From Escherichia phage E20: DNA of 64,000 nt. Below the pieces are notes generated by a model. The model saw only the letters and a list, made by a program, of their open reading frames with translations. It was not told where the DNA came from and made no database searches. The stretch lies in sequence record OP745616. The stretch is one strand, 5' to 3'. Shown in pieces: positions 1-64,000 of the stretch. How positions within the stretch are numbered: position 1 is the stretch's first letter; the number at the start of each line of letters is the position of its first letter. The position numbers and the translations under genes are program-made.

Positions 1-18
1 CCACCTTACACGTTACAC

Positions 19-31
19 GTTGCTCCGCAAC
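19..31 (+). promoter_or_regulatory. Putative virion-RNAP (vRNAP) early hairpin promoter, copy 1: GTTGC-TCC-GCAAC followed by CTATGGACATG
   Basis: 5-bp stem/3-nt loop hairpin (loop TCC on + strand, GGA on template strand) with conserved downstream GGA(T/C); three copies precede early gene blocks; matches the known N4 vRNAP hairpin-promoter architecture. Confidence 0.6.
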
Positions 32-74
32 CTATGGACATGTCGTCCTATCATCAACTATTGGAGCTATCATC

Positions 75-398
75 ATGACTACTACCGCTACTGTACGTAT
101 GACCGCAGGAACTTTACTTGGTACTGTTAACTCTGCTGCTACTACTGTTGCAGATACATTTGGTACTGCTACTAAAGCAGTAGGTATGCTTAACTCATAT
201 GTATCTACTATGGCAGAGAAACAAGCCATTCGTACTAAATTAGAAATGCATACATTCGTAAACAAATTAGCTGAAGAAACAGCTATGAACGAGACTATGC
301 GTAAGAAAAGTATCGAAGAATTCTGCAAAGATTCAGAGAACGCTCGTATCTATAACGCAGAATATTCCAAAGTAATCGACATCCTGACTAAAGACTAA
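75..398 (+). CDS. Hypothetical early protein (107 aa)
   Basis: First ORF after hairpin promoter 1; followed by a rho-independent terminator. Confidence 0.5.
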   Translation: MTTTATVRMTAGTLLGTVNSAATTVADTFGTATKAVGMLNSYVSTMAEKQAIRTKLEMHTFVNKLAEETAMNETMRKKSIEEFCKDSENARIYNAEYSKVIDILTKD

Positions 399-405
399 AT
401 CAATA

Positions 406-431
406 GGAGACTCTTCGGAGTCTCCTTTTAT
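406..431 (+). terminator. Rho-independent terminator (GGAGACTC-TTCG-GAGTCTCC + TTTTA)
   Basis: Perfect 8-bp GC-rich stem, tetraloop, T-run. Confidence 0.7.
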
Positions 432-683
432 AAACATTAGATAGATAGTCTATTTTGCATAAAAAGTTAAAAGAGAATCCTACTATGAGCAAACTAGAAA
501 ACGCATTTATCCTGACTGTTTGTGTACTTGCAATTGTTACTTTGGTTTCCATTCACATTGGGAAACCTCTGGTAAATACTGACTATGGCAATGGTCAAAA
601 AGTAAAATCCATCTTGCTAATGGATAAGTAAAAACCGCTGTTCCACAGCTTACGGATACATTTCAACCAATTAGGAGACATCC

Positions 684-899
684 ATGCACACAGAAAATAT
701 CCGTATAATTGAGAATTGCTTTAGTAACAAACCAGTAGACCTCAGCAACGCAAGAAGGTCTACTGATAAAGAGTATGGAGAGTTTCTATCCTTACTCGAT
801 GAGTATCGTATGCAAGGGCATGTTGAATTACATGCCTATCTGCATAACTCAGGCTACTTCATGGATAAACTGGAATCTGAAACAGGCTGTCCATTCTAA
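684..899 (+). CDS. Hypothetical early protein (71 aa)
   Basis: ORF with AGGAGA ribosome-binding site a few nt upstream. Confidence 0.5.
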   Translation: MHTENIRIIENCFSNKPVDLSNARRSTDKEYGEFLSLLDEYRMQGHVELHAYLHNSGYFMDKLESETGCPF

Positions 900-950
900 G
901 TAAACAATTCCCTCTTAAGAGGGAATCAGCACAGAGTGCTTAAAACCAGG

Positions 951-963
951 GCTGCTCCGCAGC
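951..963 (+). promoter_or_regulatory. Putative vRNAP early hairpin promoter, copy 2: GCTGC-TCC-GCAGC followed by CTTTGGATG
   Basis: Same hairpin and flank as copies 1 and 3; lies upstream of ORF 1076..1459. Confidence 0.6.
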
Positions 964-1075
964 CTTTGGATGATTTATGCATCCACTAATCATTGAAATC
1001 TTAAGTCTTTTCTTGGGTTTAGTCACCGACGGACAAACCCATAAATCAAACAATCATTTATCTGGAGAGTACAAA

Positions 1076-1459
1076 ATGTCTATTCAAAAATTCACTTTCG
1101 GTCAATCTAACCCTGCTGCTACCACTGAAACTAAAACTGCTAAGCCTAAAGCTCAGTTCTGGTTGAACATTGGTTATATTGCTAATGAAGGCTCTGAAGA
1201 TGAGAAGTTCATCTCTCTGCCTACTGGTATTCCACTGGATACTCAGGAACCACTGCCTACTAATAGCAGCAATGCTGACTTCCGTGCTATGCGTTGTGCA
1301 CAGAACGACTTGCTGGAACAGTTAATCGAATATGCTCAGAACCTGGAACCAGGTGAAGAAGGTATCATTAACCTGCAAGTTCAACTACGTCGTGTGAAAG
1401 CAGAGGCTGCTGACATCCCAGCAGACGAGAATAAATATGCTCGTAAACTGACTTTCTAA
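1076..1459 (+). CDS. Hypothetical early protein (127 aa; ORF track gives 977 as longest start)
   Basis: In-frame ATG at 1076 preceded by GGAGAG RBS; downstream of hairpin promoter 2. Confidence 0.5.
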
Positions 1460-1468
1460 TCAACAACT

Positions 1469-1497
1469 GGACTCCCTTCGGGGAGTCTTTTATTTTT
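1469..1497 (+). terminator. Rho-independent terminator (GGACTCCC-TTCG-GGGAGTC + T-run)
   Basis: GC stem, TTCG loop, TTTTATTTTT. Confidence 0.7.
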
Positions 1498-1602
1498 AAC
1501 TAGACGATAAGCTATTTCTACTTTTTGAGTATCTTTAGACGAAGGGTACTGAAACAGTAACCAGATAGATATAGATTTATATTAGATGAAGGAGTAACCA
1601 CT

Positions 1603-1899
1603 ATGCGTACATTATGTAACCGTTATAACTCACAAAAGTTGATTGATACGTTGCAACCTTGGGGTAGTAAGATGTCACTGAATGCTCGCTGGCAGGTAAG
1701 TGTAAAAGATGAAAACGGTCACTGCTATGACCACTTCTTTGTAACTAAACCTACTCGTAAACAAATCCGTAAACTTCACAATGTGCAAAAACATTACCTA
1801 TCACAAAAATGCTATGAGTGTGGTAAGAGAATAGAACTAGGTAAAGAATTTACTTTTGATGATCTCAACTATGCTCACACTGACTGCCTGAAAGGATAA
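1603..1899 (+). CDS. Hypothetical early protein with Cys/His pairs (possible zinc-binding), 98 aa
   Basis: RBS GAAGGAG upstream; CYDH...CYECGK...HTDC pattern. Confidence 0.55.
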   Translation: MRTLCNRYNSQKLIDTLQPWGSKMSLNARWQVSVKDENGHCYDHFFVTKPTRKQIRKLHNVQKHYLSQKCYECGKRIELGKEFTFDDLNYAHTDCLKG

Positions 1900-1903
1900 G
1901 ACT

Positions 1904-2122
1904 ATGCTGGACTTCATTGCGTTTGTAATACTCTGCTCTGTACTGTATCGCCTGCGTGGTTACATCCTCAATGGAGCCAAGTGGGTAAGAACTAAGTTGG
2001 TACTTATCTGTAAGTTACCCGTTGTATTCGTTAAGTGTCTGTTTGCTTCCATAGTAGCTAAAGAAGTTCGTAAGCAACTCTGGGCTAAAGAAGCAGAAGA
2101 GTTTGCAAAGAGGAACCAGTGA
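1904..2122 (+). CDS. Hypothetical small protein (72 aa)
   Basis: ORF in tight early operon. Confidence 0.4.
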   Translation: MLDFIAFVILCSVLYRLRGYILNGAKWVRTKLVLICKLPVVFVKCLFASIVAKEVRKQLWAKEAEEFAKRNQ

Positions 2123-2415
2123 TATTCACTAACATTGAGGATGCCATTGAAGAATGTATCTTCCGTAGATATCACACTGGAGTACAGAAGCGACACTATG
2201 GTGTTGTACAGCTCAATGGTTATCAAATGGCTGTAAGAATTGTACGTAACAATAAACCTTTTAACTTTATGTGGAGTACTAAACATGCGTAAGTCATTAA
2301 TCATGGGAACCAAAGCTGACGTACAGAAGATGAAAGAGCGTCTGGCTGCTAAGCAACAGACATCTGAACCAGTACGTAAGATTGTTACCTTCAACCATCC
2401 GTGCATAAAATAGTA

Positions 2416-2453
2416 AGGAGTCCTCCAATAGGAGGCTCCTATTTTTTATTTTT
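2416..2453 (+). terminator. Rho-independent terminator
   Basis: AGGAGTCCTCC-AATA-GGAGGCTCCT stem-loop then ATTTTTTATTTTT. Confidence 0.7.
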
Positions 2454-2490
2454 GAATAGTTAGTTATGTATTTAAATAGGAGAAAGAGCC

Positions 2491-2805
2491 TTGAATGAAA
2501 TAGTATGTATACTTCCTCACTTAGCTAAAGTAGCTGACAGGAATATACGGGTACATTTACCCTTCCCATTAAGTAATCCATTCACTCGTAATGAAAGAAC
2601 CACAGTAGAAGATATAGAGGTAGCTTATGAGGCTTATCTTCGTAATCGTCTTATTAGTGGTGACAAATTAATTACAGCAGAGATGGAAAGGATTGCATCC
2701 TTTGTCACAGATAGTACTAAGAAACCTGTTGGTTTAATTGGTACTGAATCTGATGTTAACGTTATTCGTAAAATATTAATGGAGGCTTTAGGTGAACAAC
2801 CTTAG
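2491..2805 (+). CDS. Hypothetical protein (104 aa)
   Basis: ORF; start codon uncertain. Confidence 0.4.
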   Translation: MNEIVCILPHLAKVADRNIRVHLPFPLSNPFTRNERTTVEDIEVAYEAYLRNRLISGDKLITAEMERIASFVTDSTKKPVGLIGTESDVNVIRKILMEALGEQP

Positions 2806-3025
2806 TGATGTAATAGTAGGTAATGAAATATTCGTTAACCGAAAAGGTTATGCACGAATTAAGCTAAAGAGTACTAACAGAACTATTGTTCGTAAGGTGT
2901 ACTCTAAACCTTTTAGTAATTTCTCTATTGATGAGGTGCGTATTAATAACAAAATGTACCTCATAGATAGTAAAGTATCTGTATGCCATACAGACGGTAA
3001 AACCTCACTTGAATATGCTTATTAA
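2792..3025 (+). CDS. Hypothetical protein (77 aa)
   Basis: ORF overlapping previous stop. Confidence 0.4.
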   Translation: MNNLSDVIVGNEIFVNRKGYARIKLKSTNRTIVRKVYSKPFSNFSIDEVRINNKMYLIDSKVSVCHTDGKTSLEYAY

Positions 3026-3037
3026 GGAATAAACAAA

Positions 3038-3259
3038 ATGTTGTTCAGCACTAATTATGGTATTTGCCCGATTTGCAATAAAGGAAGAGGAGTTGCTAAT
3101 CATAAGAAGTGTAGTCGTATCCTACAGAAACAACGGAACCAGGAAGAATGGGATAAGTTGTTAAATAATCAGCATAAAGAAGAGAACCAACAGATGGCTG
3201 TTAAGGCATCTACTCAACGTATTCGCCGTATTAACTATATACAGGGGTATCAGAAATGA
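3038..3259 (+). CDS. Hypothetical small protein with CxxC zinc-ribbon-like motif (73 aa)
   Basis: CPICNKG...HKKC pattern. Confidence 0.45.
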   Translation: MLFSTNYGICPICNKGRGVANHKKCSRILQKQRNQEEWDKLLNNQHKEENQQMAVKASTQRIRRINYIQGYQK

Positions 3260-3612
3260 AACTAATTGTAGCTGGGGGACGTGACTTCACTGACACCAAT
3301 CGTATGATTGCTGAATTACAGAAGCTAGTAGAATCAGGTGAAATAACTGATTCACCTGAACTTGTATGTGGTATGGCTCGAGGAGCAGATATGCTTGCAT
3401 ATAGTCTCTGGGCTAATAACCGTATGCCTATCCACAACTTCCCAGCAAACTGGAATAAGCATGGAAAGTCTGCTGGTTATAAACGTAATCAGGAAATGGG
3501 TGAATTTGCAGATGCTGCTGTATGTTTCTGGGATGGTAATTCCAAAGGAACCAAGCACATGATTGATATCATGAATAGGCTTAATAAACCTGTATACATT
3601 GTGAGGTACTGA
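3256..3612 (+). CDS. SLOG/DUF2493-like Rossmann-fold protein (118 aa)
   Basis: MKLIVAGGRDF ... GMARGADMLAYSWA ... CFWDG pattern typical of the DprA/LOG-like phage family. Confidence 0.5.
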   Translation: MKLIVAGGRDFTDTNRMIAELQKLVESGEITDSPELVCGMARGADMLAYSLWANNRMPIHNFPANWNKHGKSAGYKRNQEMGEFADAAVCFWDGNSKGTKHMIDIMNRLNKPVYIVRY

Positions 3613-3870
3613 GTGATTATTACATTCCCTGTAACTAAATCATTTAACTATATGGGACAAACTATTGAAGTCCCATTATGGGTTAAATATGTAGCATTAT
3701 TACCTCGTCCTCAGAAAAGCAAGAATGCCTCACTAATTGGATTTAGTAGAAAGCCTAAGCTAACCGAAAACTGTATTTGGAAGTCTAGTGGTAGACAAGA
3801 GGAAATTGGTTTTTGTGACTATGTGCTTCAACCAAATACAGTATATCTAACTCTGGAGAAAGTAGAGTGA
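3613..3870 (+). CDS. Hypothetical protein (85 aa)
   Basis: ORF, GTG or ATG start. Confidence 0.4.
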   Translation: MIITFPVTKSFNYMGQTIEVPLWVKYVALLPRPQKSKNASLIGFSRKPKLTENCIWKSSGRQEEIGFCDYVLQPNTVYLTLEKVE

Positions 3871-4187
3871 ATAACATTGTAGTAGTACATGATAATACAT
3901 TTACTGATGTCGATAAGATGATGCGTAATATTGATTACGTATCTCAGACTAGTAAAGCATTCAATGAAGAGTTCACTATTTACTGTGAACCAGAGTCACC
4001 ACTGGTTCCTGTATTAAAGGAAGCAGGTCTACCGTTCTCTACAGAGAACTTCCCAGAAGAACCAGAGTACATGATTACATTCATATATGACTTACATGAT
4101 GGCTCACATGCCAGTGAACTAGCCATGAACCAATGGCGTAGTAAACGTCCTGTATTCGCATTTCAGGTACTTAAACCAAAGGATTAA
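3867..4187 (+). CDS. Hypothetical protein (106 aa)
   Basis: ORF with overlapping stop/start. Confidence 0.45.
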   Translation: MNNIVVVHDNTFTDVDKMMRNIDYVSQTSKAFNEEFTIYCEPESPLVPVLKEAGLPFSTENFPEEPEYMITFIYDLHDGSHASELAMNQWRSKRPVFAFQVLKPKD

Positions 4188-4191
4188 TCAA

Positions 4192-4551
4192 ATGAAAGAG
4201 ATATTCGTATTCACTACTAACACATTAGGTCAGCATACCAATGCTGCTGCCAAGTTAGCCTATAAGAAGCATGGTGCTCGTTGGGGTATGGCCTATGGTC
4301 ATTATGGTAATAGCTTTGCCATTCCAGTAAGAGATGGCAATGGTAACCGTATCAAAGAGGGTGCTATTTATGGCTTCATTGAAGGTTTTATTGCCTATGC
4401 GTCTACTAATCCGCAGTGGGATTTCAAAGTCATGAGTAATGACTATCTGGACCCATACCAATTCATTAATGTAACTGGCAATGTACTGTTACCGGAAGCA
4501 TGGCGTAAACACTTAGGTGATGCTTACAACTACTGGGGAACATTCTCATGA
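4192..4551 (+). CDS. Hypothetical protein (119 aa)
   Basis: ORF. Confidence 0.45.
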   Translation: MKEIFVFTTNTLGQHTNAAAKLAYKKHGARWGMAYGHYGNSFAIPVRDGNGNRIKEGAIYGFIEGFIAYASTNPQWDFKVMSNDYLDPYQFINVTGNVLLPEAWRKHLGDAYNYWGTFS

Positions 4552-4808
4552 CATATGAAGAACTATGGGCTGCTCAGGTCAGAGCCAGAGCACTCACACG
4601 GCATGACATCTATTGTGCATTGCAGAACGAATTAAAAGGTCGTACTAAGCTAGGTCACATATCAGGTTTAGTTAAAATACCTATGCGTAGTCTAGTATGG
4701 CCTTATCAGAAAAAAAGTAATGAATTTAACGGTAATGGTTTATATGTACGTATTAACTACCTTGGTCAAGAGAACAGTATTCGTATTGCCTTTTGGACTA
4801 AGCGGTAG
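4548..4808 (+). CDS. Hypothetical protein (86 aa)
   Basis: ORF. Confidence 0.45.
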   Translation: MTYEELWAAQVRARALTRHDIYCALQNELKGRTKLGHISGLVKIPMRSLVWPYQKKSNEFNGNGLYVRINYLGQENSIRIAFWTKR

Positions 4809-4814
4809 GCAATA

Positions 4815-4827
4815 GCTGCTCCGCAGC
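4815..4827 (+). promoter_or_regulatory. Putative vRNAP early hairpin promoter, copy 3: GCTGC-TCC-GCAGC followed by TTGAGGATG
   Basis: Identical 13-nt hairpin to copy 2; upstream of ORF 4842 and the RNAPII genes. Confidence 0.6.
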
Positions 4828-4841
4828 TTGAGGATGTAATC

Positions 4842-5072
4842 ATGGCAGTATCCATTCAGGAAATCATTGTTAAAAGGCACAAGAGAAAATGGGAAAGCTA
4901 TTACAAGCTAAAAGAGGTAATTAATGCTGCTTACCTTAGTGAAGAAGGTTATGCCTGGGTTGAACTAAATAGTGTATGGCCTTGGAGACATAACATCTAT
5001 ACAGACAGTTTAATCATATTCTACAGCTATGCGAATGAGCATAGTGGTAGGCGTCTAATTGCAAGAATGTAA
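4842..5072 (+). CDS. Hypothetical protein (76 aa)
   Basis: First ORF after hairpin promoter 3. Confidence 0.45.
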   Translation: MAVSIQEIIVKRHKRKWESYYKLKEVINAAYLSEEGYAWVELNSVWPWRHNIYTDSLIIFYSYANEHSGRRLIARM

Positions 5073-5094
5073 TTAACTAATTGGAGAATATGCG

Positions 5095-5913
5095 ATGTAC
5101 TCATCAATAGAACATCAGAAGCAGCTTGAAGTCCTATTCAATAAAAATCAATTACTGCCTCGCATGAGGAAGGAATTCGAGGACTCCAAAGAAATTGACT
5201 TTAAGGCATTCGCTGCCTATTTAGAAATTGATTATAAGCTGCTCATTGATGCAATGGTGCAGATTGCCCTACATAAACGTGCTGACATCCAGACTATGAT
5301 TGGCTCTCTCATGAGTCACTCAGATGATGCTCAGTACATCGCTGACTGTCTATATAAGATGGCAGAGAATGACTGCTTCAACTATGACCCTACCATCGAC
5401 AAATTCGGTGTTATCTATGAGATTAGTGAAGATGTTCAGATGGAACTGGAAGCATTCCAGTATCCATTACCTATCGTAAGTGCTCCTAAGCCTGTTCTGT
5501 GTAACCGTGATACAGGTTACTACGAAAGCAGAGGCAGCATCATCCTCAAGAAGAATCATCATGAAATGGACGTCTGCCTTGACCACATCAACCGTATGAA
5601 CAATCAACGTCTCTGTATTAACTGGGACGTTGCCAACTATGTAAAAGACTCTCGTCCTAACATGGATAAACCCAAAGAGGGGGAAACCCGTCAGGACTAT
5701 GAGAAACGTGTTAAAGCCTTTGAGAAGTACAGTCGTACTGCTAAGGAAGTAATGGAGTTAGTAACTCAAGAAGGCAATAACTTCTCACTAGCACATAAGT
5801 ACGATAAGAGGGGCAGAACCTATGCCTGTGGATACCATATCAATTTTCAAGGGACTTCATATAACAAGGCAGTGATTGAATTTGCTGATAAGGAGCTGGT
5901 AAACGATGATTAA
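5095..5913 (+). CDS. RNAPII N-terminal (small) subunit of a split T7-like RNA polymerase (N4 gp15-like), 272 aa
   Basis: Size and position immediately upstream of the catalytic subunit; N4 RNAPII is a heterodimer of roughly 270 and 400 aa. Confidence 0.65.
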   Translation: MYSSIEHQKQLEVLFNKNQLLPRMRKEFEDSKEIDFKAFAAYLEIDYKLLIDAMVQIALHKRADIQTMIGSLMSHSDDAQYIADCLYKMAENDCFNYDPTIDKFGVIYEISEDVQMELEAFQYPLPIVSAPKPVLCNRDTGYYESRGSIILKKNHHEMDVCLDHINRMNNQRLCINWDVANYVKDSRPNMDKPKEGETRQDYEKRVKAFEKYSRTAKEVMELVTQEGNNFSLAHKYDKRGRTYACGYHINFQGTSYNKAVIEFADKELVNDD

Positions 5914-6054
5914 TAAACGTGCAGTAGAAGACTTCTATGCTCATAGAGAGTTGGTACTGAAACGCATCAATGAAGCAATGAAACGTGAGGCTGAAGCTAA
6001 AGCTAAGCATAACCGTAAATAAATCCAAATGCGAGCCAAGAGGACTAATCTCAA

Positions 6055-6297
6055 ATGAGTAAGCTATTAAAACTGTGGTTAATTAGCCAAAGTGAAAACC
6101 GTGGGCATGACTCCTTTGATTCTGCTGTTGTAGCAGCCTACACAGAGGAAGAAGCTAAACAAATTAATCCAGACGGAGAATGGAAACTATACACCGCCTG
6201 GTGTTCTTCACCAGATAAAGTACATGTTGAGTACCTGGGTATTGCCACCGAAGGCGTGGAACCAGGAATAGTATTGTCATCATTTAATGCTGGTTAA
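6055..6297 (+). CDS. Hypothetical protein (80 aa)
   Basis: ORF between the two RNAPII genes. Confidence 0.45.
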   Translation: MSKLLKLWLISQSENRGHDSFDSAVVAAYTEEEAKQINPDGEWKLYTAWCSSPDKVHVEYLGIATEGVEPGIVLSSFNAG

Positions 6298-6351
6298 TCA
6301 TCCAATAAGCAGGCTCTCCATAGTGGGGAGCCAAGAAGCGAGGAATATACA

Positions 6352-7569
6352 ATGCAACTGTTAACTGCCCGTGAATACCTGAAAGTAGATGTCGCTAACA
6401 ACTATGGCTTAGATAAAAAGACATGGGATGAACGTATTAGCTGGTTCGATGAGAACGAAGCTAATCTGCTCAATCTGGTAGATGAAGCTGAAGAATCTGC
6501 ACTGTTCTATGCTGGTGTAAACGCATGGAAAGATATGAAAGCTGGTAAGCCTATTGGTTATGCCGTAGCTCTGGATGCTACATCATCTGGCTTACAGTTA
6601 CTGGCTTGCCTGACTGGTGACCGTTCTGCTGCTGAACTGTGTAACGTAGTTAACTACATGGGCAAGAATGGTAAGCCATTACGTCGTGATGCTTATACAG
6701 TTATCTATCATAAGATGCTGGACATCCTTGGTGAAGCATCTCGTATTAAACGTAGTGACACCAAGCAGGCAGTTATGACTGCATTCTATGGTTCAGAAGC
6801 TAAACCTAAAGAAGTATTCGGTGAAGGTATCCGTCTCAAGACTTTTGAGAATGTAATGGAAACTGTTGCTAGTGGACCTTGGGCATTGAACAAGTTCTTA
6901 CTGCAATGTGGTAACCCAGACGCTAACCGTTATGTATGGGTATTGCCTGACAACTTCCATGCTGTCATTAAAGTTATGGTTCCTGAAGTACAGACTGTTA
7001 ACTTCTTAGGTAAGCCATTCGACATCACTCGTATGGTCCAAGGTACTGAAGAGAAGACCCGTATGCTCTCTGCTAACATCACCCACTCTATTGATGGGAT
7101 GGTAGTACGTGAGATGCTGCGTCGTTGTAACTTCAACATGAACCAGGTGAACTATATTAAGTCCCTCTGTGAGGGAACCAGTGAATACATGGTTGGCTCT
7201 GATGATAACTATGAAATGGTTAACACACTGTGGTCTAACTATGAGAAGTCGGGATTCCTGTCTACCCGTATCTTTGATTATCTGGACTCTGAAACAATTG
7301 CATTGGTTGATACAGATGTAATCATGGCTATGCTCAATACCATGCCTAAGAAACCATTCCCTGTAATGACCGTACACGACTGCTTCCGTTGTCATCCTAA
7401 CTACGGTAATGACCTGCGTCGTCAGTACAATCAGATTCTGTCTGACATTGCTAAGAGTGACCTACTGGGCTTCATCCTGTCTCAGGTACTGGGACAAGAG
7501 TTCTCTGCTGGTAAGCTGGATGACAGCCTTTGGCAGGACATCCTTGAAACAGATTATGCATTAAGTTAA
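6352..7569 (+). CDS. RNAPII catalytic subunit, T7-like single-subunit RNAP palm/fingers (N4 gp16-like), 405 aa
   Basis: T7 RNAP motif A-like DATSSGLQ, motif B-like RSDTKQAVMTAFYGS, motif C-like TVHDCF. Confidence 0.85.
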   Translation: MQLLTAREYLKVDVANNYGLDKKTWDERISWFDENEANLLNLVDEAEESALFYAGVNAWKDMKAGKPIGYAVALDATSSGLQLLACLTGDRSAAELCNVVNYMGKNGKPLRRDAYTVIYHKMLDILGEASRIKRSDTKQAVMTAFYGSEAKPKEVFGEGIRLKTFENVMETVASGPWALNKFLLQCGNPDANRYVWVLPDNFHAVIKVMVPEVQTVNFLGKPFDITRMVQGTEEKTRMLSANITHSIDGMVVREMLRRCNFNMNQVNYIKSLCEGTSEYMVGSDDNYEMVNTLWSNYEKSGFLSTRIFDYLDSETIALVDTDVIMAMLNTMPKKPFPVMTVHDCFRCHPNYGNDLRRQYNQILSDIAKSDLLGFILSQVLGQEFSAGKLDDSLWQDILETDYALS

Positions 7570-7575
7570 TAAACT

Positions 7576-7611
7576 GGCCTCATACCTTCGGGTATGGGGC
7601 TTTTATTTTTT
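7576..7611 (+). terminator. Rho-independent terminator
   Basis: GCCTCATACC-TTCG-GGTATGGGGC then TTTTATTTTTT. Confidence 0.7.
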
Positions 7612-7613
7612 GC

Positions 7614-7811
7614 TTGGAGGTAGTCAACATGCCAGACATCTATGATGTTATTACTAAAACCGTACTGATAGTTTTATCTGCTATTGTGATACTCACTATA
7701 GTTAACGCCCACAAATCCAAGTTTGCTTATTGCTACTATGGAGCATACTCTGCCGGATGTTTTGTATTAGCCGGTTGGATAGCTTACTGGATTTACCACA
7801 TCAACAACTAG
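7614..7811 (+). CDS. Small membrane protein (65 aa)
   Basis: Hydrophobic segments; bracketed by two terminators. Confidence 0.45.
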   Translation: MEVVNMPDIYDVITKTVLIVLSAIVILTIVNAHKSKFAYCYYGAYSAGCFVLAGWIAYWIYHINN

Positions 7812-7840
7812 CCACCCTCAAGGGTGGCTTTCTTTTTTAT
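7811..7840 (+). terminator. Rho-independent terminator
   Basis: GCCACCCT-CAA-GGGTGGC then TTTCTTTTTT. Confidence 0.7.
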
Positions 7841-7885
7841 CAGCCTTCATAATGATTAGGCATATTTACTCAAGAGGATACATAC

Positions 7886-8719
7886 ATGCCAACCCTAAAG
7901 ATTGCGTTTAATAAAACTACCAACGTTGCTACCGTGCTTGATTCAGGTGGCAGTGTTCCAGGTGGTTCCGTGGAAGTAGGTACTTTTGAACATCCAGATG
8001 CCACTTACCCTGATAGCTTAGTTATCTATCACGGTGTTCGTGACCTGTTGTATAAACGTTCTGCTAAAAACCCTGCTGAAGAAGGCTTCTGGCCTGACAA
8101 CATCGTGGATATGCAATCGGTCACTATCGACATGCAAGCTACTCCACGACTGACTGTTGCTACCAAACTGCCTCGTGTAGTCTCTGCCATCGAAGGAGTA
8201 GATGTTAACTGGCATATTGATGTAGCAGGTGGTAAAGCACCATTTACTTATAAGTGGCAATTCAAAGCTGATACTGCTGGTGCAGTATTCACTGATATTG
8301 ATTCTGGTGATAACGCATCTGCTATCACTGCAACATTGACCCTTAGTAACGTAACAGCTGCTTCTGCCGGTACTTATAAAGTGATTGTTACTGATGCTAA
8401 TGGAACCACGGTAGAAGATACCTCGTTGCTGGCTGTAGGTTACTACGAAGCAAGTTCACTGGTAGCTACTCCTACTTCACTGGCTCTGTCTGTTGCTGAA
8501 GATCTCGCCGCTGGCAAGACTGTAACCATTGCTGCTATGCCTGTTGGTTCATCTGCTGGTACTTTGTCTATCAAGACTGCTCCAGATTCTGCCCGTGCTA
8601 CAGCTACCATTGCTGGTAACGTACTGACAGTTAAACCTGTGGCTGCTGGTGATGCTACTTCTGTTGTAGTTACCAACGGTACTGTCGATGTAACCATCGC
8701 TGTTACTGTTGCAGAGTAA
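7886..8719 (+). CDS. Ig-like (BIG2-type) domain protein, putative capsid decoration protein (N4 gp17-like), 277 aa
   Basis: Two Ig-like stretches (TYKWQF...SAGTYKVIVTDANGTT; TVKPVAAGDATSVVVTNGTVDVTI); syntenic with N4 gp17, directly after RNAPII. Confidence 0.55.
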   Translation: MPTLKIAFNKTTNVATVLDSGGSVPGGSVEVGTFEHPDATYPDSLVIYHGVRDLLYKRSAKNPAEEGFWPDNIVDMQSVTIDMQATPRLTVATKLPRVVSAIEGVDVNWHIDVAGGKAPFTYKWQFKADTAGAVFTDIDSGDNASAITATLTLSNVTAASAGTYKVIVTDANGTTVEDTSLLAVGYYEASSLVATPTSLALSVAEDLAAGKTVTIAAMPVGSSAGTLSIKTAPDSARATATIAGNVLTVKPVAAGDATSVVVTNGTVDVTIAVTVAE

Positions 8720-8770
8720 GGGTATCCCTTATTTGGGGTTATAAACCCCGAAAGGAAACCCTCAAGTTTG

Positions 8771-8800
8771 GCCTCCCTATTGAAGGGAGGTCTTTTTTTG
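8771..8800 (+). terminator. Rho-independent terminator
   Basis: CCTCCCT-ATTGAA-GGGAGG then TCTTTTTTTG; a weaker hairpin also at 8735-8750. Confidence 0.7.
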
Positions 8801-8856
8801 ACTATTGTTTGTCTGTTATATGAATATGTATCAATCTACTAACTAAGAAGGTAACT

Positions 8857-9117
8857 ATGCGTAAAATTGCTATTGGATTCGGTTGTAGTGCTGTTACGGG
8901 CCTTATCGCTTATGCTGCCCACGTAATCTTGGGTATGTCACTGATTGACCTGACACCGGTCATGGTAGCTGCTATCGCAGCCCCACTATTTGGTATCGTA
9001 GTCTTTGACTTTAAAGCATTCAGCCGTGCTGCTGCTGAAGTAAGCAATCTAATCCTGGGCCGACTTGGACATCGTTCCTTTGGTTCTGGTAGTCTATGCC
9101 GACCTCATGGTCTGTAA
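8857..9117 (+). CDS. Membrane protein (86 aa)
   Basis: Two hydrophobic helices. Confidence 0.45.
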   Translation: MRKIAIGFGCSAVTGLIAYAAHVILGMSLIDLTPVMVAAIAAPLFGIVVFDFKAFSRAAAEVSNLILGRLGHRSFGSGSLCRPHGL

Positions 9118-9134
9118 AGTATAAACTGATAGAT

Positions 9135-9162
9135 AAACCCCAGCATTGACTGGGGTTTTTTG
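9135..9162 (+). terminator. Rho-independent terminator
   Basis: AACCCCAG-CATTGA-CTGGGGTT then TTTTT. Confidence 0.6.
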
Positions 9163-9178
9163 CATCTGGAGCCAGGAA

Positions 9179-9367
9179 ATGTATAAAGAGATTGCATTCT
9201 TCTCGTTCTTGTTAGGAGGGTTAATTGGTGCAGGAATTGTAGCTATTTCTAATACCTACTTTGGTTCTACTCCAAACTCTGTAACACAAACCCACAAGCA
9301 TGAATGTGAATTGAATATCCCTCGTAATCAAAACTGCGTAATGCAGTTCGTACCGGAGAAGAAATGA
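9179..9367 (+). CDS. Small membrane protein (62 aa; ORF track start 9146 lies inside the terminator)
   Basis: ATG at 9179 with GGAG RBS; TM helix FFSFLLGGLIGAGIVAI. Confidence 0.4.
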   Translation: MYKEIAFFSFLLGGLIGAGIVAISNTYFGSTPNSVTQTHKHECELNIPRNQNCVMQFVPEKK

Positions 9368-9549
9368 AACTTACCCAGTCCCAAGTAATATTCCTTCGCA
9401 TGGTTCAAGGTGGTTCTGCCACCAGCAACCGTAATAACAAAACCGCACAGTCTCTTAAGAAGCTGGGCTTAGTACAGTTCAATACTGGTCTTGGGTGGTC
9501 ATTAACCCCTACCGGAGTAATTCAACTCAACGAATTAAAAGGTAACTAA
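9364..9549 (+). CDS. Hypothetical protein (61 aa)
   Basis: ORF. Confidence 0.35.
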   Translation: MKLTQSQVIFLRMVQGGSATSNRNNKTAQSLKKLGLVQFNTGLGWSLTPTGVIQLNELKGN

Positions 9550-9876
9550 ATGAAAACTTTAATTGCTGTTGCTGTAGTAGCTTTATCAGTTCTGTCATTC
9601 GGTGCTCAAGCATCTAGTCGTGCAACCTTGCTGGAAGCTGCTGCTGATTACAAAGCTAATAATACAAACTTTGTGAACCAGGGTTACTTCATGGGCATGG
9701 TTACCATGGGGGTGGAAGCAGGAAAGAACTGTGTACCTGACGATATGAAGTTAGGGCACATTTTTGACAGAGTGGCTTCTATTATTCTGTATGACCGAAA
9801 GGTTAATGCAATGAAAGTACCTTCAGACATGGTTCTGTTAGCGATTGATACAGCGTATCCCTGCGTTAAATCTTAA
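9550..9876 (+). CDS. Secreted/periplasmic protein with cleavable signal peptide (108 aa)
   Basis: N-terminal MKTLIAVAVVALSVLSFGAQA|SS signal-peptidase I pattern. Confidence 0.5.
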   Translation: MKTLIAVAVVALSVLSFGAQASSRATLLEAAADYKANNTNFVNQGYFMGMVTMGVEAGKNCVPDDMKLGHIFDRVASIILYDRKVNAMKVPSDMVLLAIDTAYPCVKS

Positions 9877-9910
9877 TTAGTAATTCCATTAACTTTAGGA
9901 GAGTAAGTAA

Positions 9911-10963
9911 ATGGCGAGCATTGACTCCTTGACTGTATGTAATACACGCCAAGCCCGTAACTTTATTATCCGTGCCTTACAAGCAGGTAACGTACCGTTC
10001 CTGACTTCATCGCCGGGCATGGGTAAATCTGCAATTATCCGTTCTGTTGCAGAAGAATTTGGCATGAAGCTGATTGACCATCGTCTATCTACTTCTGCCC
10101 CGGAAGACTTATCTGGTCTACCATTCCGTAATGGTGACCGTGCAGAGTTTATCCCTTTCGCTGACTTATTCCCTATTGAGGGGGATGAAGTACCGGAAGG
10201 TTATAATGGCTGGCTCCTGTTCCTTGATGAGTTCAACTCAGCTAAGAAAGAAGTAGTAGCTGCTGCATACAAACTGATTCTAGACCGTATGACTGGACAG
10301 AAGAAACTACATCCTAATGTGATGATTATCTGTGCCGGTAACAAAGCTACTGACCGTGCTATCGTTAACCCACTGGGTACTGCAATGCAGTCCCGTGTTG
10401 TCCACTTCGAAATGGAACTTAACTTCGACATTTTTGTTGAAGACGTAATGATTCCGCAAGAATGGGATGAGCGTCTGGTTGCATTCTTACATGCTAATCC
10501 AGGCTATCTGCATGACTTCGACCCTGCCCATAAGAACAAAACATTCTGTTGTCCTCGTACCTGGGACTTTGTTAACAAAGACCTCAAGAACCGACCAGAA
10601 GGTGCTCTGCCTGATGAAGATTCTATCTACTATGCAGGCCACGTTACTGCCGGTAAAGCTACAGAATTTGTTCAGTTCACCCAGGTATATAATCGTATGA
10701 TTACGATTGAGAAGGTAGTCAAAGACCCATTGGGCTGTGCACTGCCTGAAGATAATAACCTGTGTTGGGCTACTGTTAACCATCTGGCTAACAAGACTAC
10801 TGAAGATAACTTCGTTGATGTACTTAAGTACATTGAACGATTCAAAACGTTCACCCATAAGATTCTGTACTTCCGTACAGCGGGTAAAGCATTACCAGAA
10901 ATTCAGGCTACTCCTGAATGGCGTAAAGCTGCTGCCAACATCTCTCGTTACATTCACGGATAA
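9911..10963 (+). CDS. MoxR-like AAA+ ATPase (N4 gp24-like), 350 aa
   Basis: Walker A SPGMGKS, Walker B LLFLDEFN, sensor region. Confidence 0.75.
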   Translation: MASIDSLTVCNTRQARNFIIRALQAGNVPFLTSSPGMGKSAIIRSVAEEFGMKLIDHRLSTSAPEDLSGLPFRNGDRAEFIPFADLFPIEGDEVPEGYNGWLLFLDEFNSAKKEVVAAAYKLILDRMTGQKKLHPNVMIICAGNKATDRAIVNPLGTAMQSRVVHFEMELNFDIFVEDVMIPQEWDERLVAFLHANPGYLHDFDPAHKNKTFCCPRTWDFVNKDLKNRPEGALPDEDSIYYAGHVTAGKATEFVQFTQVYNRMITIEKVVKDPLGCALPEDNNLCWATVNHLANKTTEDNFVDVLKYIERFKTFTHKILYFRTAGKALPEIQATPEWRKAAANISRYIHG

Positions 10964-10970
10964 TCACAAC

Positions 10971-12146
10971 ATGAACCAGATACCTCAGCACACACTTAGT
11001 GATGAACAACTCATGCGCGAGTATGACCGTATTCAGGCCCAAGCTTTCCTAGGCAAGTCTGCTGCGTTTTTTGGTTCATTGCTGTGTAGTCTTAAGTTCT
11101 CATGGAATCGTGAGGATTGCCCCACTGCATGTACTGACGGAATAGAACTCCATTTCAACCCAGACTTCTTTGTCTGGATGTGCCCTGATGCAAGAGAAAC
11201 AGTGCTAATGCACGAACTCTGGCATGTGGCATATCTACATGGCATCCGTTGTGGAAGCCGTGACCCGGAAGTCTGGAACCAGGCATGTGACCACTTCATT
11301 AACCTTCAGTTAGAAGAAGACGGTTACAAGTTCACTGGTATCGACAAAGGCATTTGCAAAGACCCTCAATATAAAGGATGGGTTGAAGAAGACATCTACG
11401 ATGACCTGATGAAGAACCCTCAGAAAAGGCAGAAGCCGTCAGGGGGTGCTGGAGCAGGTCTTGCTGGCGACATGAAAGCTCCCTCTTCGGGGCAGTCCCA
11501 GGGTGCTGTTGTCAACAACGTAGTACGTGCAATGCAAAGCCAGAAGATGGCTGGTGGAATAATGCCCGGTAAAGGTGCTGGTCGTATGGAAGAGGTTATT
11601 ACCCAATTCCTTAAACCAGTAGTTCCATGGCAGGAAGTCCTGCTGAACTTCTTTACCGACATTGATGACACACACTATACGTGGGCCAGACCTAACCGTC
11701 GTTTTACTGACATCTATCTACCATCACTGGAAGATGATGAAGGTCGTTTACGACACCTAGCTTACTTTGAGGATGTATCTGGTTCTATTAGTAATTCTGA
11801 CTCTCTGCGTTTTAACTCAGAGGTTGCCTACGTTAAGAGCCAGTTCAATCCTAAGAAGATGACCCTTATTACCTTCGACGATATTATCCAAGAAGAAATA
11901 GACATCACTGAAGAAGATACTTTTGAAGAGATTAAGATTACTGGTCGTGGTGGTACAAACCTTGAACCAGTGCGTGAATGGATTATTAAGAATAAGCCAA
12001 CCGCTGCAATCATATTCTCCGATATGTATGTTCGTCCTATGGAAGAATTACCATTTGATATCCCTATCATCTGGTGTGTTCTGAATAATCCCAATGCTAC
12101 CGTACCTTTTGGGGAGGTAGTTCATATCCCTAAAGGAATGAAATAA
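10971..12146 (+). CDS. vWA domain protein with N-terminal HExxH metal-binding module (N4 gp25-like), 391 aa
   Basis: HELWH motif; MIDAS DxSGS (FEDVSGSIS); ATG at 10971 directly after the ATPase stop (ORF track 10737 is an in-frame extension overlapping the ATPase gene). Confidence 0.6.
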   Translation: MNQIPQHTLSDEQLMREYDRIQAQAFLGKSAAFFGSLLCSLKFSWNREDCPTACTDGIELHFNPDFFVWMCPDARETVLMHELWHVAYLHGIRCGSRDPEVWNQACDHFINLQLEEDGYKFTGIDKGICKDPQYKGWVEEDIYDDLMKNPQKRQKPSGGAGAGLAGDMKAPSSGQSQGAVVNNVVRAMQSQKMAGGIMPGKGAGRMEEVITQFLKPVVPWQEVLLNFFTDIDDTHYTWARPNRRFTDIYLPSLEDDEGRLRHLAYFEDVSGSISNSDSLRFNSEVAYVKSQFNPKKMTLITFDDIIQEEIDITEEDTFEEIKITGRGGTNLEPVREWIIKNKPTAAIIFSDMYVRPMEELPFDIPIIWCVLNNPNATVPFGEVVHIPKGMK

Positions 12147-12652
12147 TGGTTGTTAATGGTAATTCTCTATACCGTTCATCTCAATTGCTGGACATCCCAG
12201 ACCATAAAGTATCCAAGCATGGTGTAAGTTATGGATTAGGTGAAGCCGGTTATGATATTCGTATCAAACAAGATATCACTTTCTATCGCTTATTCGGGTT
12301 GATTCCAATGGTGAAGACTGTCGATGCTGGGGTTGTTAAACGCCACTTCGGTAAATTCGCATTGGCTTCAGCAATTGAGAAGTTCAACATGTCCCCATCC
12401 TGTGTAGCTATCGTTCACGATAAGTCTACATGGGCAAGACGTGCATTATCAGTGTTCAATACTGTAATAGAACCAGGATGGAAAGGGTATCTTACTCTCG
12501 AACTGGTCTATCATGGTCGTAAGAAACTGCATATCCCGGCTGGTGCTGGGATAGCTCAAGTATTATTTCATCTGGTTCAAGAGCCTGCTAATTACAATGG
12601 CAAGTATCAGAACCAGGAAGACAAACCAGTATCTGCTAGACCTTCAAAATAA
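12146..12652 (+). CDS. dCTP deaminase/dUTPase-fold protein, 168 aa
   Basis: GYDIR ... EPGWKG pattern characteristic of the dCTP deaminase family. Confidence 0.6.
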   Translation: MVVNGNSLYRSSQLLDIPDHKVSKHGVSYGLGEAGYDIRIKQDITFYRLFGLIPMVKTVDAGVVKRHFGKFALASAIEKFNMSPSCVAIVHDKSTWARRALSVFNTVIEPGWKGYLTLELVYHGRKKLHIPAGAGIAQVLFHLVQEPANYNGKYQNQEDKPVSARPSK

Positions 12653-12682
12653 AAGGCTATCCAGATTAATCAAGGAAATAAC

Positions 12683-12868
12683 ATGTCTGTATTTCAAGTA
12701 ACTCCTGCTGACAGTACCCAACGTAAAACTATTGTTGCAACTAACGTAGTAGATGTAGATGAAACTCCGGCTGGTGCTGTAATTCATCTCATTGATGGGC
12801 GAACTGTAACTGTAAAAGAAAGCTACCGTTCGGTACGCGGTTACATTCGTAAAGCTTTAGCTGAGTAA
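12683..12868 (+). CDS. Hypothetical protein (61 aa)
   Basis: ORF. Confidence 0.4.
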   Translation: MSVFQVTPADSTQRKTIVATNVVDVDETPAGAVIHLIDGRTVTVKESYRSVRGYIRKALAE

Positions 12869-12880
12869 GTAGCTGCCTAA

Positions 12881-12907
12881 ATAGCCCAGCATAGTTGGGC
12901 TATTTGT
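12881..12907 (+). terminator. Possible terminator hairpin
   Basis: TAGCCCA-GCATAGT-TGGGCTA then TTTG; short T-run. Confidence 0.4.
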
Positions 12908-13202
12908 GAAGAAACTAACTCAACCCCACATAGGAACTATCATGGAATCTTTAGCAGCAATCCTTATTCTGTTATTTGCACTAGCTGTATACCTTATCCC
13001 TACTATTATTGCTTTTGCACGAGGCCATGCCTCTAAGTGGGGAATTGGTGTACTCAATATTGTATTAGGCTGGTCTTTGGTCTTCTGGGTAGTAGCACTG
13101 ATTTGGTCACTGTCTAATAAAGGACAGTCTCAGACTACAATCGTTAACGTTGGTAGTGGGAACCAATACAACGTGTCTCAAACGAGCCAGTCTGATAAGT
13201 AA
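12906..13202 (+). CDS. Superinfection immunity (Imm-like) membrane protein, 98 aa
   Basis: YLIPTIIAFARGHASKWGIGVLNIVLGWSLVFWVVALIWSL closely matches the Imm/superinfection-immunity family signature; two TM helices. Confidence 0.7.
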   Translation: MKKLTQPHIGTIMESLAAILILLFALAVYLIPTIIAFARGHASKWGIGVLNIVLGWSLVFWVVALIWSLSNKGQSQTTIVNVGSGNQYNVSQTSQSDK

Positions 13203-13276
13203 CTAACCTAAGCATCATTGCATAGTGGTGCTTGTGGAAGTTACTTTCAGCTCATTGCTTATCCATCTCCTAATCC

Positions 13277-13305
13277 AAGCCCACCTAACCCGTGGGCTTT
13301 TTTAA
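13277..13305 (+). terminator. Rho-independent terminator
   Basis: AAGCCCAC-CTAACC-CGTGGGCTT then TTTTT. Confidence 0.65.
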
Positions 13306-13319
13306 TTACAGGTACTCTT

Positions 13320-13703
13320 ATGTCAAACAGACAAAATGGTAAGTCTATCTTATATGGACTGGACTTAAGTAAACTGGAACAAACTGCAATGCTTACTTTA
13401 GGTAAAACTATACATGACCAAGTAGAGAATGAAATAGAATCAGATGTTTATGCAGCAATGCAAGCTGCTATTCTGAAAGGATGGACTAGTAGATCATTTA
13501 ATGTTTTCCCATACATCCCTCCTGAACCTCATCTGAAATCTAAGGTAGACCGTATCATAGATAAGTTCTGGCTTAGTCCTTGCTATGACGAAATGCATCT
13601 TTACCTGGCTCAAATACAAAAGAATCCACGTACTAAGGATTTGTTCAAAGGCAAGAGCACTACCCATCATTACCCTTGGTATAGAAGAGGTAGTAAATAC
13701 TAA
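13320..13703 (+). CDS. Hypothetical protein (127 aa; ORF track start 13218 spans the terminator)
   Basis: In-frame ATG at 13320 downstream of terminator. Confidence 0.45.
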   Translation: MSNRQNGKSILYGLDLSKLEQTAMLTLGKTIHDQVENEIESDVYAAMQAAILKGWTSRSFNVFPYIPPEPHLKSKVDRIIDKFWLSPCYDEMHLYLAQIQKNPRTKDLFKGKSTTHHYPWYRRGSKY

Positions 13704-14146
13704 TGCGTATCCCATTCCTAAGAAAAAGGGAACGAAATCCTGTTCTTTATAATAAAGGCATAGAGGATGAGTACGAACTTAACCGTAAGGCCCGTTCCTA
13801 CGCAGCAAAATTATTAATGGGGGCTACCAACCCTGATAGATTACTGGACTTTGTTTTCGAACAAGTCTTTATCATATACAGCTTAGCTATGTCTGCTGGT
13901 TCACAAGAAGTAAGTGATAAGGCAAGAGATGCTCTCTGTATGCTCCGTAAAGAGTATGAAGCCCTCATGTATGAAGACTTGTACTCCTTTAAAAAAGAAA
14001 CCGCTGTAGCGTGTTCTGTGGCTCTTACTGAAGGTATAGCAGTATTACAGGAACTACCACGTAGTGAGTTTAAACTGGTATATGTTCAGGCCAAGAGGAT
14101 TACAGAAAGCCGTAGTGGTATTACCAACTATCTAAGGTCATTCTAA
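13703..14146 (+). CDS. Hypothetical protein (147 aa)
   Basis: ORF with ATGA-type overlap to neighbours. Confidence 0.5.
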   Translation: MRIPFLRKRERNPVLYNKGIEDEYELNRKARSYAAKLLMGATNPDRLLDFVFEQVFIIYSLAMSAGSQEVSDKARDALCMLRKEYEALMYEDLYSFKKETAVACSVALTEGIAVLQELPRSEFKLVYVQAKRITESRSGITNYLRSF

Positions 14147-15090
14147 TGATTAAGGCAACTGTCATTGCAGATTCCGTTCATCATGCAACGGGTACTCGTA
14201 TTACTACCTTTGAATTGGTCTATCCCCGATTCATTCACAGTGAGTTTATGACCCACCGTGTATTCAACCGAAATGCTTCAAGTAGTCGTGCTATCCCTAC
14301 TTCTAAGTTCATCGAACAAGTTCGTAATGAACCAGTGATGCCAAGTCACTGGGGCAAGAACCAGAAGGGTATGCAGGCATTTGAGGAACTGTCCGAAGAC
14401 CAACGTAGTGATGCAATCTTTATCTGGAACCAGGCTGCGTCAAGTGCTGCTACCTATGCGGAAATGCTTCGTCGTGGACAAGTTCATAAGCAGATTGTTA
14501 ACCGTATTCTGGAACCATTCACACATATCCGTGTAGTGGTAACTTCAACTAGCTGGGCTAATTTCTATGGCTTACGTGACCATGAAGATGCCCAACCAGA
14601 GATTCGTGAATTAGCTCAAGCAATGCGTAAGGCTCATAATGAAAGCACTCCAAGAGCACTCCCACAAGGGGAATGGCATTTACCGTATATTGCTCATATT
14701 GATCGTGTCGGGGCTTATAATTACTGCAAACATCAGCGAATTACTCGTGATGAACCAAGTAGTGAAGAAGTGTATGGCTTACTTCTTAAGGTAAGTGCTG
14801 CTCGTTGTGCTCGTGCTTCTTACAACAATTTTGAAGGCCGTCCTTCTACTATTGAAGAAGACTTAGGATTGTTTGCTAAGTTAGTAGAGAACCAACCTAT
14901 TCATGCATCCCCTACAGAACACCAGGCAACTCCTATGCTGTTCGGTGATAAGTTCATTAACAACCAGAACCCATTAACCTGGGAACAGGGTGTTACTTCA
15001 ATGGATCGTGAAGGTAATCTGTATTCAGGTAACCTGTTAGATTTCATCCAATTCCGTAAACTAATCCCCGGAGAAACAATTACAGAATGA
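14146..15090 (+). CDS. thyX: FAD-dependent thymidylate synthase ThyX-like, 314 aa
   Basis: ThyX-like HR-x7-S motif (THRVFNRNASSSR) and AQPEIRELA motif. Confidence 0.6.
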   Translation: MIKATVIADSVHHATGTRITTFELVYPRFIHSEFMTHRVFNRNASSSRAIPTSKFIEQVRNEPVMPSHWGKNQKGMQAFEELSEDQRSDAIFIWNQAASSAATYAEMLRRGQVHKQIVNRILEPFTHIRVVVTSTSWANFYGLRDHEDAQPEIRELAQAMRKAHNESTPRALPQGEWHLPYIAHIDRVGAYNYCKHQRITRDEPSSEEVYGLLLKVSAARCARASYNNFEGRPSTIEEDLGLFAKLVENQPIHASPTEHQATPMLFGDKFINNQNPLTWEQGVTSMDREGNLYSGNLLDFIQFRKLIPGETITE

Positions 15091-15323
15091 AACGTTTAGC
15101 TATCCAAGCCCTGTTTATAAGTATCATCCTGGTTCTGGAATTTGTATTTGCACTGCATGGTGCACAGAGCCTAGAAGAGATGTTCTTCGTAGTAGCCCGT
15201 TTTTCTGCATGTGTTCTTAGCTTATGGTGTGTGTATTACTATGCACGCGATTATGTAGCCATCAAGGAACAGGATGATGCTAAGGAACGTCTATTACAAT
15301 TCGTAGAACAGAATCGTAAGTAA
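15087..15323 (+). CDS. Small membrane protein (78 aa)
   Basis: Hydrophobic helices. Confidence 0.45.
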   Translation: MKRLAIQALFISIILVLEFVFALHGAQSLEEMFFVVARFSACVLSLWCVYYYARDYVAIKEQDDAKERLLQFVEQNRK

Positions 15324-15326
15324 ACC

Positions 15327-15357
15327 TAAGACCTCCTCCGGGAGGTCTTTTTTTGGT
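15327..15357 (+). terminator. Rho-independent terminator
   Basis: AAGACCTCC-TCCG-GGAGGTCTT then TTTTTT. Confidence 0.7.
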
Positions 15358-15383
15358 TTCAATTAACTCTTTTAGGGGGGCAT

Positions 15384-15596
15384 ATGCCTGCTAAATACCG
15401 TATCAAAGACACTCCACTAATGTGTGAGGGTGAGAAGGGTGACATTGTATATGCCTGTATCCAGGATGATTTCAATGCTGCTCTGATGTTAACCCAAATG
15501 ACAAATACACTGCATGTATCAGTAACACTGGACCCTACCGGTGACTATCCATGCTTCCCTATCCCTGCCCATAACCTGGAGCAAATCCATGATTAA
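15384..15596 (+). CDS. Hypothetical protein (70 aa)
   Basis: ORF. Confidence 0.4.
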   Translation: MPAKYRIKDTPLMCEGEKGDIVYACIQDDFNAALMLTQMTNTLHVSVTLDPTGDYPCFPIPAHNLEQIHD

Positions 15597-15903
15597 TCCT
15601 GAAGTTATTCATAGTAAAACTGGTAAGGCTATTCCACTTAGTGATATTGCAGTTACCGGTGATATTGCTGCTTGTCCGGCTAACATCGCTTCCCTGTGTA
15701 TGTGCATTGCTGCACTAGCAGAGGAACGTAAATTATGGCTGGAACCAAGCAAAGAAATGGTACTAGCTGGCATGTCTGAACTGAATGCACTTCTGAAAGA
15801 AATGTATGACGAGGATGGTCAATTAGTTGAGCCAACTGATGACCAGATTTCTGATGCTGTAGTATTTATCCTTCAAGCAATGGCAGGTAAACGTAATGGC
15901 TAA
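15589..15903 (+). CDS. Hypothetical protein (104 aa from ATG 15589; ORF track GTG start 15541)
   Basis: ATG overlapping previous stop. Confidence 0.4.
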   Translation: MINPEVIHSKTGKAIPLSDIAVTGDIAACPANIASLCMCIAALAEERKLWLEPSKEMVLAGMSELNALLKEMYDEDGQLVEPTDDQISDAVVFILQAMAGKRNG

Positions 15904-16087
15904 TGTAAATATCGCCTCAGAGAAAACATATAGCATTCAAATTAATGGCTTAACAGAATATCAGGTCTTATTCCTAATGAATGCTTTTCAAAACAGTCCA
16001 GTGGGTCACCATCCTAATGATGAACCACGGGAAGAAGCTGAGCTTCGTAAAGCTATTTTTGATAAGTGTAAACAAGTACTACTTTAA
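15896..16087 (+). CDS. Hypothetical protein (63 aa)
   Basis: ORF. Confidence 0.4.
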   Translation: MANVNIASEKTYSIQINGLTEYQVLFLMNAFQNSPVGHHPNDEPREEAELRKAIFDKCKQVLL

Positions 16088-16114
16088 GCAACATTTAAAC
16101 TGGAGAGTAAATAA

Positions 16115-18682
16115 ATGTTAGTTGCAGATACTAATCAATCAGCCACTTCAGCGACACTGGGTGGCAAAGAAGCAATCGCCTTTGGCATCTCTGATGACCC
16201 GGCATTCTTTCACGTATTAAGTACTTCCTTGTATAACAACCCTACTCTGGCAGTAGTCCGTGAGACTATCTGTAACAGTTGGGATGCCCACATTGAAACA
16301 GGTAAGACTGATACACCTATCCGTATTACCATTGATACTGACAACTTTATTACCTTCCGTGACTTTGGTAACGGAATCCCGGATGAACTCATTGGTTCCA
16401 TTTACGGTGTCTATGGTGCATCCACTAAGAAGTCCAACAGCAGTGTTACTGGTGGCTTTGGTCTGGGATGTAAATCCCCATTCGCTTATACAGATAGCTT
16501 CCAGGTTACTTCATGGAACCAAGGAAAGATGTCTGTGTATAACGTAGCTAAGGCTGCAATTGAGAATGATGGTAAACCAGGTATTGTTCCTATTGTTACT
16601 GGTATTCCTACTGAGGAATCTGGTCTGGAAGTTAAATTCCAGTTAGGTAAGCACGACGTAAATACCTTTGTGCATTACATCACATCAATTGTGTTTAACG
16701 GTGAAATTAAGGCCGAGCTTAGTCTTCCCAAATTAATTCGTGAAGAAACAGGTAATAGTATTCAACAAGGTGACTACACGCTACTGAATACATTAGGTAT
16801 GTCATTTGAACCTGGTTCGTATGATATGTCTGATAGCTGGTATCAAAGCTATATGGGTAGCAGTAACATCTTTGTTCGTTACGGTAACGTAATGTACCCA
16901 ATAGTATCCAGCCCAGCTAGTGAAGAAGCTGTAGGTCTTATTCTCAACTTCATGAATATTATTGGTGCTGACACTTTAGTAGTTCAGGCTGCACCAGATA
17001 CCTTAGCTATTGCCCCTAGTCGTGAAACCCTGTCTAACCAGAAGCTAACTGACGATGGTATTACTGCTCTATGTGTAGATTTAGTAGACCGTATGGAGAA
17101 AGAGATTAAGGCTAAGATTCCTGAAGCTATTAAGCAGATTGAAGAATACGCCTCTGAATCTTCTACTCAATATTGGGAATACCCATCTTTCCTGGGTGCT
17201 GTTACAGATAGAACTGTTCAACGCTATATGTCCTCCAGTTTGTGGGCTAAGCAACGTAAGCATCATATTAAGCACTGGCGTAATCTATCCAATAAGGCAT
17301 TACTAGCTCGCCCTGAGTATGCAGGTCTTAAAAAACTGTATAGTAAAGCTATGAGTGCTCTTAAGGATACTCGTGCAGATGGTACAAGATACCCATTCCA
17401 GGAATTAGTATACCGGCATCTGCACTTACCTCAGCTTGCTGCTTTAAAAGCCACTGGTATTAAGTGGTCTGGTTACATAATGAACCAAGGTTATAGTGTT
17501 GACCTGGTGAAAGGTAAACTTACTGACTACTTTAAGATAGGTTATAACTCCCATCTAGGTATTGGTATTTTCACTACTAAGAACGTTGTAGTTACTCGAC
17601 GTTTATCCGACTGTGCAGTCTCTTTCGCATACTTCCCTGAATACAGTAAAGGTGACCTGGAGCGTACAGCTTTTGTTCACGTTGTTAGTCCTAAGAAGGG
17701 AGAAGCAGAAAAAGCTGTAGCTAAGTTCACTGCTATGGGTTATCGGGTTATTAACCTTACTCAATATAATGAGTGGGACAAGCCAACTAACCTCCGCAGA
17801 GAACAAGCTAAGATAGCTGCTGAGAAACGTGCTAAGACGATAGCTGCCAATAAAACCAAAGCAGGAGGTAAAACTAATGCACTGGTTTCATTGAATGCAG
17901 TACTTGGTACTAACCCTGTACGAGATAAAAGTGGCGATTGGGTATCTAAGCCGTACATTGACGGGGGATTTGCTGACCCAGCACGCCATGAGAAATACGG
18001 TTTTGTTGAGGTAGAACAGCCTAAGTACTACGTACTAGCCAATCAGGTTGGTTCTGGTAGTCCTGTAACTGCTCGAATTGGAACCATGTGGAAATGGTAC
18101 GAGTTATCTGATGAGATGAAAGCAGAGACTGTTGTCTGTCGCAATCAAATCGAGGCTAACAAGGCCAAACGACGTGGTGCTATACACATTGATGATGTTC
18201 GTTTTAACGAACTGATGTCAGTTATTACCAGTAAAGTTTTCAAGAAATATGTTACTGAACACCGTATTGGTATTCTGGAATATGTAGGACTTGATGACAG
18301 AGAATATTGGGAAATCCTTGATATTCTGGGGCTAACCTTCAAACCATTACAGAATCTGATTTTTAAACCAGAGTATGAATGGGCATATGACTTTCTAAGG
18401 AATCGACCACATGGCTACAAAGAAAAACTTGTTGAAATGGGTTGTATTAAGTCAGTGGATGACTTAGAGCCATATACAATGATGGTTAATCCACGTAATC
18501 ATAAGTACTTTGAAATGCTTAATCAATACAAAGGATTATTCCGTTATAGCTGGGGTGCTGGTGACATACTACAGAGTCTGGACTTAGGTAGTTTAGTTAA
18601 ACATCTCAAGAGAAATCCAGAGGATATTCCTGGGTTTAAGTCCCTCTACCGTAATCGTCTAAATAAACTGAAAGGTAAATAA
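16115..18682 (+). CDS. rIIA: rIIA-like protein with N-terminal GHKL-type ATPase domain, 855 aa
   Basis: GHKL N-box ETICNSWDA, G1 box DFGNG, G2 box GGFGLG; size and position as in N4-like phages. Confidence 0.6.
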   Translation: MLVADTNQSATSATLGGKEAIAFGISDDPAFFHVLSTSLYNNPTLAVVRETICNSWDAHIETGKTDTPIRITIDTDNFITFRDFGNGIPDELIGSIYGVYGASTKKSNSSVTGGFGLGCKSPFAYTDSFQVTSWNQGKMSVYNVAKAAIENDGKPGIVPIVTGIPTEESGLEVKFQLGKHDVNTFVHYITSIVFNGEIKAELSLPKLIREETGNSIQQGDYTLLNTLGMSFEPGSYDMSDSWYQSYMGSSNIFVRYGNVMYPIVSSPASEEAVGLILNFMNIIGADTLVVQAAPDTLAIAPSRETLSNQKLTDDGITALCVDLVDRMEKEIKAKIPEAIKQIEEYASESSTQYWEYPSFLGAVTDRTVQRYMSSSLWAKQRKHHIKHWRNLSNKALLARPEYAGLKKLYSKAMSALKDTRADGTRYPFQELVYRHLHLPQLAALKATGIKWSGYIMNQGYSVDLVKGKLTDYFKIGYNSHLGIGIFTTKNVVVTRRLSDCAVSFAYFPEYSKGDLERTAFVHVVSPKKGEAEKAVAKFTAMGYRVINLTQYNEWDKPTNLRREQAKIAAEKRAKTIAANKTKAGGKTNALVSLNAVLGTNPVRDKSGDWVSKPYIDGGFADPARHEKYGFVEVEQPKYYVLANQVGSGSPVTARIGTMWKWYELSDEMKAETVVCRNQIEANKAKRRGAIHIDDVRFNELMSVITSKVFKKYVTEHRIGILEYVGLDDREYWEILDILGLTFKPLQNLIFKPEYEWAYDFLRNRPHGYKEKLVEMGCIKSVDDLEPYTMMVNPRNHKYFEMLNQYKGLFRYSWGAGDILQSLDLGSLVKHLKRNPEDIPGFKSLYRNRLNKLKGK

Positions 18683-18686
18683 TCTG

Positions 18687-20717
18687 ATGAAAATCGAATT
18701 GATTTCTATCATCGCACTGGCAGTTGACAGTCGAAACCTTACACTGTGGAAGCCTGATGGCTCCACGGTTGTATATCCACAGAGTGACCCACGGGTTGCT
18801 CGTATTGTATCTGAAGCACAGACTAAAGGTCTGGGCACTATCCATGACCAAATAGAAGTAAACATTGCACCAGAAGTAGAGTTACGTACTGAATATCTGG
18901 AAGCAGAGAAGAACACCAACGGATTCGTCCGTTTCTTCAAGGTAGCTAAGGCTAAACTCATAGAGTTCTTCGAGGATGGTACAAGTGACCAACCAGCCCG
19001 TACCATCCCGGATATTAAGCTGGGTAATCCTACGAAAACTCTGGTGTCTAAAGCCATGGATACCTTCCTGGCTGTTCAGGCTAATGAACCAGAAGTAACA
19101 GTAGCAGACGGTTGTTACGATAAACGTGACAATCTAATGTGGGTTACTGGCTGGGATAAAGACCATAACCATCCTGCACTGGTTCGTTTTATTAACGACG
19201 TACTAGGTTGGGGTTATGACCATACTAACCGTATTCTTAGACGGGAATGGCCTATTGGAATTCGTGCAGTATCTGATGATGAAATGGGGGAGTTTGCTAA
19301 ACAAGCCCAGAACATCAAAGGTGTACACGTTGTATTTACCAACCGTGAAGAAACACCATTGCCTTATGAGGAAGTAGTTAAAACTACGAACCAGGATAAG
19401 CTGGCTGCTGCTTCTGAGAAGTTAGCTGCATTAGGTGCTATCAGTACCGATAATGCTAACTTCCACACTGATGTGAAGGAAGATGAGGTAGTTGTTGCTG
19501 TTACCAACAATGGGGTTATCCCTGGAGTTGAGAACCTGCAACGTCACCTGCGTCAATCTGCCAAGCTAAAAGACTACAAGGGCTTTACCAAGTTCCTTGA
19601 GCGTCTAGCTCCGGTTATTAAAGACCGTTTGCACTCAGTGGAAGACCTGATGAAGTTCATGGAAACTGCTGAACTGCCTATTGCTGATGATGGTTCCATC
19701 CTGTTCCTGAAACGCCTTAAGTTCAGAGGCGAAGAAAATGGTAAACGTGTATTCGTTGACTGTCACTCAGGCAATATCCGTCAATGGGTAGGCTGTAAGG
19801 TACAGGTACGAGAAGACCTGGTAGACCCTGACCGTCGTCAGGACTGCTCTAACGGTCTGCATGTGGCATCCATGAGTTACATCCGTACCTTCGGTGGTAA
19901 CGTAACTATTCTTGGTAAAGTAGCACCAGAAGATGTATTTGCTGTTCCTGAGTACAACACTAATAAGATGCGTGTAGCTGCGTATCACATTATTGCTGAA
20001 CTTCCAGAAGAGGAACGTATTAACGTTAACAATGGTATCTACCTGTCTAAGACAAAAGTGGGTAAGAAATTACTTAATGATGCCATCGTTGGGAACCATA
20101 GTTCACCTACCACACTTGTTATGGTTGGTGGTCACTATGGTACTAACCTCAAATACACCAATCTCTCATCTGGTTCTGTAGAACAATTCCGTACAGTTGC
20201 TAACAAAGAAGCACTGAATATGGAAGAGTCACTCAATGAAGCTGTAGCTGCTGAACCAGTGAAGGCTACTGACCTTAAACCTATTGTTAATAAGGCCCCT
20301 ACCGTGAAAGAACAAATTCAGGAACTGGTAAAAGAGTTCCTCACTGCAACAACCCCAGAAGATAAATTAGCTGCTGCTGACCTTCTGGTAGAACTGCGTT
20401 CCAAAGCCAGAAAGCCTTGGGGTGCATTCGATGTAGGTAGTGATGTAGTAGCTAAGATTGCTGATGTACGTGCAACCTATACAGCTAAGCCTGTTGGCAA
20501 ACCTGTGAAGGTTAAAGCCACCAAGTCTAAGTCAGTATCTAAGGGTAAGAATGCAGACATCATTCGTTCCTGGCTCAATGATACTGGTATGTCTGATTAT
20601 CAGAAAGCCCACTCCATTCATGACCTGAAACGTGCAGCTAAGAAGTCATATGCTGCTATGGGTCTTACTGAAGAAGAGTGCAAAGCCATTGATAAGCTGA
20701 AGCACCACCTTAAGTAA
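18687..20717 (+). CDS. rIIB: rIIB-like protein (by synteny), 676 aa
   Basis: Immediately downstream of rIIA-like gene, co-oriented; no motif recognised directly. Confidence 0.4.
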   Translation: MKIELISIIALAVDSRNLTLWKPDGSTVVYPQSDPRVARIVSEAQTKGLGTIHDQIEVNIAPEVELRTEYLEAEKNTNGFVRFFKVAKAKLIEFFEDGTSDQPARTIPDIKLGNPTKTLVSKAMDTFLAVQANEPEVTVADGCYDKRDNLMWVTGWDKDHNHPALVRFINDVLGWGYDHTNRILRREWPIGIRAVSDDEMGEFAKQAQNIKGVHVVFTNREETPLPYEEVVKTTNQDKLAAASEKLAALGAISTDNANFHTDVKEDEVVVAVTNNGVIPGVENLQRHLRQSAKLKDYKGFTKFLERLAPVIKDRLHSVEDLMKFMETAELPIADDGSILFLKRLKFRGEENGKRVFVDCHSGNIRQWVGCKVQVREDLVDPDRRQDCSNGLHVASMSYIRTFGGNVTILGKVAPEDVFAVPEYNTNKMRVAAYHIIAELPEEERINVNNGIYLSKTKVGKKLLNDAIVGNHSSPTTLVMVGGHYGTNLKYTNLSSGSVEQFRTVANKEALNMEESLNEAVAAEPVKATDLKPIVNKAPTVKEQIQELVKEFLTATTPEDKLAAADLLVELRSKARKPWGAFDVGSDVVAKIADVRATYTAKPVGKPVKVKATKSKSVSKGKNADIIRSWLNDTGMSDYQKAHSIHDLKRAAKKSYAAMGLTEEECKAIDKLKHHLK

Positions 20718-20732
20718 TAGCCTGTTCAAATG

Positions 20733-20764
20733 GCCTCACTTATAATAAAGTGAGGCTATCTTTG
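20733..20764 (+). terminator. Possible terminator hairpin
   Basis: GCCTCACT-TATAATAA-AGTGAGGC then TATCTTTG. Confidence 0.45.
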
Positions 20765-20779
20765 AAGAGGAAATAAGCT

Positions 20780-21175
20780 ATGTCTAAAGTATTCAGAAGT
20801 AATCGCAAAGCAACTGATGAAGACATCATTCGTATGAATGCTGTTGGTCTGTCCCTCGCAACTATCGCTAAGACGTTGGGGGTTCACCCCACTACGGTTA
20901 CTTTGCGATTGCGTTCTCTAAACATTGAACCAGCCGACACACGTCGGACGTTCATGGAGAATGTACTCCGTCCATTACCAACCCATGTGGCAGATTGGCT
21001 TTCAGAACAAGTTGGTCCTAAGTACGAGATTCGCTCATACGTAAGAGACTTGATTCTGGAGGCATATAATAATCGCCACCTTAACCAAGAGAGTGAGCAT
21101 GACAAGTTCATCCGTTTGTACGCTGGCAAAAACCGAAGCCTGGTTCAAGAAGGTAGTACCGAATCCAACGAGTAA
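20780..21175 (+). CDS. HTH DNA-binding protein (131 aa)
   Basis: GLSLATIAKTLGVHPTTVTLRLR helix-turn-helix-like segment. Confidence 0.45.
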   Translation: MSKVFRSNRKATDEDIIRMNAVGLSLATIAKTLGVHPTTVTLRLRSLNIEPADTRRTFMENVLRPLPTHVADWLSEQVGPKYEIRSYVRDLILEAYNNRHLNQESEHDKFIRLYAGKNRSLVQEGSTESNE

Positions 21176-21191
21176 GAATATTAGTACCCAG

Positions 21192-21563
21192 ATGGGTTGC
21201 CATTTGGAGGAAGTAGTAGAGATGCTGGATGTACTCCAGACTAAATATCCTGGTTACAAAAACAAGTTAGATGATGCTCGTAAACATTTACGCTTCATTT
21301 CCAACTTACTGAAACAGGAAGAAGGTAGCTTCTTCATTCAGGAAGAAGACCGTGTGGAACTACTGGACGCACTGGCAGATCAGATTGTTACAGCAACTGG
21401 CGTCGGTACTTTCCTTGGGATGAATGTCTCCGGAGCATTGGCAGAAGTAAATCGCTCAAACTATTCAAAATTTAACGCTGAAGGTGAACCAATCTTCAAC
21501 GAAAATATGAAAGTCATGAAAGGCCCATTTTATACAAAGCCTGATTTAACCCCTTACGTCTAA
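21192..21563 (+). CDS. Hypothetical protein, possibly all-alpha NTP pyrophosphohydrolase (MazG-like); 123 aa from ATG 21192 (ORF track 21093)
   Basis: Weak resemblance only; start chosen to avoid overlap with upstream gene. Confidence 0.35.
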   Translation: MGCHLEEVVEMLDVLQTKYPGYKNKLDDARKHLRFISNLLKQEEGSFFIQEEDRVELLDALADQIVTATGVGTFLGMNVSGALAEVNRSNYSKFNAEGEPIFNENMKVMKGPFYTKPDLTPYV

Positions 21564-21585
21564 CCCTCTACGGAGGGTTTTTTAC
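21563..21585 (+). terminator. Rho-independent terminator
   Basis: AACCCTC-TACG-GAGGGTT then TTTTT. Confidence 0.65.
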
Positions 21586-21596
21586 TGGAGATTTAA

Positions 21597-22907
21597 ATGT
21601 TTTCCAAACCTACCAAAGCCCCATTGAACCAGGGGCAAGAAGCGGTTGCGAAGGAGTTCTTCGACTTCCTGCTCGACCCTAATGCCACAGAGTTCGGAAT
21701 CAGTGGACCTGGAGGAACTGGTAAGACATTCCTGATGTCGCACCTGATTGATGACACTATGCCTGCATATATGGAAACCTGTTCTCTGATGGGAACCAAG
21801 CCTCTGTATAACGAAGTTGTCATGACAGCGACCACGAACAAAGCTGCTGAAGTTCTGGCTCAGGCTACTGGACGTCCAACGTCTACCTATCATTCCTTCC
21901 AGGGGCTGATTGTTAAGAATGACTTTAAGACAGGTGAGGCTAATGTCGTACCGTCTAAGTCATTCACTATTAAGAAGAACAAAATCATCTTCGTAGATGA
22001 AGCATCCATGATTGACCGTCAGTTACTTAAGTATGCTCGTGAAGGTACTCACCAGTGCAAACTGGTATTCGTAGGTGATGCTTCTCAGCTTCTGCCCGTT
22101 AAAGAGAGTAAGTCTCCAGTGTATGCAGGTAATATCCCAACACACTATCTGACTGAACAAATGCGTACCGATACACCAGAACTCAAAGCATTGCACCAGC
22201 AATTGCGTGATACGGTGGAGGGTAAGACAGGCTTCCTGCCTATTAAATGTATTCCGGGCATTATTGACTGGGTACAAGGAGAAGAGATGGAGAAACTGGT
22301 TCTCAGTCACTTCACCCAACCCACCAACAGCCGTATTGTTGCTTACACAAATGACCAGGTTATTAATTACAATAACTACATTCGTGAAGCTAATGGCTAC
22401 GTGGGTGAATACTCCATCGGTGAACAGCTTGTTTCTAACTCAGCCGTTCGCTTAGGCGTGGATGACCGTCTGTCTATCGAGCAGGACGTAAAACTCATTG
22501 ACCAGGATAGCAGTACTCGCATGATTAAGGTTACAGGTGACCTGGAACTGGAAGTTCGTGATAGTACTCTCGATCTTGGTTATGGTGGTATCGTAAGTGA
22601 AGTACCAGTTCCTACCGACCCAGACTACTTTAACCGTTTGGTTAAGTGGTTAGGTAAAGAGAAGAACTGGGAACCTTATTTCCGTCTTAAAGAAACCATT
22701 CCAGACCTCCGTGCTACTCATGCATGTACTGTTCATAAATCACAAGGCTCTACTTACGACACAATCTTCATTGATGCAGATGACCTCTCAAGCTGTCGCC
22801 AACCTGATATGGTTGCCCGTCTGCTTTACGTCGCTGTGTCCCGTGCCCGTAAGCGTGTAGTGTTCTATGGCAATCTTGCCAGTAAGTATGGTGGTCTAAC
22901 TTTCTAA
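21597..22907 (+). CDS. SF1 Dda/RecD-like DNA helicase, 436 aa
   Basis: Walker A GPGGTGKT, Walker B FVDEASM, C-terminal VHKSQGSTYD and AVSRARKRV motifs. Confidence 0.8.
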   Translation: MFSKPTKAPLNQGQEAVAKEFFDFLLDPNATEFGISGPGGTGKTFLMSHLIDDTMPAYMETCSLMGTKPLYNEVVMTATTNKAAEVLAQATGRPTSTYHSFQGLIVKNDFKTGEANVVPSKSFTIKKNKIIFVDEASMIDRQLLKYAREGTHQCKLVFVGDASQLLPVKESKSPVYAGNIPTHYLTEQMRTDTPELKALHQQLRDTVEGKTGFLPIKCIPGIIDWVQGEEMEKLVLSHFTQPTNSRIVAYTNDQVINYNNYIREANGYVGEYSIGEQLVSNSAVRLGVDDRLSIEQDVKLIDQDSSTRMIKVTGDLELEVRDSTLDLGYGGIVSEVPVPTDPDYFNRLVKWLGKEKNWEPYFRLKETIPDLRATHACTVHKSQGSTYDTIFIDADDLSSCRQPDMVARLLYVAVSRARKRVVFYGNLASKYGGLTF

Positions 22908-22917
22908 GGGAGGGTAT

Positions 22918-23448
22918 ATGCCTCAGATTGGTTCAGCAACTATTGGTCAGGTTGCCAATAGCAGCGAAATAGTCAAGCACCTGTTCTTAGCAGAACTGGT
23001 TCGTCTTGATGGTGTGTTAAACGGTATCATTGATAAGAATGACCGTATTAATGGTGTAGATGTATCGGCTGGATTCCTTCACCAAGGGGAGTTCTATCAG
23101 CGTTCTAATGCTTCCAGACCCCCAACCTACGGAGAACGATTAACGCTTAATCCAGAACTCTGGCCTGCAATGGACAAGTATCTAAAAGCCTCCAGCCGTC
23201 TGATTATGGAAGTACACCTTGTGAACCAGACTGTATATCGACTGGTTCGTGGTTGTATGTCCTATCAGGATGTACGTGATGCTTTACCTGAATGTCTGGT
23301 AGCACAAGACCAGACTGGTCAGTACAAAGGACTACCGCGTACTCGTGAAGCAGCTTGGACTCTTGCTGGTGATGCTATGGCAATCAAACAGTATGAGAAG
23401 ATTCTACCTTCTATTGAGTACTATGCAGCTTCACATCTGATCTTCTAA
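22918..23448 (+). CDS. Hypothetical protein (176 aa)
   Basis: ORF in replication module. Confidence 0.5.
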   Translation: MPQIGSATIGQVANSSEIVKHLFLAELVRLDGVLNGIIDKNDRINGVDVSAGFLHQGEFYQRSNASRPPTYGERLTLNPELWPAMDKYLKASSRLIMEVHLVNQTVYRLVRGCMSYQDVRDALPECLVAQDQTGQYKGLPRTREAAWTLAGDAMAIKQYEKILPSIEYYAASHLIF

Positions 23449-23457
23449 GGTAAAGCT

Positions 23458-26037
23458 ATGCGTTACATCACCTCTCAGGATACTGGCAAGTATCCTATTG
23501 CTATCCTCGGTCATCAAATCCGAAGGGAGGAGATGATTAAAACCTACCTGCTGCCTTATGACCTAAGCATGGAAGATTTCATCTTCCTTGAACTTCATTC
23601 TGCCCCAGGTAAGAAGAAGACTCCTGCAAGGGAGATCAAGGAGTTCATACAGCAGGAACTGCAACAAGTACTGGACGATGCAGAGACTCGGTACATTATC
23701 TGTACCGATTCTGACTATTTCAAAATACTGACTAAAGAAGCTAAAGCAGAGGCAAACCTCGGCTATGTTTGTGATTCAGTATGGGGTAAGCAGAAGGTTA
23801 TCTATACACCCAGTTACAGACAGGTCTTTTATGACCCACCTGTAGTGAAAGCCAAGATTGCTCAGGGTATGGATGCATTACTTAACCACATTCGTGGACA
23901 GTATGCTGAACCAGGACAGGGAATCATTGAGTTTGAAGCCTATCCAGATACGCCTGAAAAGATTAAAGCCTGGTTAGACCAGTTGCTTGAGATGAATAAG
24001 CCTCTGGCTATAGACATCGAATCCTTCGGTTTAAAGCACTATAACGCTGGTATAGGAACGATTACGTTCTGTTGGAGTAAGACACAAGGCATAGCCTTTA
24101 ATGTGGACTACGAGCCGATTAAGGGGGCTACTGAAGCTCCTTATGGGCGTATCAACAGGAACGATGTTGTTCGTAACCTATTACGTGAGTTCTTCATTAA
24201 GTACACACAGCGGCAGATGTATCACAACATTAGCTATGACGTGTACATACTTATCTATCAGTTATTCATGGATAATCTGATTGATACGGAGGGCTTACTG
24301 CATGGCATGGAAATCATGCTGCGTAACTGGGACTGTACTAAGTTAATCACATATCTGGCTACTAACAGTTGTGCTGGCAATCACCTTAGTCTTAAAGACC
24401 AGGCTCAGGAGTATGCTGGTAACTATGCTCAGGATGATATTAAAGACATTCGTCTTATTCCTAATGAGCAATTGTTACGCTACAACCTCATTGATGGTTT
24501 GTGTACGTGGTACACCTACGAGAAGCACTGGGATACTCTCATTGCTGATGACCAACTGGATGTTTACAACAACATCTTTAAACCAGCCTGTGAAGACATT
24601 ATTCAGATGCAGTTAACCGGTATGCCCATGAATATGGAAACCGTTAACCAAGTAGCTGAAGAGATGGAAACTGACAGGAACCAGGCACTGAAAACTATTC
24701 ATGAGTCTAAGCTCATGAAGAACTTCACCCTGATGCTTCGTCAGGAATGGGTAGACGATAAGAATGCTAAGCTTAAGAAGAAGCAGGTAACGCTGGCTGA
24801 TTGTGACATCGAGTTTAATCCTAACTCCGGTCCACAATTACAGAAACTGTTATTTGATTATATTGGCTTACCAGTTCTTAGTCTTACTAAGAGCAAGCAA
24901 CCTGCTACTGACGGTGACACTATTAAAGCACTGCGTACACATACGCAGAGTGAAGATGTTAAGGAACTGCTCAATGCACTTATCGACTATAAACTCGTGG
25001 ATAAGATTATCACTTCATTCATACCAGCTTTCCGTAATGCACAACCTGGACCAGATGGATGGCACTACCTGTTCGGTAACCTCAATCTTGGAGGAACGGT
25101 ATCAGGACGTCTCTCAGCGTCCGAACCTAATCTACAGACCATCCCCAGTGGTTCTAAATATGCCAAGAAGATTAAGAAATGCTTCGAAGCACCACCAGGC
25201 TGGATATTTTGTGGACTGGACTTTGCAAGCCTTGAAGACCGTATCTCAGCTTTAACTACGAAAGACCCTCAGAAACTTAAGGTATATACCGATGGTTACG
25301 ATGGGCATAGTCTACGTGCGTATGCTTACTTTGGTGAGCAGATGCCAGACATTGTAGATACAGTTGAGTCAATTAATTCTATTCAGACGAAGTACAAGCA
25401 CTTGCGTAGTGATTCCAAAGCCCCAACGTTCTTGCTTACCTATGGTGGCACGTATATGGGCTTGATGAAAAACTGTGGCTTCTCAGAAGAGAAAGCTAAG
25501 ACAACAGAGAAACGTTATCACGACCTCTATGTAGTTAGTGATATGTGGGTTCAGGCTAAGCTAGACGAAGCTGCCAAAACTGGTTATGTAACTGCTGCAT
25601 TTGGTTTGAGAGTGCGTACTCCTTTACTGGCTCAGGTATTACGTGGGACATGTAAGACTCCATATGAAGCAGAAGCTGAAGGTAGAACTGCTGGTAATGC
25701 CTTGGGGCAAAGCTGGTGTCTACTGAATAACCGTGCTGGTTCAGAGTTTATGCGTAAAGTCAGAGCCAGTGAGTTCAGATTAGATATACGTCCTAGTATT
25801 CACATTCATGATGCTCAGTACTTCATGATTCGTGACAACATGGATACCTTGCAGTACACGAACAAGCATTTGGTTGAAGCCGTTAACTGGCAAGACCATC
25901 CTGATATTGCTCATCCAGAAGTTGGTTTGGGTGGGGAACTATCCTTGTTTTACCCAACGTGGGCTAACGAGATTGAGATTCCAAATCACGCTACCCCAGA
26001 AGAAGTTAATCAAATAATTCAAAAGGCATTCGCATGA
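23458..26037 (+). CDS. Family A DNA polymerase with 3'-5' exonuclease domain, 859 aa
   Basis: Exo motif DIESFG; Pol A motif A LDFASLEDR, motif B KAPTFLLTYGG, motif C HIHDAQ; PNLQTIPS. Confidence 0.9.
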   Translation: MRYITSQDTGKYPIAILGHQIRREEMIKTYLLPYDLSMEDFIFLELHSAPGKKKTPAREIKEFIQQELQQVLDDAETRYIICTDSDYFKILTKEAKAEANLGYVCDSVWGKQKVIYTPSYRQVFYDPPVVKAKIAQGMDALLNHIRGQYAEPGQGIIEFEAYPDTPEKIKAWLDQLLEMNKPLAIDIESFGLKHYNAGIGTITFCWSKTQGIAFNVDYEPIKGATEAPYGRINRNDVVRNLLREFFIKYTQRQMYHNISYDVYILIYQLFMDNLIDTEGLLHGMEIMLRNWDCTKLITYLATNSCAGNHLSLKDQAQEYAGNYAQDDIKDIRLIPNEQLLRYNLIDGLCTWYTYEKHWDTLIADDQLDVYNNIFKPACEDIIQMQLTGMPMNMETVNQVAEEMETDRNQALKTIHESKLMKNFTLMLRQEWVDDKNAKLKKKQVTLADCDIEFNPNSGPQLQKLLFDYIGLPVLSLTKSKQPATDGDTIKALRTHTQSEDVKELLNALIDYKLVDKIITSFIPAFRNAQPGPDGWHYLFGNLNLGGTVSGRLSASEPNLQTIPSGSKYAKKIKKCFEAPPGWIFCGLDFASLEDRISALTTKDPQKLKVYTDGYDGHSLRAYAYFGEQMPDIVDTVESINSIQTKYKHLRSDSKAPTFLLTYGGTYMGLMKNCGFSEEKAKTTEKRYHDLYVVSDMWVQAKLDEAAKTGYVTAAFGLRVRTPLLAQVLRGTCKTPYEAEAEGRTAGNALGQSWCLLNNRAGSEFMRKVRASEFRLDIRPSIHIHDAQYFMIRDNMDTLQYTNKHLVEAVNWQDHPDIAHPEVGLGGELSLFYPTWANEIEIPNHATPEEVNQIIQKAFA

Positions 26038-26339
26038 CTAAAAGTACTAAAGAAACCGTCGTCAAAAAATATCATTGGATGGTGGCAGCACAGGTAATCT
26101 TCCAGCTTCCTAAAGCTGAAGATGGTTCCCTGCTTACCATGAACACAATGCTGCTCACTGACGAACCTCATGTGACTTATAAAGATTTGGCTCGTGTCAA
26201 TCACTCCCTGAAGATTAGTCTGGACCAGCGTTTCGACACCTCGGTTGACCTGAAAGATATTGTTTATCTGTCTCTTAGCAACCTGGGTCTGATGTCTGAA
26301 CCAGAGTTCCAGGCAAACATGATTCCCAAGGGGGAATAA
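26034..26339 (+). CDS. Hypothetical protein (101 aa)
   Basis: ORF. Confidence 0.5.
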   Translation: MTKSTKETVVKKYHWMVAAQVIFQLPKAEDGSLLTMNTMLLTDEPHVTYKDLARVNHSLKISLDQRFDTSVDLKDIVYLSLSNLGLMSEPEFQANMIPKGE

Positions 26340-26623
26340 TGACTAAGCTCTCCGGTGGTCTTAATAACTACTATGTAGTTCCAATTAAGAATCCCCAACG
26401 GAAAGAGCAAGAGCCATATCAAGCAGAGTGTGAGGATATTATCCAAGCACTGGGCATGACCTTCGATGAAGGTTGTGCCTTTAAAGCTCTATGGCGAAAT
26501 GCTGCTGCCCGTATGGGTAATGGTAAACCAGGTAACTCTTCGGTGTACGACTCAGAGAAGATTGTGCACTATGCCAATCGAATATTGAAAAAGGCTTATA
26601 ATGAAGATAACCAACAATCATGA
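26339..26623 (+). CDS. Hypothetical protein (94 aa)
   Basis: ORF. Confidence 0.5.
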   Translation: MTKLSGGLNNYYVVPIKNPQRKEQEPYQAECEDIIQALGMTFDEGCAFKALWRNAAARMGNGKPGNSSVYDSEKIVHYANRILKKAYNEDNQQS

Positions 26624-27581
26624 TGTCTCATTGGCTCTGGCTGTATGGCTATTACATGACGAGTATGATTACGTAGACAATCCTAAGTACCTGTCTGCTA
26701 CCACATTGCTTAAACCTATTAAGCAAATCGTCATGAAGCATCGTGTAGATTTTAGTGACCAGTCCATTGATGTTATGGATTTCGTATCCACATCAATGGG
26801 TACTGGCTTACATGACTCTATAGAGAAAGCCTGGAAGCTGGGCCATAAGACTGCATTGAAGAAGCTAGGTTATCCTCAGCGAGTAATTGATGCAGTAGTC
26901 ATTAACCCAACCAAAGCAGACTTTGCTGCTAATCCTGACCTTATCCCAATCTACATTGAACAACGTGGAACCAAACAGGTTAAGGGATGGACTATTGGTG
27001 GTAAGTTCGACATCGTAACGGAAGGTCTGCTGCAAGACTTCAAGTCTACCTCAACCTATTCCTGGGTTGCTGGTTCCCGTGATGATGAACACAAGATGCA
27101 AGGCAGCTTGTATCGTTGGATTCACAACGACATCATTACTGAGGATGTAATTCGTATTAACTACATCTTCACCGACTTCATGAAACACATGGCTAACAGC
27201 AATCCGAACTATCCTGCTAATCGCATTATGCATAAGGATATTCCATTGCTATCTGTCGAGAAGACTGAGCGTTGGGTAGAGGAGAAGATTCACTTAATTG
27301 AAAAGTACTGGGATGCACCTGAAGAGGAAATCCCTGAATGTACTGACGAGGAGTTGTGGCGAACAGAGCCACAGTTCAAATACTTCTCTGATGCTTCTAA
27401 GGTAGATGTACCTGGAGCCAGAAGTACCAAAAACTTTGACGATATGGCATCTGCCCGTATCTTCATGGCTGAAAAAGGTGGCAAGGGTGCTATCAAGGTC
27501 GTGGAGGGACAGGTTAAAAGATGTCTTTACTGTCCTGTCGCATCTATTTGCAAACAAAGAGAGAGATATTTTCCATCATGA
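26601..27581 (+). CDS. PD-(D/E)xK nuclease with C-terminal Cys cluster (Cas4/RecB-like exonuclease), 326 aa
   Basis: FDIV ... QDFK (D/ExK) core and C-terminal CLYCPVASIC (CxxCx5C) typical of Fe-S Cas4/RecB-family nucleases. Confidence 0.5.
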   Translation: MKITNNHDVSLALAVWLLHDEYDYVDNPKYLSATTLLKPIKQIVMKHRVDFSDQSIDVMDFVSTSMGTGLHDSIEKAWKLGHKTALKKLGYPQRVIDAVVINPTKADFAANPDLIPIYIEQRGTKQVKGWTIGGKFDIVTEGLLQDFKSTSTYSWVAGSRDDEHKMQGSLYRWIHNDIITEDVIRINYIFTDFMKHMANSNPNYPANRIMHKDIPLLSVEKTERWVEEKIHLIEKYWDAPEEEIPECTDEELWRTEPQFKYFSDASKVDVPGARSTKNFDDMASARIFMAEKGGKGAIKVVEGQVKRCLYCPVASICKQRERYFPS

Positions 27582-29731
27582 GTATTGACCTTACCGGAGT
27601 AGTGCACCATCCAGCGATTGAAGAAATCGTAGATGTGCTCTGCAATAAAACCCAGAATAACGACCGGGGATTCTTCCGTGTCGAAGTAGCCTACTTCTTG
27701 GCTAAAATGGCATCCTGCATGGGTGCAACCATCGTAACTAAAGACCGTGGTGACCTGCCGGTAAACATCTACGCTATGGCGTTGGCTACATCTGGTTTCG
27801 GTAAAGGTCACTCGGTAAATATCATTGAAGACGGGTTCATGACTGGCTTCCGTAAACGTTTTATGGAAGACACCATGCCCGTCATTGCAAATGACCGTTT
27901 ATGGAAGATTGCTAACGAACGTGCTGCTCGTCAGGGTACGGACCAGAATGATGAGTTTGATAAAGTCGAAGCAGAGTATAAACGTGCTGGGGCATTCCCA
28001 TTCACATTCGACTCTGGTACAGCACCTGCTGTAAAACAACTTCGTCACAAACTACTTATGGCTGGTTGTGGTGCTATTAACCTACAGATTGATGAGATTG
28101 GTTCCAACCTCATTGCCAACGTTGAAGTACTTAACCTGTTCCTTGAGTTGTATGACCAGGGGAAAGTAAAACAGAAGTTAACCAAGAACACTGCTGAAAG
28201 TATTCGTGGTGAAGAACTGGATGGTAAGACTCCTGCTAACCTGCTGCTGTTCGGTACTCCGAGTAAGCTGCTGGATGGTGGGCAGACTGAAGACCAGTTC
28301 TATGACTTCCTCGATACAGGGTATGCACGTCGTTGTCTGTTTGCGATTGGACACTTAGACAAGCGAGCACATGCAACGCTGACCCCGGAAGAAATCTACC
28401 GTAACCTGATTAAGCAGGATAACGTTCAATCTCTTGGTAAGTGGGCTAACCACTTCCATAGTCTGGCTGACCCAAACCTGTTTGGCTTTAAGATGATTGT
28501 GGAAGATGCAGTGGGTATTGCTTTAATTACTTACAAAATTGATTGTGAGAAAAAAGCAGAAGCTATGGCTGACCACGAAGAAATTCGTAAGGCTGAAATC
28601 TCTCACCGTTACTTTAAGGCTCTTAAGCTGGCAGGTGCACTGGCGTTTGTTGACCAGAGTTCATTCATTGAGATGTCTCACCTTAAACAAGCAATCCTGC
28701 TCGTAGAAGAATCCGGGGCAGCATTCCAGGGTATTCTCAATCGCGAGAAAGCCTATGTGAAGCTGGCTAAGTACATTGCCTCCGTAGGTAAGGAAGTGAC
28801 ACATGCTGACTTGCTGGAGTCATTACCGTTCTATAAGAGTGGTAATGCAGCTCGCAATGAGATGATGACTCTTGCTACAGCATGGGGTTACAAACAGCAC
28901 ATCATTATTAAGAAAACCTTCAATGAAGGTATTGAGTTCTTTCGTGGTGAGACTCTGAAAGAGACTGACACCAATGAGATGATAGTGGCATATAGTGATA
29001 GCTTTGCTTATGACTATGTTGGTGAACGTGTACCGTTTGACCAGCTACATGTATTAACCCAAGCTCCCGGTATGCACTGGGTGAACCATCACATGAAGAA
29101 TGGGCATCGTTCTGAAGAGAACGTTATTCCAGGATTTAACATGATTGTTATTGATTGTGATGGCGGAGTACCTCTGCATACGTGCCATGAACTGATGAAG
29201 GAATATAAGTTCATGACCTATACCACTAAGCGTCATACCGACGAAGAGAACCGCTTCCGTCTGATTATTCCAATGAACTATGAGTTACACCTCGACACTG
29301 AGGAATACAAAGAGTTCATGAATAACGTTATGGCTTGGCTACCATTTGAAACGGATGAGTCTGCTAACCAACGAGCCAAGAAGTGGATGTCCTGTGAGAC
29401 TGGTTCCTATCATTACAACCTTGATGCAAATCTGTTGGATGTACGTGACTTTATTCCTCGTACCAGTAAGAACGAGCAGTTCCAGAACCAGATGAAGGAA
29501 GTTCAGTCGTTAGACAATCTGGAGCGTTGGTTCGCTGGTCGTATTGCCTCCGGTAATCGTAATAATCAAATGATTAAGTACGCACTGGCATTAGTAGACA
29601 GTGGTTGGGACTTTGCTCAAGTACAGCAAGCCGTCTACTCATTCAATAAGAAACTGGCTAATCCATTACCAGATGATGAATTGAATTCAACCGTAATGGT
29701 CACCGTGGCTAAACGCTTCGCTGGCAAGTAA
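27578..29731 (+). CDS. Replication protein, putative primase-like (N4 gp43-like), 717 aa
   Basis: Large replication-module protein; IVIDCDGG acidic motif; ATGA overlap with upstream gene (ORF track 27521 is an in-frame extension). Confidence 0.4.
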   Translation: MSIDLTGVVHHPAIEEIVDVLCNKTQNNDRGFFRVEVAYFLAKMASCMGATIVTKDRGDLPVNIYAMALATSGFGKGHSVNIIEDGFMTGFRKRFMEDTMPVIANDRLWKIANERAARQGTDQNDEFDKVEAEYKRAGAFPFTFDSGTAPAVKQLRHKLLMAGCGAINLQIDEIGSNLIANVEVLNLFLELYDQGKVKQKLTKNTAESIRGEELDGKTPANLLLFGTPSKLLDGGQTEDQFYDFLDTGYARRCLFAIGHLDKRAHATLTPEEIYRNLIKQDNVQSLGKWANHFHSLADPNLFGFKMIVEDAVGIALITYKIDCEKKAEAMADHEEIRKAEISHRYFKALKLAGALAFVDQSSFIEMSHLKQAILLVEESGAAFQGILNREKAYVKLAKYIASVGKEVTHADLLESLPFYKSGNAARNEMMTLATAWGYKQHIIIKKTFNEGIEFFRGETLKETDTNEMIVAYSDSFAYDYVGERVPFDQLHVLTQAPGMHWVNHHMKNGHRSEENVIPGFNMIVIDCDGGVPLHTCHELMKEYKFMTYTTKRHTDEENRFRLIIPMNYELHLDTEEYKEFMNNVMAWLPFETDESANQRAKKWMSCETGSYHYNLDANLLDVRDFIPRTSKNEQFQNQMKEVQSLDNLERWFAGRIASGNRNNQMIKYALALVDSGWDFAQVQQAVYSFNKKLANPLPDDELNSTVMVTVAKRFAGK

Positions 29732-29787
29732 GCAAACAGGAGTCTTTCTTTGGTTTGAAGGACTCCTAAACTAAACGAGGAAAAATA

Positions 29788-30540
29788 ATGTCCGAAGAAA
29801 TCTCCAACGATATGAACACTCAGCTAATCCTGATTGCAGGATTCTCAGCAAGTGGTAAATCAGCATCGCTGCGTAATATCCGGAACCAGGAACGCTGGCT
29901 GTATCTGAATACAGAAGCAGGCAAGCGTCTACCTTTTCGTAATAAATTCAACACCTACAACATTGAAGACCCATATCAGATTTGGGAAGCATTTGATGTT
30001 GCATCTCCAGGTGGTGAAATGGCAGATGATGTTGATGGTATCATCATCGACTCTGCTACCTTCATGATGGACATGTTGGAATCCCAGTATGTATTGCCAT
30101 CTGCTAATACTCAGAAAGCCTGGGGAGACTTTGCACAGTTCTTTAAAATACTGCTGCAACAGAAAGTCGTTAAGTTTGGTAAGCCAGTAATTATTACTGC
30201 ACATGCCAAAGATGAACTCGACGAAGCTGCTGGTGTGATGAAAACATTCATCCCAGTTAAAGGCTCCCTGAAGAACAATGGCCTTGAGGCTTACTTCTCT
30301 ACAGTGGTTTACGCAGAACGTGTAGACATTAAGGAACTGGAGAAGTACGGCAACAAGATGCTTGATATTACGGAAGAAGAACGTGACTTAGGCTATAAGC
30401 ACGTATTCCAGACACGTCCAACCAAGAAGTCTGTTGGTAAACGACTTCGCTCACCGATGGGTATGTTTGATAAGTCGCAGACTTACATTGATAATGATGC
30501 CCAAAAACTCTTAGACCATCTGGCTGAATACTACGCTTAA
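29788..30540 (+). CDS. P-loop NTPase, possibly RecA/Sak4-like recombination ATPase, 250 aa
   Basis: Walker A GFSASGKS and Walker B-like IIIDSA. Confidence 0.45.
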   Translation: MSEEISNDMNTQLILIAGFSASGKSASLRNIRNQERWLYLNTEAGKRLPFRNKFNTYNIEDPYQIWEAFDVASPGGEMADDVDGIIIDSATFMMDMLESQYVLPSANTQKAWGDFAQFFKILLQQKVVKFGKPVIITAHAKDELDEAAGVMKTFIPVKGSLKNNGLEAYFSTVVYAERVDIKELEKYGNKMLDITEEERDLGYKHVFQTRPTKKSVGKRLRSPMGMFDKSQTYIDNDAQKLLDHLAEYYA

Positions 30541-30580
30541 GCGTTTGCCTGGTTGTTAATCACTTATTAGGAAAAATATT

Positions 30581-31384
30581 ATGTCACTGTTCGGTAACTT
30601 GAAAGAAAAAACCAAAAACGTTGAAGCTGCAAAAGACACTCTTGGTGGTGGTGGCTTCGGTGCTAAAGAATCTGATATCTACACTGGTACTGTAAAAGTA
30701 GCTTACGTAGGTAAAGCTGATTCTGGTGCAGACTGGATGCAGTTAATCATCGAAAACCTGAAAGGTTCTGACGGCAATGATGCTGGTGAGTTCCGTGCTC
30801 AGGTGTACTTTACTTCCGGTAATGCTAAAGGCAATAAGCCGACTTACGAGAAGAATGGTAAAGAATACTTCCTGCCTGGCTACACTGTCATTAATGACAT
30901 GATGCTGATGGCTACTGGTTGTGAACTGCCAGATGCAGACTTCGAAGAGAAGATTGTTAAAGTCTATGACTTCGACCTGAAAGCTGAAACCAATAAGTCT
31001 GTCATGGTTCCAGTTGACCTGGTTGGGCAGACTGTTACCTTCGCTCTGGAAAAGGTTCTGGAAGCTAAGCAGGTTAAAGGTGACAACGGTTACGTTGACT
31101 CCGGAGAAACTCGTGAAGTAAACGAGATTCAGAAAGTATTTCACCCGGAATTGCTGGTCACAGTCGTCGAGGCTCAGGAAGCAGAGAAGGCTGAGAAAGA
31201 ACTGACCCCAGAACTGGCTGTATTCTATGCAGCATGGCTGGAAAAGAACAAAGGTAAAACCCGTGATAAGACCAAGGGTTCTGCTGGTGGTAATGGTAAA
31301 GGTGGCTTACCTCCTAAACCAGGTGCAGGTGCTGGCACAGGTACTACTCCTGCTGGTGGTAAATCTCTGTTCGGTAAGCGTTAA
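30581..31384 (+). CDS. Putative single-stranded DNA-binding protein (N4 gp45-like), 267 aa
   Basis: Size and position as N4 SSB; Gly-rich flexible C-terminal tail; no OB-fold motif verified. Confidence 0.45.
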   Translation: MSLFGNLKEKTKNVEAAKDTLGGGGFGAKESDIYTGTVKVAYVGKADSGADWMQLIIENLKGSDGNDAGEFRAQVYFTSGNAKGNKPTYEKNGKEYFLPGYTVINDMMLMATGCELPDADFEEKIVKVYDFDLKAETNKSVMVPVDLVGQTVTFALEKVLEAKQVKGDNGYVDSGETREVNEIQKVFHPELLVTVVEAQEAEKAEKELTPELAVFYAAWLEKNKGKTRDKTKGSAGGNGKGGLPPKPGAGAGTGTTPAGGKSLFGKR

Positions 31385-31938
31385 TGAAAATCCCAATTGT
31401 CGGTGCAGACATTAGTCTCCGCAATTGGGGATTAGCTCGTGGGATGCTGGACATTGAGTCCGGCGTCTTCGAGCAGGTCGAACTTAAACTGGTTCAAACT
31501 GAAGTTGACCACAACAAACAAGTTCGAACCAACTCCAAAGATATACAAGCTGCCCATGATTTGTTTCTTGGTTGTGAGGAATGGTTACGGTCTGCTAAAG
31601 CAGTATTCGTAGAAGTACCAGTAGGCTCTCAGTCTGCTAATGGTATGAAGTCCTATGGTGTATGCGTAGGACTAATCGGTGCATTCCGTGCATTGGGTTG
31701 CCCAATCTTTGAAGTATCCCCAATTGAAAACAAACTTGCACTGGTCGGTGATAAAACTGCATCCAAAGACACGATGATCCGTGCTGCTCATGCCATCTAT
31801 CCTGAAGCCAACTGGCTCACGGATAAGAAAGGTAAACTTCTGAATAAGAATGAGCACTTAGCCGATGCAATCGGTGCAATCCACGCTGGGGTAAATCTAC
31901 CAGCTTTCCAGAATCTCATTAAATTAATAAAGGCATAA
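31384..31938 (+). CDS. RuvC-like Holliday junction resolvase, 184 aa
   Basis: N-terminal IVGADISLRNWGLA and C-terminal EHLADAIGAIHAG resemble RuvC catalytic motifs. Confidence 0.6.
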   Translation: MKIPIVGADISLRNWGLARGMLDIESGVFEQVELKLVQTEVDHNKQVRTNSKDIQAAHDLFLGCEEWLRSAKAVFVEVPVGSQSANGMKSYGVCVGLIGAFRALGCPIFEVSPIENKLALVGDKTASKDTMIRAAHAIYPEANWLTDKKGKLLNKNEHLADAIGAIHAGVNLPAFQNLIKLIKA

Positions 31939-31939
31939 T

Positions 31940-32389
31940 ATGCAAATCGTTCTGAACCAGTCTGAAGTAGAAGCTGCTATTGAAGCTTATGTAAATGAAC
32001 AAGTTAATCTTGCCGGGGACATTAATATCCTGGTGAATGCAGATGGTACTGCCACTATTGGTATCAATGAAGAGGTCGGTCATAGTGATGACACTCCCCC
32101 CGTGGTAGAGAAGAAGACTCGCCGTCCTCGTAAGAACCCACAAGAAGCCAAACACCGTCCGGTAGAACCAGAACCGGTTGTTGAGGATGAAGCCGAAGAA
32201 GAGGTAAAGGAAGAAGAAATCCAGACCTCTACTGGTGGAGCGAACGAGAGTTCTACGCCGGAACCTGAAGAAACAGTAGCTGAACCAGAAGCACAAGAAG
32301 AAGTTGTGCAGGAGGAAGTTAAGGCTGAAGAACCAGCAGAGAAACCTGCTGCGAAGCCTTCACTGTTCGCTGGCCTGAAACGTAGTTAA
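31940..32389 (+). CDS. Highly acidic Glu/Pro-rich low-complexity protein, 149 aa
   Basis: EPEPVVEDEAEEEVKEEEIQ and EPEETVAEPEAQEEVVQEEVKAEEPAEKP. Confidence 0.5.
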   Translation: MQIVLNQSEVEAAIEAYVNEQVNLAGDINILVNADGTATIGINEEVGHSDDTPPVVEKKTRRPRKNPQEAKHRPVEPEPVVEDEAEEEVKEEEIQTSTGGANESSTPEPEETVAEPEAQEEVVQEEVKAEEPAEKPAAKPSLFAGLKRS

Positions 32390-33394
32390 TCTGGTAGGTG
32401 GCTCAGAAGCTGCTGCTAGGTGTGGTAGTGTTTATAGTCCTGATGCTACTACTGGTCAGGATTATAGACGTGTCGGCTCCATACATAGCTTTTATCATCA
32501 CTGTCATTATCCTGTGGAAATGCAGTGGTAAACACGGTGGTGACAAGCCGCCAGAATAACAACAACCGAACCAGTGGATTGGAATACTCTCCCCAGTCCA
32601 TTGGTTCAATCGGGGTTACTATGAACAAATTTACTATTCACTGGCTCAATGGAAAGGTTAGTTCTTTCATGGGTGGAGAACCTGCTGAAGGAAGCATTGA
32701 AAAAGAGTAGTTAATATCGTGAAGGGTTCTGTTAGAATCTTTTGAGATAGGAACTCCTATCATAACCTTTCTTAACTTAATCTTTGCCGTATGGCACTGA
32801 CGCTAGGGGTGGCCCCCCATCCGTCAGACAGACTATTTTAAGAATGGGTTATCTCAGAAAATGTAAAGCAACATTCGGGTTAATCAATGGCCTCTCCTAT
32901 AGGGGCCATTTCTGAATCTTAGGCTATATCCCAAAGGTTAGTATCTTTGGGATAAGGCTTCAGATCCCTTATCAAACTAACCGCTCATGTTGAGCATATT
33001 AATTAACCCAGCCCACTAAGGGGGCGGGAGTTTAATGCCGGTAAGCATAAGCCTATCCGACTACAACATCGAACTGTTAGGTCTTACATGCAACATAGGG
33101 TATAAAGGGAGGATTCGTCCCCTCCCTCCTATTATGAACTACCGGAGAGTGCATTAGTTGATTAGCTGTGGAAGGTAGGCCGATGTCCACAAGCGTGGCC
33201 CAGAGCTAGTGTACTCCCCGATAGTTTTCGTAGCGATTATGCGGTTTTTTAGAAACGAACCAATAACATAAATGCAAACGAAGAAGCGTATCTGATGGTC
33301 GCCTAACAGCGTAACCTCAGTCAGGAGTGAGTCGTCCTGATTATCAAACGACCATGGAGTTCTCCCGTCCATGTATTAGAAACGGGGGGCCAAT

Positions 33395-33518
33395 TACCAG
33401 TTGCACGAGATGGCTTGACATGCTCAAGTTTGGACTAAGTGTGACACCGCTAGATTGGAGGGCTGCTGCGGTAAGCTATAGACTCCAACCGGAGGTTCGA
33501 ATCCTTCACTGGTAACCA
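33395..33518 (+). ncRNA. tRNA-like 3' domain (T-arm GGAGG-TTCGAAT-CCTTC, acceptor 3' strand, encoded ACCA); 5' boundary unresolved
   Basis: Canonical T-arm at 33491-33507 followed by ACTGGTA-A-CCA; only perfect acceptor complement TACCAGT is 120 nt upstream at 33395-33401. Confidence 0.25.
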
Positions 33519-33522
33519 ATCA

Positions 33523-33630
33523 GAAGTAGCACTGCATAGAACGCGAAAAGGTTCAGCGACGTTAGCCATACGGTATTGTAAGGTTCGAGTCCTTACCTAT
33601 GAGCAGTGACGACTGCAACAGTGCTACTTC
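33523..33630 (+). ncRNA. Structured element: 12-nt inverted repeat GAAGTAGCACTG/CAGTGCTACTTC enclosing a T-arm-like hairpin (TAAGG-TTCGAGT-CCTTA)
   Basis: Inverted repeat at 33523-33534 and 33619-33630; T-arm-like at 33579-33595; no acceptor stem could be paired. Confidence 0.25.
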
Positions 33631-33646
33631 TAATTGGAATAAATAT

Positions 33647-33724
33647 TGTGGGTGAGCATACGGTTATGCTACAGGCTTCCACACCTGTATGTGAAGTGAG
33701 GTTCAACTCCTCCGCCTGCAACCA
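33647..33724 (+). tRNA. tRNA-like gene with encoded CCA; anticodon loop non-canonical by hand fold (8-nt loop CTTCCACA)
   Basis: Acceptor TGTGGGT/GCCTGCA (7 bp, 3 G-U), D-arm GCAT..ATGC, anticodon stem ACAGG/CCTGT, T-arm TGAGG-TTCAACT-CCTCC, ACCA 3' end. Confidence 0.4.
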
Positions 33725-34291
33725 AACAATGGGGGTAAGTCGTAAATACGACGGCGTAAGTACCAGATGAAACCTCTGGACGCCCCTACCATATTTGAGA
33801 TGTAACAGTTAAATCCGTACCCGGAAGTGCTATTCTAGATACGCTGCCAATGTGGAGACGGTAAGGCTGTACAGGACTCGGACTCCCATCTCAAACCAAA
33901 GTCGCCAGGTACTTATGGCAAACGGGTAGTAACGAACTAGTCATTCGTCAAACGCCCACCTAATTATGAGTCAGCAAGAACGCCTTCACTTAAACTTAAA
34001 CAAAAAAGCTTAACGCAATAATTATGTAGGGGTATGTAAGGATTGCGAAGAAGGAGCCAGTTAGAGCCTGGCATGACTCACCTAATATGAGCACGTCTAA
34101 TCATCCTGGTTAAGCAGTAGCTAATTACTTATTGCTGTAAAATGAACTACTTAATATAGTTCTTCAGATACAGAGTAACTTGGTTGGATGGGGTAGGTAT
34201 CCTGCCCCTGCTCATTCTATTATAGGTAGCTCGTACTAGTTACGAGGCAGTCAATCTGTGGCAGTGTAAGGCTGCCCTACCCTTTCATTAA

Positions 34292-34364
34292 TACCCGGTA
34301 GGCTTAGTGGCAAAGCCCCACTAGTAAACTAACTAGGACGCAGGTTCGAATCCTGCCCGGGTAA
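34292..34364 (+). tRNA. tRNA-like gene; canonical acceptor, D and T arms, but anticodon loop folds as 6 nt
   Basis: Perfect 7-bp acceptor TACCCGG/CCGGGTA, D-arm GGCT-TAGTGGCAA-AGCC, T-arm GCAGG-TTCGAAT-CCTGC; anticodon stem CTAGT/ACTAG with loop AAACTA. Confidence 0.45.
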
Positions 34365-34373
34365 TCATACTAT

Positions 34374-34447
34374 GTCCACTTAGCTTAGACTGGGAAAGCA
34401 ACCGACTAATAATCGGAAGGTCACTGGTTCAAATCCAGTAGTGGACA
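34374..34447 (+). tRNA. tRNA, anticodon AAT by hand fold (would read Ile codons if A34 modified); needs tRNAscan confirmation
   Basis: Perfect 7-bp acceptor GTCCACT/AGTGGAC, D-arm GCTT-AGACTGGGA-AAGC, anticodon arm ACCGA-CTAATAA-TCGGA (C32 U33 ... A37 A38), T-arm ACTGG-TTCAAAT-CCAGT. Confidence 0.55.
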
Positions 34448-34683
34448 CCCATTCAGCAGTAACATAGTCCTGATTGCATAGCACTCTAAAGACAACACTG
34501 GTAAGACAGTCCAGTGGCTGCTAATGTATTGTTATTCCCCTCGACGGGAATTTCGCTAGTGAAGGTAACACTTAAAAATCCAAACCTACGTCTTACTACT
34601 ATCGGGCTATCAACCCACGGTCGCTTAACCCACTAGTGGTAGTAGTTTGACGGCCTGCCTCGTTGACTGCGTTAAAGTCACTA

Positions 34684-34720
34684 AGTCCCCTGGAGCCGTC
34701 ACTCTGGGGGACTTTTTTAT
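34684..34720 (+). terminator. Rho-independent terminator closing the tRNA-like region
   Basis: GTCCCC ... GGGGGAC stem then TTTTTTATTT. Confidence 0.6.
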
Positions 34721-34877
34721 TTGAGAACTACTTATTGGACGATTCATATGATTGACCTAATCTTAACCCCGTATGCCTATGAGGTAACGGATAACCGAGG
34801 ACGTAAGTCTTTGGTGTTTGCAGGTAGCGTAGCCTATAACAACGCAGTCATGTTTAAATACAAACTCAAACCACTCT

Positions 34878-35270
34878 ATGAGGCTAATAATGGCAACAGT
34901 AAGTAAAGAATCAATCGAAGCTAAGATTAAGAGCGTCTACTATTTCAATGGTGCTGATGCAGTAAAGTCTGCCTTCGTTAACCCTTCTGCACTTCCGGCA
35001 GATGATTTGACTAACCTGGGCCTAGTAACATACTGTATTATCATTCTGGAAAATGACTTCAAAGTTGAAGGTGTATCTGCCTGTGTTGACCCAGCTATCT
35101 ATGATGAGCAGAAAGGCCGTCAGTATGCATATGAGAATGCATTCAATAAGATTTGGGAATTGGAGGGTTACCTCCTACGTCAGGCACTGCATGAGAAAGA
35201 GGAGACTGCTAAGGCTCTGGCTTCCTTTGCAGAAAACAACACCTGTGATGGTGGTGGTTGCACCATTTAA
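34878..35270 (+). CDS. Hypothetical protein (130 aa)
   Basis: ORF after tRNA-region terminator. Confidence 0.45.
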   Translation: MRLIMATVSKESIEAKIKSVYYFNGADAVKSAFVNPSALPADDLTNLGLVTYCIIILENDFKVEGVSACVDPAIYDEQKGRQYAYENAFNKIWELEGYLLRQALHEKEETAKALASFAENNTCDGGGCTI

Positions 35271-35388
35271 CAAACAGGTATATGGTAGTTTTTACCGAAA
35301 GGTACTGAACTACCCGACATGTGGTAAGGCTCATGAAGCCAAAACAAAACAAGCCCTCCTAGTGAGGGCTTTATCATTTGAGGTAGTT

Positions 35389-35889
35389 ATGTCAGAAGAA
35401 ATTAAAGTTCACTTCACCAACTACATTGGAACCAAGTGTGTAAATGGTTTCAAGATGAACAAGGAAACATATTGCAAACTTCGTGGATGGGATGTGCCTG
35501 CTAATGAGGACCCGTTAGAAGTAGGTTACTTAGTAGAATACCCGGATTCTAAACCTAACCATGAGCAATTCCGTGGTTATATTAGCTGGTCACCAAGGGC
35601 TGCATTTGAAGCTGCATATTGTGATGTAGACAAAGGCTGCACGTTTGGTCATGCCGTAGAGCTTCTTAAAACAGGCTTCAAACTAGCCCGTAAAGGCTGG
35701 AACGGTAAGGGAATGTACATTGAGTATGTTGCCGCTGAAGAATGGAACAGCAGTAGCCTAGAGCGTCCAGGATTTGCCGATGAACTGAAGCCTCGACCGT
35801 GGATTGGTATCAAAACTGCTGATGACCAGTTTATGCCTTGGGTTCCTTCTCAATCGGATGTATTAGCCGAAGATTGGATAATTCTGTAG
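35389..35889 (+). CDS. DUF2829-like phage protein (KGWNGKG motif), 166 aa
   Basis: LARKGWNGKGMYIEY motif; ATG 35389 follows a hairpin at 35351-35372 (ORF track 35053 is an extension overlapping the upstream gene). Confidence 0.45.
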   Translation: MSEEIKVHFTNYIGTKCVNGFKMNKETYCKLRGWDVPANEDPLEVGYLVEYPDSKPNHEQFRGYISWSPRAAFEAAYCDVDKGCTFGHAVELLKTGFKLARKGWNGKGMYIEYVAAEEWNSSSLERPGFADELKPRPWIGIKTADDQFMPWVPSQSDVLAEDWIIL

Positions 35890-35898
35890 GAAACTATT

Positions 35899-36177
35899 AT
35901 GACGCAAGTATCTATTACCTCTGTTGTTCGTGAAGCCATTCTCAACAATACAGTCCGTACTTATTCATTCGATGAAATCGCAGAGAAGCTGGGAGTAACC
36001 CGTTACGTAGCTAAGAAACTTTACTTCTCTTTCCTGTGGTTCCCTACGGAAGAAACATTACAGAAGATAAAAGAGACTGGTAAATTACCTAGTGAAGGGC
36101 GTAAGTCTAAAATGTGGGAAACATATGACAAAATCATTAGCAGCACATCAAGTACGGGTACTAGTAGAAAGAGATAA
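35899..36177 (+). CDS. Hypothetical protein (92 aa)
   Basis: ORF. Confidence 0.45.
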   Translation: MTQVSITSVVREAILNNTVRTYSFDEIAEKLGVTRYVAKKLYFSFLWFPTEETLQKIKETGKLPSEGRKSKMWETYDKIISSTSSTGTSRKR

Positions 36178-36335
36178 TCTCAAAGAGAAGTATGAAGCTT
36201 TGGGTACTTTCTTACTCAGTCACAAGTCCCGTGAAATTGAGCCAGAAGATAAGTACCTACTTGGTTTACAGCATCAAGCTATGGGTTCTTATTTGTATGT
36301 TCTTAATAAGCGAATTGAAAGATTCTAGGAGCAGT

Positions 36336-36629
36336 ATGGAACTCTTTAAGAAAGGGCAGCTTATACCAAAGCGTATCGGTGGATTGCATGTCCATCGTAA
36401 AGCAAGACACCGTTTAGTCTTTGGTTGTGATGTACAAATTGATGGTAATAATTGGATTGCCATACCTGATACTGGTAACACAATGATTCACTGCAAGAAG
36501 TTAGGTATTCGTAGAAACAATGGTACTTATCAAAGTGTACATGCTGATTTTGTAGATATTCATTTTGAAGCTAACAAAATTGATTATGTAATCAAGACTG
36601 AACGAAAAATTCTTGTAGTTAAGAAATAA
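36336..36629 (+). CDS. Hypothetical protein (97 aa from ATG 36336; ORF track 36192)
   Basis: Last plus-strand ORF before convergent junction. Confidence 0.4.
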   Translation: MELFKKGQLIPKRIGGLHVHRKARHRLVFGCDVQIDGNNWIAIPDTGNTMIHCKKLGIRRNNGTYQSVHADFVDIHFEANKIDYVIKTERKILVVKK

Positions 36630-36635
36630 ATTAGA

Positions 36636-36666
36636 AGCCCCTCCTTTGAGGGGCTTTTTTATTTTA
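36636..36666. terminator. Bidirectional terminator at the convergent junction of plus-strand genes and minus-strand late genes
   Basis: AGCCCCTC-CTTT-GAGGGGCT flanked by A-rich upstream and TTTTTTATTTT downstream; overlaps vRNAP stop. Confidence 0.7.
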
Positions 36667-39600
36667 GTTTACTAAGTTCATCCAAGGGTTCAGGTTGTGA
36701 GCACGAAGACCCTGACCAAAGCCCCAAGAGTAATCCAGACTACCCTTAGCAGCAATACTAAAGATGTTGTCCTGAATAGGTAAGCCAACGTTACCAAACA
36801 TGGTAGGGGTTGGAGCCAGCATCGCCATTGCTGCATGAACCGGGTTGTTACGAATCATGGACACTGCAACCTTAGCTGAACGAATCTTAAAGTTGTAGAA
36901 CCACATCAAACCAACACTTTCCATATACCCACGGAAGCGACCTGGTAAACGGTCATAGTTAACGAACTCTTCCGTTACACGTCCCAGTGCTTCTTCACGA
37001 GTCTTACCTTTACGCTGAGTCAGTTCATCATAGATGATTGCTTTAGCGATGAAGTCGGAGTACTCAACAGTCTTCTGGATACCCTGGAACAAAGCAGTAT
37101 CCTTAGTGATAAGTGCATAACGACCAGCAGTACGTACAGACTTAGGTAATTTATCAGCCAGCTTTTCCATGTATTCGTGAAGTTTGCCCTCAGTAATCAA
37201 GATGTCATCACGACCAATACCAGCATCTGCAATTGAAGAGAACTCACCTGCTTCTAACAGAGGCCAGATACTCATACGCTTATGGCTATCAGTAATAGAC
37301 TGAATTTCAGCCTTAAGTTTACGAATCTGGTTCGGGTTAGTAGCTGCACGTAATTCTGCTTCTGCATCTACCTGACGCAGACGAGATTTAAGATACTGGT
37401 TAATCTCAGCAGTTTTCTGTGGAATGCTCTTAGCAATATTCTTAACAGGTACACCACGAGCAACCATCTGGTAAAGGTTAGCCAAGAAGTTAACAGCAGG
37501 TACGACTACTGACTTAACTACAATCAGCGTCTTAGCTTCTTTAACTAAGTTTTGAACCAGGTTCTCACCACCCATTGTGTACTTATAAGCACGGTTGCCA
37601 AATACACCCAGCATAGCTTTCTTGAAGGTATCCAATGTTTCCGGGGACCAACGAGAATTACCTGACCAGGCATCTCCAACGGAAGCTGCACGATAACCTA
37701 GTGCATCATTCAGCATGTCACGACGTACCCACAGTTCACCTTCACCGAACAAACTCTCTGCTTTCTGGCGTGTTTCACTATTCATCAGCTTAAGAGCATC
37801 AGCAGTTACTGGGTCCAGTTTAGAACCAAGAAGGTTAACGTACTGGGACTTATTAGCAGAAGACATCTTAATGTCATTCTCATACATGCTATGCAGGTTC
37901 TCAATCAGCATATCGTTGAAACGCTGAGCCTTAGCTTCTTCCACCTGACGACCACGCCATACACCTATTGCACGGGCAAGATGGTTTTCACCTTCAATGT
38001 GTTTCAGCATGTTAGGGTCAATGGATTGTTCATAGGCAACCACATTACCTTTATCGTCATATACAGGCATCAGTGGTTCATTACCACGTTCCCCACGAGC
38101 CAATGCTTTAGTGATACGGTCTACGGAAGGCTTGTCAGTAATACGACCAGCTACCATGGAACCCATCGTAAAACCTGTGCCGATGTCTACACCACCAGCA
38201 GTATTGCGAACGTTTTGTAGGATACCCTGTGAGAAAGGAGCTTGTGCCTGTACCGGTGCAAAATAGTAGCTACGTGCTGGACCACGATTAGCGGAGCTAC
38301 CTTGATAAGTACCCAGACGTACATAGGACTTCTCAATCAAATCACCAAACTGACTATCTTCAGCAACAATCAGATTAACACCTTGTTTAGTCTCACTCGG
38401 GATATGTCCTTTGTACTGGTTCAAGGTTGCACGCATATCAGATTTGGCTTTAGCCATTTCATCTTTACGCTGACCAACCAGGTAAGAAGTAGCAAAATCC
38501 ATTCCATCAACTTCTGATTGAGCCAGTGAAGATAACATCTCACGGTCGGACTTGTTCATTGCTTCCAGTGCATACAGGGTAATCAGCTTATCCAGTTGAG
38601 CTACATCTACAGTAGAACGAGCAGCCTGACGTTCGCCCAGCATACGGGAGATTGCAGTAGCATTACGCAGCAGGTTATTACCGACTGTACCGTTAATCAT
38701 GAACTGAGCCAGTTGCTTAGATTTACGACTAATCAGAGGCCAGTTACGGCCTGCTTGTTTCTGTAAATCTGCTTCCAGCTTATTCACTTCACGGTCAACA
38801 ATCTTCTGGTCAGACAGCAAGTCACGGATTTCAGCCAGAGACATGGTGTCACGCAGAACAGCCAAATCAGTTTTACCCATACCAGTGTGCATTGCTTTCC
38901 ACTCATCGTTAGTCAGCTTACGGCTGAACTTAGATGCGATAGTGGTAGGCAGATGTTCACGGAACTGCTGACGATCTGCCTGCACCTGTGCACGCACTGC
39001 TTTAATCAAATCGTATACAGAAGCATTACTCTTAGTACGACCAGTTAAGTCATTAACCAGGTCATGGAAAGGTTGCCATACCTTACCCTGGTTCATTGCA
39101 GCCATAACACCTTCAGCTACGATTGCACCATTCTTCTCTGTAGCAATAGCAGCTATCAGTTGTGCAGCATGAGCAGCACCTTTGACCAATGGATTCTTGG
39201 TATTAGCTGCAACTTCACGAGCACTTTCTAAAGCACGGGTAGACAGTGCATCAATAGAATCCACCAGATACTGGTTAGAACGGTCAATAGCATTACCACT
39301 AGGAGTAGCAACAGAATCATATAATGACTGTGCATTGAGGCTAGTCTGCATGATTGTTTGAGCCAGTGCATCCATACCTTCCTGTACGTTGGTAGCTTTA
39401 GTGTCACCTGCTACACGGGCATTCAAGCTAGACATTGCAGCAGTACCGATGTTAGTCAGCATTGCATCAATGGTATTCCCAGATTTCTTATCTGCTTTCA
39501 TAACAGGAATGTTAGCCAGTACGTTACGTACTTCTTCGCTTACCATTGCCAGACCAACAAAGGTAGGCAGTAAGGAAGAACGACCCTGTGCGTCAAACTC

Positions 39601-42600
39601 AATATTGTTAGCACCCATGATGGTATCGAACTTCTGCTGAGCATAGTAACGGTCAGCTGGGTTAGTGCTATCCGGGTCAGCCATGAATGCTTCAACTGTC
39701 AGGTTCTTAGTAACGTGTGCATAGTATTCCTGTGCCCGAGAAAGAGCAGCCGGACTAATAGCAGCTTCAATAGCCAAAGCAGCAACGATATTAGTGAACA
39801 GGCGTTGTTCCTGCATATTCATAGTAAAGCCATGAGCCTGAACATCACGGGTTACTTTAGTTGCATTCACTACTGCATCAGAGAACTTACCTTTACGAAT
39901 TACTTGCTGTACTGGTTCAGAACCAATGTAGTTAGTAATCAGTTTGTCAAAAGTCTGTCCCAACTCTTCCAGACGGATATTGTCACCATACGCCTTGTTA
40001 TGGAACAAGGTAGTGTCTTTGGATACAGCAGCCGTAGGAGCCTGTCCACGCATAACTACAGAAGAGTTAAACAGCAAGCCGGAGAACATATCATCTGCAT
40101 TAGCAGGTGCTTTCTTACGACCAAATACCAGACGCTTGATTGCCTCATACACAGACTGAACCATAGTTTTCAATGCAGTGGTTTTCTTCTGCTTACCAAT
40201 CAGTTCACGGTTGGTTAAACCCCAAGCCATATACTCATTCAGTGCAGCAGCTTTAGCCATTGCAGGTTCAATAAAGCCATTAGACAAGTGACCGTTAATG
40301 GTATTGAGAGCATCAGCATATGCTTCACGTACTGCCGGGGATTCATTCTTAACATCCAGAGTACGGAACTGGTTCATCAGGTCTTCAATATTCTGAACTG
40401 CTTCATTAGGAGTACCCTCATAGTGAGCCAGTACAGATTCAAAAGTAGAAGCATGTACTAATTCATGAACCAGAGTCTCTAAGGAAGGGGTAACTAAGTA
40501 GATGGTCTTATCATCAAAGTTAGTCCAGCCATATGCATTACCAGCTTCGGCAGCTTCAATATCTTCTGGTGCTGGGCGAGTAATGTTCTTCTCAATAGCA
40601 TAAGCATCCAGTTGAGCAGGAGTACCGTAAACAACCTTGTAGTCTTTAGCAGCAAGGGATTTCTGTACTTCTTTCAATACTGCTTGCTGTTCAGGAGACA
40701 TCTCTTTAGCCAGCCTAGTGATAGCAGTATTGGACAGCATACGTACACCAGACTTCAGTACACGACCAACCTGTTCCATTGCTGGTACTTCTTTAACAGG
40801 TACTTCTTTCACTGGTTCTGCTTTAGCAGCACGTACTGCATCGCGACGCTTGTTTAATTCAGCATCAAACAGTTCGTTCAGCTTAGCTACTTGCTGGTCT
40901 ACAGTCAGACCTTCCAGAGAGATTTTACCGTTGTTCACATAAGGAGCACCCACAGCAGCCATCTGATCAACAGTGGTCTGTACCTGGTTCATTACTTTGT
41001 GGCGAATATCTACACCCAGAGCAATGTTACGCAGGTTACGTTCAATAAGGTTAACACCGGAATTCTTAATCATATCAATCTTATACTGCCTGTCTCCCTC
41101 AACACGACTGATATGAGAAAGCTGTTCAAAATCCAAAGCAGAACGGGCAATGTCATCAATTGTCTTATCCGACAACTTATTAAAGTCTACGTTCTTCATG
41201 AACTTAGAGAAGGAGTCATAAACATTCTTGATAGGATTACCCTGCCAAGAAGTATATACAGCCTCATTAGCTTTACGGCTTGCATCAGTGATGTCATTGA
41301 TACCAATGTTCATACCATCAAAGATTTTCAGGGTATTCTTCGGTGCACCTTTCATAGTAGAAAGGGTCTGCATCATCATGCCATCACCAGTACCAATGGT
41401 CATAAATGGAATACCTGCAACACCTGCTTGTGAAGGAGCATAGACGCTCATTGGCACACGCATACGGTCATCTAAGTTGGTAGCCAGTACTTGGTTAGCA
41501 ACATCAGTATTCTCACTACCAGCAATGTAGAAAGTTTGTGAGCCAGTCTCAATCATTGGAGCCAGTGGAGATAATGATTCCTGGATTTCATTAAGTTCTT
41601 TCTGCGTTAAGAAATCGCCCTTCTTCCAGGTTGGGTCTTTTTCTTTTTCTGCTAGTTTAGCCTGTACTGCTTGTTGGAACATATCCTGCAATACTAAAGA
41701 CTGAATTTGAGTAGCCTTCTGCAAGTTCTCAGTGGAGTGCATCAGACCTTCACCAACAGTGAACCGGATACTTTGTCTCATTGGTTCAACGAAGAAGTGC
41801 AACATATTCTCTTGTAAGTTCTTAAGGGCATCACCAGATACAGTAAACTCCTGGGGATCTAACTCACCAGTCAGAGCACCATCTACCTCCTTAATAAATA
41901 ACTTACCTTTACGCTTGGCTGGAATTTTACCAGTCAGTGCTTCCATAGAAGTAAGGAAAGTATCCAGCATAGCCTGAGCATCCGCTTCAGACGCAGCCTC
42001 CTTACCAAACATTGCCATAGCTGGGGAAATGCTAGGGTCAGCAGCACGTGCTTGCAGAACGTCACTGAGGCGTTCATAGATGGTATCAGTAATTGCACTA
42101 ACCATCTTGCCAGCAATACCACGAGCACCAGAACCATAGATGGTAATGGTCAGTGGGTTTTTAGCTATACCACGTTTCAGGTCCAGAGTACCGTCTTCAT
42201 TCAGGTTAAAGTCTTTAATGAACAGGTCCATTAACTTCTGGAGATGATTCATCTGGCTCATAATCGGAACGTTGTTACGGTAAGCACTACGTAATTCATT
42301 TAGATAGAATTGCAAACTATTGGTAGATGCTTCATATAAGTCAATGCTGTCATCATATGAATGATGTTCATTCATAGTCTTACCGGCTTTACCGAAGAAC
42401 AAGCCACCCTTAGCAGTATTCTTAATCCAATTTTGGGTGAACTTACCACCAGTCATTAATACCATTGCGTTGATTGGGCCGTTGGTTACACCATCAGCTT
42501 CGACATACAGTGGGGTATTAAAGTTGGCACGGTCATCGCTGTTCAGGTAACGGGCATATTCCATCAGAGCCATGAGAGCTACAAAGGATTTGTTATCACC

Positions 42601-45600
42601 CAGGGAGGACTTCAGAATATCTACTGCATCTGTGGGTAAGTAACCAGACTTATTAAATTCAACCATCATATCAACAGCAGGCTTCAGATTGCCTTCCAGA
42701 GCTTTGGTCAGATTTTCAGACATAGCTTCACGGGACATTTTATGTACCTTAATGCCTAATGCCTGAGCCAGTCCCAGCTGGAAGTCAGAGAACGCTTGGC
42801 TATTTTCATTACTCAGGTCAATAGTAGAGAAGGTTGGCAGAATTGCTTCACGAACCAGCTTACTGGATTGTGGGTTGTTCTTACCAAGCATCTGCATACG
42901 ACCTACTCGGGTCATGTTATAGCCATAGTGAATGGGGGTATCCAAACCATTCTCTTGTTCTTTTAGCTGATTAATTAAACCGAACAAGGAATCATATGCC
43001 ATAGATACTGATAAGTTCTTACCTTCCAGTGATTTGGCATTGTTCTTATTCAGCAAATCGGGATTAAGAGTACCAGCACCCATTAGTTCCAGAATGCTGT
43101 CTCGACCCAATGCTTCATAGAAGTTAACCATCGGCATGTGTACACGGAACTCAGTAGCCTGTTCAGCTTTCAGTGCAGCTTTCTGTTCGGGGGTATTCTT
43201 AACAGCAGGATTACGTAACTGAGTTTGGGCCACGGAAGGAATGTCGTCACCAAAGTACATTTTCTCTTCCGGATTTACCAACACAGCTTCTTCAATTGCT
43301 GTAGGGAAATTATTAATAGGGTCTTTATCAGCCAACTTATTAATAGTGTACAGACCAATAGTCTTATTAGAGTCCGGGTCAATCTCAGACACATCCAGCA
43401 TAGTCTCTGTAACTGCACCCATCTCAATGAGGGAAGACAGAATCTCTGTAGCCATTGCCACTGGAATGCCTTTTGTATAACCCAGTGGTGCATTAGGGTT
43501 ACGATTCAAACCCCAATAAGATTCAATCTTCTGAGCCAGTGAGCTAGTAGCTTCGACCAGGGTCTGGGCATTCTCAAATTCAGCCAGAATACTTTCTGGT
43601 AACAAGGATGCTTCTACTCCAGTAATGGCAGCTACGTCTTTTATGTCTTTAATGGCAGCATTCTGTGCAGCAGTCAGTCGCCATTGCAGACCAGCAAGCA
43701 CGGCAGTCTCTAACAACTGGTCATTGAACTTAAAGGTATCACCATCTTTTTCAACGATATTCAGCAGTTTGCCACCTACCCAACGGTTAGCTTCAGTACC
43801 TTCTGCAAAACGTTTACCAACGTTCTTATTAGCAAGGAACTTAGCCAGTCGTTCAGACAGAGTAGTCTTCAGTGTTTCCCCAAAGTCCATCAAATCTTGG
43901 TAACGTTCTAACACATCACCCGTGAGAGCGTTATTTTCTTTTTGAGTGAATGCTTCAAAGCGAGCAGCAGAAGACAGTGCTTGCTTAATATCAGCTAAAG
44001 GAGATTCAGAACCAATGGTACGGGACTTGGGTTCTTCTGGCAGGGTAAATGCTTTCAGGAACTGGTTCGGTGTCTTTTCATTGTTATAGACAGGGAACAC
44101 TGTTTCCATCTCAGAAAGAGGTTTGCCACCTACTGTATAATCTGCTTTTAGCTGAGCCAGCGATACTTCATCTTTCTCCACGTTGTTAGTGTTACGGCCA
44201 GAGGTATCTACACCAACCAGAATCTGTGCATTATTGGCTTCAACGAAAGATTGAACAGTATTGAATTGTTCAGCGGTCAGCTTTTGATTATCAAACAGTT
44301 GTAGGGACACAAACGGTTGTTCACTGCCTTTATAGAAAGTAGAGCGAATAGAACCAGTATCCAAAGACATATCACGATAGCCATCATGCCCAAATACGTC
44401 AGACAGGCTGATATGGTCGCCATTAGAACCAACCACAGTACCATCAGCAAACAACCACGGACTCTCTCTACGGTCACCACTCTTATTAAGAGTTTCCTGT
44501 GAAATGGTATTTTCTTTCACATAAGCATCTCTTTCAGATTCAGTAGGTTGCTCAATGGTATCCTCATTAGTGAGGGTAGCATCTACTGTTTCAGGCTTAG
44601 TAGTAGAAACTTCTTCTGTTTTTGGGCTAGTCTCCTTAGTAGGAGCAGTCTTATTTTCTACCACTGGTTTAGCTTTAGGCTGTACAGTAGTAGTGTCCTC
44701 TTGCACTGGTGCAGGAGTTTCATCAACCTGATTCACTGGTTCATTAGTCTGTTGAGACTGAGTGGCATCAAGACCACCTTGACGGAACTCTTTAACTACC
44801 TGGGCAGCAGGCTTGTTCAGACGTGAATCCAACGAGGTAACTTTCACATGAGAAACATTAAGCTCCGGGTAAGCCGTAGCAAGTGCATTAGCAATATCAG
44901 CTACGGTCTTGGCTTCCAGTCCTACTTGCTGGGCAAACTTAACAGACTTGGTATCATACGGATTGACACCGAGGCCAGTACGACTACGTACCCATTCACG
45001 GGAAGGCGAGAGAGCCTGATAATGAACAGACTTATTCTTATCCGCATTCCCCGAAATCAGATGCTCATTCAACGCTCCGACCTTATTCTGCATGTGCTGG
45101 GCGAACTTCATAAAGTCGCTCAGATAAGCGGAGGCCAAATCGAAGTTACCAGAGTTATACGCAGAACGAATGCGTTTCGCATGTTGCAACGCAGAGTACT
45201 GTCCTTCATTAGAACGAGACTCATCGGTTTTAATCTGTTTACTAACAATGTCTTGAGGACGTAAGCCTAGTTCTTCTGCTTTAGCGTCGAACTCACGTGC
45301 ACCCTGTAACAAGGCAGCAGCAGATTGCAGGGCAGCACGTTGACGATTCCCTAATGTAATCTTACCTTCACTCGCATGTTTCAGAATCATGTTAACTGAA
45401 TCTGCATCCAGTACTTCTGGAGACACATCAGCAGCCATAGCAATATTGTTTGCTTGGGCTTGATTAGCTTCTTCAGTAGCTTTCAGCTTACCTGCTTCAG
45501 CCTGTTCCTGAATCATGGAATGGATGGCACGGAATGCACGAAGTACTTTAGGGGTATTCTGTACGTTAGCCATCAGGCCAGAGAACTGGTCTACGATTGC

Positions 45601-47496
45601 AGCAGCAGGGGAACCTTGTTCCAGATTAGCCAGAGCACCCGGGTCACGGTTAATGAAGCTATCCATAGACATGATGTTGTCGTACATCTGGATTGCAGCT
45701 TCCATTTGAACGTTGGGGTCTTCGGCAGTATTAACCAAGTCAGCCATCTTCTGAATAGCTTCTACACGGTTAGTGGAACCAGAAACAGCTTCACGGATTA
45801 CTGGGTTAACTTGTTCCAGTTCTACTGGGTCAAACTTCATTGCCTGAGTTAAGTCAGCAGCATACTGGGTAGCAGCAGCTTTCTCTTCCGGAGAAATATC
45901 CATTGCATCTACTGCTTCCTGTACAGTTGCTTGTGCTTGTTCTGCCTGAGCAGCAGCTTCCTGTGCAGCAGCATTAACCGTAGCATCAGCTACAGGGGAT
46001 GCTTGTTCATTACGCTTGGCAACTTCTTCACCACGTTGAACCAGAATGTTAGTAAGAGGAGATGCAGCTTTTGCTAGTGTTTTACCAACCAGAGAAGCAC
46101 CAGCCAGGGTAGTACGAAGAGTAGGGCCAGCAGCAGCACCGGCAGCTTTAACAGTTGCACCAGGGACTTGAGCAACTCCAGCACTACCGAAGCCATAAAG
46201 TGCACCAAGACCTGCTTGCTCACCAACCCCTTTGAGGGTGTCACGGGATGCATCAACGTTTTCTTTGATTGCAGTATTCTGTGCGAACTGACCAAAGCCG
46301 GATTGAATACCTTCCTCTACAGTTTCACGCAGCATATTAGAACCAGCACCTGCCAGTGAACCTACCTTAAGTGGGTTAAGTTCAAAGCGAGATACCAGTG
46401 GGCCGGTAGCAGCAGCAACTGGAGCAGTTAAGCCAGCAGCAATGATACCTGTTTCAGATGCAGTCTGACGACGTGCTTCATCAGGAGATAAACCATCAGC
46501 AATATGCTGTTGGTAAACAGGAGACTTACTTGCCAGTTCTTGGTGGGACATCTTCATGATTTCAGAAGCAGTCTGTTGGTATGCACCACCAGCTTCCATA
46601 CCACCGATTGCAATAGCAGGTGCAGCAACACGACCAGCAGACAGTGCAACCTGTGCAGGACGTGAACCTAACCCAGCAGCTAAGGTAATACCCTTAACAG
46701 CTTTATCACCACCTACCATTACTTTACCGAGTGCAGATACACCACGAATAAGTGGACCACCGGTAAAGAGGGAACCAACACCTTCACTCAGTCCGTCAGA
46801 GGCAGCCATACCATTATCAAGTGTATTAGCAACAGAATCGAAAGCATCACGACCAATACGAGACAAGGAGGCAACCAAATCGTTCTCCCCATTTTTGATG
46901 TCTTGTTCATAAAGTTTCTGATTCTTTTGAGCAGAAATCTGGTTCTGATTCTGAACAACCTTACGGGTAGCATTCAGTGCATCAGACTGTAGATTGTGTA
47001 CGCCTTCATTCAACCAATCCATCCCGGAAGCAATGGTTGCCCCGGCATTATCATTGACCAAACCTGTGCCAAGAGCAGCAATGCCCCCAAGGGTATTAGC
47101 AACACCAAGACCAACACCAGAAAGAGTATCGCCAAATGCTTCTGCGTTAGTACGTTGTTTAGATAAGTCCTGACGTACAACATCCGCAGCATTAGCTCGG
47201 CTATTAAGAATTTGTAGACCTTGCTCATTACCGTATTTATTAATGATTTCTAATGGGGAGGCTTGAGTGAAATCTGCCTGAAGTGAACCTGGTTCGAATG
47301 CACCGATTCCAAGATTACCTACACGTCCGGTCTGGAGATTGTAAGCATTCTCTGGGGTTAATTGGAAAGGGATTTGCCCTTGTGCAGCTTGCTTCTGAGA
47401 GGTTGCAGTAGAGACATCGACTCGCTTAGCATTAGTGATGCTGTCTGCGAAACCTGCCAGACGGTCAAATGTTGACATAGCATGTTTCCTGTTCAA
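36664..47496 (-). CDS. Virion-encapsidated giant RNA polymerase (vRNAP, N4 gp50-like), 3610 aa
   Basis: Single 10.8-kb ORF; central T7-like RNAP motifs (A-like EADGVTNGPINAM, B-like KNPLTITIYGSG, C-like KIFDGMNIG); position at distal end of late operon. Confidence 0.9.
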   Translation of the reverse strand: MNRKHAMSTFDRLAGFADSITNAKRVDVSTATSQKQAAQGQIPFQLTPENAYNLQTGRVGNLGIGAFEPGSLQADFTQASPLEIINKYGNEQGLQILNSRANAADVVRQDLSKQRTNAEAFGDTLSGVGLGVANTLGGIAALGTGLVNDNAGATIASGMDWLNEGVHNLQSDALNATRKVVQNQNQISAQKNQKLYEQDIKNGENDLVASLSRIGRDAFDSVANTLDNGMAASDGLSEGVGSLFTGGPLIRGVSALGKVMVGGDKAVKGITLAAGLGSRPAQVALSAGRVAAPAIAIGGMEAGGAYQQTASEIMKMSHQELASKSPVYQQHIADGLSPDEARRQTASETGIIAAGLTAPVAAATGPLVSRFELNPLKVGSLAGAGSNMLRETVEEGIQSGFGQFAQNTAIKENVDASRDTLKGVGEQAGLGALYGFGSAGVAQVPGATVKAAGAAAGPTLRTTLAGASLVGKTLAKAASPLTNILVQRGEEVAKRNEQASPVADATVNAAAQEAAAQAEQAQATVQEAVDAMDISPEEKAAATQYAADLTQAMKFDPVELEQVNPVIREAVSGSTNRVEAIQKMADLVNTAEDPNVQMEAAIQMYDNIMSMDSFINRDPGALANLEQGSPAAAIVDQFSGLMANVQNTPKVLRAFRAIHSMIQEQAEAGKLKATEEANQAQANNIAMAADVSPEVLDADSVNMILKHASEGKITLGNRQRAALQSAAALLQGAREFDAKAEELGLRPQDIVSKQIKTDESRSNEGQYSALQHAKRIRSAYNSGNFDLASAYLSDFMKFAQHMQNKVGALNEHLISGNADKNKSVHYQALSPSREWVRSRTGLGVNPYDTKSVKFAQQVGLEAKTVADIANALATAYPELNVSHVKVTSLDSRLNKPAAQVVKEFRQGGLDATQSQQTNEPVNQVDETPAPVQEDTTTVQPKAKPVVENKTAPTKETSPKTEEVSTTKPETVDATLTNEDTIEQPTESERDAYVKENTISQETLNKSGDRRESPWLFADGTVVGSNGDHISLSDVFGHDGYRDMSLDTGSIRSTFYKGSEQPFVSLQLFDNQKLTAEQFNTVQSFVEANNAQILVGVDTSGRNTNNVEKDEVSLAQLKADYTVGGKPLSEMETVFPVYNNEKTPNQFLKAFTLPEEPKSRTIGSESPLADIKQALSSAARFEAFTQKENNALTGDVLERYQDLMDFGETLKTTLSERLAKFLANKNVGKRFAEGTEANRWVGGKLLNIVEKDGDTFKFNDQLLETAVLAGLQWRLTAAQNAAIKDIKDVAAITGVEASLLPESILAEFENAQTLVEATSSLAQKIESYWGLNRNPNAPLGYTKGIPVAMATEILSSLIEMGAVTETMLDVSEIDPDSNKTIGLYTINKLADKDPINNFPTAIEEAVLVNPEEKMYFGDDIPSVAQTQLRNPAVKNTPEQKAALKAEQATEFRVHMPMVNFYEALGRDSILELMGAGTLNPDLLNKNNAKSLEGKNLSVSMAYDSLFGLINQLKEQENGLDTPIHYGYNMTRVGRMQMLGKNNPQSSKLVREAILPTFSTIDLSNENSQAFSDFQLGLAQALGIKVHKMSREAMSENLTKALEGNLKPAVDMMVEFNKSGYLPTDAVDILKSSLGDNKSFVALMALMEYARYLNSDDRANFNTPLYVEADGVTNGPINAMVLMTGGKFTQNWIKNTAKGGLFFGKAGKTMNEHHSYDDSIDLYEASTNSLQFYLNELRSAYRNNVPIMSQMNHLQKLMDLFIKDFNLNEDGTLDLKRGIAKNPLTITIYGSGARGIAGKMVSAITDTIYERLSDVLQARAADPSISPAMAMFGKEAASEADAQAMLDTFLTSMEALTGKIPAKRKGKLFIKEVDGALTGELDPQEFTVSGDALKNLQENMLHFFVEPMRQSIRFTVGEGLMHSTENLQKATQIQSLVLQDMFQQAVQAKLAEKEKDPTWKKGDFLTQKELNEIQESLSPLAPMIETGSQTFYIAGSENTDVANQVLATNLDDRMRVPMSVYAPSQAGVAGIPFMTIGTGDGMMMQTLSTMKGAPKNTLKIFDGMNIGINDITDASRKANEAVYTSWQGNPIKNVYDSFSKFMKNVDFNKLSDKTIDDIARSALDFEQLSHISRVEGDRQYKIDMIKNSGVNLIERNLRNIALGVDIRHKVMNQVQTTVDQMAAVGAPYVNNGKISLEGLTVDQQVAKLNELFDAELNKRRDAVRAAKAEPVKEVPVKEVPAMEQVGRVLKSGVRMLSNTAITRLAKEMSPEQQAVLKEVQKSLAAKDYKVVYGTPAQLDAYAIEKNITRPAPEDIEAAEAGNAYGWTNFDDKTIYLVTPSLETLVHELVHASTFESVLAHYEGTPNEAVQNIEDLMNQFRTLDVKNESPAVREAYADALNTINGHLSNGFIEPAMAKAAALNEYMAWGLTNRELIGKQKKTTALKTMVQSVYEAIKRLVFGRKKAPANADDMFSGLLFNSSVVMRGQAPTAAVSKDTTLFHNKAYGDNIRLEELGQTFDKLITNYIGSEPVQQVIRKGKFSDAVVNATKVTRDVQAHGFTMNMQEQRLFTNIVAALAIEAAISPAALSRAQEYYAHVTKNLTVEAFMADPDSTNPADRYYAQQKFDTIMGANNIEFDAQGRSSLLPTFVGLAMVSEEVRNVLANIPVMKADKKSGNTIDAMLTNIGTAAMSSLNARVAGDTKATNVQEGMDALAQTIMQTSLNAQSLYDSVATPSGNAIDRSNQYLVDSIDALSTRALESAREVAANTKNPLVKGAAHAAQLIAAIATEKNGAIVAEGVMAAMNQGKVWQPFHDLVNDLTGRTKSNASVYDLIKAVRAQVQADRQQFREHLPTTIASKFSRKLTNDEWKAMHTGMGKTDLAVLRDTMSLAEIRDLLSDQKIVDREVNKLEADLQKQAGRNWPLISRKSKQLAQFMINGTVGNNLLRNATAISRMLGERQAARSTVDVAQLDKLITLYALEAMNKSDREMLSSLAQSEVDGMDFATSYLVGQRKDEMAKAKSDMRATLNQYKGHIPSETKQGVNLIVAEDSQFGDLIEKSYVRLGTYQGSSANRGPARSYYFAPVQAQAPFSQGILQNVRNTAGGVDIGTGFTMGSMVAGRITDKPSVDRITKALARGERGNEPLMPVYDDKGNVVAYEQSIDPNMLKHIEGENHLARAIGVWRGRQVEEAKAQRFNDMLIENLHSMYENDIKMSSANKSQYVNLLGSKLDPVTADALKLMNSETRQKAESLFGEGELWVRRDMLNDALGYRAASVGDAWSGNSRWSPETLDTFKKAMLGVFGNRAYKYTMGGENLVQNLVKEAKTLIVVKSVVVPAVNFLANLYQMVARGVPVKNIAKSIPQKTAEINQYLKSRLRQVDAEAELRAATNPNQIRKLKAEIQSITDSHKRMSIWPLLEAGEFSSIADAGIGRDDILITEGKLHEYMEKLADKLPKSVRTAGRYALITKDTALFQGIQKTVEYSDFIAKAIIYDELTQRKGKTREEALGRVTEEFVNYDRLPGRFRGYMESVGLMWFYNFKIRSAKVAVSMIRNNPVHAAMAMLAPTPTMFGNVGLPIQDNIFSIAAKGSLDYSWGFGQGLRAHNLNPWMNLVN

Positions 47497-47547
47497 ACTT
47501 ATATCGTATATAGGTAACTTACTCTACAGTAAGCCAGTGTAAGAAAA

Positions 47548-47568
47548 AAGCCCCGTAGGGCTTTTATT
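47548..47568. terminator. Hairpin/terminator between virion protein gene and vRNAP gene
   Basis: AAGCCC-CGTA-GGGCTT with A-run on one side and T-run on the other. Confidence 0.5.
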
Positions 47569-47572
47569 AGTA

Positions 47573-49537
47573 TTACCGATTTTGTCTTGGTTGCATATAC
47601 TCGGGCAGTCCTTGTGCCTGACGTAAGTATCGTGCAGCACGCTCTTCATCTTCCTTGGCTCGTGCCCTGTCCACACTAGCCTGTGACTGGAAACCTCTTG
47701 GAGCCAGGTTAGCTGGGTCAGCTTGAACTTGTGCCTGTGCAGCTTGGAGCATTGCAGCAGCTTTAGTAACAGCTTCCTGTCTTGCAGGTAACAATGCAGT
47801 AAGACCTGTTTGTCCGGTGTTAATCTTATTCTGGGTATTTGCCAGTGCAGCTACAGCAGCATCATATGCAGTCTGTGCTGCCTGAATATTCTGCATAGCT
47901 TGAGCACGACCCAGGTTACGAACACTACCTTCCAGTGGCTCTCCCCGTTTCACACCCTCAATTAACTGTTCTACCTGACGGTCATTAAGACGCATACCAT
48001 TACCAGCTTCATTGGTAATGAATGGGTTAACTGCATCAATAGCACGGCTAATATAACCCTCCGGTACACCAGTCTGTGCACGTTGCATAACAGCAGCAGC
48101 CATAGCTGGTGACATATTCCCACGTTGAGAAATATCATTCAGTCGGTTCAGTACCCAGTTACGGTCAGCACCTTTAAAATCACCCTCCAACAGACGGTTA
48201 GCAATCTCACCTACTGGGGTATTATCAGTGACAGTACCAAGGAAGTCGGTGTTAAGACTACCGGTGTTATCCTGCATAGAACGAGTACCAATCATACCAG
48301 TAGCCAAAGTAGATACTGCCTGATTACCTTGATTATTCTGAACCATAGCGAGTGGGTCAGCCCCCACTTCTGCTTGGGCAATAACAGGTTTAATCTGTTC
48401 CCAAGTCATATCCTTATAAGCACCCGGAGTAGAGTTAGGTAGAGCAGCCCAGGTATCTTTAAGATTACCATTCTTGCGAGACTCGAAGATAGCCTTACCA
48501 ATCTTATCCTGGTTCTCAGGAGAAAGCGGCTGGCTTTGCCAATCTGAACCAAGAACTTTAGGAGCGAAGTCTTGCAGAGTAGCTTGGTTAATCTGGAATG
48601 CACCAACAGGTGAAGCACCCTGGTTCGTCTTCATACCTTCTTGATGCTTAACTACATCACCAATACTCATTTGAGTAATAGGAGTAGAAGTACCAGCAAA
48701 CTGGTAAGTAACATCATAAGGGGAACCCTGACGTGTACCAGCAGTACCCGGAGCAGATGCAGCACCCACACCATTACCGTATACACCCGGGTAAGCACTA
48801 GCCAGTAATCCCTGCAAACGTGCCTGTGCAACCGGGGACAGGTTCTTACTATATGCTTCTGCCAACAGACGGGCATCATTAGGGTTCTCAGCACCACGGG
48901 TAATCTGTGACATTACACCCATAGCAGCCTGACTATCAGCATCATTACGCTGAGCAACACCTAAATCAAAACGATTCTGAGCTTGATTAATAGCCTGACC
49001 ACCCTGACCTTGAAGACTACTCAGCATGTCCAATTGCTGGTTAGCAGGGAGTGCAGACAATGCATCACGGGTCTGACTTAATGCAGCATTAATACGGTTC
49101 TGGTCACCGGACTGATAAGCCTCAGACAGTAAACGAATAGCAGGGGAAGCATTATCTAATGCAGAGTTAGTATCCTGCAAACGTCCAAAGATATAAGCAT
49201 TGTAGTCATTGGTTCCCTGCTGACCTTGTTGAGTCAGTAATGTACCTGCTCTCTCGTCCAGATTCTGGAGAGTACGCTGGTTTATCAGTGAAGGGTCAAC
49301 CCCCTGAAACAATGCACCAGATGCTAAAGCATTACGGTACTCATTCGGGTCTTGATACTGCATAGCATTCATCATGACGGCATTGCCAGCCTCCTGCTTG
49401 GCAGCGTTCTGGAAATTACCCAGTGCATCACTTAAGCCGGAGGTGGCGTTACCAATCATGTTGCCAAATGTGCGAATGCTGTCACCAACTCCAGAGAAGT
49501 TAGGTGCATCAACATTTCTCCACGTTATCTGAGCCAT
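47573..49537 (-). CDS. Virion protein (N4 gp51-like), 654 aa; possible lytic transglycosylase-like segment
   Basis: Synteny; Q/N/A-rich; segment EG...GASPVGAFQINQATL loosely resembles SLT-domain core. Confidence 0.5.
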   Translation of the reverse strand: MAQITWRNVDAPNFSGVGDSIRTFGNMIGNATSGLSDALGNFQNAAKQEAGNAVMMNAMQYQDPNEYRNALASGALFQGVDPSLINQRTLQNLDERAGTLLTQQGQQGTNDYNAYIFGRLQDTNSALDNASPAIRLLSEAYQSGDQNRINAALSQTRDALSALPANQQLDMLSSLQGQGGQAINQAQNRFDLGVAQRNDADSQAAMGVMSQITRGAENPNDARLLAEAYSKNLSPVAQARLQGLLASAYPGVYGNGVGAASAPGTAGTRQGSPYDVTYQFAGTSTPITQMSIGDVVKHQEGMKTNQGASPVGAFQINQATLQDFAPKVLGSDWQSQPLSPENQDKIGKAIFESRKNGNLKDTWAALPNSTPGAYKDMTWEQIKPVIAQAEVGADPLAMVQNNQGNQAVSTLATGMIGTRSMQDNTGSLNTDFLGTVTDNTPVGEIANRLLEGDFKGADRNWVLNRLNDISQRGNMSPAMAAAVMQRAQTGVPEGYISRAIDAVNPFITNEAGNGMRLNDRQVEQLIEGVKRGEPLEGSVRNLGRAQAMQNIQAAQTAYDAAVAALANTQNKINTGQTGLTALLPARQEAVTKAAAMLQAAQAQVQADPANLAPRGFQSQASVDRARAKEDEERAARYLRQAQGLPEYMQPRQNR

Positions 49538-49549
49538 GATGGTTTCCTA

Positions 49550-50014
49550 TTAACGGGTTAGTTTATTAGCTGCAATGTAAGCATCAGCTGAAGACTGGTC
49601 ACGGTTCTCTGCTGTAGCACGACTACGAGCACGGTCTTCCAGTGCAGTGTTATAAGACTTAATCTGGTTATTCAGGTTAGTGTTAGTAACACTCTTAGTA
49701 AAGTTCAACTGGTCTTTGGCTAACTTGTTAGCCTGGAAACCACTATAGATACCAGCTAAGGAACCAAGTGCACCAAGTCCTAGTTGGAAGGTAGGTACAT
49801 TCATACCAAACTGATTAGCTGAACCAGACAAGAAAGAGGTAGGGGTAGTTAACCCTGTACCTGCATTCATACCAATAGCTGCACCGGGGGCATAGTTCAT
49901 AGCTGGGGTATTAAAGTTCTGATTGTTATTAGACATCCAAGACATAGCCGCTGGCTGTGGGGTTTGGTTGCCTGTTAAGAATGACAAATCCATAGGGATT
50001 CTCCTGTTAAACAA
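49550..50014 (-). CDS. Virion protein (N4 gp52-like), 154 aa
   Basis: Synteny; Gly/Asn-rich. Confidence 0.45.
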   Translation of the reverse strand: MFNRRIPMDLSFLTGNQTPQPAAMSWMSNNNQNFNTPAMNYAPGAAIGMNAGTGLTTPTSFLSGSANQFGMNVPTFQLGLGALGSLAGIYSGFQANKLAKDQLNFTKSVTNTNLNNQIKSYNTALEDRARSRATAENRDQSSADAYIAANKLTR

Positions 50015-52661
50015 GGTCAGTATTAAGAGTCATATCAGAGTAGCTGCCAACCATGTTTAAAGACATGTCAGCTATATCCGAACCAGTCATAAGAGTACGT
50101 GAGAGGAAAGAATCCAACGACTCCATTGACACAAATTGCATAGGGTCAATTACACCCTGCCCAGCAGTACCAAACATTTCTTCATACTGCTTATTGATTG
50201 CCATCATATCAGTATTGTACTGCTGCATTACATTCTCTGCTTTCTGAATAGTAACAGCCGTAGATGCATTAATATACTGGCTAATGCCGTTACCTACTGA
50301 ACTGGTAAGTTGCATGATGTTCTGAGCATTCATCATTTCACTGGCTAAAGTAGATAAGGATGTACCAGTAGACAGAGCAGTACCAACGTTCATGGCTACC
50401 ATTGAAGCAACAGCAGCAATGATAAAGCCTAGCTTATCACCAAAGAGTGAAGTGGATACTTTAGTGATAATAGATACCAGAATCATTGCAGCAATGGCGT
50501 TTGCTACAGCACCTACTATTACAGCAGCCAATCCAACAAAACCAAGTGATGCACCAACTGCACCGTATGCCCCAAGAATACCTGCACCACCAGCACCCAT
50601 AGTGAATACGGATACAACAACAGCAACTACAACAACCACAATCTTAAAGGCAGATGTTGTATACCATTTCTGCTTAACTTTCTTATATGAGTTCATTACT
50701 AAGTAGGAACAAGCAGTAGACAGTTGAGTACTACGAGTCAGTGACATTGAACGGTAGATGTTAGTGTGCAGTGGGATAATGAATCCACTCTCTTCTGCAT
50801 CACCCATTGCTTCAGCAACATCAATGCTTACTGACTTATTTTTATATACCCTGTTATTGTGATTTAAACCAAGTACCCTAAGTTTACGGTAGGTATTGTT
50901 ACCATCCTGCCAAAGCAATTCATACTCCTGCATAGAATAAAACGTAGTGGTAACTTCCAGTTTCTTAGTCGAACCAGAGTTACTAGCAGTTCGTATATTC
51001 TTACGGGTAAGTGTTATATCTCCTGCATACCTGGCTCGAAGTTGCCCTTGCTTAGCACCAGTCCATGCTTCACCGGAATGGGTAGTTTCAGACGCATAGT
51101 TCCACCCAATGGTCATGTCGTACTTGTACTGTTTATTACTATGTACCCTAAACTCTCGCTTAGGTATAACAGGGTATTCTGGAAGAGGTGGAGGTGTTCC
51201 AACAGTTTGACCTTCCTGCCTGTTCCACCATTCTACGTATGCATCAACTGCATCATTTGCTGCCTGATAACCTGCAATCACTGCTTCCAGTGTGGGGTAG
51301 GTTGGGTCAGGTGGGAATGCTTCAGTAGCCATCTGAAAGAAACGGTAGATGTATTCCTTAGCAGTATCCTCAGGAGTATTAAGAGATACACCGAATGTGC
51401 CATAGATGTATTGGATATCACCTATGTCGTCATTCTTCTTAAGCTCAGTCACTACTTTATTGAGCTTACCACCAGTAGCTTTATAGAGTGCCTTCTTGCA
51501 GTGAGGGTAGATTGGGTCATTCTCTACCCATTGCTTATCATTCCTGATTGGAATGAATGGATAGAATCGGTTATCAGTAGCTTCAGTCTCAAACAGAGAA
51601 TCGAGTGCAACGTTGCCAGAGTTCTGCTTATAGATAAGCATCTTAGGTGTACCAACAGCAGTCATCTCAGTATCAGTACGAGTAGTCTGGGATGAGTACT
51701 TACGAACCAGTGTCTCTGTAGTTGTAGTGATTGTATCAGTGCGAGTAACACCTCCACCTAAATCAACAACATTGGTAGTTACAGTAGTACTGGATTGAAT
51801 CTCACCAAACTTTGTATGAGTCATTACCCTGTCAGATACAACTACAGTTACATCATCAGGTTTCTCAGTGAACCCTCTACGGTAAACCTTAACGTAAGAG
51901 TTCCAGTTATCCACACTTGGTTCAGTAACAGTACTGTCTTCATCCGGTCTACCATCAGAGTAAACAGAATGAGTCTGTATAGTCTTAGTAAGATTGGTTG
52001 TGTTAGCTGTCGTATCGCTTGAGATGGTAGTCCACAACAAAGTAGACGGTAAGTCATCCTCGTCATCATAGACAGTAGTCGGTCCTACTACTGGTGGATT
52101 AGTAGCTGGGGACTTATAGAATGTGTAATCAGCATAGAGGTATAAAGCACCTGGTTCAAAGTTAGTAGGTGTGAATGTAATGGTAGAACCTCCATCCAGG
52201 GAGGTCATAGTAATTTCATTAGTATCCTCATCAATGTCTACGTCGAATCGTTCCATGATTCGACTTGGGGCATTCTCGTAAAGATACTGATCACACCATT
52301 GCTCAAAGTCAGCAAAGCCAATCTCTGCTGCCTGAACATAGACTGATTCACCAGCAGGTGGAGTAATTTGACCCTCTATAACAGTAGGGTCAATCTTAGC
52401 CAGTACACCTAATGAAGAACCTGCCATACCAACTTCTGAGTCATAGTGGTTCTTACTCCAGCTGGAGAACAGTCGCATACGAATACCAGGCCCATTCAGA
52501 TAACTATCAGAGATAGTGTCTGCCATAGTGAAACCTGTATCAGCAACAATCTTACCGATGACTACAGTCTTCATATAGTTTGGACGCTTATGAATATCCC
52601 CTGCCATGTTATAGACAGAGGATGCTACGTATACTTTGGTCTTCCCACTGAATAAGCCCAT
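50007..52661 (-). CDS. Large virion protein with C-terminal Gly/Ala-rich multi-TM region (N4 gp53-like), 884 aa
   Basis: Synteny; C-terminal KIVVVVVAVVVSVFTMGAGGAGILGAYGAVGASLGFVGLAAVIVGAVANAIAAMILV hydrophobic cluster. Confidence 0.5.
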   Translation of the reverse strand: MGLFSGKTKVYVASSVYNMAGDIHKRPNYMKTVVIGKIVADTGFTMADTISDSYLNGPGIRMRLFSSWSKNHYDSEVGMAGSSLGVLAKIDPTVIEGQITPPAGESVYVQAAEIGFADFEQWCDQYLYENAPSRIMERFDVDIDEDTNEITMTSLDGGSTITFTPTNFEPGALYLYADYTFYKSPATNPPVVGPTTVYDDEDDLPSTLLWTTISSDTTANTTNLTKTIQTHSVYSDGRPDEDSTVTEPSVDNWNSYVKVYRRGFTEKPDDVTVVVSDRVMTHTKFGEIQSSTTVTTNVVDLGGGVTRTDTITTTTETLVRKYSSQTTRTDTEMTAVGTPKMLIYKQNSGNVALDSLFETEATDNRFYPFIPIRNDKQWVENDPIYPHCKKALYKATGGKLNKVVTELKKNDDIGDIQYIYGTFGVSLNTPEDTAKEYIYRFFQMATEAFPPDPTYPTLEAVIAGYQAANDAVDAYVEWWNRQEGQTVGTPPPLPEYPVIPKREFRVHSNKQYKYDMTIGWNYASETTHSGEAWTGAKQGQLRARYAGDITLTRKNIRTASNSGSTKKLEVTTTFYSMQEYELLWQDGNNTYRKLRVLGLNHNNRVYKNKSVSIDVAEAMGDAEESGFIIPLHTNIYRSMSLTRSTQLSTACSYLVMNSYKKVKQKWYTTSAFKIVVVVVAVVVSVFTMGAGGAGILGAYGAVGASLGFVGLAAVIVGAVANAIAAMILVSIITKVSTSLFGDKLGFIIAAVASMVAMNVGTALSTGTSLSTLASEMMNAQNIMQLTSSVGNGISQYINASTAVTIQKAENVMQQYNTDMMAINKQYEEMFGTAGQGVIDPMQFVSMESLDSFLSRTLMTGSDIADMSLNMVGSYSDMTLNTDLV

Positions 52662-52662
52662 A

Positions 52663-53505
52663 TTAGTTCAGCCCGTTGTTAGACTTCAGCTTGGTCAGAA
52701 TGGTATCAATACTTGCGTTAGTGAAACCATTAGGTGGGTTCAAGCCTTCATCAATAGTCTTCTGTGTAATCCATGCATCAGTAAACAGTTTAGATGCTTT
52801 AACTTCTGCATCACGTTGGTAAGAAGTAATCTGTTGAGAGTACAACTCTTTCTGCTTACCTACGGAACCAGTAACAGTAGCTCCATCACTGCGAGTATCC
52901 AGTGTCTGTGCACGCTGTGCTTCGGTCTGCTCAGTAATCAGTTTAAGCTGTTGAGGTAACATCTGGTCAGCATTAAACAATGCAGCACAGTATGTTTCAG
53001 ACTCAGTAGCAATCTTCAACTTAGTGAGAGCATATTCACTCTTAGCAGACAGTGCCTGAATCTTAGCTAGCACAAACTGTGCCTTAGATGCTGCCAGTTG
53101 AACACGAGCAGTAACTGCCTGAATCTGTGCCATAGCAGCAGCCCAGTATGCTTGGTCACGACCAAGTAAGAACTGAACAGCATTGCTCATGCACGATTCC
53201 ATCATAGCAATATATGCTTTGGTATATTCACCACCGGTAATACGGTTAGCTTTAAACTCAGCTTTAAGATGGTTATGTGCAGATTCCATTAATGCATCAA
53301 ACGTACCACTACCACCTACTTCACGGGTAGTAAGTGATTCGTTGGTTACTTTAGAAATAGCATCAAAGATTGGGGAATCATCACCACCAGGAATATCCCA
53401 TTCAGGGCCAGACATATCAATATCAGGGAGGGTAAAGTCATCACCCTTAGTTAACTCTTCTAGGAGTCGGTTAGCTTCTACCTCAGCAGAACAAGACATA
53501 ATCAT
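52663..53505 (-). CDS. Virion protein (N4 gp54-like), 280 aa
   Basis: Synteny. Confidence 0.45.
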
Positions 53506-53575
53506 TCCTCTTGGTTCAAAAAGAAACGGCCCACGGAGTTACCCCAGTGAGCCGTGTTGAACTGTAGCTTATACG

Positions 53576-54217
53576 TTAATCGTTCAGGCTACCAGCAGCA
53601 ATCTGTGCTTGAGCCAGTTGAGCCAATTCTGCTTCAGTCAGCGGAGGCAATACTTCAATGGAGAACTCTCGTGCTTCTGTTGCACGGATATCCGGTAAGC
53701 CATTTTTACCTTTACGAGTCGTAATGTTGATGAACTTACGTTCTTTGAGGAACTCGTAGATACAGTACGGAATATGATAACCATTGTCGGTCACTTCACC
53801 GAATGGAACAAACTTACGTACAGTACCCATATATTCGTTAGCTACGGTGATAATCTCACCAGGCAGGTCTTTCTTCTTAGGATCAAGGTTCTGGATACGT
53901 ACACGAATCAGTCGAGTCTGTTCTGCACGAATCTTCTGACCCAGAGTCATTTTCTTAACACCTGCTTCTTGTTTTTCACCCAAAGGATTAACAGCAGTTT
54001 CTTTTACTTCTGGTTCATCTTTTGCTTGTGCAGCTTCAATCTTCTCACGGAGTTTCTCAACGGAGATGTTGTTAGAGAACTTAATATTCATCAACGTTGC
54101 ACGTTGCTTAAGAACTTCAAGTTCGCTAGGCATTGCAATATCGTTAACGGTATCTTCGTTGCCCTGTACGTCCAGTTCTACGTCAGTGGTCGGTTTATCG
54201 TTAATGCTCATGTTCAT
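53576..54217 (-). CDS. Hypothetical structural/assembly protein (N4 gp55-like), 213 aa
   Basis: Synteny, immediately downstream of capsid gene. Confidence 0.45.
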   Translation of the reverse strand: MNMSINDKPTTDVELDVQGNEDTVNDIAMPSELEVLKQRATLMNIKFSNNISVEKLREKIEAAQAKDEPEVKETAVNPLGEKQEAGVKKMTLGQKIRAEQTRLIRVRIQNLDPKKKDLPGEIITVANEYMGTVRKFVPFGEVTDNGYHIPYCIYEFLKERKFINITTRKGKNGLPDIRATEAREFSIEVLPPLTEAELAQLAQAQIAAGSLND

Positions 54218-54236
54218 ATTTCCTGTGGTTCAACTA

Positions 54237-54283
54237 GTTTTATTAAGAGGGGGACTTATGTCCCCCTTGTTTTATTTAGGACT
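54237..54283. terminator. Strong GC hairpin between capsid gene and downstream gene (possible attenuator/stability element)
   Basis: AGGGGGAC-TTAT-GTCCCCCT; T-run is on the plus strand side (GTTTTATTT), so minus-strand terminator function uncertain. Confidence 0.4.
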
Positions 54284-54284
54284 A

Positions 54285-55487
54285 TTACAGAGGAGCAACA
54301 GTCTTAATCAGAGCCAGACGTTCTGGACGTTTAACCAGGATACCGTAGTACCACTTGATGGAACTGAAGCCAGTCTCACCATACGGATCATTACGGTCAG
54401 CAGTTTCTCGACCAGGCATCTTAGTCATGATGGAGAACTTAACAGACTTACCATCAGTCTGGAAGCCAATGGTAGAGAAGGAGTCATCACCAACTACCAG
54501 CATCGGGAATACGTCGTAGTGTTCTTGACCACTAACCATAGAAGAACGATAACCTGGGTTAGTAGTAACCTGAGCACCAGCACCTGCCCAATGCAGCATT
54601 TCTGGAACCTGGATAATACGGAACTTGTCGATACAACCAATCTCACCATTCATCAGAGTACCAGCATCAGCATAGTGCTGAACCTCGATGAATGCTTTGT
54701 TACCGAACAGGTCTTTCATCGCTTTCAGTTCTGGAACCAGTTCAGAACCAACGTACATTACACGAGTACCACCAAGTACTTTGGTATCAGTAAGTTTAGA
54801 ACCAGTGATGATAGTAGTCTGGGTCGGAGTACGGTTCTCAGTAAGAATCTGGTCAAGACGCATCAGGTTCTTATAAGAAACTACAGACGGGGTAGAACCT
54901 TCGCCAGTGATGGTAGCATCAGAGGTAGCAGCACCTGCATACAGTACAGTACCAGCAGCAGCCAACAGGTCTTTCTGGAGAACAGCTTCAGTCAACTGTA
55001 CAGCACCGTTCATCAGTTCACGAGACAGGTGTTCTTTCAGCTGGTCATCAGAATCAAAGTCCAGGGACTCTTGAGTAAATTCGTAGAAGAAACCGAACTT
55101 ATGAATGGAACCTTCACGAGACAGACGGGTAAAGCCTACACGGTTAACACGACCACCGTTCTCTGACAGCAGAGGCAGTTTAGAGGTGATGTTACCAACG
55201 TCTTTAGAAGAACCGTACAGGTTACCATTAACGATGGTAGCACCGTTGGCATCAATACCCTGGTCGTTAATGTTCTTATCGTCAAGCAGTGGAACGTACT
55301 CATACACCTTAACAGTCTTACCGTAGTGCTTCGGCATGTTAATGGTGTTAGCCAGTGGCATGAAGTACTGGTCTTTACGAGACTGAATAATAGCTTTCTT
55401 CAGCCAGTAATAGGTATTCATCTGGTCGGAACCAGCACCATCAATGCTAGATTTCTGGCCGTCAATTGGGGCGTTATAGTTTAACAT
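54285..55487 (-). CDS. Major capsid protein (N4 gp56-like), 400 aa
   Basis: Size matches N4 MCP (about 400 aa); position between portal and vRNAP; followed by strong hairpin. Confidence 0.6.
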
Positions 55488-55503
55488 ATCATCTTATTCC
55501 TGT

Positions 55504-56724
55504 TTAAAGACTACCCGGTACTGGGAGTTTAGCGAAATCTTCATCACTCATAGCGAGTGGGTTTACAATAGGTGTTGCTTTACGTGTAGCAGCCCGATTA
55601 AGGGAAGCTGCTTTAGCTTGCTCACTGTTAGCCAGAGTCTGCTTAGGTTGTGCTACACGCACTACCGGCTGAACTACTGGTTTAACTGCTTGTACCGGTT
55701 CTGGCTTAGCTACTCGGTTAAATGCCCCTTGTTGTGCAAGGAGGTTACCGACGTGGTTATAAGCCTGAATGAACGGAGTACCTACCGGAATCTGACCTAA
55801 CATCTGAAGACGGTTCACTTCATTTGCAATGGTGTCATAAATACCATTCTCACGTTGTTCGTGAATAGTCTGGAGTAGGCCACGATTCTGGTAAAGAGCA
55901 TCTTTACTGGCAGCATCCCATGTCGAGCCGATAACACCTAATGTAGCTTGTCCTTCTTGAGTAGACTTTAAGTCGTCAATTTCGGTTGCAAAATCTGCTT
56001 CGGTGTCGGTAACACGGTGATTGCCACCCTGGTAGTTAATTTCCTCATCTGGGTTAAAGTCCAGAGGATCTGTACCAGAGTCTTTGAGCAACTTCTTAAT
56101 GGCTTCAGGATTCTTTTTATCCAGGTCAATAAGGAAAGAAAGTTTATCCTCATCCATTAAACCGTTGTTCTGTAACATCAGCATTACCTTACGGTAAGGC
56201 TTTAGTTCTTGCATCTTACGAGTATAGTTAGCACCCATCTGCATCAGGCTAATGGCCTCCTCCGGTGAACGGGGAGTAATCACTTTGCCGTTAGCTTTAA
56301 AAGGAGCCATCAACTTCTCGTAACTTTCCTTATAGTTGAAGTCAGCAGGCAGACCTTCAGACTGTTTGCCTTCTTCTTCCTGTTCCTGGCCTGGTTCAGT
56401 AGTAGAAGGTTCAGCTTTAGTAATCGGCTCGCCGTTACTATCAACTTCTGTGTCAACAACTTTATCATCAACTTTATCAGAAGTTAAAGGATTTGCTGAA
56501 TCTTCTTCATCAGGTTCAATTTCAGGGGAGGTTTCTTCGGTTGGTGGGTTTTCAACAGCAGGGGTGTCAACTTCTTCTTCAGGAGTCTGTACGCCGTTGG
56601 TTTCTGGGTTGTTCTGAGTGGAAGTATCTTCCTCAGCGATAATTGCTGGGGCTTCCATATTCAGAATCTCATCATCCGACATTGCGAGAATGTCGGAAGC
56701 TGTGGCTGCAGCTTCCGTAGTCAT
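55504..56724 (-). CDS. Virion protein with acidic N-terminal region (N4 gp57-like), 406 aa
   Basis: Synteny; possibly scaffold-like. Confidence 0.45.
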   Translation of the reverse strand: MTTEAAATASDILAMSDDEILNMEAPAIIAEEDTSTQNNPETNGVQTPEEEVDTPAVENPPTEETSPEIEPDEEDSANPLTSDKVDDKVVDTEVDSNGEPITKAEPSTTEPGQEQEEEGKQSEGLPADFNYKESYEKLMAPFKANGKVITPRSPEEAISLMQMGANYTRKMQELKPYRKVMLMLQNNGLMDEDKLSFLIDLDKKNPEAIKKLLKDSGTDPLDFNPDEEINYQGGNHRVTDTEADFATEIDDLKSTQEGQATLGVIGSTWDAASKDALYQNRGLLQTIHEQRENGIYDTIANEVNRLQMLGQIPVGTPFIQAYNHVGNLLAQQGAFNRVAKPEPVQAVKPVVQPVVRVAQPKQTLANSEQAKAASLNRAATRKATPIVNPLAMSDEDFAKLPVPGSL

Positions 56725-56743
56725 AGGAAATATCTCCGGTTAA

Positions 56744-57088
56744 TTATTCGTCTTCAGGTTCAGCACGAACTGCGTCGAGTTCTTCTTCTACCTGTAGAAT
56801 AACGTCAGCTTCATTTTCGCCCATGCGAATGGCGAGGTCGAGCCAACGACGTAAGTGACCAGCAGCTTGAGCCATGTTCAATGCATCTGCACGGTTATTA
56901 GCTTCAAGCAGTGGGTCACCAGACTCTTGCACGTAACGTGCACAATCTTCCGTACAGAACTGGCGAAGAATTACTTTACGGAACAGTGGATTCTCCAGAA
57001 GTTTACGTACATCTTCTGCATGTGCAACTGCACCTTTAGCAGCTTCCAGGCGATGTTCCAGTCCAGCGATTGTTGTTTCTTTACTCAT
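56744..57088 (-). CDS. Hypothetical protein (N4 gp58-like), 114 aa
   Basis: Synteny. Confidence 0.45.
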   Translation of the reverse strand: MSKETTIAGLEHRLEAAKGAVAHAEDVRKLLENPLFRKVILRQFCTEDCARYVQESGDPLLEANNRADALNMAQAAGHLRRWLDLAIRMGENEADVILQVEEELDAVRAEPEDE

Positions 57089-57101
57089 GTGAAGGTCTGC
57101 C

Positions 57102-59372
57102 TTACAGGTTCATGCCAAGAGCCGATGCTGGGTCTTGGCTAGGGTCATAGTATTGGGAACTAAGTGAATAAGCCGGGTCTTGCTGAGCAGCTAAATCACG
57201 TTCTGGTATAGAGTTCCCGTCAGTCAAAGTATTATATCCAACAGCAGCAGATATGTTGGGGGTAGTTTCCCCTTCTTTAATAGGTGTTGTCAATGCCTTA
57301 GTTATTTGAAGGTTCTGGTTTCCTTGGGATTGTGCTTTTTGTTTTTCCATATCACGAGCATGTTTAGTACCAGATTCCTGTTCCAGATAATCCAGATCTT
57401 TAAGGTCACCAGCAGAAGCAGCCTCTTTAGCCTTAGCCATATTGAGTGCAATCTTACTTTGTAACTCTTCATTCTCAAGCTGTGCTTTCTGAATTGCCAA
57501 TTGCTTAAGCTGTTCTTCCATAGGGTCTGGTTGTGGTTGCCAAGTACGTAACTCATGGGCCAGGTCAGGCATACGTTTAAGTTCTGCAATTTTAGCTACA
57601 AGAGATAATGTAATAGTCTGGTCAACCGTATTACCCAATGTTTGAACCATGAAGCTCAAGTCCTGGGATTTATGGTTATCAATTTCAGCAGTGTTAATAT
57701 CAACCTCAATGTCGAAGTTACCTTTAAGGTCTTCACGGTTAATCTCTACATACTGCTCGTTAGTAATACGTACTACTTCCTTCTCAGATAAGAACACAGC
57801 ATTCATTGCACAAATCTTAGTACCAATATCTGCCATACCCTTAGCTAATCGACGAAGGATTGCCATCTCACGTTTGGATGCTGCATCAAGTGCTCCACGA
57901 ATACCAGCAGCCACATCTCCATAAGCTGAACCAGTTACACCACCAGAGAATGCTTTAACACCAGTTAGGGATTCAGCTTCCTGGTTTTGCATCTGGGTCA
58001 TTATTATTGCCGACTGAGGTAACTCAGGGAACTTATGTTCCATAATGGCCTGACTAGGATTGCCCTGCATCGGGTTGTATTCATAGTCTTGCCCATCGTC
58101 ATATCGACGGCGGTTTAGTGTATCCAGCATCCCTTTAGGATAACCACGTTGACCATTTGCACTTCGACCTAACAGGTCAATCATCCCACGCATAGTTGCA
58201 CCAAGAATTGCTTGGTTATCTCCTAACAGTTCAGCATCAGCTTCACCGAATAGCTCTCGTTTACGTGGCATGTAAGGAACAACTACCAAAGGTAACTTAC
58301 CATCCGGGAAAGGGTTCTTCTCCATACGAATAAGAGTAGAGCCAATCCAGGTAGCAACAATTGGTTCCAGAGAACCATCATCATTGATGTCGTAAAATCC
58401 CCAGTACTCATAAGCAACGACTTTCTTACGTAGTGCATCCTTAAACTGGAAGTCGCTTGGAGTTTTACTCTCATGGTCTGGATCAGTCATAGGACTGGAG
58501 CTTTCCCAATCAATCTTATCTAAATTGTGGTAACGATCTTTGTTCTTCATGAGGTCTGCTTTACATGTCTCAAACGAGATAACTGCATACAGAGCCTTAT
58601 CCAAATCACCATTACAACTAGGGTCAATAACTACGTTATTAGGGTTAAGCATTTCAACGGTGGGTCTGTTAACCAGTGCCTTCTCTACTTCTACTTCAGT
58701 AACCCCAGTCTGGATTGCATAGGTAGCTTCCCCAGTTTCATTGAAGTAGTTAACAGCTTCTTTAATATCTTCAGGCATTGTTTCATCGTACTCACGAGGA
58801 TTCTCTGCCTGAAGCTGTAAAGCCTGTTGAAGAACATCTGCCTGTTCCTGGTTCTCAATTGGATACAACTGAAATACTGGAGTTTCAGTTTTAATCTTAA
58901 CAGTCTTACGTTCCCAACCAATACGAGCAATACCAGTACCGTCATCTACGACACTGTGTACGTAATCATCTATCAGTTTCACTTTATTAAGCTGGGTACG
59001 GAATTGGTAGTTAAGAACTAATTCATTCTGACGTGCAGCTAATTCATCTTCAAAAGTAACCGGAGTTACTTTAAAGAGTTTATTAGATGAGAGGAATGGT
59101 TCAGACAATGGAGCATATCGCCACTCTGCCTGACGGCGAACCAGTCTAGGCTGGACTTGCGAACGTCCCTTAACCTTTGGGGGTTTAGCCTTACCCTTGA
59201 CTTCCATCAGGTCATTCCACTCACGAATCTGTGCCATAATCGCATCGTGAGCAGGTTTAGCTGATTCCAAATCACCCTTCAGCAATTGGATACTTGGTTC
59301 CTTCTTCCAGTCCGTTATCTTCTCTGATTGAGCCGGGTCTGGTAAAGGCTTAAAAGTGTCTTGGTGTTCCAT
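57102..59372 (-). CDS. Portal protein (N4 gp59-like), 756 aa
   Basis: Size (N4 portal about 760 aa) and position upstream of capsid genes. Confidence 0.6.
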
Positions 59373-59380
59373 AGTTATTC

Positions 59381-59908
59381 CTATTCAAAAAGTTTACGGT
59401 CAGCCTGAATTTGTTTACCCAACTCAATTAGTTGGTTGTCACGGAGTCTAACAGTTGCCCGGAGTTCTTCAACCAAACGTCTGCCTTCTTCAAGACTGTT
59501 GTCGAGTCTGGCTGCATGGCTTGCAAGACTTCTGCACTCAAGGGTTCCGGCTTCGGCTTGACGTTTATATACCGATGCTCGTCTTTCAGACTGTTGCATC
59601 CGGCTGTCGTAATCACTGCTAACGCGAGCAAGCTCGCTTGCGTAATTACTCTCAGCCGTCTGCAACCGGGAAGTGAGTAACCCGACTTCATAACTATGGT
59701 TTCTTTGGAGAGCATTGTATTTGTCCTGTAGTTTTTGTATTGCCTTCAGGTCTTCAACCTTTTGGACATCCCACTTCTTTTGAACAGTAGACTGCCCATT
59801 GGAATTGCCCCAAAAGTAAATGGTGGCCCCGAGGACCACCACCAGAAGATAAGGCCAACCTTTAGAGATTAGCATCTTCATTACATGCCTCCAGTGGTAC
59901 ATTACCAA
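59381..59908 (-). CDS. Rz-like i-spanin (N-terminal TM + periplasmic coiled coil), 175 aa; start may be an internal Met
   Basis: TM helix [16 protein letters not shown] then charged coiled-coil; directly downstream of endolysin; contains embedded lipoprotein ORF. Confidence 0.6.
59428..59691 (-). CDS. Rz1-like o-spanin lipoprotein embedded in Rz in an alternative frame, about 88 aa
   Basis: Signal peptide with lipobox AVITTAG|C, then proline-rich KPKPEP segment; entirely inside Rz gene. Confidence 0.55.
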   Translation of the reverse strand: MKSGYSLPGCRRLRVITQASLLALAVITTAGCNSLKDEHRYINVKPKPEPLSAEVLQAMQPDSTTVLKKADVWLKNSGQLLDSVTTN

Positions 59909-60497
59909 TTCGGTTAGCTACCCAACCATACGTAAAGTCTGGCATGTTCAATGAGGTGTAGTGGTTCAGCTGTTTAGCATCAAGTAACTTAATCACTACC
60001 TGACATGCTGCAACTTTGCCTCGTTTTTTCTGTAATGCTTTATATGCATTAACAGTACCTGCACCGACTTTACCATCAACTTGTATTTTAGGGTAGTCTT
60101 TGCCATCACGGGACATTTCATTAAGAGATTGCTGCAACCACTTAGCTGGTCTGGTTACACCGGTATTAACACCAGCATCAACCAGTTTATGTGTTACAGC
60201 AGGAGATATATCAGCGAAGGCTACGAAGTTAGGCTTAAGTACGTAGTCATCAATGTATATCTCAGCAGCCATCTCTTTCGATAAACCCTTCATGGAACCA
60301 TTCCAACCATACTCCGTAGCCAGAACTTCTTTATGAGACTTAGCTACTGATTGGGTAATACCATGATTAGTTTCCCCACCTGGGTCACGGGGATTGTTTA
60401 CGTACCCTCCTTCCATATAAAACACTGCCCCCAGAATAGCAGCGACAACTCCTCCCACTGCACCACCTTTTGCAGCAAGTTTCTGTTTAGCTTTCAT
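59862..60497 (-). CDS. GH108-family N-acetylmuramidase endolysin with N-terminal membrane anchor (SAR-type candidate), 211 aa
   Basis: EGGYVNNPRDPGGETNHGIT catalytic signature; N-terminal GGAVGGVVAAILGAVF hydrophobic helix; C-terminal peptidoglycan-binding-like region. Confidence 0.8.
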   Translation of the reverse strand: MKAKQKLAAKGGAVGGVVAAILGAVFYMEGGYVNNPRDPGGETNHGITQSVAKSHKEVLATEYGWNGSMKGLSKEMAAEIYIDDYVLKPNFVAFADISPAVTHKLVDAGVNTGVTRPAKWLQQSLNEMSRDGKDYPKIQVDGKVGAGTVNAYKALQKKRGKVAACQVVIKLLDAKQLNHYTSLNMPDFTYGWVANRIGNVPLEACNEDANL

Positions 60498-60813
60498 GAG
60501 AATCTTCCTTTGGATGGAATCGTATTAGTCTGCCTACAATGTTTAGGGCAAACAAAGCGATTGTAATGCTGGAACCATGGGGAATATCTTCAAGGATGTG
60601 ACGAGGTAGTCCTGTTAGCATTGGTTGGATAATATCTACAGCAGAAAACAGAATTAACCCAAACGTACTAATCTGAACAGATGCCCACTTCCAGGACTTC
60701 TTCCAGTTAGGTACTAGCCCTATCTTTCTTTTTAGCCTGCAAACCATGCGAATATCTCCCGTCTTGCAGCAGCCAATACACCAATAATTGCACCTGCTCC
60801 AGCCCACACCCAC
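60487..60813 (-). CDS. Holin-like protein with two TM helices (up to 108 aa; likely starts at internal Met)
   Basis: TM1 VQISTFGLILFSAVDII, TM2 SSITIALFALNIVGRLI; immediately upstream of endolysin. Confidence 0.45.
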   Translation of the reverse strand: MGVGWSRCNYWCIGCCKTGDIRMVCRLKRKIGLVPNWKKSWKWASVQISTFGLILFSAVDIIQPMLTGLPRHILEDIPHGSSITIALFALNIVGRLIRFHPKEDSHES

Positions 60814-61064
60814 TTACCAAAAATTCCAGCACCAGCAACTTTATGTTTAATGGTGATGAACTCTTCGATAGTAGGTTCAGACTTAGTGATGCTCTCCTCT
60901 ACCCGTTTAAGTCGGGTACTAAGATCGCCCATAGACTCACTTAGTTTTTTAATAGACTCTTCCATTTTCTCCCTTTCCCTCGCTTCTCGGGTTTGGTTTT
61001 CGAAAATGTTTCTCAATCTCTCTTCGAGTCTGGCTAGAGTTACGTTATCTGGTTCATTTCCCAT
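60732..61064 (-). CDS. Coiled-coil protein with C-terminal Gly-rich TM helix (lysis-cassette membrane protein, possible holin/antiholin), 110 aa
   Basis: C-terminal VAGAGIFGKWVWAGAGAIIGVLAAA. Confidence 0.4.
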   Translation of the reverse strand: MGNEPDNVTLARLEERLRNIFENQTREAREREKMEESIKKLSESMGDLSTRLKRVEESITKSEPTIEEFITIKHKVAGAGIFGKWVWAGAGAIIGVLAAARREIFAWFAG

Positions 61065-61140
61065 AGGGACTTTCTCAGGTTAGTTAAGTCGTGATTGACT
61101 GAAACAGTCTACATAAAGGATTGTTTGGGATACAACAAAA

Positions 61141-61170
61141 AAGCCCCCAGACGGGGGCTTTGTTTTATTT
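61141..61170 (-). terminator. Rho-independent terminator after tailspike gene
   Basis: On minus strand AAAGCCCCC-GTCT-GGGGGCTTT then TTTTTGTTG. Confidence 0.65.
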
Positions 61171-63424
61171 AGGTGTTATCAGCAACTACCTCAAGTACTC
61201 CGTTATTAGAACGAAGGCGTTTGTAAGTACTATCCCCCACATCTCGGAGTATAATCCCTTTGGTAGCATACATAGTACCGAAACGTCCATCCTTAGAACC
61301 AATATCCTGCAAGGAATCTGTTACTGCTGTCATAACCCCTGCAACACGATTAACTTTACGGGCATACCAGACATTTTTGCCAACATCTTTATCCATAGCA
61401 ACATCGAAGTTAAAGTTTGCAGTATTGGTAGATAAACCATTCATTGCTGCACTAGAAGTATCAACAGTAATCTTGAGAGTACCTCCAGTAAGTCCATCAG
61501 CAGAAACGTACAACTCTGCATTCTTAAAGTTACGAATGCCACCTAGACCATTGGCAAAGGTAACTTTAGATGCATCACCATAAACAATTAACCGATTCTC
61601 TTTGAATCGTTCTGCGTAAAGACCGAAAGGAGTAGCGTCCTGATCTTCAATATTAATTGTTGCATGGTTAGTGTTAATGGTGGGTGGGATACCAAATGTA
61701 ATAGTATTCCCTTTAAACTCTTTAACTTTGAAATTCAAACGATACTCATCAGCATAATCATTTGCATATCTGTTCTGAAGTTCACAATCAATAAAGCTAT
61801 AACACTCAAAACCCATAGCAGCAGGCCAGCCAGTATCAATAATACTGCCTATGATGGTTGTGCCTACAAACTTAATATTACGGGCATTACCAGCATTGGA
61901 TACAGCACCCTCAGAGTGCATACTATGTAGCACGCCACCCACAACCAGAATATCGTTAACAGTCCCCGGTACGGATACAGTCTGGAATGCACACTTACCG
62001 GTGTTAACAATTTTAGGGTTAATAACACGAATGTTGTAAGGGTTTCCCCCTTCAGCTTCAATATCAATACCTGCTTCCGGTCCGGTATAATGAGTACCAA
62101 TCCCACCAGCTTTATTGCCTGAGCGGGTAATTACTGGATTAATGATATCAATGTTAGCTCCACCAGTCAGGGAGTAGCAGTTGCGCCCACAGGAATCCCA
62201 GTAACAGTCTTCAATAACAGTGCGTGGAACAATATCCAAGAAACTGAAGCTACCGGTAGATTGATGATATAAGCCATCTACAGGCGAATTAAGGTATTTA
62301 TGTCGGTAAACACGAGCACCTGCTGACTGGTTAATCCACATGTTATAACAAGGAATCTGATAACCAGTGTTACCAAACTTACCCCCCCATACAGCAGAGG
62401 CTAAGTTACCATCACTGGTCCCACCATTAATTACGACGTTAGGTGCTTTGTACAGTTTAATAAGAAAACCTTGGTAAGCCATATAGCTATAATCAGGGGT
62501 TTCAGCTACAACATCCGGTGCAATAGAACCAGTAACAGGATCAAAAGCCCCTAAACGCATACCGTCATTAATCTTAAGTGTCCAGTTACTCATCTCCAGT
62601 TCGATATTAGCATCCGTCATATGAATGGAGAACCAGCCTTTAGCAGAAGCATCTGTCCAGGCACGCTGCTCATAGGAAGGTTTATAAGAACCACCCTGAC
62701 CAGTAGAACCAGTGAGATACTGGGAACCTACTAAACTAGTGCCAGCAGGGAATATCACCTTAACCGGTTCAGTTACCTGTGTGCTTAAGTATTGACCCAA
62801 TTCCCAAAGAGCGTCTGCGTTATCAGCAGAGTCAACAGTTACACCAAAATCCGTAGCATAGATTACACGTCTACCCATTAAATCCATGTTAGCAGCTACG
62901 TTGGTATTAATTGCATTAGGCATACGAACATAGGGAACTTCTTCAGACTTAACTAATGGGCTTAACTTACTCCAGGCATCATTAGCTACACCACCTGAGT
63001 TTTCTGGTGTAGAGGATGCCGGGACAACTTTAGGGAATGCACCATTCCAAATATAATACTCACCATTATGAATCAGTCTTTGGTTTTTAACGGTAAGGGT
63101 AGCCCCAGTAGTAAATGAACCGGGAGAGTTAATATACTCCTTACGTTCTACAGCCAGAGCACCTAAGTCAACATTACCAGCAGAGTGAACTAATACCCCA
63201 GCAGGACTAAGACTTACAGCAGTAACACCTGAACCAATATCAGCAGGTAAGGAGTAAGCACGCTGTGACGCTTTGTCATAGATGACTTTATAACCGCTTA
63301 GTACAGCACCAGTAGAGAAGTAAACAACCTCAGATTGCTTAACCCCAAAGTGACGGGCTACTGCTTGTTTGTTGGTTAAGATTCCAGTTGAACCCTTACC
63401 ACCTTGTGAAAACATTTCGTTCAT
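61169..63424 (-). CDS. Tailspike/tail appendage protein with predicted right-handed beta-helix (possible polysaccharide depolymerase), 751 aa
   Basis: Gly/Asn/Thr/Val-rich repeats typical of beta-helix tailspikes. Confidence 0.5.
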   Translation of the reverse strand: MNEMFSQGGKGSTGILTNKQAVARHFGVKQSEVVYFSTGAVLSGYKVIYDKASQRAYSLPADIGSGVTAVSLSPAGVLVHSAGNVDLGALAVERKEYINSPGSFTTGATLTVKNQRLIHNGEYYIWNGAFPKVVPASSTPENSGGVANDAWSKLSPLVKSEEVPYVRMPNAINTNVAANMDLMGRRVIYATDFGVTVDSADNADALWELGQYLSTQVTEPVKVIFPAGTSLVGSQYLTGSTGQGGSYKPSYEQRAWTDASAKGWFSIHMTDANIELEMSNWTLKINDGMRLGAFDPVTGSIAPDVVAETPDYSYMAYQGFLIKLYKAPNVVINGGTSDGNLASAVWGGKFGNTGYQIPCYNMWINQSAGARVYRHKYLNSPVDGLYHQSTGSFSFLDIVPRTVIEDCYWDSCGRNCYSLTGGANIDIINPVITRSGNKAGGIGTHYTGPEAGIDIEAEGGNPYNIRVINPKIVNTGKCAFQTVSVPGTVNDILVVGGVLHSMHSEGAVSNAGNARNIKFVGTTIIGSIIDTGWPAAMGFECYSFIDCELQNRYANDYADEYRLNFKVKEFKGNTITFGIPPTINTNHATINIEDQDATPFGLYAERFKENRLIVYGDASKVTFANGLGGIRNFKNAELYVSADGLTGGTLKITVDTSSAAMNGLSTNTANFNFDVAMDKDVGKNVWYARKVNRVAGVMTAVTDSLQDIGSKDGRFGTMYATKGIILRDVGDSTYKRLRSNNGVLEVVADNT

Positions 63425-63435
63425 ATAAACCTCAT

Positions 63436-63462
63436 TGTTTTTCTATAAAAGCCCCCTCGGGG
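63436..63462 (-). terminator. Hairpin/possible terminator between tail genes
   Basis: AAAGCCCCC-GAG-GGGGCTTT; short T-run. Confidence 0.4.
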
Positions 63463-63469
63463 GCTTTCT

Positions 63470-64000
63470 TTAAAAGAATTGAGAATCAATTGAGTAGGTA
63501 ATTGTCCCACGTAATTCAGCAGTAGGAGTAATGTCCGATTCTAATAGTGCTGTCGTAGCCTCTTCAGGCTGTTTAAGTATTTGAATTACATTAGACCCTC
63601 TATTCATTACTACAGAAAGTTGTGGGGTTCCTGGTTGCAATCCAGTATATGCACTAATAGTACCACTTGCAGCATTCTTAGCAGGGTAGGGCATATTACG
63701 TATTTGCATAGCACCCGTTTGACCACCTGCACCATTAAGCTTAATAAAGAACTCTACGGTAACTGTATTACCTGTTTTAGTGTACTTAATATCTTTAGTA
63801 GCACCTCCCACATCTGAGGTTACTGAACCAAAAGTAATAGCTGCAAGGGGAACGTCAGCAGTTTCATTCCATGCCTCAAAATTGATGAGGTTGGAATCTC
63901 CAGTTACAATATGTATAAACTTGTTGCTGCCAGTATTAACAATAATCTTAGAGCCAGCAGCATTAGCACTTACCCCAATCTTAGGCAGTTCTCCATTAGA
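63470..64000 (-). CDS. Partial CDS (C-terminal part of a tail fiber/appendage-like protein); N-terminus beyond window edge
   Basis: Reading frame on minus strand stays open from 63811 to position 64000 with no stop; ORF track GTG start at 63811 is probably internal. Confidence 0.5.
   Translation of the reverse strand, partial: SNGELPKIGVSANAAGSKIIVNTGSNKFIHIVTGDSNLINFEAWNETADVPLAAITFGSVTSDVGGATKDIKYTKTGNTVTVEFFIKLNGAGGQTGAMQIRNMPYPAKNAASGTISAYTGLQPGTPQLSVVMNRGSNVIQILKQPEEATTALLESDITPTAELRGTITYSIDSQFF

Follow-up and report, generated by a model that had tools for sequence, protein, structure and literature searches.

The window, a stretch of 64,000 nucleotides from Escherichia phage E20 (OP745616), contains a single open reading frame (ORF) of 10.8 kb, which raises two questions: whether it encodes a giant virion RNA polymerase (vRNAP) of the phage N4 type, and where its product departs from N4 gp50.

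The reading frame and its translation start

The ORF listing reproduced exactly the coordinates and length given in the first-pass annotation (36664-47496, 3610 aa). The strand, absent there, is minus, and the probable length of the product is 3604 aa. The chance of 3610 random stop-free codons is approximately 1e-75. The 3610-aa frame opens with TTG at 47496, the first start codon that the frame offers past the upstream stop, and this codon is probably not the start of the vRNAP. Translation most probably begins at the ATG at 47478 and yields a product of 3604 aa and ~392 kDa, because this ATG is preceded by a Shine-Dalgarno sequence and the resulting N terminus fits those of N4 gp50 and the orthologs. 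The translation begins MSTFDRLAGFADS, in agreement with the N terminus of N4 gp50 (MSVFDRLAGFADS) and with the annotated ortholog starts.

36664-47478, minus strand: predicted coding sequence of the vRNAP (gp50 ortholog), ATG 47478-47476, TAA 36666-36664, 3604 aa
47485-47490, minus strand: Shine-Dalgarno sequence AGGAAA, 6 nt upstream of the ATG at 47478, read from the sequence

The product aligns end to end with N4 gp50

The earlier proposal of an N4-like giant virion RNA polymerase was borne out by end-to-end alignment with full-length N4 gp50 and mini-vRNAP. In a phmmer search against the PDB, full-length N4 gp50 (11gp/9pnr) was matched at E = 0, covering aa 1-996 and 1136-3603, and the mini-vRNAP structures 3q0a, 3c2p, and 2po4 were matched as well. 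PHROG 2206, "virion RNA polymerase", was matched over aa 25-3603. Failure to align with the central domain of N4 vRNAP had been named as the outcome that would speak against the proposal; the opposite was found, with the polymerase (Pol) domain 70.2% identical to that of N4, the N-terminal domain (NTD) 60.3%, and the C-terminal domain (CTD) 69.5%.

The predicted central T7-like polymerase core is likewise present, as seen from four Pfam vRNAP domains at aa 1431-2174 and from conserved catalytic residues. The four domains (vRNAP_dom_2, vRNAP_plug, N4_RNAP_helical, and vRNAP_dom) have E values of 1e-25 to 1e-100 and score 88-336 bits against a cut-off (gathering score) of 27. R1527 of the T/DxxGR motif, D1662 of motif A, K1773 and Y1781 of motif B, and D2054 of motif C are all kept, in contexts identical to those of N4. 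The right-hand fold and these motifs, known from T7 RNA polymerase and mitochondrial single-subunit RNAPs, are thus all retained in the E20 vRNAP, whereas only ~1100 of its 3604 residues correspond to T7 RNA polymerase. By analogy with N4, the enzyme would further differ from that of T7 in being packaged in the virion, using DNA-hairpin promoters on single-stranded templates, and being autoinhibited by its CTD. Equivalents of the promoter-recognition residues W129, K114, and R119 (mini-vRNAP numbering) are all kept; the -11G stacking residue W129, common to N4 and E20 like the catalytic motifs, is W1233 in the E20 Pol domain.

The vRNAP gene is 96.6% identical at the nucleotide level to that of Escherichia phage vB_Eco_F22, among 88 matching phage records. 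Because of this DNA identity, the 64-kb stretch is, judged by sequence, a G7C-like Gamaleyavirus (Schitoviridae) coliphage. In a MAFFT alignment, the protein is 98.9% identical to that of F22, 94.2% to that of G7C, and 66.7% to that of N4. The Gamaleyavirus vRNAPs of vB_Eco_F22, Bas96, vB_EcoP_G7C (gp50), EC1-UPM, PhAPEC5/7, and SP5M are orthologs with 90-99% protein identity, and these relatives do not differ in the position of the gene or in its flanking terminators. Sequence, domain, motif, and synteny tests produced no evidence against the vRNAP assignment. We conclude, with a probability of about 0.93, that the ORF encodes a virion-encapsidated RNA polymerase, the gp50 ortholog of a G7C-like coliphage, and that its sole real departure from N4 is an extra module, termed Insert A. 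The vRNAP gene itself is already known, and apart from this 14-kDa module it is ordinary for a G7C-like coliphage.

Domain architecture and comparison with N4

N4 gp50 (UniProt Q859P9; PDB 2po4, 3c2p, 3q0a, 9pnq-9pnw, 11gp) is of the same length class and has the colinear order NTD-linker-Pol-linker-HExxH-CTD. The corresponding parts of the E20 gene are as follows.

44776-47478, minus strand: NTD, aa 1-901, corresponding to N4 NTD 1-906
44503-44775, minus strand: low-complexity, T/E/P/V-rich part of linker 1, aa 902-992, delimited by composition and corresponding to N4 linker 907-1006 (PMC13434306)
44116-44502, minus strand: Insert A, aa 993-1121, a predicted alpha/beta module of ~14 kDa, from the indel map against N4 and an AF2 model
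40819-44112, minus strand: polymerase (mini-vRNAP) domain, aa 1123-2220, corresponding to N4 1008-2104, from Pfam and the mini-vRNAP crystal structures
40774-40818, minus strand: linker 2, aa 2221-2235, short P/V/K/E repeats, from the alignment; N4 linker 2102-2123 (PMC13434306)
36667-40773, minus strand: CTD, aa 2236-3604, a C1 subdomain with HExxH and a large helical C2

The NTD of N4 is a membrane-associating ejection and anchor domain (PMC13434306), and that of E20 contains hydrophobic, Gly/Ala-rich segments at aa 123-141, 237-255, 277-295, and 344-362. Autoinhibitory and encapsidation roles are described for the CTD (PMC13434306, PMC13492108, PMC5512222); the 2026 cryo-EM papers show autoinhibition of the polymerase by this classical "encapsidation" domain (PMC13434306, PMC13492108). 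The HExxH motif of C1, described in PMC13434306 and PMC5512222, reads HELVH in E20 (aa 2338-2342, nt 40453-40467) and is kept in 8/8 aligned vRNAPs.

Comparison with N4 gp50 for lineage-specific insertions, as suggested in the first-pass annotation, yielded one large insertion of ~125 aa in the NTD-Pol linker, together with small indels. The large one is Insert A, which lies where linker 1 ends. In addition, E20 has a 9-10 aa insertion and a divergent patch at aa ~2100-2145, and its linker 2, whose length differs among relatives, is shorter than that of N4. Within Gamaleyavirus, the patch has two alleles, whose distribution is independent of that of Insert A.

The genes upstream of the vRNAP within the same late block (47573-52661, minus strand) are homologs of gp51, gp52, and gp53, the same neighbors as in N4.

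36633-36658, bidirectional: intrinsic terminator directly past the vRNAP stop, where plus- and minus-strand gene blocks converge
47546-47565, minus strand: GC hairpin with a trailing T-run, resembling a terminator, in the gap that separates the gp51 homolog from the vRNAP start
47573-49537, minus strand: N4 gp51 homolog, ORF syntenic with G7C and N4
49550-50014, minus strand: N4 gp52 homolog, ORF syntenic with G7C and N4
50007-52661, minus strand: N4 gp53 homolog, ORF syntenic with G7C and N4

The terminator past the vRNAP stop is also annotated in the G7C and PhAPEC7 records, and the PhAPEC7 record annotates a terminator at the same position between gp51 and the vRNAP. In N4, gp51 and gp52 are ejected along with the vRNAP (PMC13434306). 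For E20 we infer packaging, ejection, and hairpin-promoter transcription by carrying all of them over from N4 (Kazmierczak 2002, PMC13434306, PMC13492108). The capsid would contain a few copies of the vRNAP, which would leave through the tail once gp52 and gp51 had been ejected. The NTD would anchor in the inner membrane, while Pol and CTD would refold in the cytoplasm on a flexible tether. Pol would then recognize hairpins that the supercoiled DNA extrudes at the genome end and transcribe the early genes, with the CTD autoinhibiting it until a promoter is bound.

Candidate early promoters

The promoter design sought was a 3-nt loop with a template-strand G at -11, a 5-6 bp stem, and a +1 G 11 nt downstream. 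Four hairpins with a TCC loop and GGA at +1 are present in the first 5 kb, on the plus strand only.

19-38, plus strand: candidate vRNAP early promoter 1, hairpin GTTGC-TCC-GCAAC, predicted +1 (GGA) at 36
637-656, plus strand: candidate vRNAP early promoter 2, hairpin GCTGT-TCC-ACAGC, predicted +1 (GGA) at 654
950-970, plus strand: candidate vRNAP early promoter 3, hairpin GGCTGC-TCC-GCAGCC, predicted +1 (GGA) at 968
4814-4834, plus strand: candidate vRNAP early promoter 4, hairpin AGCTGC-TCC-GCAGCT, predicted +1 (GGA) at 4832

The number expected is 0.005 per sequence, and 0 of 200 simulations contained at least four such hairpins. Candidate 3 is located just upstream of the ORF of an RNAP1 subunit A homolog (977-1459). 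Hairpin early promoters with this geometry also occur in the N4 genome. The stems of the E20 candidates differ from those of N4 P1-P3, and the exact N4 P2 stem was absent from the E20 stretch, whereas the template-strand loop GGA is as in P2. On the basis of this pattern, we regard the four hairpins as candidate vRNAP early promoters.

Insert A is a conserved module at the end of linker 1

Insert A occupies the Pol-proximal end of linker 1 and is missing in N4 (MAFFT indel map). Its signature is GD..SPWLxxDG..GDH..TGxIR..QxLTxxQ..NP, with invariant or nearly invariant residues D1002, S1006, P1007, L1009, D1012, G1013, D1021, H1022, G1042, R1045, and Q1071. The AF2 model (pLDDT 91.8, pTM 0.85) confidently predicts an independently folding module. 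The dN/dS of Insert A is 0.029-0.090, indicating strong purifying selection, compared with a relaxed value of ~0.45 in the adjoining low-complexity linker.

In the alignment, Insert A is present in E20, F22, G7C, Bas96, and EC1-UPM, and absent from N4, PhAPEC7, and SP5M; IME11, phi G17, and others also have a vRNAP without it. It was found in 28 records representing 19 distinct G7C-like phages, always within the vRNAP gene. Insert A is dispensable, because near relatives without the module are viable phages. The viability of these relatives counts against an effector function of Insert A, and it favors the alternative that the module is only a structural spacer, an extra "bead" that lengthens or stiffens the NTD-Pol tether and has no activity of its own. 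A spacer also agrees with the location in a linker whose length varies from ~75 to 365 aa among N4-like phages, and 14 kDa is compatible with the published beads-on-a-string translocation model (PMC13434306). However, the low dN/dS beside a relaxed linker argues against it, as does the retention of eight residues, including four polar ones (D, H, R, Q), without change across homologs of 22-65% identity in unrelated proteins. Moreover, the module recurs in proteins without such a tether, namely relaxase, DarB-like, and SLT-bearing ones. We consider a pure spacer improbable.

The patchy presence of Insert A relative to overall gene similarity could also suggest the remnant of a selfish element, a mini-intein or homing-endonuclease insertion in an essential gene. 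Its size is near that of mini-inteins, and the RNAP2 and DNA polymerase genes of G7C-like phages carry intron/homing-endonuclease insertions (bioRxiv 10.1101/542787). However, Insert A contains no Cys and no intein blocks, no HN[CST] occurs in aa 961-1140, and no intein, HNH, or nuclease family was matched. The module is in frame and colinear, its junctions lack a clean excision footprint, and its protein sequence is under purifying selection. Furthermore, its homologs are ordinary domains of non-orthologous proteins and a stand-alone gene of 166 aa. An intein or homing element is thus effectively refuted.

No family corresponding to Insert A was found in Pfam, PHROGs, NCBIfam, or PADLOC, and a Pfam search with 19 members of the Insert A family returned no match at E ≤ 1. 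Structure comparison of the model gave no significant fold match. That no family or fold match offers a biochemical handle for Insert A is a second point against an effector function. A PD-(D/E)xK/Hjc-like or tRNA-splicing endonuclease fold, which would call for significant structural similarity together with the catalytic D...(D/E)xK or Y/H/K residues, was considered separately and rejected.

Homologs of Insert A reside in polyvalent proteins

Among 1.84 billion representatives, 20 true homologs of Insert A were identified, mostly in proteins of 1000-3700 aa. The multidomain carriers have 900-3700 aa, and their partner domains include LPD22/38/39, SLT, ResIII/Helicase_C (SNF2-type) with methyltransferase, ddrB-ParB, InPase, and TrwC relaxase with AAA_30. 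These homologs sit in polyvalent proteins of phages and conjugative elements, such as P1 DarB-like anti-restriction proteins. Outside the vRNAPs, the uncurated domain family to which Insert A belongs by sequence relationship occurs in giant "polyvalent" proteins that are injected or transferred. In Iyer, Burroughs, Anand, de Souza & Aravind 2017 (PMC5512222), N4-type vRNAPs are already classed as polyvalent proteins that combine an RNAP with a zincin-like HExxH domain and sometimes with ART, lysozyme, or PBECR1. In the papers accessible to us, no mention of Insert A in vRNAP linker 1 was found.

The closest carrier, P0004, is located in the late region of a temperate phage, and its module is 76.7% identical to F22 Insert A at the nucleotide level. 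In Serratia phage Parlo, the helicase-methyltransferase part of P0004 finds a match in a "DarB-like antirestriction protein", and in Klebsiella phage ZX1 in a protein similar to it. P0011 is a stand-alone homolog of 166 aa on a phage-like contig, between DNA_pol_B_exo2 and ParB_N genes. Like LPDs, Insert A is thus embedded in giant proteins with polyvalent domains and has a solo version in a phage-like neighborhood. None of the curated LPD models (Pfam LPD1-LPD39) fits Insert A, and none overlaps the module in the host proteins of its homologs; the supplement of Iyer et al. 2017 defines 40 LPDs, and Insert A could equal one of these.

The vRNAPs among the ~20 representatives are Gamaleyavirus fragments and P0012, a distant vRNAP (22-23% identical overall) with the homolog at exactly the same site. 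The shared site bears on a third alternative, in which Insert A is a regulatory accessory that docks on the Pol wrist and modulates promoter-hairpin binding, plug opening, or tethering geometry. Insert A ends ~10 residues before the first ordered Pol residue, and the adjoining wrist contains the -11G recognition site (PMC13492108). However, the other homologous representatives have no RNA polymerase, and an apparent co-variation with the Pol surface patch at aa 2100-2145 vanished in a larger sample. In addition, other phages have different, unrelated modules at this site, for which a permissive slot is a better fit than a dedicated regulator. A regulatory accessory appears unlikely, though somewhat less so than a spacer. 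The position ~10 residues from the Pol N terminus, the same in the distant vRNAP, also fits a polymerase-modulating or structural "bead" role.

Insert A as possible cargo of the vRNAP

The reading that we tentatively favor, at somewhat less than even odds, is that Insert A is a cargo or effector module carried by the vRNAP to the cytoplasm, where it would be present early, at the site of DNA entry, and outside the transcription machinery. It would act by an enzymatic or protein-binding activity, possibly against host defense. A broader proposal, which we hold with slightly more reserve, is that Insert A may be the founding vRNAP example of an undescribed, probably enzymatic or protein-binding "SPWL-DH" effector family (conserved D-D-DH-R-Q, no known fold) delivered by phages and plasmids into recipient cells on injected proteins, and that the Pol-proximal linker 1 may be a general cargo slot in Schitoviridae. 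If so, the giant polymerase would double as a delivery vehicle for host-takeover or anti-defense functions, and the slot would be filled by Insert A (Gamaleyavirus and one distant lineage), by Insert B (G7C and B2), or by a GNAT-like segment (Pokken and Piffle). Insert B is a second, unrelated module of ~143 aa further upstream in linker 1 of G7C and Shigella phage B2, and the GNAT-like segment of Pokken and Piffle is a different module in the same linker.

The vRNAP gene and its surroundings

The first-pass annotation had described a single 10.8-kb ORF for a giant N4-like virion RNA polymerase (vRNAP) with a T7-like core. The ORF listing of the window gave exactly this frame (36664..47496, (-) strand, 3610 aa if translation began at a TTG), and the probability of 3610 random codons without a stop is ~1e-75. 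The TTG at 47496 is merely the earliest possible start after the upstream stop; an ATG lies six codons downstream at 47478, with an AGGAAA Shine-Dalgarno sequence 6 nt upstream of it. The product from this ATG starts MSTFDRLAGFADS, as does N4 gp50 (MSVFDRLAGFADS), and the same start is found in all annotated orthologs. The vRNAP is thus likely a protein of 3604 aa (~392 kDa).

Pfam searches identified four vRNAP-specific domains at aa 1431-2174 (E 1e-25 to 1e-100), and PHROG family 2206 ("virion RNA polymerase") was matched over aa 25-3603. Phmmer against PDB sequences retrieved full-length N4 gp50 (11gp, 9pnq-9pnw) and mini-vRNAP, the N4 polymerase domain alone (2po4, 3c2p, 3q0a), all with E = 0. 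Since the central domain aligns with N4 vRNAP, the earlier interpretation is supported. At the DNA level, 88 phage records match the gene; its identity to Escherichia phage vB_Eco_F22 is 96.6% with 100% of the gene aligned, and that to Bas96, G7C, and PhAPEC5/7 is 92-95%. Protein identity is 98.9% to F22, 98.1% to Bas96, 95.8% to PhAPEC7, 94.2% to G7C, 90.5% to EC1-UPM, and 66.7% to N4. The F22 and G7C records are assigned to Schitoviridae, Enquatrovirinae, Gamaleyavirus. The gene is near-identical to deposited, annotated sequences and of the kind expected for a G7C-like coliphage. The gene itself adds nothing new; what is worth following is an orphan module within it, and the idea that the linker holding this module may be a cargo slot.

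Homologs of gp51, gp52, and gp53 lie upstream on the same strand, and the gene is flanked by two terminator features, both also annotated in G7C or PhAPEC7 records:

36633-36658, both strands: bidirectional terminator directly after the vRNAP stop codon
47546-47565: terminator-like hairpin between the vRNAP gene and the upstream gp51 homolog

The window has a typical N4-type layout: the (+) strand (1-36600) carries every early, middle, and replication gene, and the (-) strand (36664-64000) every virion gene. These blocks meet at the bidirectional terminator, where the cumulative GC skew turns over. Between the replication genes and the vRNAP gene lie two adjacent tRNA genes (34292-34364 and 34373-34451, +); one has no assigned anticodon and the other is tRNA-Ile(AAU). 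At the equivalent site of F22, the tRNA-Ile alone is annotated. The orthologous gene is labelled in several GenBank records (e.g., MZ394712 U1G, OM982646 ST4, MH358458 phi G17, and JX415535 ECBP1) as "DNA polymerase", "translation initiation factor 2", "gram positive anchor domain protein", or "hypothetical protein", and in the pSb-1 record it is broken into three CDSs.

Domain organization and predicted early promoters

The first full-length vRNAP structures were obtained only in 2026 (PMC13434306, PMC13492108). These cryo-EM studies divide N4 gp50 into an N-terminal domain (NTD, 1-906), a low-complexity linker (907-1006), the T7-like polymerase core (Pol, 1008-2104), linker 2, and a C-terminal domain (CTD, 2123-3500). 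The boundaries were transferred to the window vRNAP by alignment.

Domains of the window vRNAP and identity to N4 gp50
aa 1-901: NTD, 60%
aa 902-1122: linker 1 (low-complexity part plus Insert A), 47% over 95 alignable residues
aa 1123-2220: Pol, 70%
aa 2221-2235: linker 2, 58% over 12 residues
aa 2236-3604: CTD, 69.5%

The contexts of the catalytic residues R424 (T/DxxGR), D559 (motif A), K670/Y678 (motif B), and D951 (motif C), and of the -11G recognition residues W129, K114, and R119, are identical to those of N4 (mini-vRNAP numbering). In the CTD, HELVH at aa 2338 is kept in all eight vRNAPs compared. Iyer et al. 2017 (PMC5512222) attributed the HExxH motif of vRNAPs to a zincin-like peptidase, and its position corresponds to CTD subdomain C1 (Bellis et al. 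2026).

Homology with N4 allows the working steps from packaging to early transcription to be proposed (PMC13434306, PMC13492108). A few vRNAP copies would be packaged, and their ejection would follow that of gp52 and gp51. The NTD would associate with the inner membrane, and Pol and CTD would refold in the cytoplasm on a flexible tether. Pol would transcribe early genes from DNA hairpins, with the CTD autoinhibiting Pol until the promoter is bound.

The literal N4 P2 stem or hairpin sequence is absent from the left end of the window, and the exact search gave way to one based on geometry: a 3-nt loop whose central template-strand base is G at -11, a stem no shorter than 5 bp, and transcription starting at a G 11 nt downstream. 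Four sites in the window, and no others, combined this geometry with a loop that reads TCC on the + strand (template GGA, like N4 P2) and with GGA at +1 to +3:

19-38 (+), centre 25: candidate vRNAP early promoter hairpin 1
637-656 (+), centre 643: candidate vRNAP early promoter hairpin 2
950-970 (+), centre 957: candidate vRNAP early promoter hairpin 3, shortly before the RNAP1 subunit A homolog
4814-4834 (+), centre 4821: candidate vRNAP early promoter hairpin 4

Their stems are 5-6 bp, and all four are confined to the + strand of the early region, within the first 5 kb. A first-order Markov model gives 0.005 such hairpins per sequence, and none of 200 simulations reached four. We predict that these hairpins are vRNAP early promoters with N4 geometry.

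Insert A interrupts the alignment with N4 gp50

The first-pass annotation had pointed to lineage-specific insertions as a matter for comparison with N4, and one was found. The phmmer alignment to N4 gp50 is interrupted between aa 996 and 1136, and a MAFFT alignment of eight vRNAPs resolved a module of ~125 aa (~14 kDa) in linker 1, termed Insert A (aa ~993-1121). It is present in the window, F22, G7C, Bas96, and EC1-UPM, and missing in N4, PhAPEC7, and SP5M. Tblastn located it in 28 phage records, which represent 19 distinct phages; all are Gamaleyavirus, and the match always falls within the vRNAP gene. Its presence is out of step with overall similarity: PhAPEC7, which lacks Insert A, is 95.8% identical to the window vRNAP, and EC1-UPM, which has it, only 90.5%. 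The low-complexity linker is a mosaic as well, since that of EC1-UPM is an N4-like version.

No clean excision footprint or microhomology was found at the Insert A junctions. A GAGATG repeat there is out of frame, and Insert A-negative phages have another left flank (QEVAETKT versus EQPTESERDAY...). Since the N4 linker aligns with both junctions, the sequences suggest that Insert A may have been gained and then secondarily lost or replaced. We found no mention of an insertion in G7C-type vRNAP linkers in the literature searched.

Insert A is predicted to be a folded domain

With a 19-sequence alignment, AlphaFold2 predicted an alpha/beta fold for Insert A (pLDDT 91.8, pTM 0.85), whereas the single-sequence run was poor; by this model, Insert A is a real domain. 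Its dN/dS is 0.029 versus EC1-UPM, 0.090 versus G7C, and 0.050 versus Bas96, equal to or below that of Pol, whereas that of the adjacent low-complexity linker is ~0.45. In the family alignment, S1006, P1007, L1009, G1013, D1021, H1022, R1045, and Q1071 are invariant and D1002, D1012, and G1042 nearly so; a diverse family alignment varied too much to serve in pattern scans. Its invariant polar residues and purifying selection on it make it improbable that Insert A is a passive spacer, a mere bead on the tether. An intein or homing remnant is refuted, as none of the motifs of such elements were found.

Insert A has no match in Pfam or PHROGs and no PDB sequence match, and none of 19 family members matched Pfam, NCBIfam, or PADLOC at relaxed thresholds. 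A homologous-protein database search returned almost nothing, a GTDB genome scan no relative, and IMG/VR only G7C-like contigs. When 1.84 billion representatives were searched exhaustively with HMMER, 21 proteins matched, one of them a false positive: P0020, with nine repeats, was rejected as an Ig-like repeat protein. Family members have a moderately acidic pI of 4.3-6.0 and a net charge of -3 to -10, so a basic DNA binder is unlikely; as computed from sequence, the acidity also appears insufficient for an Ocr-like DNA mimic. Insert A may be one of the 40 LPDs defined only in the supplement of Iyer et al. 2017.

Insert A homologs occur in polyvalent proteins

Proteins bearing Insert A homologs are mostly 900-3700 aa long and have hallmarks of the "polyvalent proteins" defined by Iyer et al. 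2017 (PMC5512222).

Domain sets of proteins carrying Insert A homologs
LPD39 + SLT + helicase + methyltransferase
ddrB-ParB + LPD39 + methyltransferase
LPD38
LPD22
InPase
TrwC relaxase + AAA_30

The closest non-vRNAP carrier, P0004, has a module 60% identical to Insert A (76.7% nucleotide identity to that of F22), and its gene is flanked by the tail and lysis genes of a temperate phage. In Serratia phage Parlo, the helicase-methyltransferase part of P0004 has a match annotated as a "DarB-like antirestriction protein", and Klebsiella phage ZX1 has a similar matching protein; P0004 had no match in complete E. coli genomes. P0012 is a distant vRNAP (22-23% identical overall, with vRNAP Pfam domains) whose module, 35% identical to Insert A, occupies the same site immediately before Pol. 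A stand-alone 166-aa form is encoded in a phage-like contig, adjoining a ParB gene (metagenome contig ERZ23491061 scaffold_4375, 7294-7794, directly upstream of a ParB_N/HTH_ParB gene). A Prok_Ub/Prok-E2/JAB/ThiF operon lies nearby.

These carriers bear on the role of Insert A. Its position beside Pol favours an accessory that modulates the polymerase, but most homologs are in proteins without an RNAP, and we consider this reading unlikely, though somewhat less so than the spacer. Our leading, still tentative reading (probability roughly 0.4-0.5) is that Insert A serves as cargo or as an effector, brought by the vRNAP into the cytoplasm near the DNA entry site. There it would act by an enzymatic or protein-binding activity, as Iyer et al. 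proposed for polyvalent-protein domains. An anti-defence role is plausible by analogy, because homologs are linked to DarB-like proteins. As a small, experimentally tractable orphan domain common to DarB-like anti-restriction and relaxase proteins, Insert A could be a new early-infection effector.

Linker 1 accommodates unrelated modules

Linker 1 lengths were taken from 60 listed matches of 174 phage records, using the conserved NTD end fused to the Pol start as query and the span of each match as the length.

Linker 1 length among the matches listed
Most N4-like phages: about 75-120 aa
Insert A carriers: about 200-224 aa
G7C: 365 aa
Stenotrophomonas phages Pokken and Piffle: about 205 aa
Stenotrophomonas phage Paxi: 88 aa

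Upstream of the Insert A site, linker 1 holds a second module of ~143 aa, Insert B, in G7C only among the eight aligned vRNAPs and confined to G7C and Shigella phage B2 among the records searched. It corresponds to gp50 aa 965-1109 of G7C (HQ259105), with B2 under OM858838, and is not in the window. Insert B had no Pfam match; against PHROGs it gave one weak match (E = 0.006), a family of HTH DNA-binding proteins. In Pokken (MN062186), an extra 117 aa sit at the same site as Insert A, before the conserved Pol start "...FP.L/V...F..AF.LP.EP..RTI", and Piffle shares this insertion. It was rejected as an Insert A homolog, being unrelated by comparison. Pfam searches matched it to five GNAT acetyltransferase families (best E = 8e-4), all under gathering scores, and the Pokken/Piffle insertion contains a GNAT motif-A-like sequence, RGQGGARK...FYESMGF. 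Insert A, Insert B, and the Pokken module are mutually unrelated; therefore, linker 1 accommodates at least three unrelated modules.

In the 2026 structure papers, linker 1 is regarded as a tether of 100 residues without features (PMC13434306, PMC13492108). The natural variants indicate that it tolerates extra folded domains, conserved under selection, that must traverse the ~35 Å tail channel, and they allow the beads-on-a-string translocation model to be tested on natural examples.

Mosaic variation elsewhere in the vRNAP gene

The alignment of eight vRNAPs also revealed that aa ~2100-2145 form a divergent patch, which includes an insertion of 9-10 aa (window 41044-41181, (-) strand, at the end of the Pol domain). 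In G7C-like phages the patch occurs as two sharply different alleles, an N4-like one 10 aa shorter and the longer form of the window. Co-variation with Insert A was perfect in the eight sequences but broke down in a wider sample, in which 11 Insert A-positive phages had the short patch and 3 Insert A-negative ones the long; the two are therefore independent mosaic cassettes. This independent assortment indicates cassette-like recombination within the vRNAP gene. Linker 2, a short P/V/K/E repeat region (window 40774-40818, (-) strand), differs in length in nearly every relative; relative to the window, F22 has 5 additional residues and EC1-UPM another repeat count.

Follow-up and report, generated by a model that had tools for sequence, protein, structure and literature searches.

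In the podophage N4, cryo-EM has revealed gp53 as a monomeric tail plug that lies for the most part external to the tail tube (Bellis et al., Nat Commun 2026, PMC13434306), in a tail tip with a 12:6:1 symmetry mismatch and with gp53 confirmed by LC-MS (PMC13434306). Residues 29-56 and 670-716 of N4 gp53 build a 'hydrophobic knot' of six short helices which corks the gp54 tube; the model covers residues 9-724, the 'remaining 160 residues lost in the tail lumen', where a 'double ring' density possibly represents the C-terminal part of gp53 mixed with gp52 (PMC13434306). The plug is held by the D9-D10 domains of gp65, with gp64 and gp65 constituting a sheath, and is present on full as well as on genome-emptied particles, the latter emptied in vitro and not by infection; the authors propose a lateral displacement of the plug and its re-binding via the knot, with the plug re-seated on the empty particles (PMC13434306). 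Pore or tunnel activity has been measured for gp52 and gp51, not for gp53, and pore or tunnel formation has been assigned to gp52, gp51 and gp50, with gp53 and gp54 termed 'adjacent ejection-related proteins' (PMC13434306).

In phage DEV, gp74 is likewise a plug, with a 12:1 mismatch (PMC12892993). The holder of the plug differs between the two phages, being gp65 in N4 and the gp56 fibre in DEV, and DEV without the plug-stabilising fibre gp56 loses its DNA (PMC12892993). In Moo19, gp70 has been found in virions by mass spectrometry, and plug density at the tip of the tube is weak, too weak to be modelled or identified (PMC11654681). In the literature, a search for further hydrophobic plugs of podophages led back to the N4 and DEV papers only. 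Here, the corresponding gene of Escherichia phage E20 is considered within a window of 64,000 nucleotides, the whole stretch of DNA analysed (sequence record OP745616).

An orthologue of N4 gp53 in phage E20

The first-pass annotation had placed an 884-aa gp53-like virion protein at this locus, which is borne out by full-length homology to N4 gp53, the coding strand being the minus strand (Table 1); a plus-strand reading of the same interval was rejected as its translation is riddled with stops. In a phmmer search of the PDB, the protein matches 9YFT_FA ('Gp53') with E=0 and 1055 bits, residues 1-883 aligning to residues 1-883, and the pairwise identity to the N4-type protein P0053 is 54% end to end. 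The second match is the DEV plug 9ZE4_M, with the hydrophobic zone and the C-terminal tail as its best-aligned stretch. PhAPEC5_57 is 98.6% and Moo19 gp70 70% identical to the E20 protein, and phrog_2220 covers residues 1-883 with profile positions 1-847 of 850. In the databases this family is hardly described: PHROGs annotates phrog_2220 as 'unknown function' only, Pfam and NCBIfam hold no family for the plug protein nor for its four neighbours, and the labels among the matches listed read mostly 'hypothetical protein', with a few instances of 'baseplate wedge protein' or 'membrane protein'. Taken as a whole, the E20 gene is very probably an ordinary orthologue of N4 gp53 and DEV gp74, that is, a Schitoviridae tail plug gene in a Gamaleyavirus-type podophage.

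Table 1. Features of the E20 plug gene, its product and the neighbouring late genes (positions in the window).
Feature	Position	Strand	Basis or remark
gp54-like tail tube protein, 280 aa, upstream	52663..53505	minus	PDB matches
gp53-like protein (probable tail plug), complete CDS	50007..52661	minus	ATG start; 884 aa plus stop; ORF list and translation
Residues 1-665, globular plug core and beta-feather	50667..52661	minus	outside the tail tube in the N4 orthologue
Residues 29-56, N-terminal share of the knot by N4 orthology	52494..52577	minus	numbering same as in N4
Residues 211-334, predicted beta-feather	51660..52031	minus	four Thr-rich strands, about 24-31 residues each
Residues 660-673, KKVKQKWYTTSAFK, conserved basic/aromatic junction before the hydrophobic zone	50643..50684	minus	translation
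Residues 674-720, charge-free hydrophobic stretch, equivalent to N4 670-716	50502..50642	minus	C-terminal part of the knot
Residues 721-775, remainder of the hydrophobic zone	50337..50501	minus	most of TM-like 714-732, all of 744-762
Residues 776-884, polar, Met-rich, conserved C-tail	50010..50336	minus	presumed in the tail lumen
gp52-like ejection protein, downstream	49550..49993	minus	PDB 9YF4_OA, N4 '16.5 kDa protein', 5e-42
gp51-like ejection protein, 654 aa	47573..49537	minus	PDB 11MN_A, 6e-130; phrog_6126 virion structural protein
Giant virion RNA polymerase gene	36664..47496	minus	longest ORF 3610 aa (putative start)

The genomic context leads to the same assignment, with the order gp54-gp53-gp52-gp51-vRNAP and the neighbours matched to solved chains of N4, Moo19 and DEV; this gene order is the same in PhAPEC5 and Vibrio phage VCO139. 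The gp54-like protein matches 9D80_C (Moo19 tail protein) at 1e-148 and 9LC0_K/9YF4 (N4 Gp54) at 3e-124. Residues 8-154 of the gp52-like query align to residues 1-150 of 9YF4_OA, and its start is likely the ATG at 49993 after AGGAG (147 aa) rather than the TTG at 50014; the counterpart PhAPEC5_56 is 444 nt long. The structure matched by the gp51-like protein, 11MN_A, is a construct of residues 1-359 of the N4 '66 kDa protein', and PhAPEC5_54, which is syntenic to the giant E20 open reading frame, is annotated as virion RNA polymerase.

The position next to the ejection cassette bears on the function that the first-pass annotation had proposed, an ejection or channel-forming protein; on this reading it would exit the virion and form all or part of a conduit that carries the vRNAP and the DNA across the envelope. 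The adjacency itself, the TM-like helices that are predicted and conserved, and the grouping of gp53 and gp54 as ejection-related by the N4 authors (PMC13434306) are in line with such a role, which we nevertheless judge highly improbable, as the N4 orthologue is monomeric, mostly external and retained as a tail plug on emptied particles, and both the pore/tunnel activity and the pre-ejection locations are assigned to gp52, gp51 and gp50. Kinship to the solved ejection proteins in the PDB was found neither in sequence nor in fold, the PDB relatives of the E20 protein being gp53 and gp74 only. What stands of the proposal is its tie to the site of ejection, with the plug acting, according to the N4 structure, at the exit through which the DNA, the vRNAP and the ejection proteins pass out of the virion. 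As gp53 of N4 is the plug and the pore/tunnel role lies with gp52, gp51 and gp50, the link to ejection holds only as gatekeeping.

Domain layout and predicted fold

The globular core of the E20 protein matches the plug fold. Within it, the AF2 model shows by DSSP the beta-feather strands E211-234, E241-269, E272-302 and E305-334; weak fold matches of this feather to aerolysin-type pore-forming proteins are too faint to interpret. The N-terminal segment of the knot, residues 29-56, is 64% identical to P0053 over a gapless alignment and contains predicted helices at 29-40 and 46-55. At the junction to the hydrophobic zone, K663, W666 and Y667 are near-invariant in the family alignment, and the motif KWYQTGIFK is common to E20 and gp47 of Vibrio phage VCO139.

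In the C-terminal knot, N4 numbering equals the E20 number minus 4, with N4 670-716 mapping exactly, and again gaplessly, to E20 674-720. The N4 model ends at residue 724, which is 728 in E20, and nearly all of residues 721-775 therefore extend beyond it. AlphaFold yields no usable model for residues 681-884 (pLDDT <50-55): pLDDT is <50 for 681-804, the knot is absent from the model, and the C-tail 776-884 is predicted helical at low confidence with pLDDT mostly <55. Because AF2 confidence in the knot region is <50, we infer the knot fold of the E20 segments, and no geometry of a knot or bundle is drawn.

The hydrophobic zone and its conservation

All Kyte-Doolittle windows of 19 residues with a value of at least 1.6 start within residues 665-747, the maximum being >2, and residues 674-720 are a run of 47 residues without D, E, K, R, H, N or Q. 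Gly, Ala and Val make up 12%, 17% and 17% of residues 661-775, versus 6-7% each elsewhere in the protein. Alongside Kyte-Doolittle, a simplified Hessa sum was used, which is an in-house, position-independent measure over 19-mers and not a trained topology predictor; it gives -0.01 for 674-692, -0.71 for 714-732 and +2.24 for 744-762, all TM-grade, with the best 19-mer outside residues 660-780 at +9.2. By this simplified sum three TM-like segments are thus predicted, as the first-pass annotation had anticipated with its membrane-inserting sequence. Its placement of a Gly/Ala-rich region at the C-terminus has to be modified: the zone is real and spans approximately residues 665-775, but the protein ends in the polar C-tail of 109 residues (776-884) with 11.9% Met.

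The GxxxG-like repeats described for this region likewise need a distinction between the single sequence and the family. In the E20 sequence, 2 strict GxxxG motifs are observed versus 1.6 expected from shuffles, and 22 small-xxx-small motifs versus 17.4 +/- 2.6 (p~0.05); the idea of a strict GxxxG enrichment in this one sequence was discarded, since composition accounts for it and for most of the pattern seen there. Across the family, the spacing of small residues is conserved: G707 is invariant, G694, G697, G703, G710, A713 and G717 are near-invariant, and near-invariant small residues recur at a spacing of 3-4 residues, including A722, A724, A725 and, in the second half of the zone, the motif G741xxxG745xxxA749xxxS753, with N721 listed too. 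This near-invariance at the family level implies that a conserved small-residue packing face exists.

The zone itself is kept in all 118 longer homologues examined and also in the distant syntenic gp47 of Vibrio phage VCO139 and in DEV gp74. Identity to the N4-type protein is 68% for residues 674-720, 73% for 721-775 and 61% for the C-tail, versus 54% for the whole protein. The C-terminal 260 aa match 1290 cluster representatives at E<=1e-3, and among the best 150 of these 1290 the module is C-terminal in every complete protein.

The hydrophobicity raises the question of whether the zone also acts in a membrane. It is conceivable, if rather unlikely, that the C-terminal approximately 210 residues leave the lumen after receptor-triggered release of the plug and that their three TM-grade helices, perhaps with the conserved C-tail, enter the outer membrane, so as to fix the tail tip there or to nucleate or template the gp52 pore. 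The three conserved segments, with simplified Hessa values from -0.7 to +2.2, are flanked by a conserved Lys/Trp/Tyr belt, and a scan of six late-cassette proteins gave no other TM-grade 19-mers, the gp52-like and gp51-like proteins being far less hydrophobic with best values of 5.7 and 9.1, respectively. The zone further contains the invariant N721 and the small-residue zipper G741xxxG745xxxA749xxxS753. Invariant Asn residues and small-residue zippers are commonly tied to helix-helix packing in membranes. The small-residue pattern is, however, equally explained by packing of the six-helix knot, and a single copy cannot alone form a DNA-sized channel. A precedent for membrane activity is gp9 of phi29, in which a lumenal hydrophobic bundle exits and becomes membrane-active (PMC6542822), and in N4 the C-terminal part of gp53 may mix with gp52 in the lumen to give the 'double ring'; yet the N4 plug is re-seated on empty particles, for which lateral displacement and re-binding have been proposed (PMC13434306). 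If membrane entry were to occur, the single-copy plug would be the part of the Schitoviridae ejectosome that penetrates a membrane first, and in Gamaleyaviruses, without a gp65 sheath, plug retention might depend chiefly on the knot together with the anchor.

The C-terminal tail

The family Met content of the C-tail is 7.3%, versus 2.5% for the remainder of the protein, and the tail carries the motif ESxDxFLxRTLMTGSDIA, in which E847, F852, R855, T856 and G860 are invariant. This motif suggests a specific partner and might point to a role in assembly, with the lumenal C-terminal approximately 165 residues and the knot nucleating or chaperoning closure of the gp54 dodecamer, sealing as a by-product, and the C-terminal residues perhaps also positioning gp52 in the lumen. 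The junction between the gp54-like stop and the gp53-like start, which reads TAA-T-ATG, and the N4 lumen density that is possibly shared with gp52 fit such a role. We consider it improbable as the primary function, as the loss of DNA upon loss of gp56 in DEV indicates that sealing is the key function, and an assembly role would be compatible with plugging without excluding it.

A probable gate at the mouth of the tail tube

With considerable confidence, the E20 gene product is considered a tail plug, a gate and not a conduit. For E20, orthology, synteny and fold are established here, as are the placement of the hydrophobic segments and their conservation. Location, stoichiometry, the knot and the retention on empty particles are taken from the published orthologue structures, by analogy to which one copy would occupy the distal opening of the gp54 dodecamer that makes up the tail tube, with residues approximately 1-665, the core and the beta-feather, outside the tube. 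Residues 674-720 and 29-56 would come together as a compact hydrophobic knot whose short helices cork the tube, with the conserved glycines and other small residues allowing tight packing, and residues 721-775 and the Met-rich 776-884 would project up the tail lumen, adjoining pre-loaded gp52. Once the tail receptor-binding protein engages its receptor, the plug would be displaced and gp52, gp51, the vRNAP and the DNA would be released. We infer that the same plug arrangement applies in E20 and that its residues 721-884 are located in the lumen. Several points act as a counterweight to the plug reading: the three segments are more hydrophobic than plugging alone obviously requires, the AlphaFold model does not show the knot, the gp65 holder is without a homologue in PhAPEC5, the solved plug structures are those of N4 and DEV and not of a Gamaleyavirus, and the retention on empty particles was observed after DNA release in vitro.

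With respect to significance, published work already accounts for the feature, the hydrophobic stretch corresponding to the already known N4 'hydrophobic knot'. The immediate practical value is in annotation, as 'hypothetical' or misleading labels can be replaced by tail plug. The C-terminal approximately 160 residues contain two further TM-grade segments and the conserved motif. A role of the C-tail in infection, or the way in which the plug is held and released in G7C/PhAPEC5-type phages, would refine and not overturn the release model, which concerns the exit of an approximately 3600-residue polymerase and the DNA.

Comparison with known systems

The tail needle gp26 of P22/Sf6 is a trimeric coiled coil not known to have a hydrophobic TM-like zone, and PDB searches gave neither a sequence nor a fold match of gp26 to the E20 protein. 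The likeness, which was drawn by the DEV authors, is functional: gp26 closes the tail channel once the DNA is packaged and must be displaced for ejection.

Gp52, gp51 and gp50 of N4 (gp73, gp72 and gp71 of DEV), analogous to gp14, gp15 and gp16 of T7, are virion-borne, behave like membrane proteins and act in the same ejection step as the plug, directly downstream of whose gene they are encoded. In contrast to the single-copy, mostly external and retained plug of N4, these ejection proteins are present in multiple copies, reside in the lumen or next to the portal before ejection, and are expelled and form pores and tunnels.

The L-loops of the phi29 tail-knob protein gp9 provide a functional analogy, as in mature virions of this podophage the lumen of the tail tube is occupied by hydrophobic helices (PMC6542822). 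There is no homology, however, and the loops are parts of the tube protein, which is present in six copies, demonstrably exit and form a helix barrel, whereas in E20 one separate plug protein would supply the hydrophobic segments, with an exit into the membrane only putative.

Among the plugs proper, DEV gp74 is approximately 13-14% identical to the E20 protein over the aligned structure and differs in its length of 740 aa, in having no beta-feather and in being held by the gp56-gp55-gp54 receptor-binding fibre. With respect to N4, E20 differs as a Gamaleyavirus (G7C/PhAPEC5-like) with tailspikes and, judged from PhAPEC5, without a homologue of the gp64/gp65 sheath: in PhAPEC5, the closest complete genome, no gp64/gp65 homologue is annotated, and the matches of its tail genes are confined to tailspike and gp66-type proteins. 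The plug itself is nevertheless closely similar to gp53 of N4, with 884 versus 885 aa, the N-terminus MGLFSxKTK and the gene location between gp54 and gp52 in both phages, a beta-feather that is only predicted in E20, and both knot segments, the hydrophobic segments beyond them and the C-tail conserved.

Identity and gene context

The source phage is N4-like, a podophage of Gamaleyavirus (G7C/PhAPEC5) type. Its gp53-like protein, encoded by a single ORF of 884 codons, is very probably the tail plug. Among all PDB sequences the top match, which covers the full length, is 9YFT chain FA, coliphage N4 'Gp53' (E=0, 1055 bits, 1-883 on 1-883), and the runner-up 9ZE4_M, from Pseudomonas phage DEV and named 'N4 gp53-like protein', aligns best over residues 625-870, exactly the hydrophobic zone plus the C-terminal tail. 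The query protein shares 98.6% identity with PhAPEC5_57 and 70% with Moo19 gp70, and copies of at least 90% identity occur in 55 phage records. Among the phage records listed, homologues are labelled inconsistently: most are 'hypothetical protein', while others read 'baseplate wedge protein', 'membrane protein', 'TMhelix containing protein' or 'virion structural protein'. Neither Pfam nor NCBIfam has a model for the plug family. A plus-strand reading of the region was ruled out, with stops throughout.

The sequence TAA-T-ATG joins the stop codon of gp54 to the start codon of gp53. As the alignment of the downstream gp52-like ORF with N4 gp52 begins at residue 8 and CAGGAG precedes the ATG at 49993, the real gp52 gene probably starts at this codon rather than at the TTG, in agreement with the PhAPEC5 annotation.

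Features of the gp53-like protein and related ORFs (identities are to P0053, the N4-type gp53 comparison sequence)
Feature	Position	Strand	Description	Identity
gp53-like ORF, whole protein	50007-52661	minus	ATG start	54%
Residues 1-28	52578-52661	minus	MGLFSGKTKVYVASSVYNMAGDIHKRPN; best-conserved part of the protein	89%
Residues 29-56				64%
Residues 674-720				68%
Residues 721-775				73%
Residues 776-884	50010-50336	minus	polar tail	61%
gp54 tail tube			280 aa, upstream neighbour; matched to PDB sequences	
gp52-like ejection protein, mechanical ORF	49550-50014	minus	154 codons from TTG 50014; overlaps gp53 end; downstream neighbour, matched to PDB sequences	
gp52, probable gene	49550-49993	minus	147 aa	
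gp51			654 aa, downstream of gp52; matched to PDB sequences	
Giant vRNAP ORF			after gp51; from ORF list	
Tailspike-place ORF	61169-63424	minus	751 aa; considered with locus L002 (25803-30693)	
Hydrophobic early/middle-region ORF	12906-13202	plus	98 aa, two very hydrophobic segments	
Antisense ORF	53940-55163	plus	listed 54066-55166, 366 aa from ATG; overlaps major capsid gene on opposite strand	

The hydrophobic zone and its conservation

All Kyte-Doolittle 19-residue windows scoring at least 1.6 start within residues 665-747, residues 674-720 lack D, E, K, R, H, N and Q over 47 positions, and residues 661-775 contain 12% Gly, 17% Ala and 17% Val. When 19-mers are graded by summing Hessa biological hydrophobicity values irrespective of position, three segments are of membrane grade, 674-692 (-0.0), 714-732 (-0.7) and 744-762 (+2.2), with the best sum outside residues 660-780 being +9.2. 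The small-residue-rich hydrophobic zone proposed from the sequence is real, but the protein does not end in it, as the polar tail follows. Likewise, the single sequence shows no statistical enrichment of the proposed GxxxG-like repeats (strict GxxxG, 2 observed versus 1.6 expected; small-xxx-small, 22 versus 17.4 +/- 2.6); small-residue spacing is instead a property of the family, with near-invariant residues at helical spacing (G694, G697, G703, G707, G710, A713, G717, N721, A722/724/725 and G741-G745-A749-S753).

Each of the 118 homologues that reach 690 aa or more carries one to four, mostly three, hydrophobic segments in the corresponding position, with column occupancies of 0.98-1.0. The KWYQTGIFK junction recurs in a distant syntenic 702-aa protein of Vibrio phage VCO139, which also carries three hydrophobic segments plus a polar tail of about 115 residues. 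Used as the only query in a search of 1.84 billion representatives, the last 260 residues retrieved 1290 proteins at E<=1e-3, 502 of them at E<=1e-30. Among the best 150 of the 1290, the module is covered near-fully save in a few fragmentary matches and forms the C-terminal end of every complete protein; full-length proteins have about 670-970 aa, most commonly about 880-900 (feather-bearing) or 735-750 (DEV-like). Segments of membrane grade therefore exist and are not peculiar to this phage.

The tail has 11.9% Met (family means 7.3% in the tail versus 2.5% in the remaining protein), holds invariant E847, F852, R855, T856 and G860 and closes with the strongly conserved motif ESxDxFLxRTLMTGSDIAxMS, a pattern which suggests a specific partner within the tail lumen. 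Residues 1-28, with a mean identity of 74% across the 118 homologues and invariant M1, V12, S14, N18, A20, G21 and R26, are recognisable even in DEV gp74; no discussion of their role was found in the cited literature on orthologues.

Among window ORFs of at least 100 codons, ORF 12906-13202 is the sole one besides gp53 and the antisense ORF with a 19-mer sum of <=1.0. It matches Pfam Imm_superinfect PF14373 (E 9e-17, 61 bits versus a cut-off of 27.9) and is likely, judged by this match, a superinfection-immunity membrane protein. The antisense ORF, which includes a hydrophobic 19-mer, is most likely a chance ORF.

A probable cork rather than a channel

Published structures of orthologues already account for the feature. 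In N4, a single gp53 shuts a tail tube of twelve gp54, and the bulk of this protein, comprising globular core and beta-feather, is external to the tube (Bellis et al., Nat Commun 2026, PMC13434306). DEV gp74 is the homologous plug (mBio 2026, PMC12892993); Moo19 gp70 was detected in virions by mass spectrometry, and the 'plug' density at the Moo19 tube tip is weak and unmodelled. Residues 29-56 are numbered identically in N4 and near the hydrophobic zone the N4 number is lower by 4, so that the N4 hydrophobic knot segment 670-716 corresponds to residues 674-720, precisely the charge-free stretch. Consequently, the first half of the region described as polytopic is, in the orthologue virion, buried inside a protein tube and not in a bilayer. 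The second half, with most of 714-732 and all of 744-762, has never been resolved structurally, and neither has the conserved C-terminal tail.

In the best-supported reading, the tail plug, core and feather would stay outside the tube, segments 29-56 and 674-720 would form the cork, the remaining C-terminal residues would occupy the lumen beside gp52, and the receptor-binding apparatus would trigger plug release. That the lumenal part serves as an assembly nucleus, which is compatible with other roles, seems rather improbable.

The first-pass annotation had located the right site and process, but the role it proposed is very probably wrong, the N4 structure displaying a plug and not a channel. 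That the protein itself is ejected to form a channel is highly improbable, as the orthologue is single-copy and external, full and emptied N4 particles both carry it (PMC13434306), and no relationship to any ejection protein is seen. In N4, pore and tunnel activities are assigned to gp52 (tail lumen before ejection), gp51 (around the portal) and gp50 (PMC13434306). The abstract of that work assigns the outer-membrane complex to gp51 and the periplasmic tunnel to gp52, while its Fig. 8 legend and the stated resemblance of gp52 to DEV gp73 imply reversed roles, which matters only when the roles of the two genes that follow the plug gene are named.

A cork whose helices insert into the outer membrane after unplugging is unlikely, even though the three segments are the only membrane-grade 19-mers among six late-cassette proteins scanned (best sums elsewhere: gp52-like 5.7, gp51-like 9.1, vRNAP 4.4). 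Phage phi29 gp9 offers a precedent, its hydrophobic L-loops filling the tail-knob lumen in the virion and exiting upon ejection to form a hydrophobic helix barrel (PMC6542822). However, the N4 authors see the plug back in its seat once release has taken place in vitro and propose that it is displaced laterally (PMC13434306), and the small-residue pattern is explained equally well if short helices pack tightly within the knot.

Comparison with N4 and DEV

In N4, the receptor-binding sheath protein gp65 grips the plug through its domains D9-D10, which results in a 12:6:1 mismatch (PMC13434306). In DEV the receptor-binding fibre gp56-gp55-gp54 takes this part for gp74, loss of gp56 leading to DNA loss (PMC12892993). 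The N4 plug-gripping protein appears to be without counterpart in this lineage, judged from PhAPEC5, the closest complete genome, and the window ORF, because PhAPEC5 lacks a gp64/gp65 homologue (its gene order being gp63-like, tailspike, gp66-like protein, gp67), the tailspike-place ORF shares with G7C gp63.1 (4QNL) and CBA120-type tailspikes only an N-terminal module of about 155 residues, and the gp66-like PhAPEC5_68 matches Moo19 and N4 gp66-type chains and not gp65. While PhAPEC5 has no gp65 homologue, a predicted beta-feather of N4 type persists here.

Follow-up and report, generated by a model that had tools for sequence, protein, structure and literature searches.

The lysis genes of bacteriophage N4, gp63-gp62-gp61-gp60/gp60a, have been dissected experimentally by Awuah et al. 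(bioRxiv 10.1101/2025.11.12.688109). In N4, gp63 is a pinholin that times lysis. It complements a defect in the S21 pinholin but not in S105, and it makes small lethal holes that release SAR (signal-anchor-release) endolysins but not soluble ones. Mutation of its residues T65 and T71 speeds up lysis. Gp62 can be deleted; it forms holes slowly and is a regulator, not the primary holin. Gp61 is a SAR endolysin by experiment, being associated with the membrane and activated by the pinholin, and it complements R21. It works with either holin type, and without a holin it gives a slow, gradual lysis. Acidic substitutions in its SAR domain lead to rapid lysis. Finally, gp60 and gp60a together complement amber mutants of lambda Rz/Rz1 (same preprint).

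The S21 pinholin with R21, and also Lyz of phage P1, share this logic: a tethered, Sec-exported endolysin is freed by the depolarisation that a small-hole holin causes. R21 and P1 Lyz resemble T4 lysozyme and belong to GH24, unlike the endolysin described below, which is GH108. Gp61 of N4 was reportedly treated by Stojkovic and Rothman-Denes in 2007 (J Mol Biol). The N4 enzyme was already named a SAR endolysin in papers from 2015 and 2018. The pinholins differ as well, in that S21 has two transmembrane domains (TMDs), while the gp63 type has a single TMD, at its C-terminus, and a long helix in the cytoplasm.

The lambda spanins are Rz, a type II protein of the inner membrane whose periplasmic domain is helical, and Rz1, a small outer-membrane lipoprotein whose gene is in the +1 frame and lies entirely within that of Rz. 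Proline does abound in lambda Rz1, where it makes up about a quarter of the 40 mature residues, and the protein forms intermolecular disulfides.

Closer to the DNA studied here, Escherichia phage vB_EcoP_G7C carries annotations for gp60, gp60', gp61, gp62 and gp63 (GenBank HQ259105, with a paper published in 2012). G7C has been reported to lack lysis inhibition, unlike N4.

The window analysed here is a stretch of 64,000 nucleotides from Escherichia phage E20 (OP745616). It comes from a Gamaleyavirus genome that is 98% identical to Escherichia phage vB_Eco_F22. Five tightly overlapping genes lie on the minus strand at 59381-61064, flanked by a tailspike gene and a portal gene. The initial annotation had read this region as a lysis cassette, and this is confirmed. 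The order it gave along the minus strand (a coiled-coil/TM protein, a two-TM protein, a GH108 muramidase, and Rz with Rz1) was found again in the reading frames. Its two headline claims, that the endolysin is a candidate SAR enzyme and that the gene of an Rz1 lipoprotein is embedded in Rz, are both supported. The features are as follows, in the direction of transcription.

61140..61161, minus strand: intrinsic-terminator-like hairpin, AAAGCCCCC-GTCT-GGGGGCTTT then TTTGTTG, past the tailspike gene, at the upstream boundary of the cassette
60732-61064, minus strand: gp63-like protein, predicted pinholin, 110 aa; 60% identical to N4 gp63, PHROG 5211
60487-60747, minus strand: gp62-like protein, predicted two-TMD regulator, 86 aa from ATG 60747; DUF7940, PHROG 1356, 56% identical to N4 gp62
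59862-60497, minus strand: endolysin, candidate SAR type, 211 aa; PF05838, PF09374, 70% identical to N4 gp61
59381-59881, minus strand: Rz, gp60-like i-spanin, 166 aa; PHROG 6197, 58% identical to N4 gp60
59819..59843, minus strand: terminator-like hairpin, GGTGGTGGTCC-TCG-GGGCCACCATT then TACTTTTGG, in the sequence coding for the Rz TMD
59428-59691 (or 59428-59715), minus strand: Rz1, gp60a-like o-spanin, in the +1 frame inside Rz; lipobox, mature part 80% identical to N4 gp60a

These are the same five genes as in N4, in the same order and in the same tail/portal setting. The BLASTP E-values for the orthologs of gp63, gp62, gp61 and gp60 are 7e-52, 6e-38, 4e-105 and 2e-60, the first of these covering all 110 residues. 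In N4 and E20 alike, EGGY comes straight after the SAR helix, the Receiver motif PTIEEFITIKHK is present, the mature o-spanin has 56 residues, the Rz1 stop codon is 47 nt ahead of that of Rz, and there is a hairpin in the region coding for the Rz TMD. With high confidence, the cassette is that of an N4-like (G7C-group) coliphage and encodes a pinholin, a regulator with two membrane helices, a muramidase tethered to the membrane and two spanins, one nested in the other. Its mode of action is most likely that of the N4 cassette.

This arrangement is already known. Close relatives carry the annotation and the N4 counterpart has been tested experimentally, which makes the cassette an ordinary one. 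Across it, G7C, Bas96, F22 and Mimir124 (all Gamaleyavirus) have 94-98% nucleotide identity to E20, and within this group Rz1 is 98-100% identical, with point substitutions only.

Relatives were collected by tblastn against GenBank phages, after which 15 loci were fetched. A scan of IMG/VR with an Rz alignment gave 11 loci, most of them near-identical. Gene order is kept between the tail fibre or tailspike gene and the portal gene in those relatives (10 of the 12 fetched) where gp63-like and gp62-like genes were both detected. Gene order, domains, topology signals, orthology and the conservation of the embedded frame across genera are direct observations on these sequences. None of the five cassette proteins matches an NCBIfam model above its cut-off.

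Stop and start codons overlap along the cassette, and Shine-Dalgarno sequences stand ahead of gp62, gp61 and Rz, which suggests translational coupling. The gp62-like gene overlaps the gp63-like gene by 16 nt and the endolysin gene by 11 nt, and its ATG at 60747 has a GGAG 8 nt ahead of it. Rz and the endolysin gene overlap by 20 nt, with a GGAGG 6 nt ahead of the Rz start at ATG 59881. Neither the gp62-like nor the gp63-like gene shows an evident dual-start motif of the lambda kind.

The gp63-like protein matches PHROG 5211 (E 4e-49). It starts with an amphipathic, coiled-coil helix that is predicted to be cytoplasmic (residues 10-61, nt 60882-61037). Next come the 'Receiver' motif, SEPTIEEFITIKHKV, at residues 62-76 (nt 60837-60881), and the only TMD, close to the C-terminus at about residues 77-100 (nt 60765-60836), with a hydropathy peak at 81-99. 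Within residues 31-61, the residues L, I, V, M and F fill 89% of heptad positions a and d, and 0% of the others. AF2 places helices at 10-61 (pLDDT above 90), 66-78 and 83-109; this was a single-sequence prediction with low confidence in the TMD, and is used for the helix call only. The Receiver motif matches that of N4, SAPTIEEFITIKHKV, in 14/15 residues, and both T65 and T71 are conserved. By this homology the gp63-like protein is predicted to be the pinholin, with its membrane orientation likewise taken over from N4. One difference is the alternative start of N4 gp63 at Met17, where E20 has Leu. Regulation may also differ from that of N4 despite the kept Receiver motif, given that G7C lacks lysis inhibition.

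Within Gamaleyavirus, the N-terminal helix of gp63 comes in divergent allelic types, with a mosaic breakpoint inside the gene.

The gp62-like protein has two TMDs by hydropathy, at residues 22-40 and 59-77. Its 21 N-terminal residues include 7 Lys/Arg and are strongly basic, which indicates an N-in/C-in topology. It matches Pfam DUF7940 (PF25612; E 6e-14, 52.7 bits against a cut-off of 27) and PHROG 1356 (E 1e-28). From its likeness to N4 gp62, it is predicted to be an accessory lysis regulator with a slow, holin-like activity.

The roles could in principle be the other way around, with the gp62-like protein as the lysis-timing holin (class II, with an S21-like topology) and the gp63-like protein accessory or unrelated. 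PHROG 1356 does carry the label 'holin', and two TMDs in an N-in/C-in topology are just what S21 has. The records of G7C, Bas96, F22, Moo19 and Pokken also call this gene 'holin', with gp63 hypothetical or 'tape-measure'. In addition, N4 gp62 kills after CCCP treatment and eventually frees endolysins (bioRxiv 10.1101/2025.11.12.688109). Such database labels are, however, predictions propagated by homology, and the reversal of roles is improbable. The initial annotation had called the two-TM protein 'holin-like' and left the coiled-coil protein without a label. Both proteins stand, but the roles probably do not: in N4 it is gp63 that is the pinholin and gp62 the dispensable regulator. The preferred reading thus has the gp63-like protein as pinholin and the gp62-like protein as its regulator.

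A longer gp62-like form of 108 aa, starting at GTG 60813, was considered as a conserved product (it corresponds to a 109-aa form mentioned for N4) and rejected. Unlike in N4, this extension begins at a GTG without a Shine-Dalgarno sequence, and a stop codon closes it in Moo19, in the Klebsiella phage and in an IMG/VR relative. That it nevertheless looks conserved in comparison with N4 is due to the gp63 TMD, whose conserved coding sequence it overlaps.

The endolysin consists of a Glyco_hydro_108 N-acetylmuramidase domain (PF05838, residues 24-113, E 7e-20) and a PG_binding_3 domain (PF09374, residues 117-196, E 3e-7). The closest solved structures are those of Salmonella TtsA-type GH108 muramidases from type 10 secretion systems (PDB 6v3z and 6v40; for 6v3z, E 3e-27 over residues 23-197). 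These have the same two-domain architecture, but they are bacterial secretion accessories and not phage lysis enzymes, and the SAR helix of E20 lies outside of the aligned region.

Ahead of the catalytic domain is the SAR-type helix GGAVGGVVAAILGAVFYM (residues 11-28, nt 60414-60467), in which 9/18 residues are Gly or Ala and none are charged. The best window of 19 residues has 11 Gly or Ala. Four Lys occur in residues 1-10, and EGGY follows directly after the helix (residues 29-32, nt 60402-60413). The helix is conserved in 12/12 relatives; the equivalent of G12 in N4 is G15. The claim of a candidate SAR endolysin, a GH108 enzyme behind an uncharged, Gly/Ala-rich, Lys-flanked helix, thus agrees with the sequence and with N4 gp61. 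Sec export and release on depolarisation would follow by analogy with that protein.

Four Lys and then a hydrophobic stretch are also how the n-region and h-region of a signal peptide are laid out. This would suit a rival reading in which the enzyme is secreted in the conventional way, its Sec signal peptide is cleaved off, and control depends on something other than membrane tethering. The -3/-1 rule even yields two formal cleavage sites, I-L-G23|A24 and L-G-A24|V25. Against this, the sequence has no polar c-region; the hydrophobic stretch continues (VFYM) right up to EGGY. Such a high share of Gly and Ala is usual in SAR domains, and the 70%-identical N4 protein is membrane-associated, needs no more than an acidic residue in the helix to become a rapid lyser, and is activated by the pinholin (bioRxiv 10.1101/2025.11.12.688109). 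Conventional secretion is therefore very improbable. Because formal sites exist even though the polar c-region is absent, a 'cleavable' call by SignalP would not be decisive. The tethered SAR form is kept as the candidate.

Rz matches the PHROG 6197 family 'Rz-like spanin' (E 1e-77). Its TMD by hydropathy is at residues 9-25 (nt 59807-59857), preceded by K2 and K7, in keeping with an N-in orientation. Past this there is a periplasmic helical domain of 141 residues, with one Cys, at 116, and a heptad signal over residues 118-166.

Rz1 lies entirely within Rz, and its stop codon precedes that of Rz by the 47 nt already mentioned. The precursor has 87 aa if it starts at ATG 59691 and 95 aa if it starts at ATG 59715. 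The start is ambiguous: the first lacks a good Shine-Dalgarno sequence, while the second has an AGGA. The lipobox reads TAG|C; its Cys, encoded at 59596-59598, is residue 32 or 40 depending on the start. The motif fits the PROSITE PS51257-type pattern, although Thr instead of Leu at -3 is atypical; N4 has IVGC here. Mature Rz1 has Asn at +2, an outer-membrane sorting residue (not Asp), and 45/56 of its residues (80%) are identical to N4 gp60a. N4 Rz1 has an ATG immediately ahead of its hydrophobic core (MKSLLILLL). This ATG is missing in E20, so that the predicted signal peptide is longer, at 31 or 39 residues.

The initial annotation described Rz1 as having a lipobox TTAG-C and as proline-rich. 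The lipobox is there. 'Proline-rich' goes too far: Pro accounts for 4 of the 56 mature residues (7%), and these lie together in KPKPEP. In this E20 differs from lambda, as it does in having no Cys beyond the lipid-modified one. The general layout is nonetheless that of lambda Rz/Rz1, to which the E20 pair has no detectable sequence similarity, with only weak PHROG and DUF2514 matches.

This out-of-frame gene stays open and conserved, lipobox Cys included, in 12/12 relatives, which come from Escherichia, Shigella, Klebsiella, Achromobacter, Burkholderia, Stenotrophomonas, Erwinia, Xanthomonas, Pseudomonas and Alcaligenes phages. All of these also keep the motif YINVKPK.EPL. Identity of mature Rz1 ranges from 46 to 84% in these relatives, and in each of them the embedded frame is better conserved than Rz, whose identity goes down to 37%. 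In the Alcaligenes phage, the two values are 46% and 37%. Third codon positions of Rz vary in 10/56 codons that overlap mature Rz1, against 30/78 outside of it (Fisher p = 0.013). On this sequence evidence, the embedded Rz1 lipoprotein gene is real.

That the frame arose by chance and is not expressed, with Rz acting alone or another protein disrupting the outer membrane, is effectively refuted by this conservation. The reduced variation at third positions and the joint complementation of lambda RzRz1 amber mutants by N4 gp60 and gp60a (bioRxiv 10.1101/2025.11.12.688109) also speak against it. In its favour, the 105 stop-free codons of the frame are reached in 167/5000 synonymous resamplings of Rz (3%, modestly unusual by itself), ATG 59691 has no strong Shine-Dalgarno sequence and Rz1 matches no Pfam, PHROG or NCBIfam model. 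Rz and Rz1 would disrupt the outer membrane as predicted from gp60 and gp60a.

Put together, lysis by E20 most likely proceeds like this, where the size of the holes, the release of the SAR helix, the action of the spanins and the parts played by gp62 and gp63 are all carried over from the N4 experiments. Sec would export the endolysin, which its SAR helix would tether, inactive, to the periplasmic face of the inner membrane, with the EGGY region beside the membrane. Meanwhile the gp63-like protein would build up in the inner membrane by its one C-terminal TMD, with the coiled-coil helix in the cytoplasm and the Receiver motif in between. At a set time it would open small holes, and the membrane potential would collapse. 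The two-TMD gp62-like protein would act here as an accessory regulator that forms holes slowly. On depolarisation the SAR helix would exit the bilayer, after which the muramidase would refold and degrade peptidoglycan all around the cell. Rz would sit in the inner membrane as a type II protein and Rz1 in the outer membrane as a lipoprotein, so that their complex bridges the two. Once freed from the murein mesh, this spanin complex would disrupt the outer membrane.

The hairpin inside Rz, 19-43 nt past the endolysin stop codon, has a z of -3.5. There is a hairpin at the homologous place in N4 (14 pairs, then T-rich), in Moo19 and in an IMG/VR contig, and in the Klebsiella phage in a shifted register. 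In 5/11 of its pairs, both sides have changed. The SP5M record annotates this hairpin as 'terminator'. It is possibly an attenuator between the endolysin and the spanin and portal genes. A stronger version is that hairpin and U-rich tract form a functional intragenic terminator or attenuator, kept across Enquatrovirinae by compensatory and partly non-synonymous changes. This is a tentative proposal, somewhat more likely to fail than to hold. If true, the hairpin would determine how abundant the pinholin and endolysin transcripts are relative to those of spanin and portal, and might tie read-through to translation where the endolysin gene and Rz overlap. It would then be a regulatory layer of N4-type cassettes that, in the literature found, has been flagged by automatic terminator predictors only and never studied. 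Together with the mosaic breakpoint in gp63, it could inform how N4-like phages tune lysis timing.

Another terminator-like match occurs at 60423-60444, in the SAR-coding region, and N4 and JWAlpha have similar matches there. Sequences coding for Gly/Ala-rich TMDs are prone to hairpins because GGC (Gly) and GCC (Ala) are reverse complements.

As a discovery this carries little weight, but it does have practical value for annotation. Databases often label the 110-aa gp63-like gene 'hypothetical' or, wrongly, 'tail length tape-measure protein'; it should be labelled pinholin, and the gp62-like gene needs a more cautious label than 'holin'. Annotators should call Rz at full length and add Rz1, as several near-identical GenBank records are wrong here. 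It had been predicted that simple gene callers would miss Rz1, and this is borne out by F22 (98% identical) and SP5M, which lack Rz1 and have Rz only as a fragment of 219 nt. The two spanin features are named in only about 6/40 sampled relatives. Among these annotations, Rz1 is an o-spanin in Bas96 and gp60' in G7C, and Mimir124 also has an embedded spanin. Gamaleyavirus records differ on where Rz1 starts, giving it 258, 264 or 372 nt.

Late promoters of N4 are atypical. A scan for sigma-70 promoters gave none on the minus strand ahead of gp63, either in the window or in N4. The hairpin at the upstream boundary has 9 pairs, of which 6 are GC. It has a counterpart in Moo19, in Klebsiella VLCpiP4b and in one IMG/VR contig, and the record of phage Pokken annotates a terminator where it stands. 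Downstream of this terminator, there is a short conserved motif resembling TATAnGTAnTAT.

The lysis cassette of this phage is a real feature, and it had been located rightly and, in essentials, interpreted rightly: the span in the initial annotation, 59381-61064, is bounded exactly by the stop of Rz and the start of gp63. Its anatomy, orthology and conservation are directly observed. Five genes lie on the minus strand with overlapping starts and stops, flanked by the tailspike and portal genes. The gene names follow the orthologs in phage N4.

Genes of the cassette and its neighbours, in order of transcription
61169-63424, minus strand: tailspike gene, 751 aa
60732-61064, minus strand: gp63-like, 110 aa
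60487-60747, minus strand: gp62-like, 86 aa, 16 nt overlap with gp63
59862-60497, minus strand: endolysin, 211 aa, 11 nt overlap with gp62
59381-59881, minus strand: Rz, 166 aa, 20 nt overlap with endolysin
59428-59691 or 59428-59715, minus strand, +1 frame inside Rz: Rz1, 87 or 95 aa
57102-59372, minus strand: portal gene, 756 aa

A strong hairpin with a T-run follows the tailspike gene (61140-61161). The Escherichia phage vB_Eco_F22 is 98.2% identical to the cassette region over 2.5 kb, and G7C, Bas96, PhAPEC5/7, ST4 and others are 94-97% identical. All belong to Gamaleyavirus (Schitoviridae, Enquatrovirinae), a genus of N4-like podophages. Elsewhere in the window, a 3610-aa ORF (36664-47496, minus strand) has the size of an N4-type virion RNA polymerase, as would be expected if the window covers most of an N4-like genome. 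Two adjacent tRNA-like genes are found by ARAGORN at 34292-34451 on the plus strand, one with an undetermined anticodon and the other a tRNA-Ile with the unusual anticodon AAT.

The cassette is already known. It was annotated within the genus in the G7C record (HQ259105, paper published 2012) and has been functionally characterised in N4, in a preprint from the Ramsey laboratory that dissects the N4 lysis cassette (bioRxiv 10.1101/2025.11.12.688109). Identity to N4 is 60% for gp63, 56% for gp62, 70% for gp61 and 58% for gp60 (E 7e-52 to 4e-105), and mature Rz1 shares 45 of 56 residues with gp60a.

According to that preprint, E. coli carrying the cloned N4 gp60-63 cluster lyses in about 25 minutes, and gp60/gp60a complement lambda RzRz1 amber mutants. 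The endolysin gp61 complements amber mutants in both lambda R and phage 21 R, on its own lyses cells slowly without needing a holin, and turns into a rapid lyser once its N-terminal helix gains an acidic residue, for example G12E; for these reasons it is a SAR endolysin, a label the N4 enzyme already carried in 2015 and 2018 papers. gp63 substitutes for the S21 pinholin, though not for the large-hole holin S105, its triggering is lethal, and six rapid-lysis mutations, including T65I and T71A, cluster in its TMD-adjacent 'Receiver' domain. gp62 is dispensable, yielded no mutants in the hunt and forms holes only slowly, and the authors therefore named it a 'lysis regulator' (bioRxiv 10.1101/2025.11.12.688109).

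The cassette very probably works in the same way, with the individual steps inferred from N4. The muramidase would be exported by Sec and stay tethered to the membrane, until the gp63-type pinholin depolarises the membrane and thereby releases and activates it. The spanin complex would then disrupt the outer membrane, with gp62 as an accessory.

The endolysin itself matches PHROG 315 'endolysin'. It consists of Glyco_hydro_108 (residues 24-113, E 7e-20) and PG_binding_3 (residues 117-196, E 3e-7), and among solved structures it comes closest to the Salmonella TtsA-type muramidases 6v3z and 6v40 (E 3e-27). Its N-terminus reads MKAKQKLAAK-GGAVGGVVAAILGAVFYM-EGGY: four Lys, then 18 uncharged residues (9 Gly/Ala), then a conserved EGGY motif. 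This layout is kept in 12 of 12 relatives, and G15 occupies the position equivalent to N4 G12. Signal peptidase could conceivably cleave this helix, given its two formal -3/-1 sites, but a c-region is absent and N4 genetics speak against cleavage. The earlier reading as a SAR endolysin candidate holds, on orthology, SAR-type N-terminus and N4 genetics.

A terminator-like hairpin lies within the SAR-helix codons (60423-60444, minus strand), with similar matches in N4 (locus 3026-3042) and JWAlpha (locus 1455-1480); the JWAlpha record has a 'terminator' annotated there. Gly/Ala codons probably give rise to it as a by-product, since GGC (Gly) and GCC (Ala) are reverse complements.

Rz matches PHROG 6197 'Rz-like spanin' (E 1e-77); its TMD spans residues 9-25, and its periplasmic part has a single Cys (position 116). 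Its +1 frame has 105 stop-free codons, which 3.3% of synonymous resamplings of Rz match, so the open frame by itself is weak evidence for a gene. The comparison with 12 relatives says more. These are N4, Moo19, an IMG/VR contig, and phages of Klebsiella, Achromobacter, Burkholderia, Stenotrophomonas (two), Erwinia, Xanthomonas, Pseudomonas and Alcaligenes. The frame is open in all 12, and in each Rz1 has a hydrophobic stretch up to the lipobox Cys and keeps a long C-terminal motif. Lipoboxes are IVGC, LLGC, LTAC, ISGC, SSGC, LSAC, LAGC, ISAC and TAGC. Mature Rz1 is also more identical to the window than Rz is in every relative (46-84% versus 37-79%). Among close relatives, third codon positions of Rz vary at 10 of 56 sites over mature Rz1 versus 30 of 78 outside the overlap (Fisher p = 0.013). 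This conservation is decisive: the embedded gene is more than a chance open frame.

Counted from the ATG at 59691, Rz1 has 31 residues before the Cys at position 32, followed by a 56-aa mature protein, and fits a PROSITE-type lipoprotein pattern. The +2 residue is Asn, which by the +2 rule implies outer-membrane sorting. The out-of-frame gene and lipobox Cys claimed initially hold up; 'proline-rich' was overstated, with 4 Pro in 56 aa (7%), where lambda Rz1 is about a quarter Pro.

For the 'true start' that was also claimed there are two candidates. The 59691 ATG has conserved counterparts in N4, Moo19 and the IMG/VR relative, and is without a Shine-Dalgarno. The 59715 ATG has AGGA at 8 nt, and in the Klebsiella relative no other ATG is present; a start there puts the Cys at position 40. 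N4 has an ATG directly before the hydrophobic core (MKSLLILLL), whereas that ATG is missing in the window. Public records give Rz1 as 258, 264 or 372 nt.

Inside Rz, on the minus strand, lies a terminator-like hairpin of 11 pairs, followed by TACTTTTGG as a U-rich tail (59819-59843, tail to about 59805; z = -3.5), in TMD codons and 19-43 nt past the endolysin stop. N4 has a canonical hairpin at the homologous place (locus 2412-2442), with 14 pairs and then T-rich sequence. Moo19 and the IMG/VR contig have hairpins with different stem sequences, that of the Klebsiella phage lies in a shifted register, and those of the Achromobacter relatives lack a U-tract; at the homologous sites of more distant relatives none was found. 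Across five aligned lineages, 87% of alignment cells are paired and 5 of 11 pairs are changed on both sides; no shuffle equals the real alignment in pairing or in covariation score, and sliding the register leaves 38-56% pairing. The hairpin appears to be kept in Enquatrovirinae lineages by compensatory changes, on five lineages only and in Gly/Ala-rich coding sequence that is intrinsically self-complementary. That it is a real terminator or attenuator is possible, with our judgement leaning slightly against.

The gp62-like protein matches Pfam DUF7940 (E 6e-14) and PHROG 1356 'holin' (E 1e-28). Its very basic N-terminus and two hydrophobic segments imply an N-in/C-in topology. It had been taken as the holin-like component, but its N4 ortholog is not the primary holin. 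That role would fall to the gp63-like protein, labelled coiled-coil/TM at first but not recognised as a pinholin, which it is by homology. It belongs to a function-unknown family, PHROG 5211 (E 4e-49). Single-sequence AF2 prediction gives helices at 10-61 (confident), 66-78 (short) and 83-109 (C-terminal). Within residues 31-61, LIVMF occupy 89% of heptad a/d positions and none of the others, and the sole hydrophobic peak is at residues 81-99. The Receiver motif, directly before the C-terminal TMD, is SEPTIEEFITIKHKV in the window versus SAPTIEEFITIKHKV in N4.

Gamaleyavirus subgroups (window/G7C/F22 versus Mimir124/IME11 versus ECBP1) are 69-71% identical in the gp63 N-terminal helix (residues 1-60, about 60880-61064). 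In gp63 residues 61-110 (60732-60880), gp62, gp61, Rz and Rz1 they are mostly 94-100% identical, with ECBP1 gp62 (84%) as the exception. Megablast matches of divergent subgroups end near 60902-60914, so gp63 contains a mosaic breakpoint, beside the variable tailspike module.

No sigma-70 consensus promoter was found in the gap that separates the upstream terminator from gp63 (61075-61100). A short minus-strand motif there resembles TATAnGTAnTAT(T); it also comes after the terminator hairpins of Moo19, the Klebsiella phage, the IMG/VR contig and N4, fits more loosely in the window, and may be an element of a late promoter.

Existing annotation is uneven. G7C labels gp60 and embedded gp60' 'putative Rz/RzI spanin', gp61 'N-acetylmuramidase', gp62 'putative holin' and gp63 'hypothetical'. 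The embedded spanin is 'o-spanin' in the Bas96 record and marked manually in Mimir124, and of the 40 relatives sampled, two spanin features are entered for only about 6. Simple gene callers do miss Rz1, as initially predicted: the F22 and SP5M records lack it and cut Rz to 219 nt, in SP5M because the Rz hairpin is annotated as a terminator. Homologs of gp63 in OP870143 (F22), NC_070850 (Moo19), PP100844, OQ181210 and PV565043 are labelled 'tail length tape-measure protein'. This label does not suit a 110-aa membrane protein and seems to be a misannotation that has been propagated; their homology to N4 gp63 would make these proteins pinholins.
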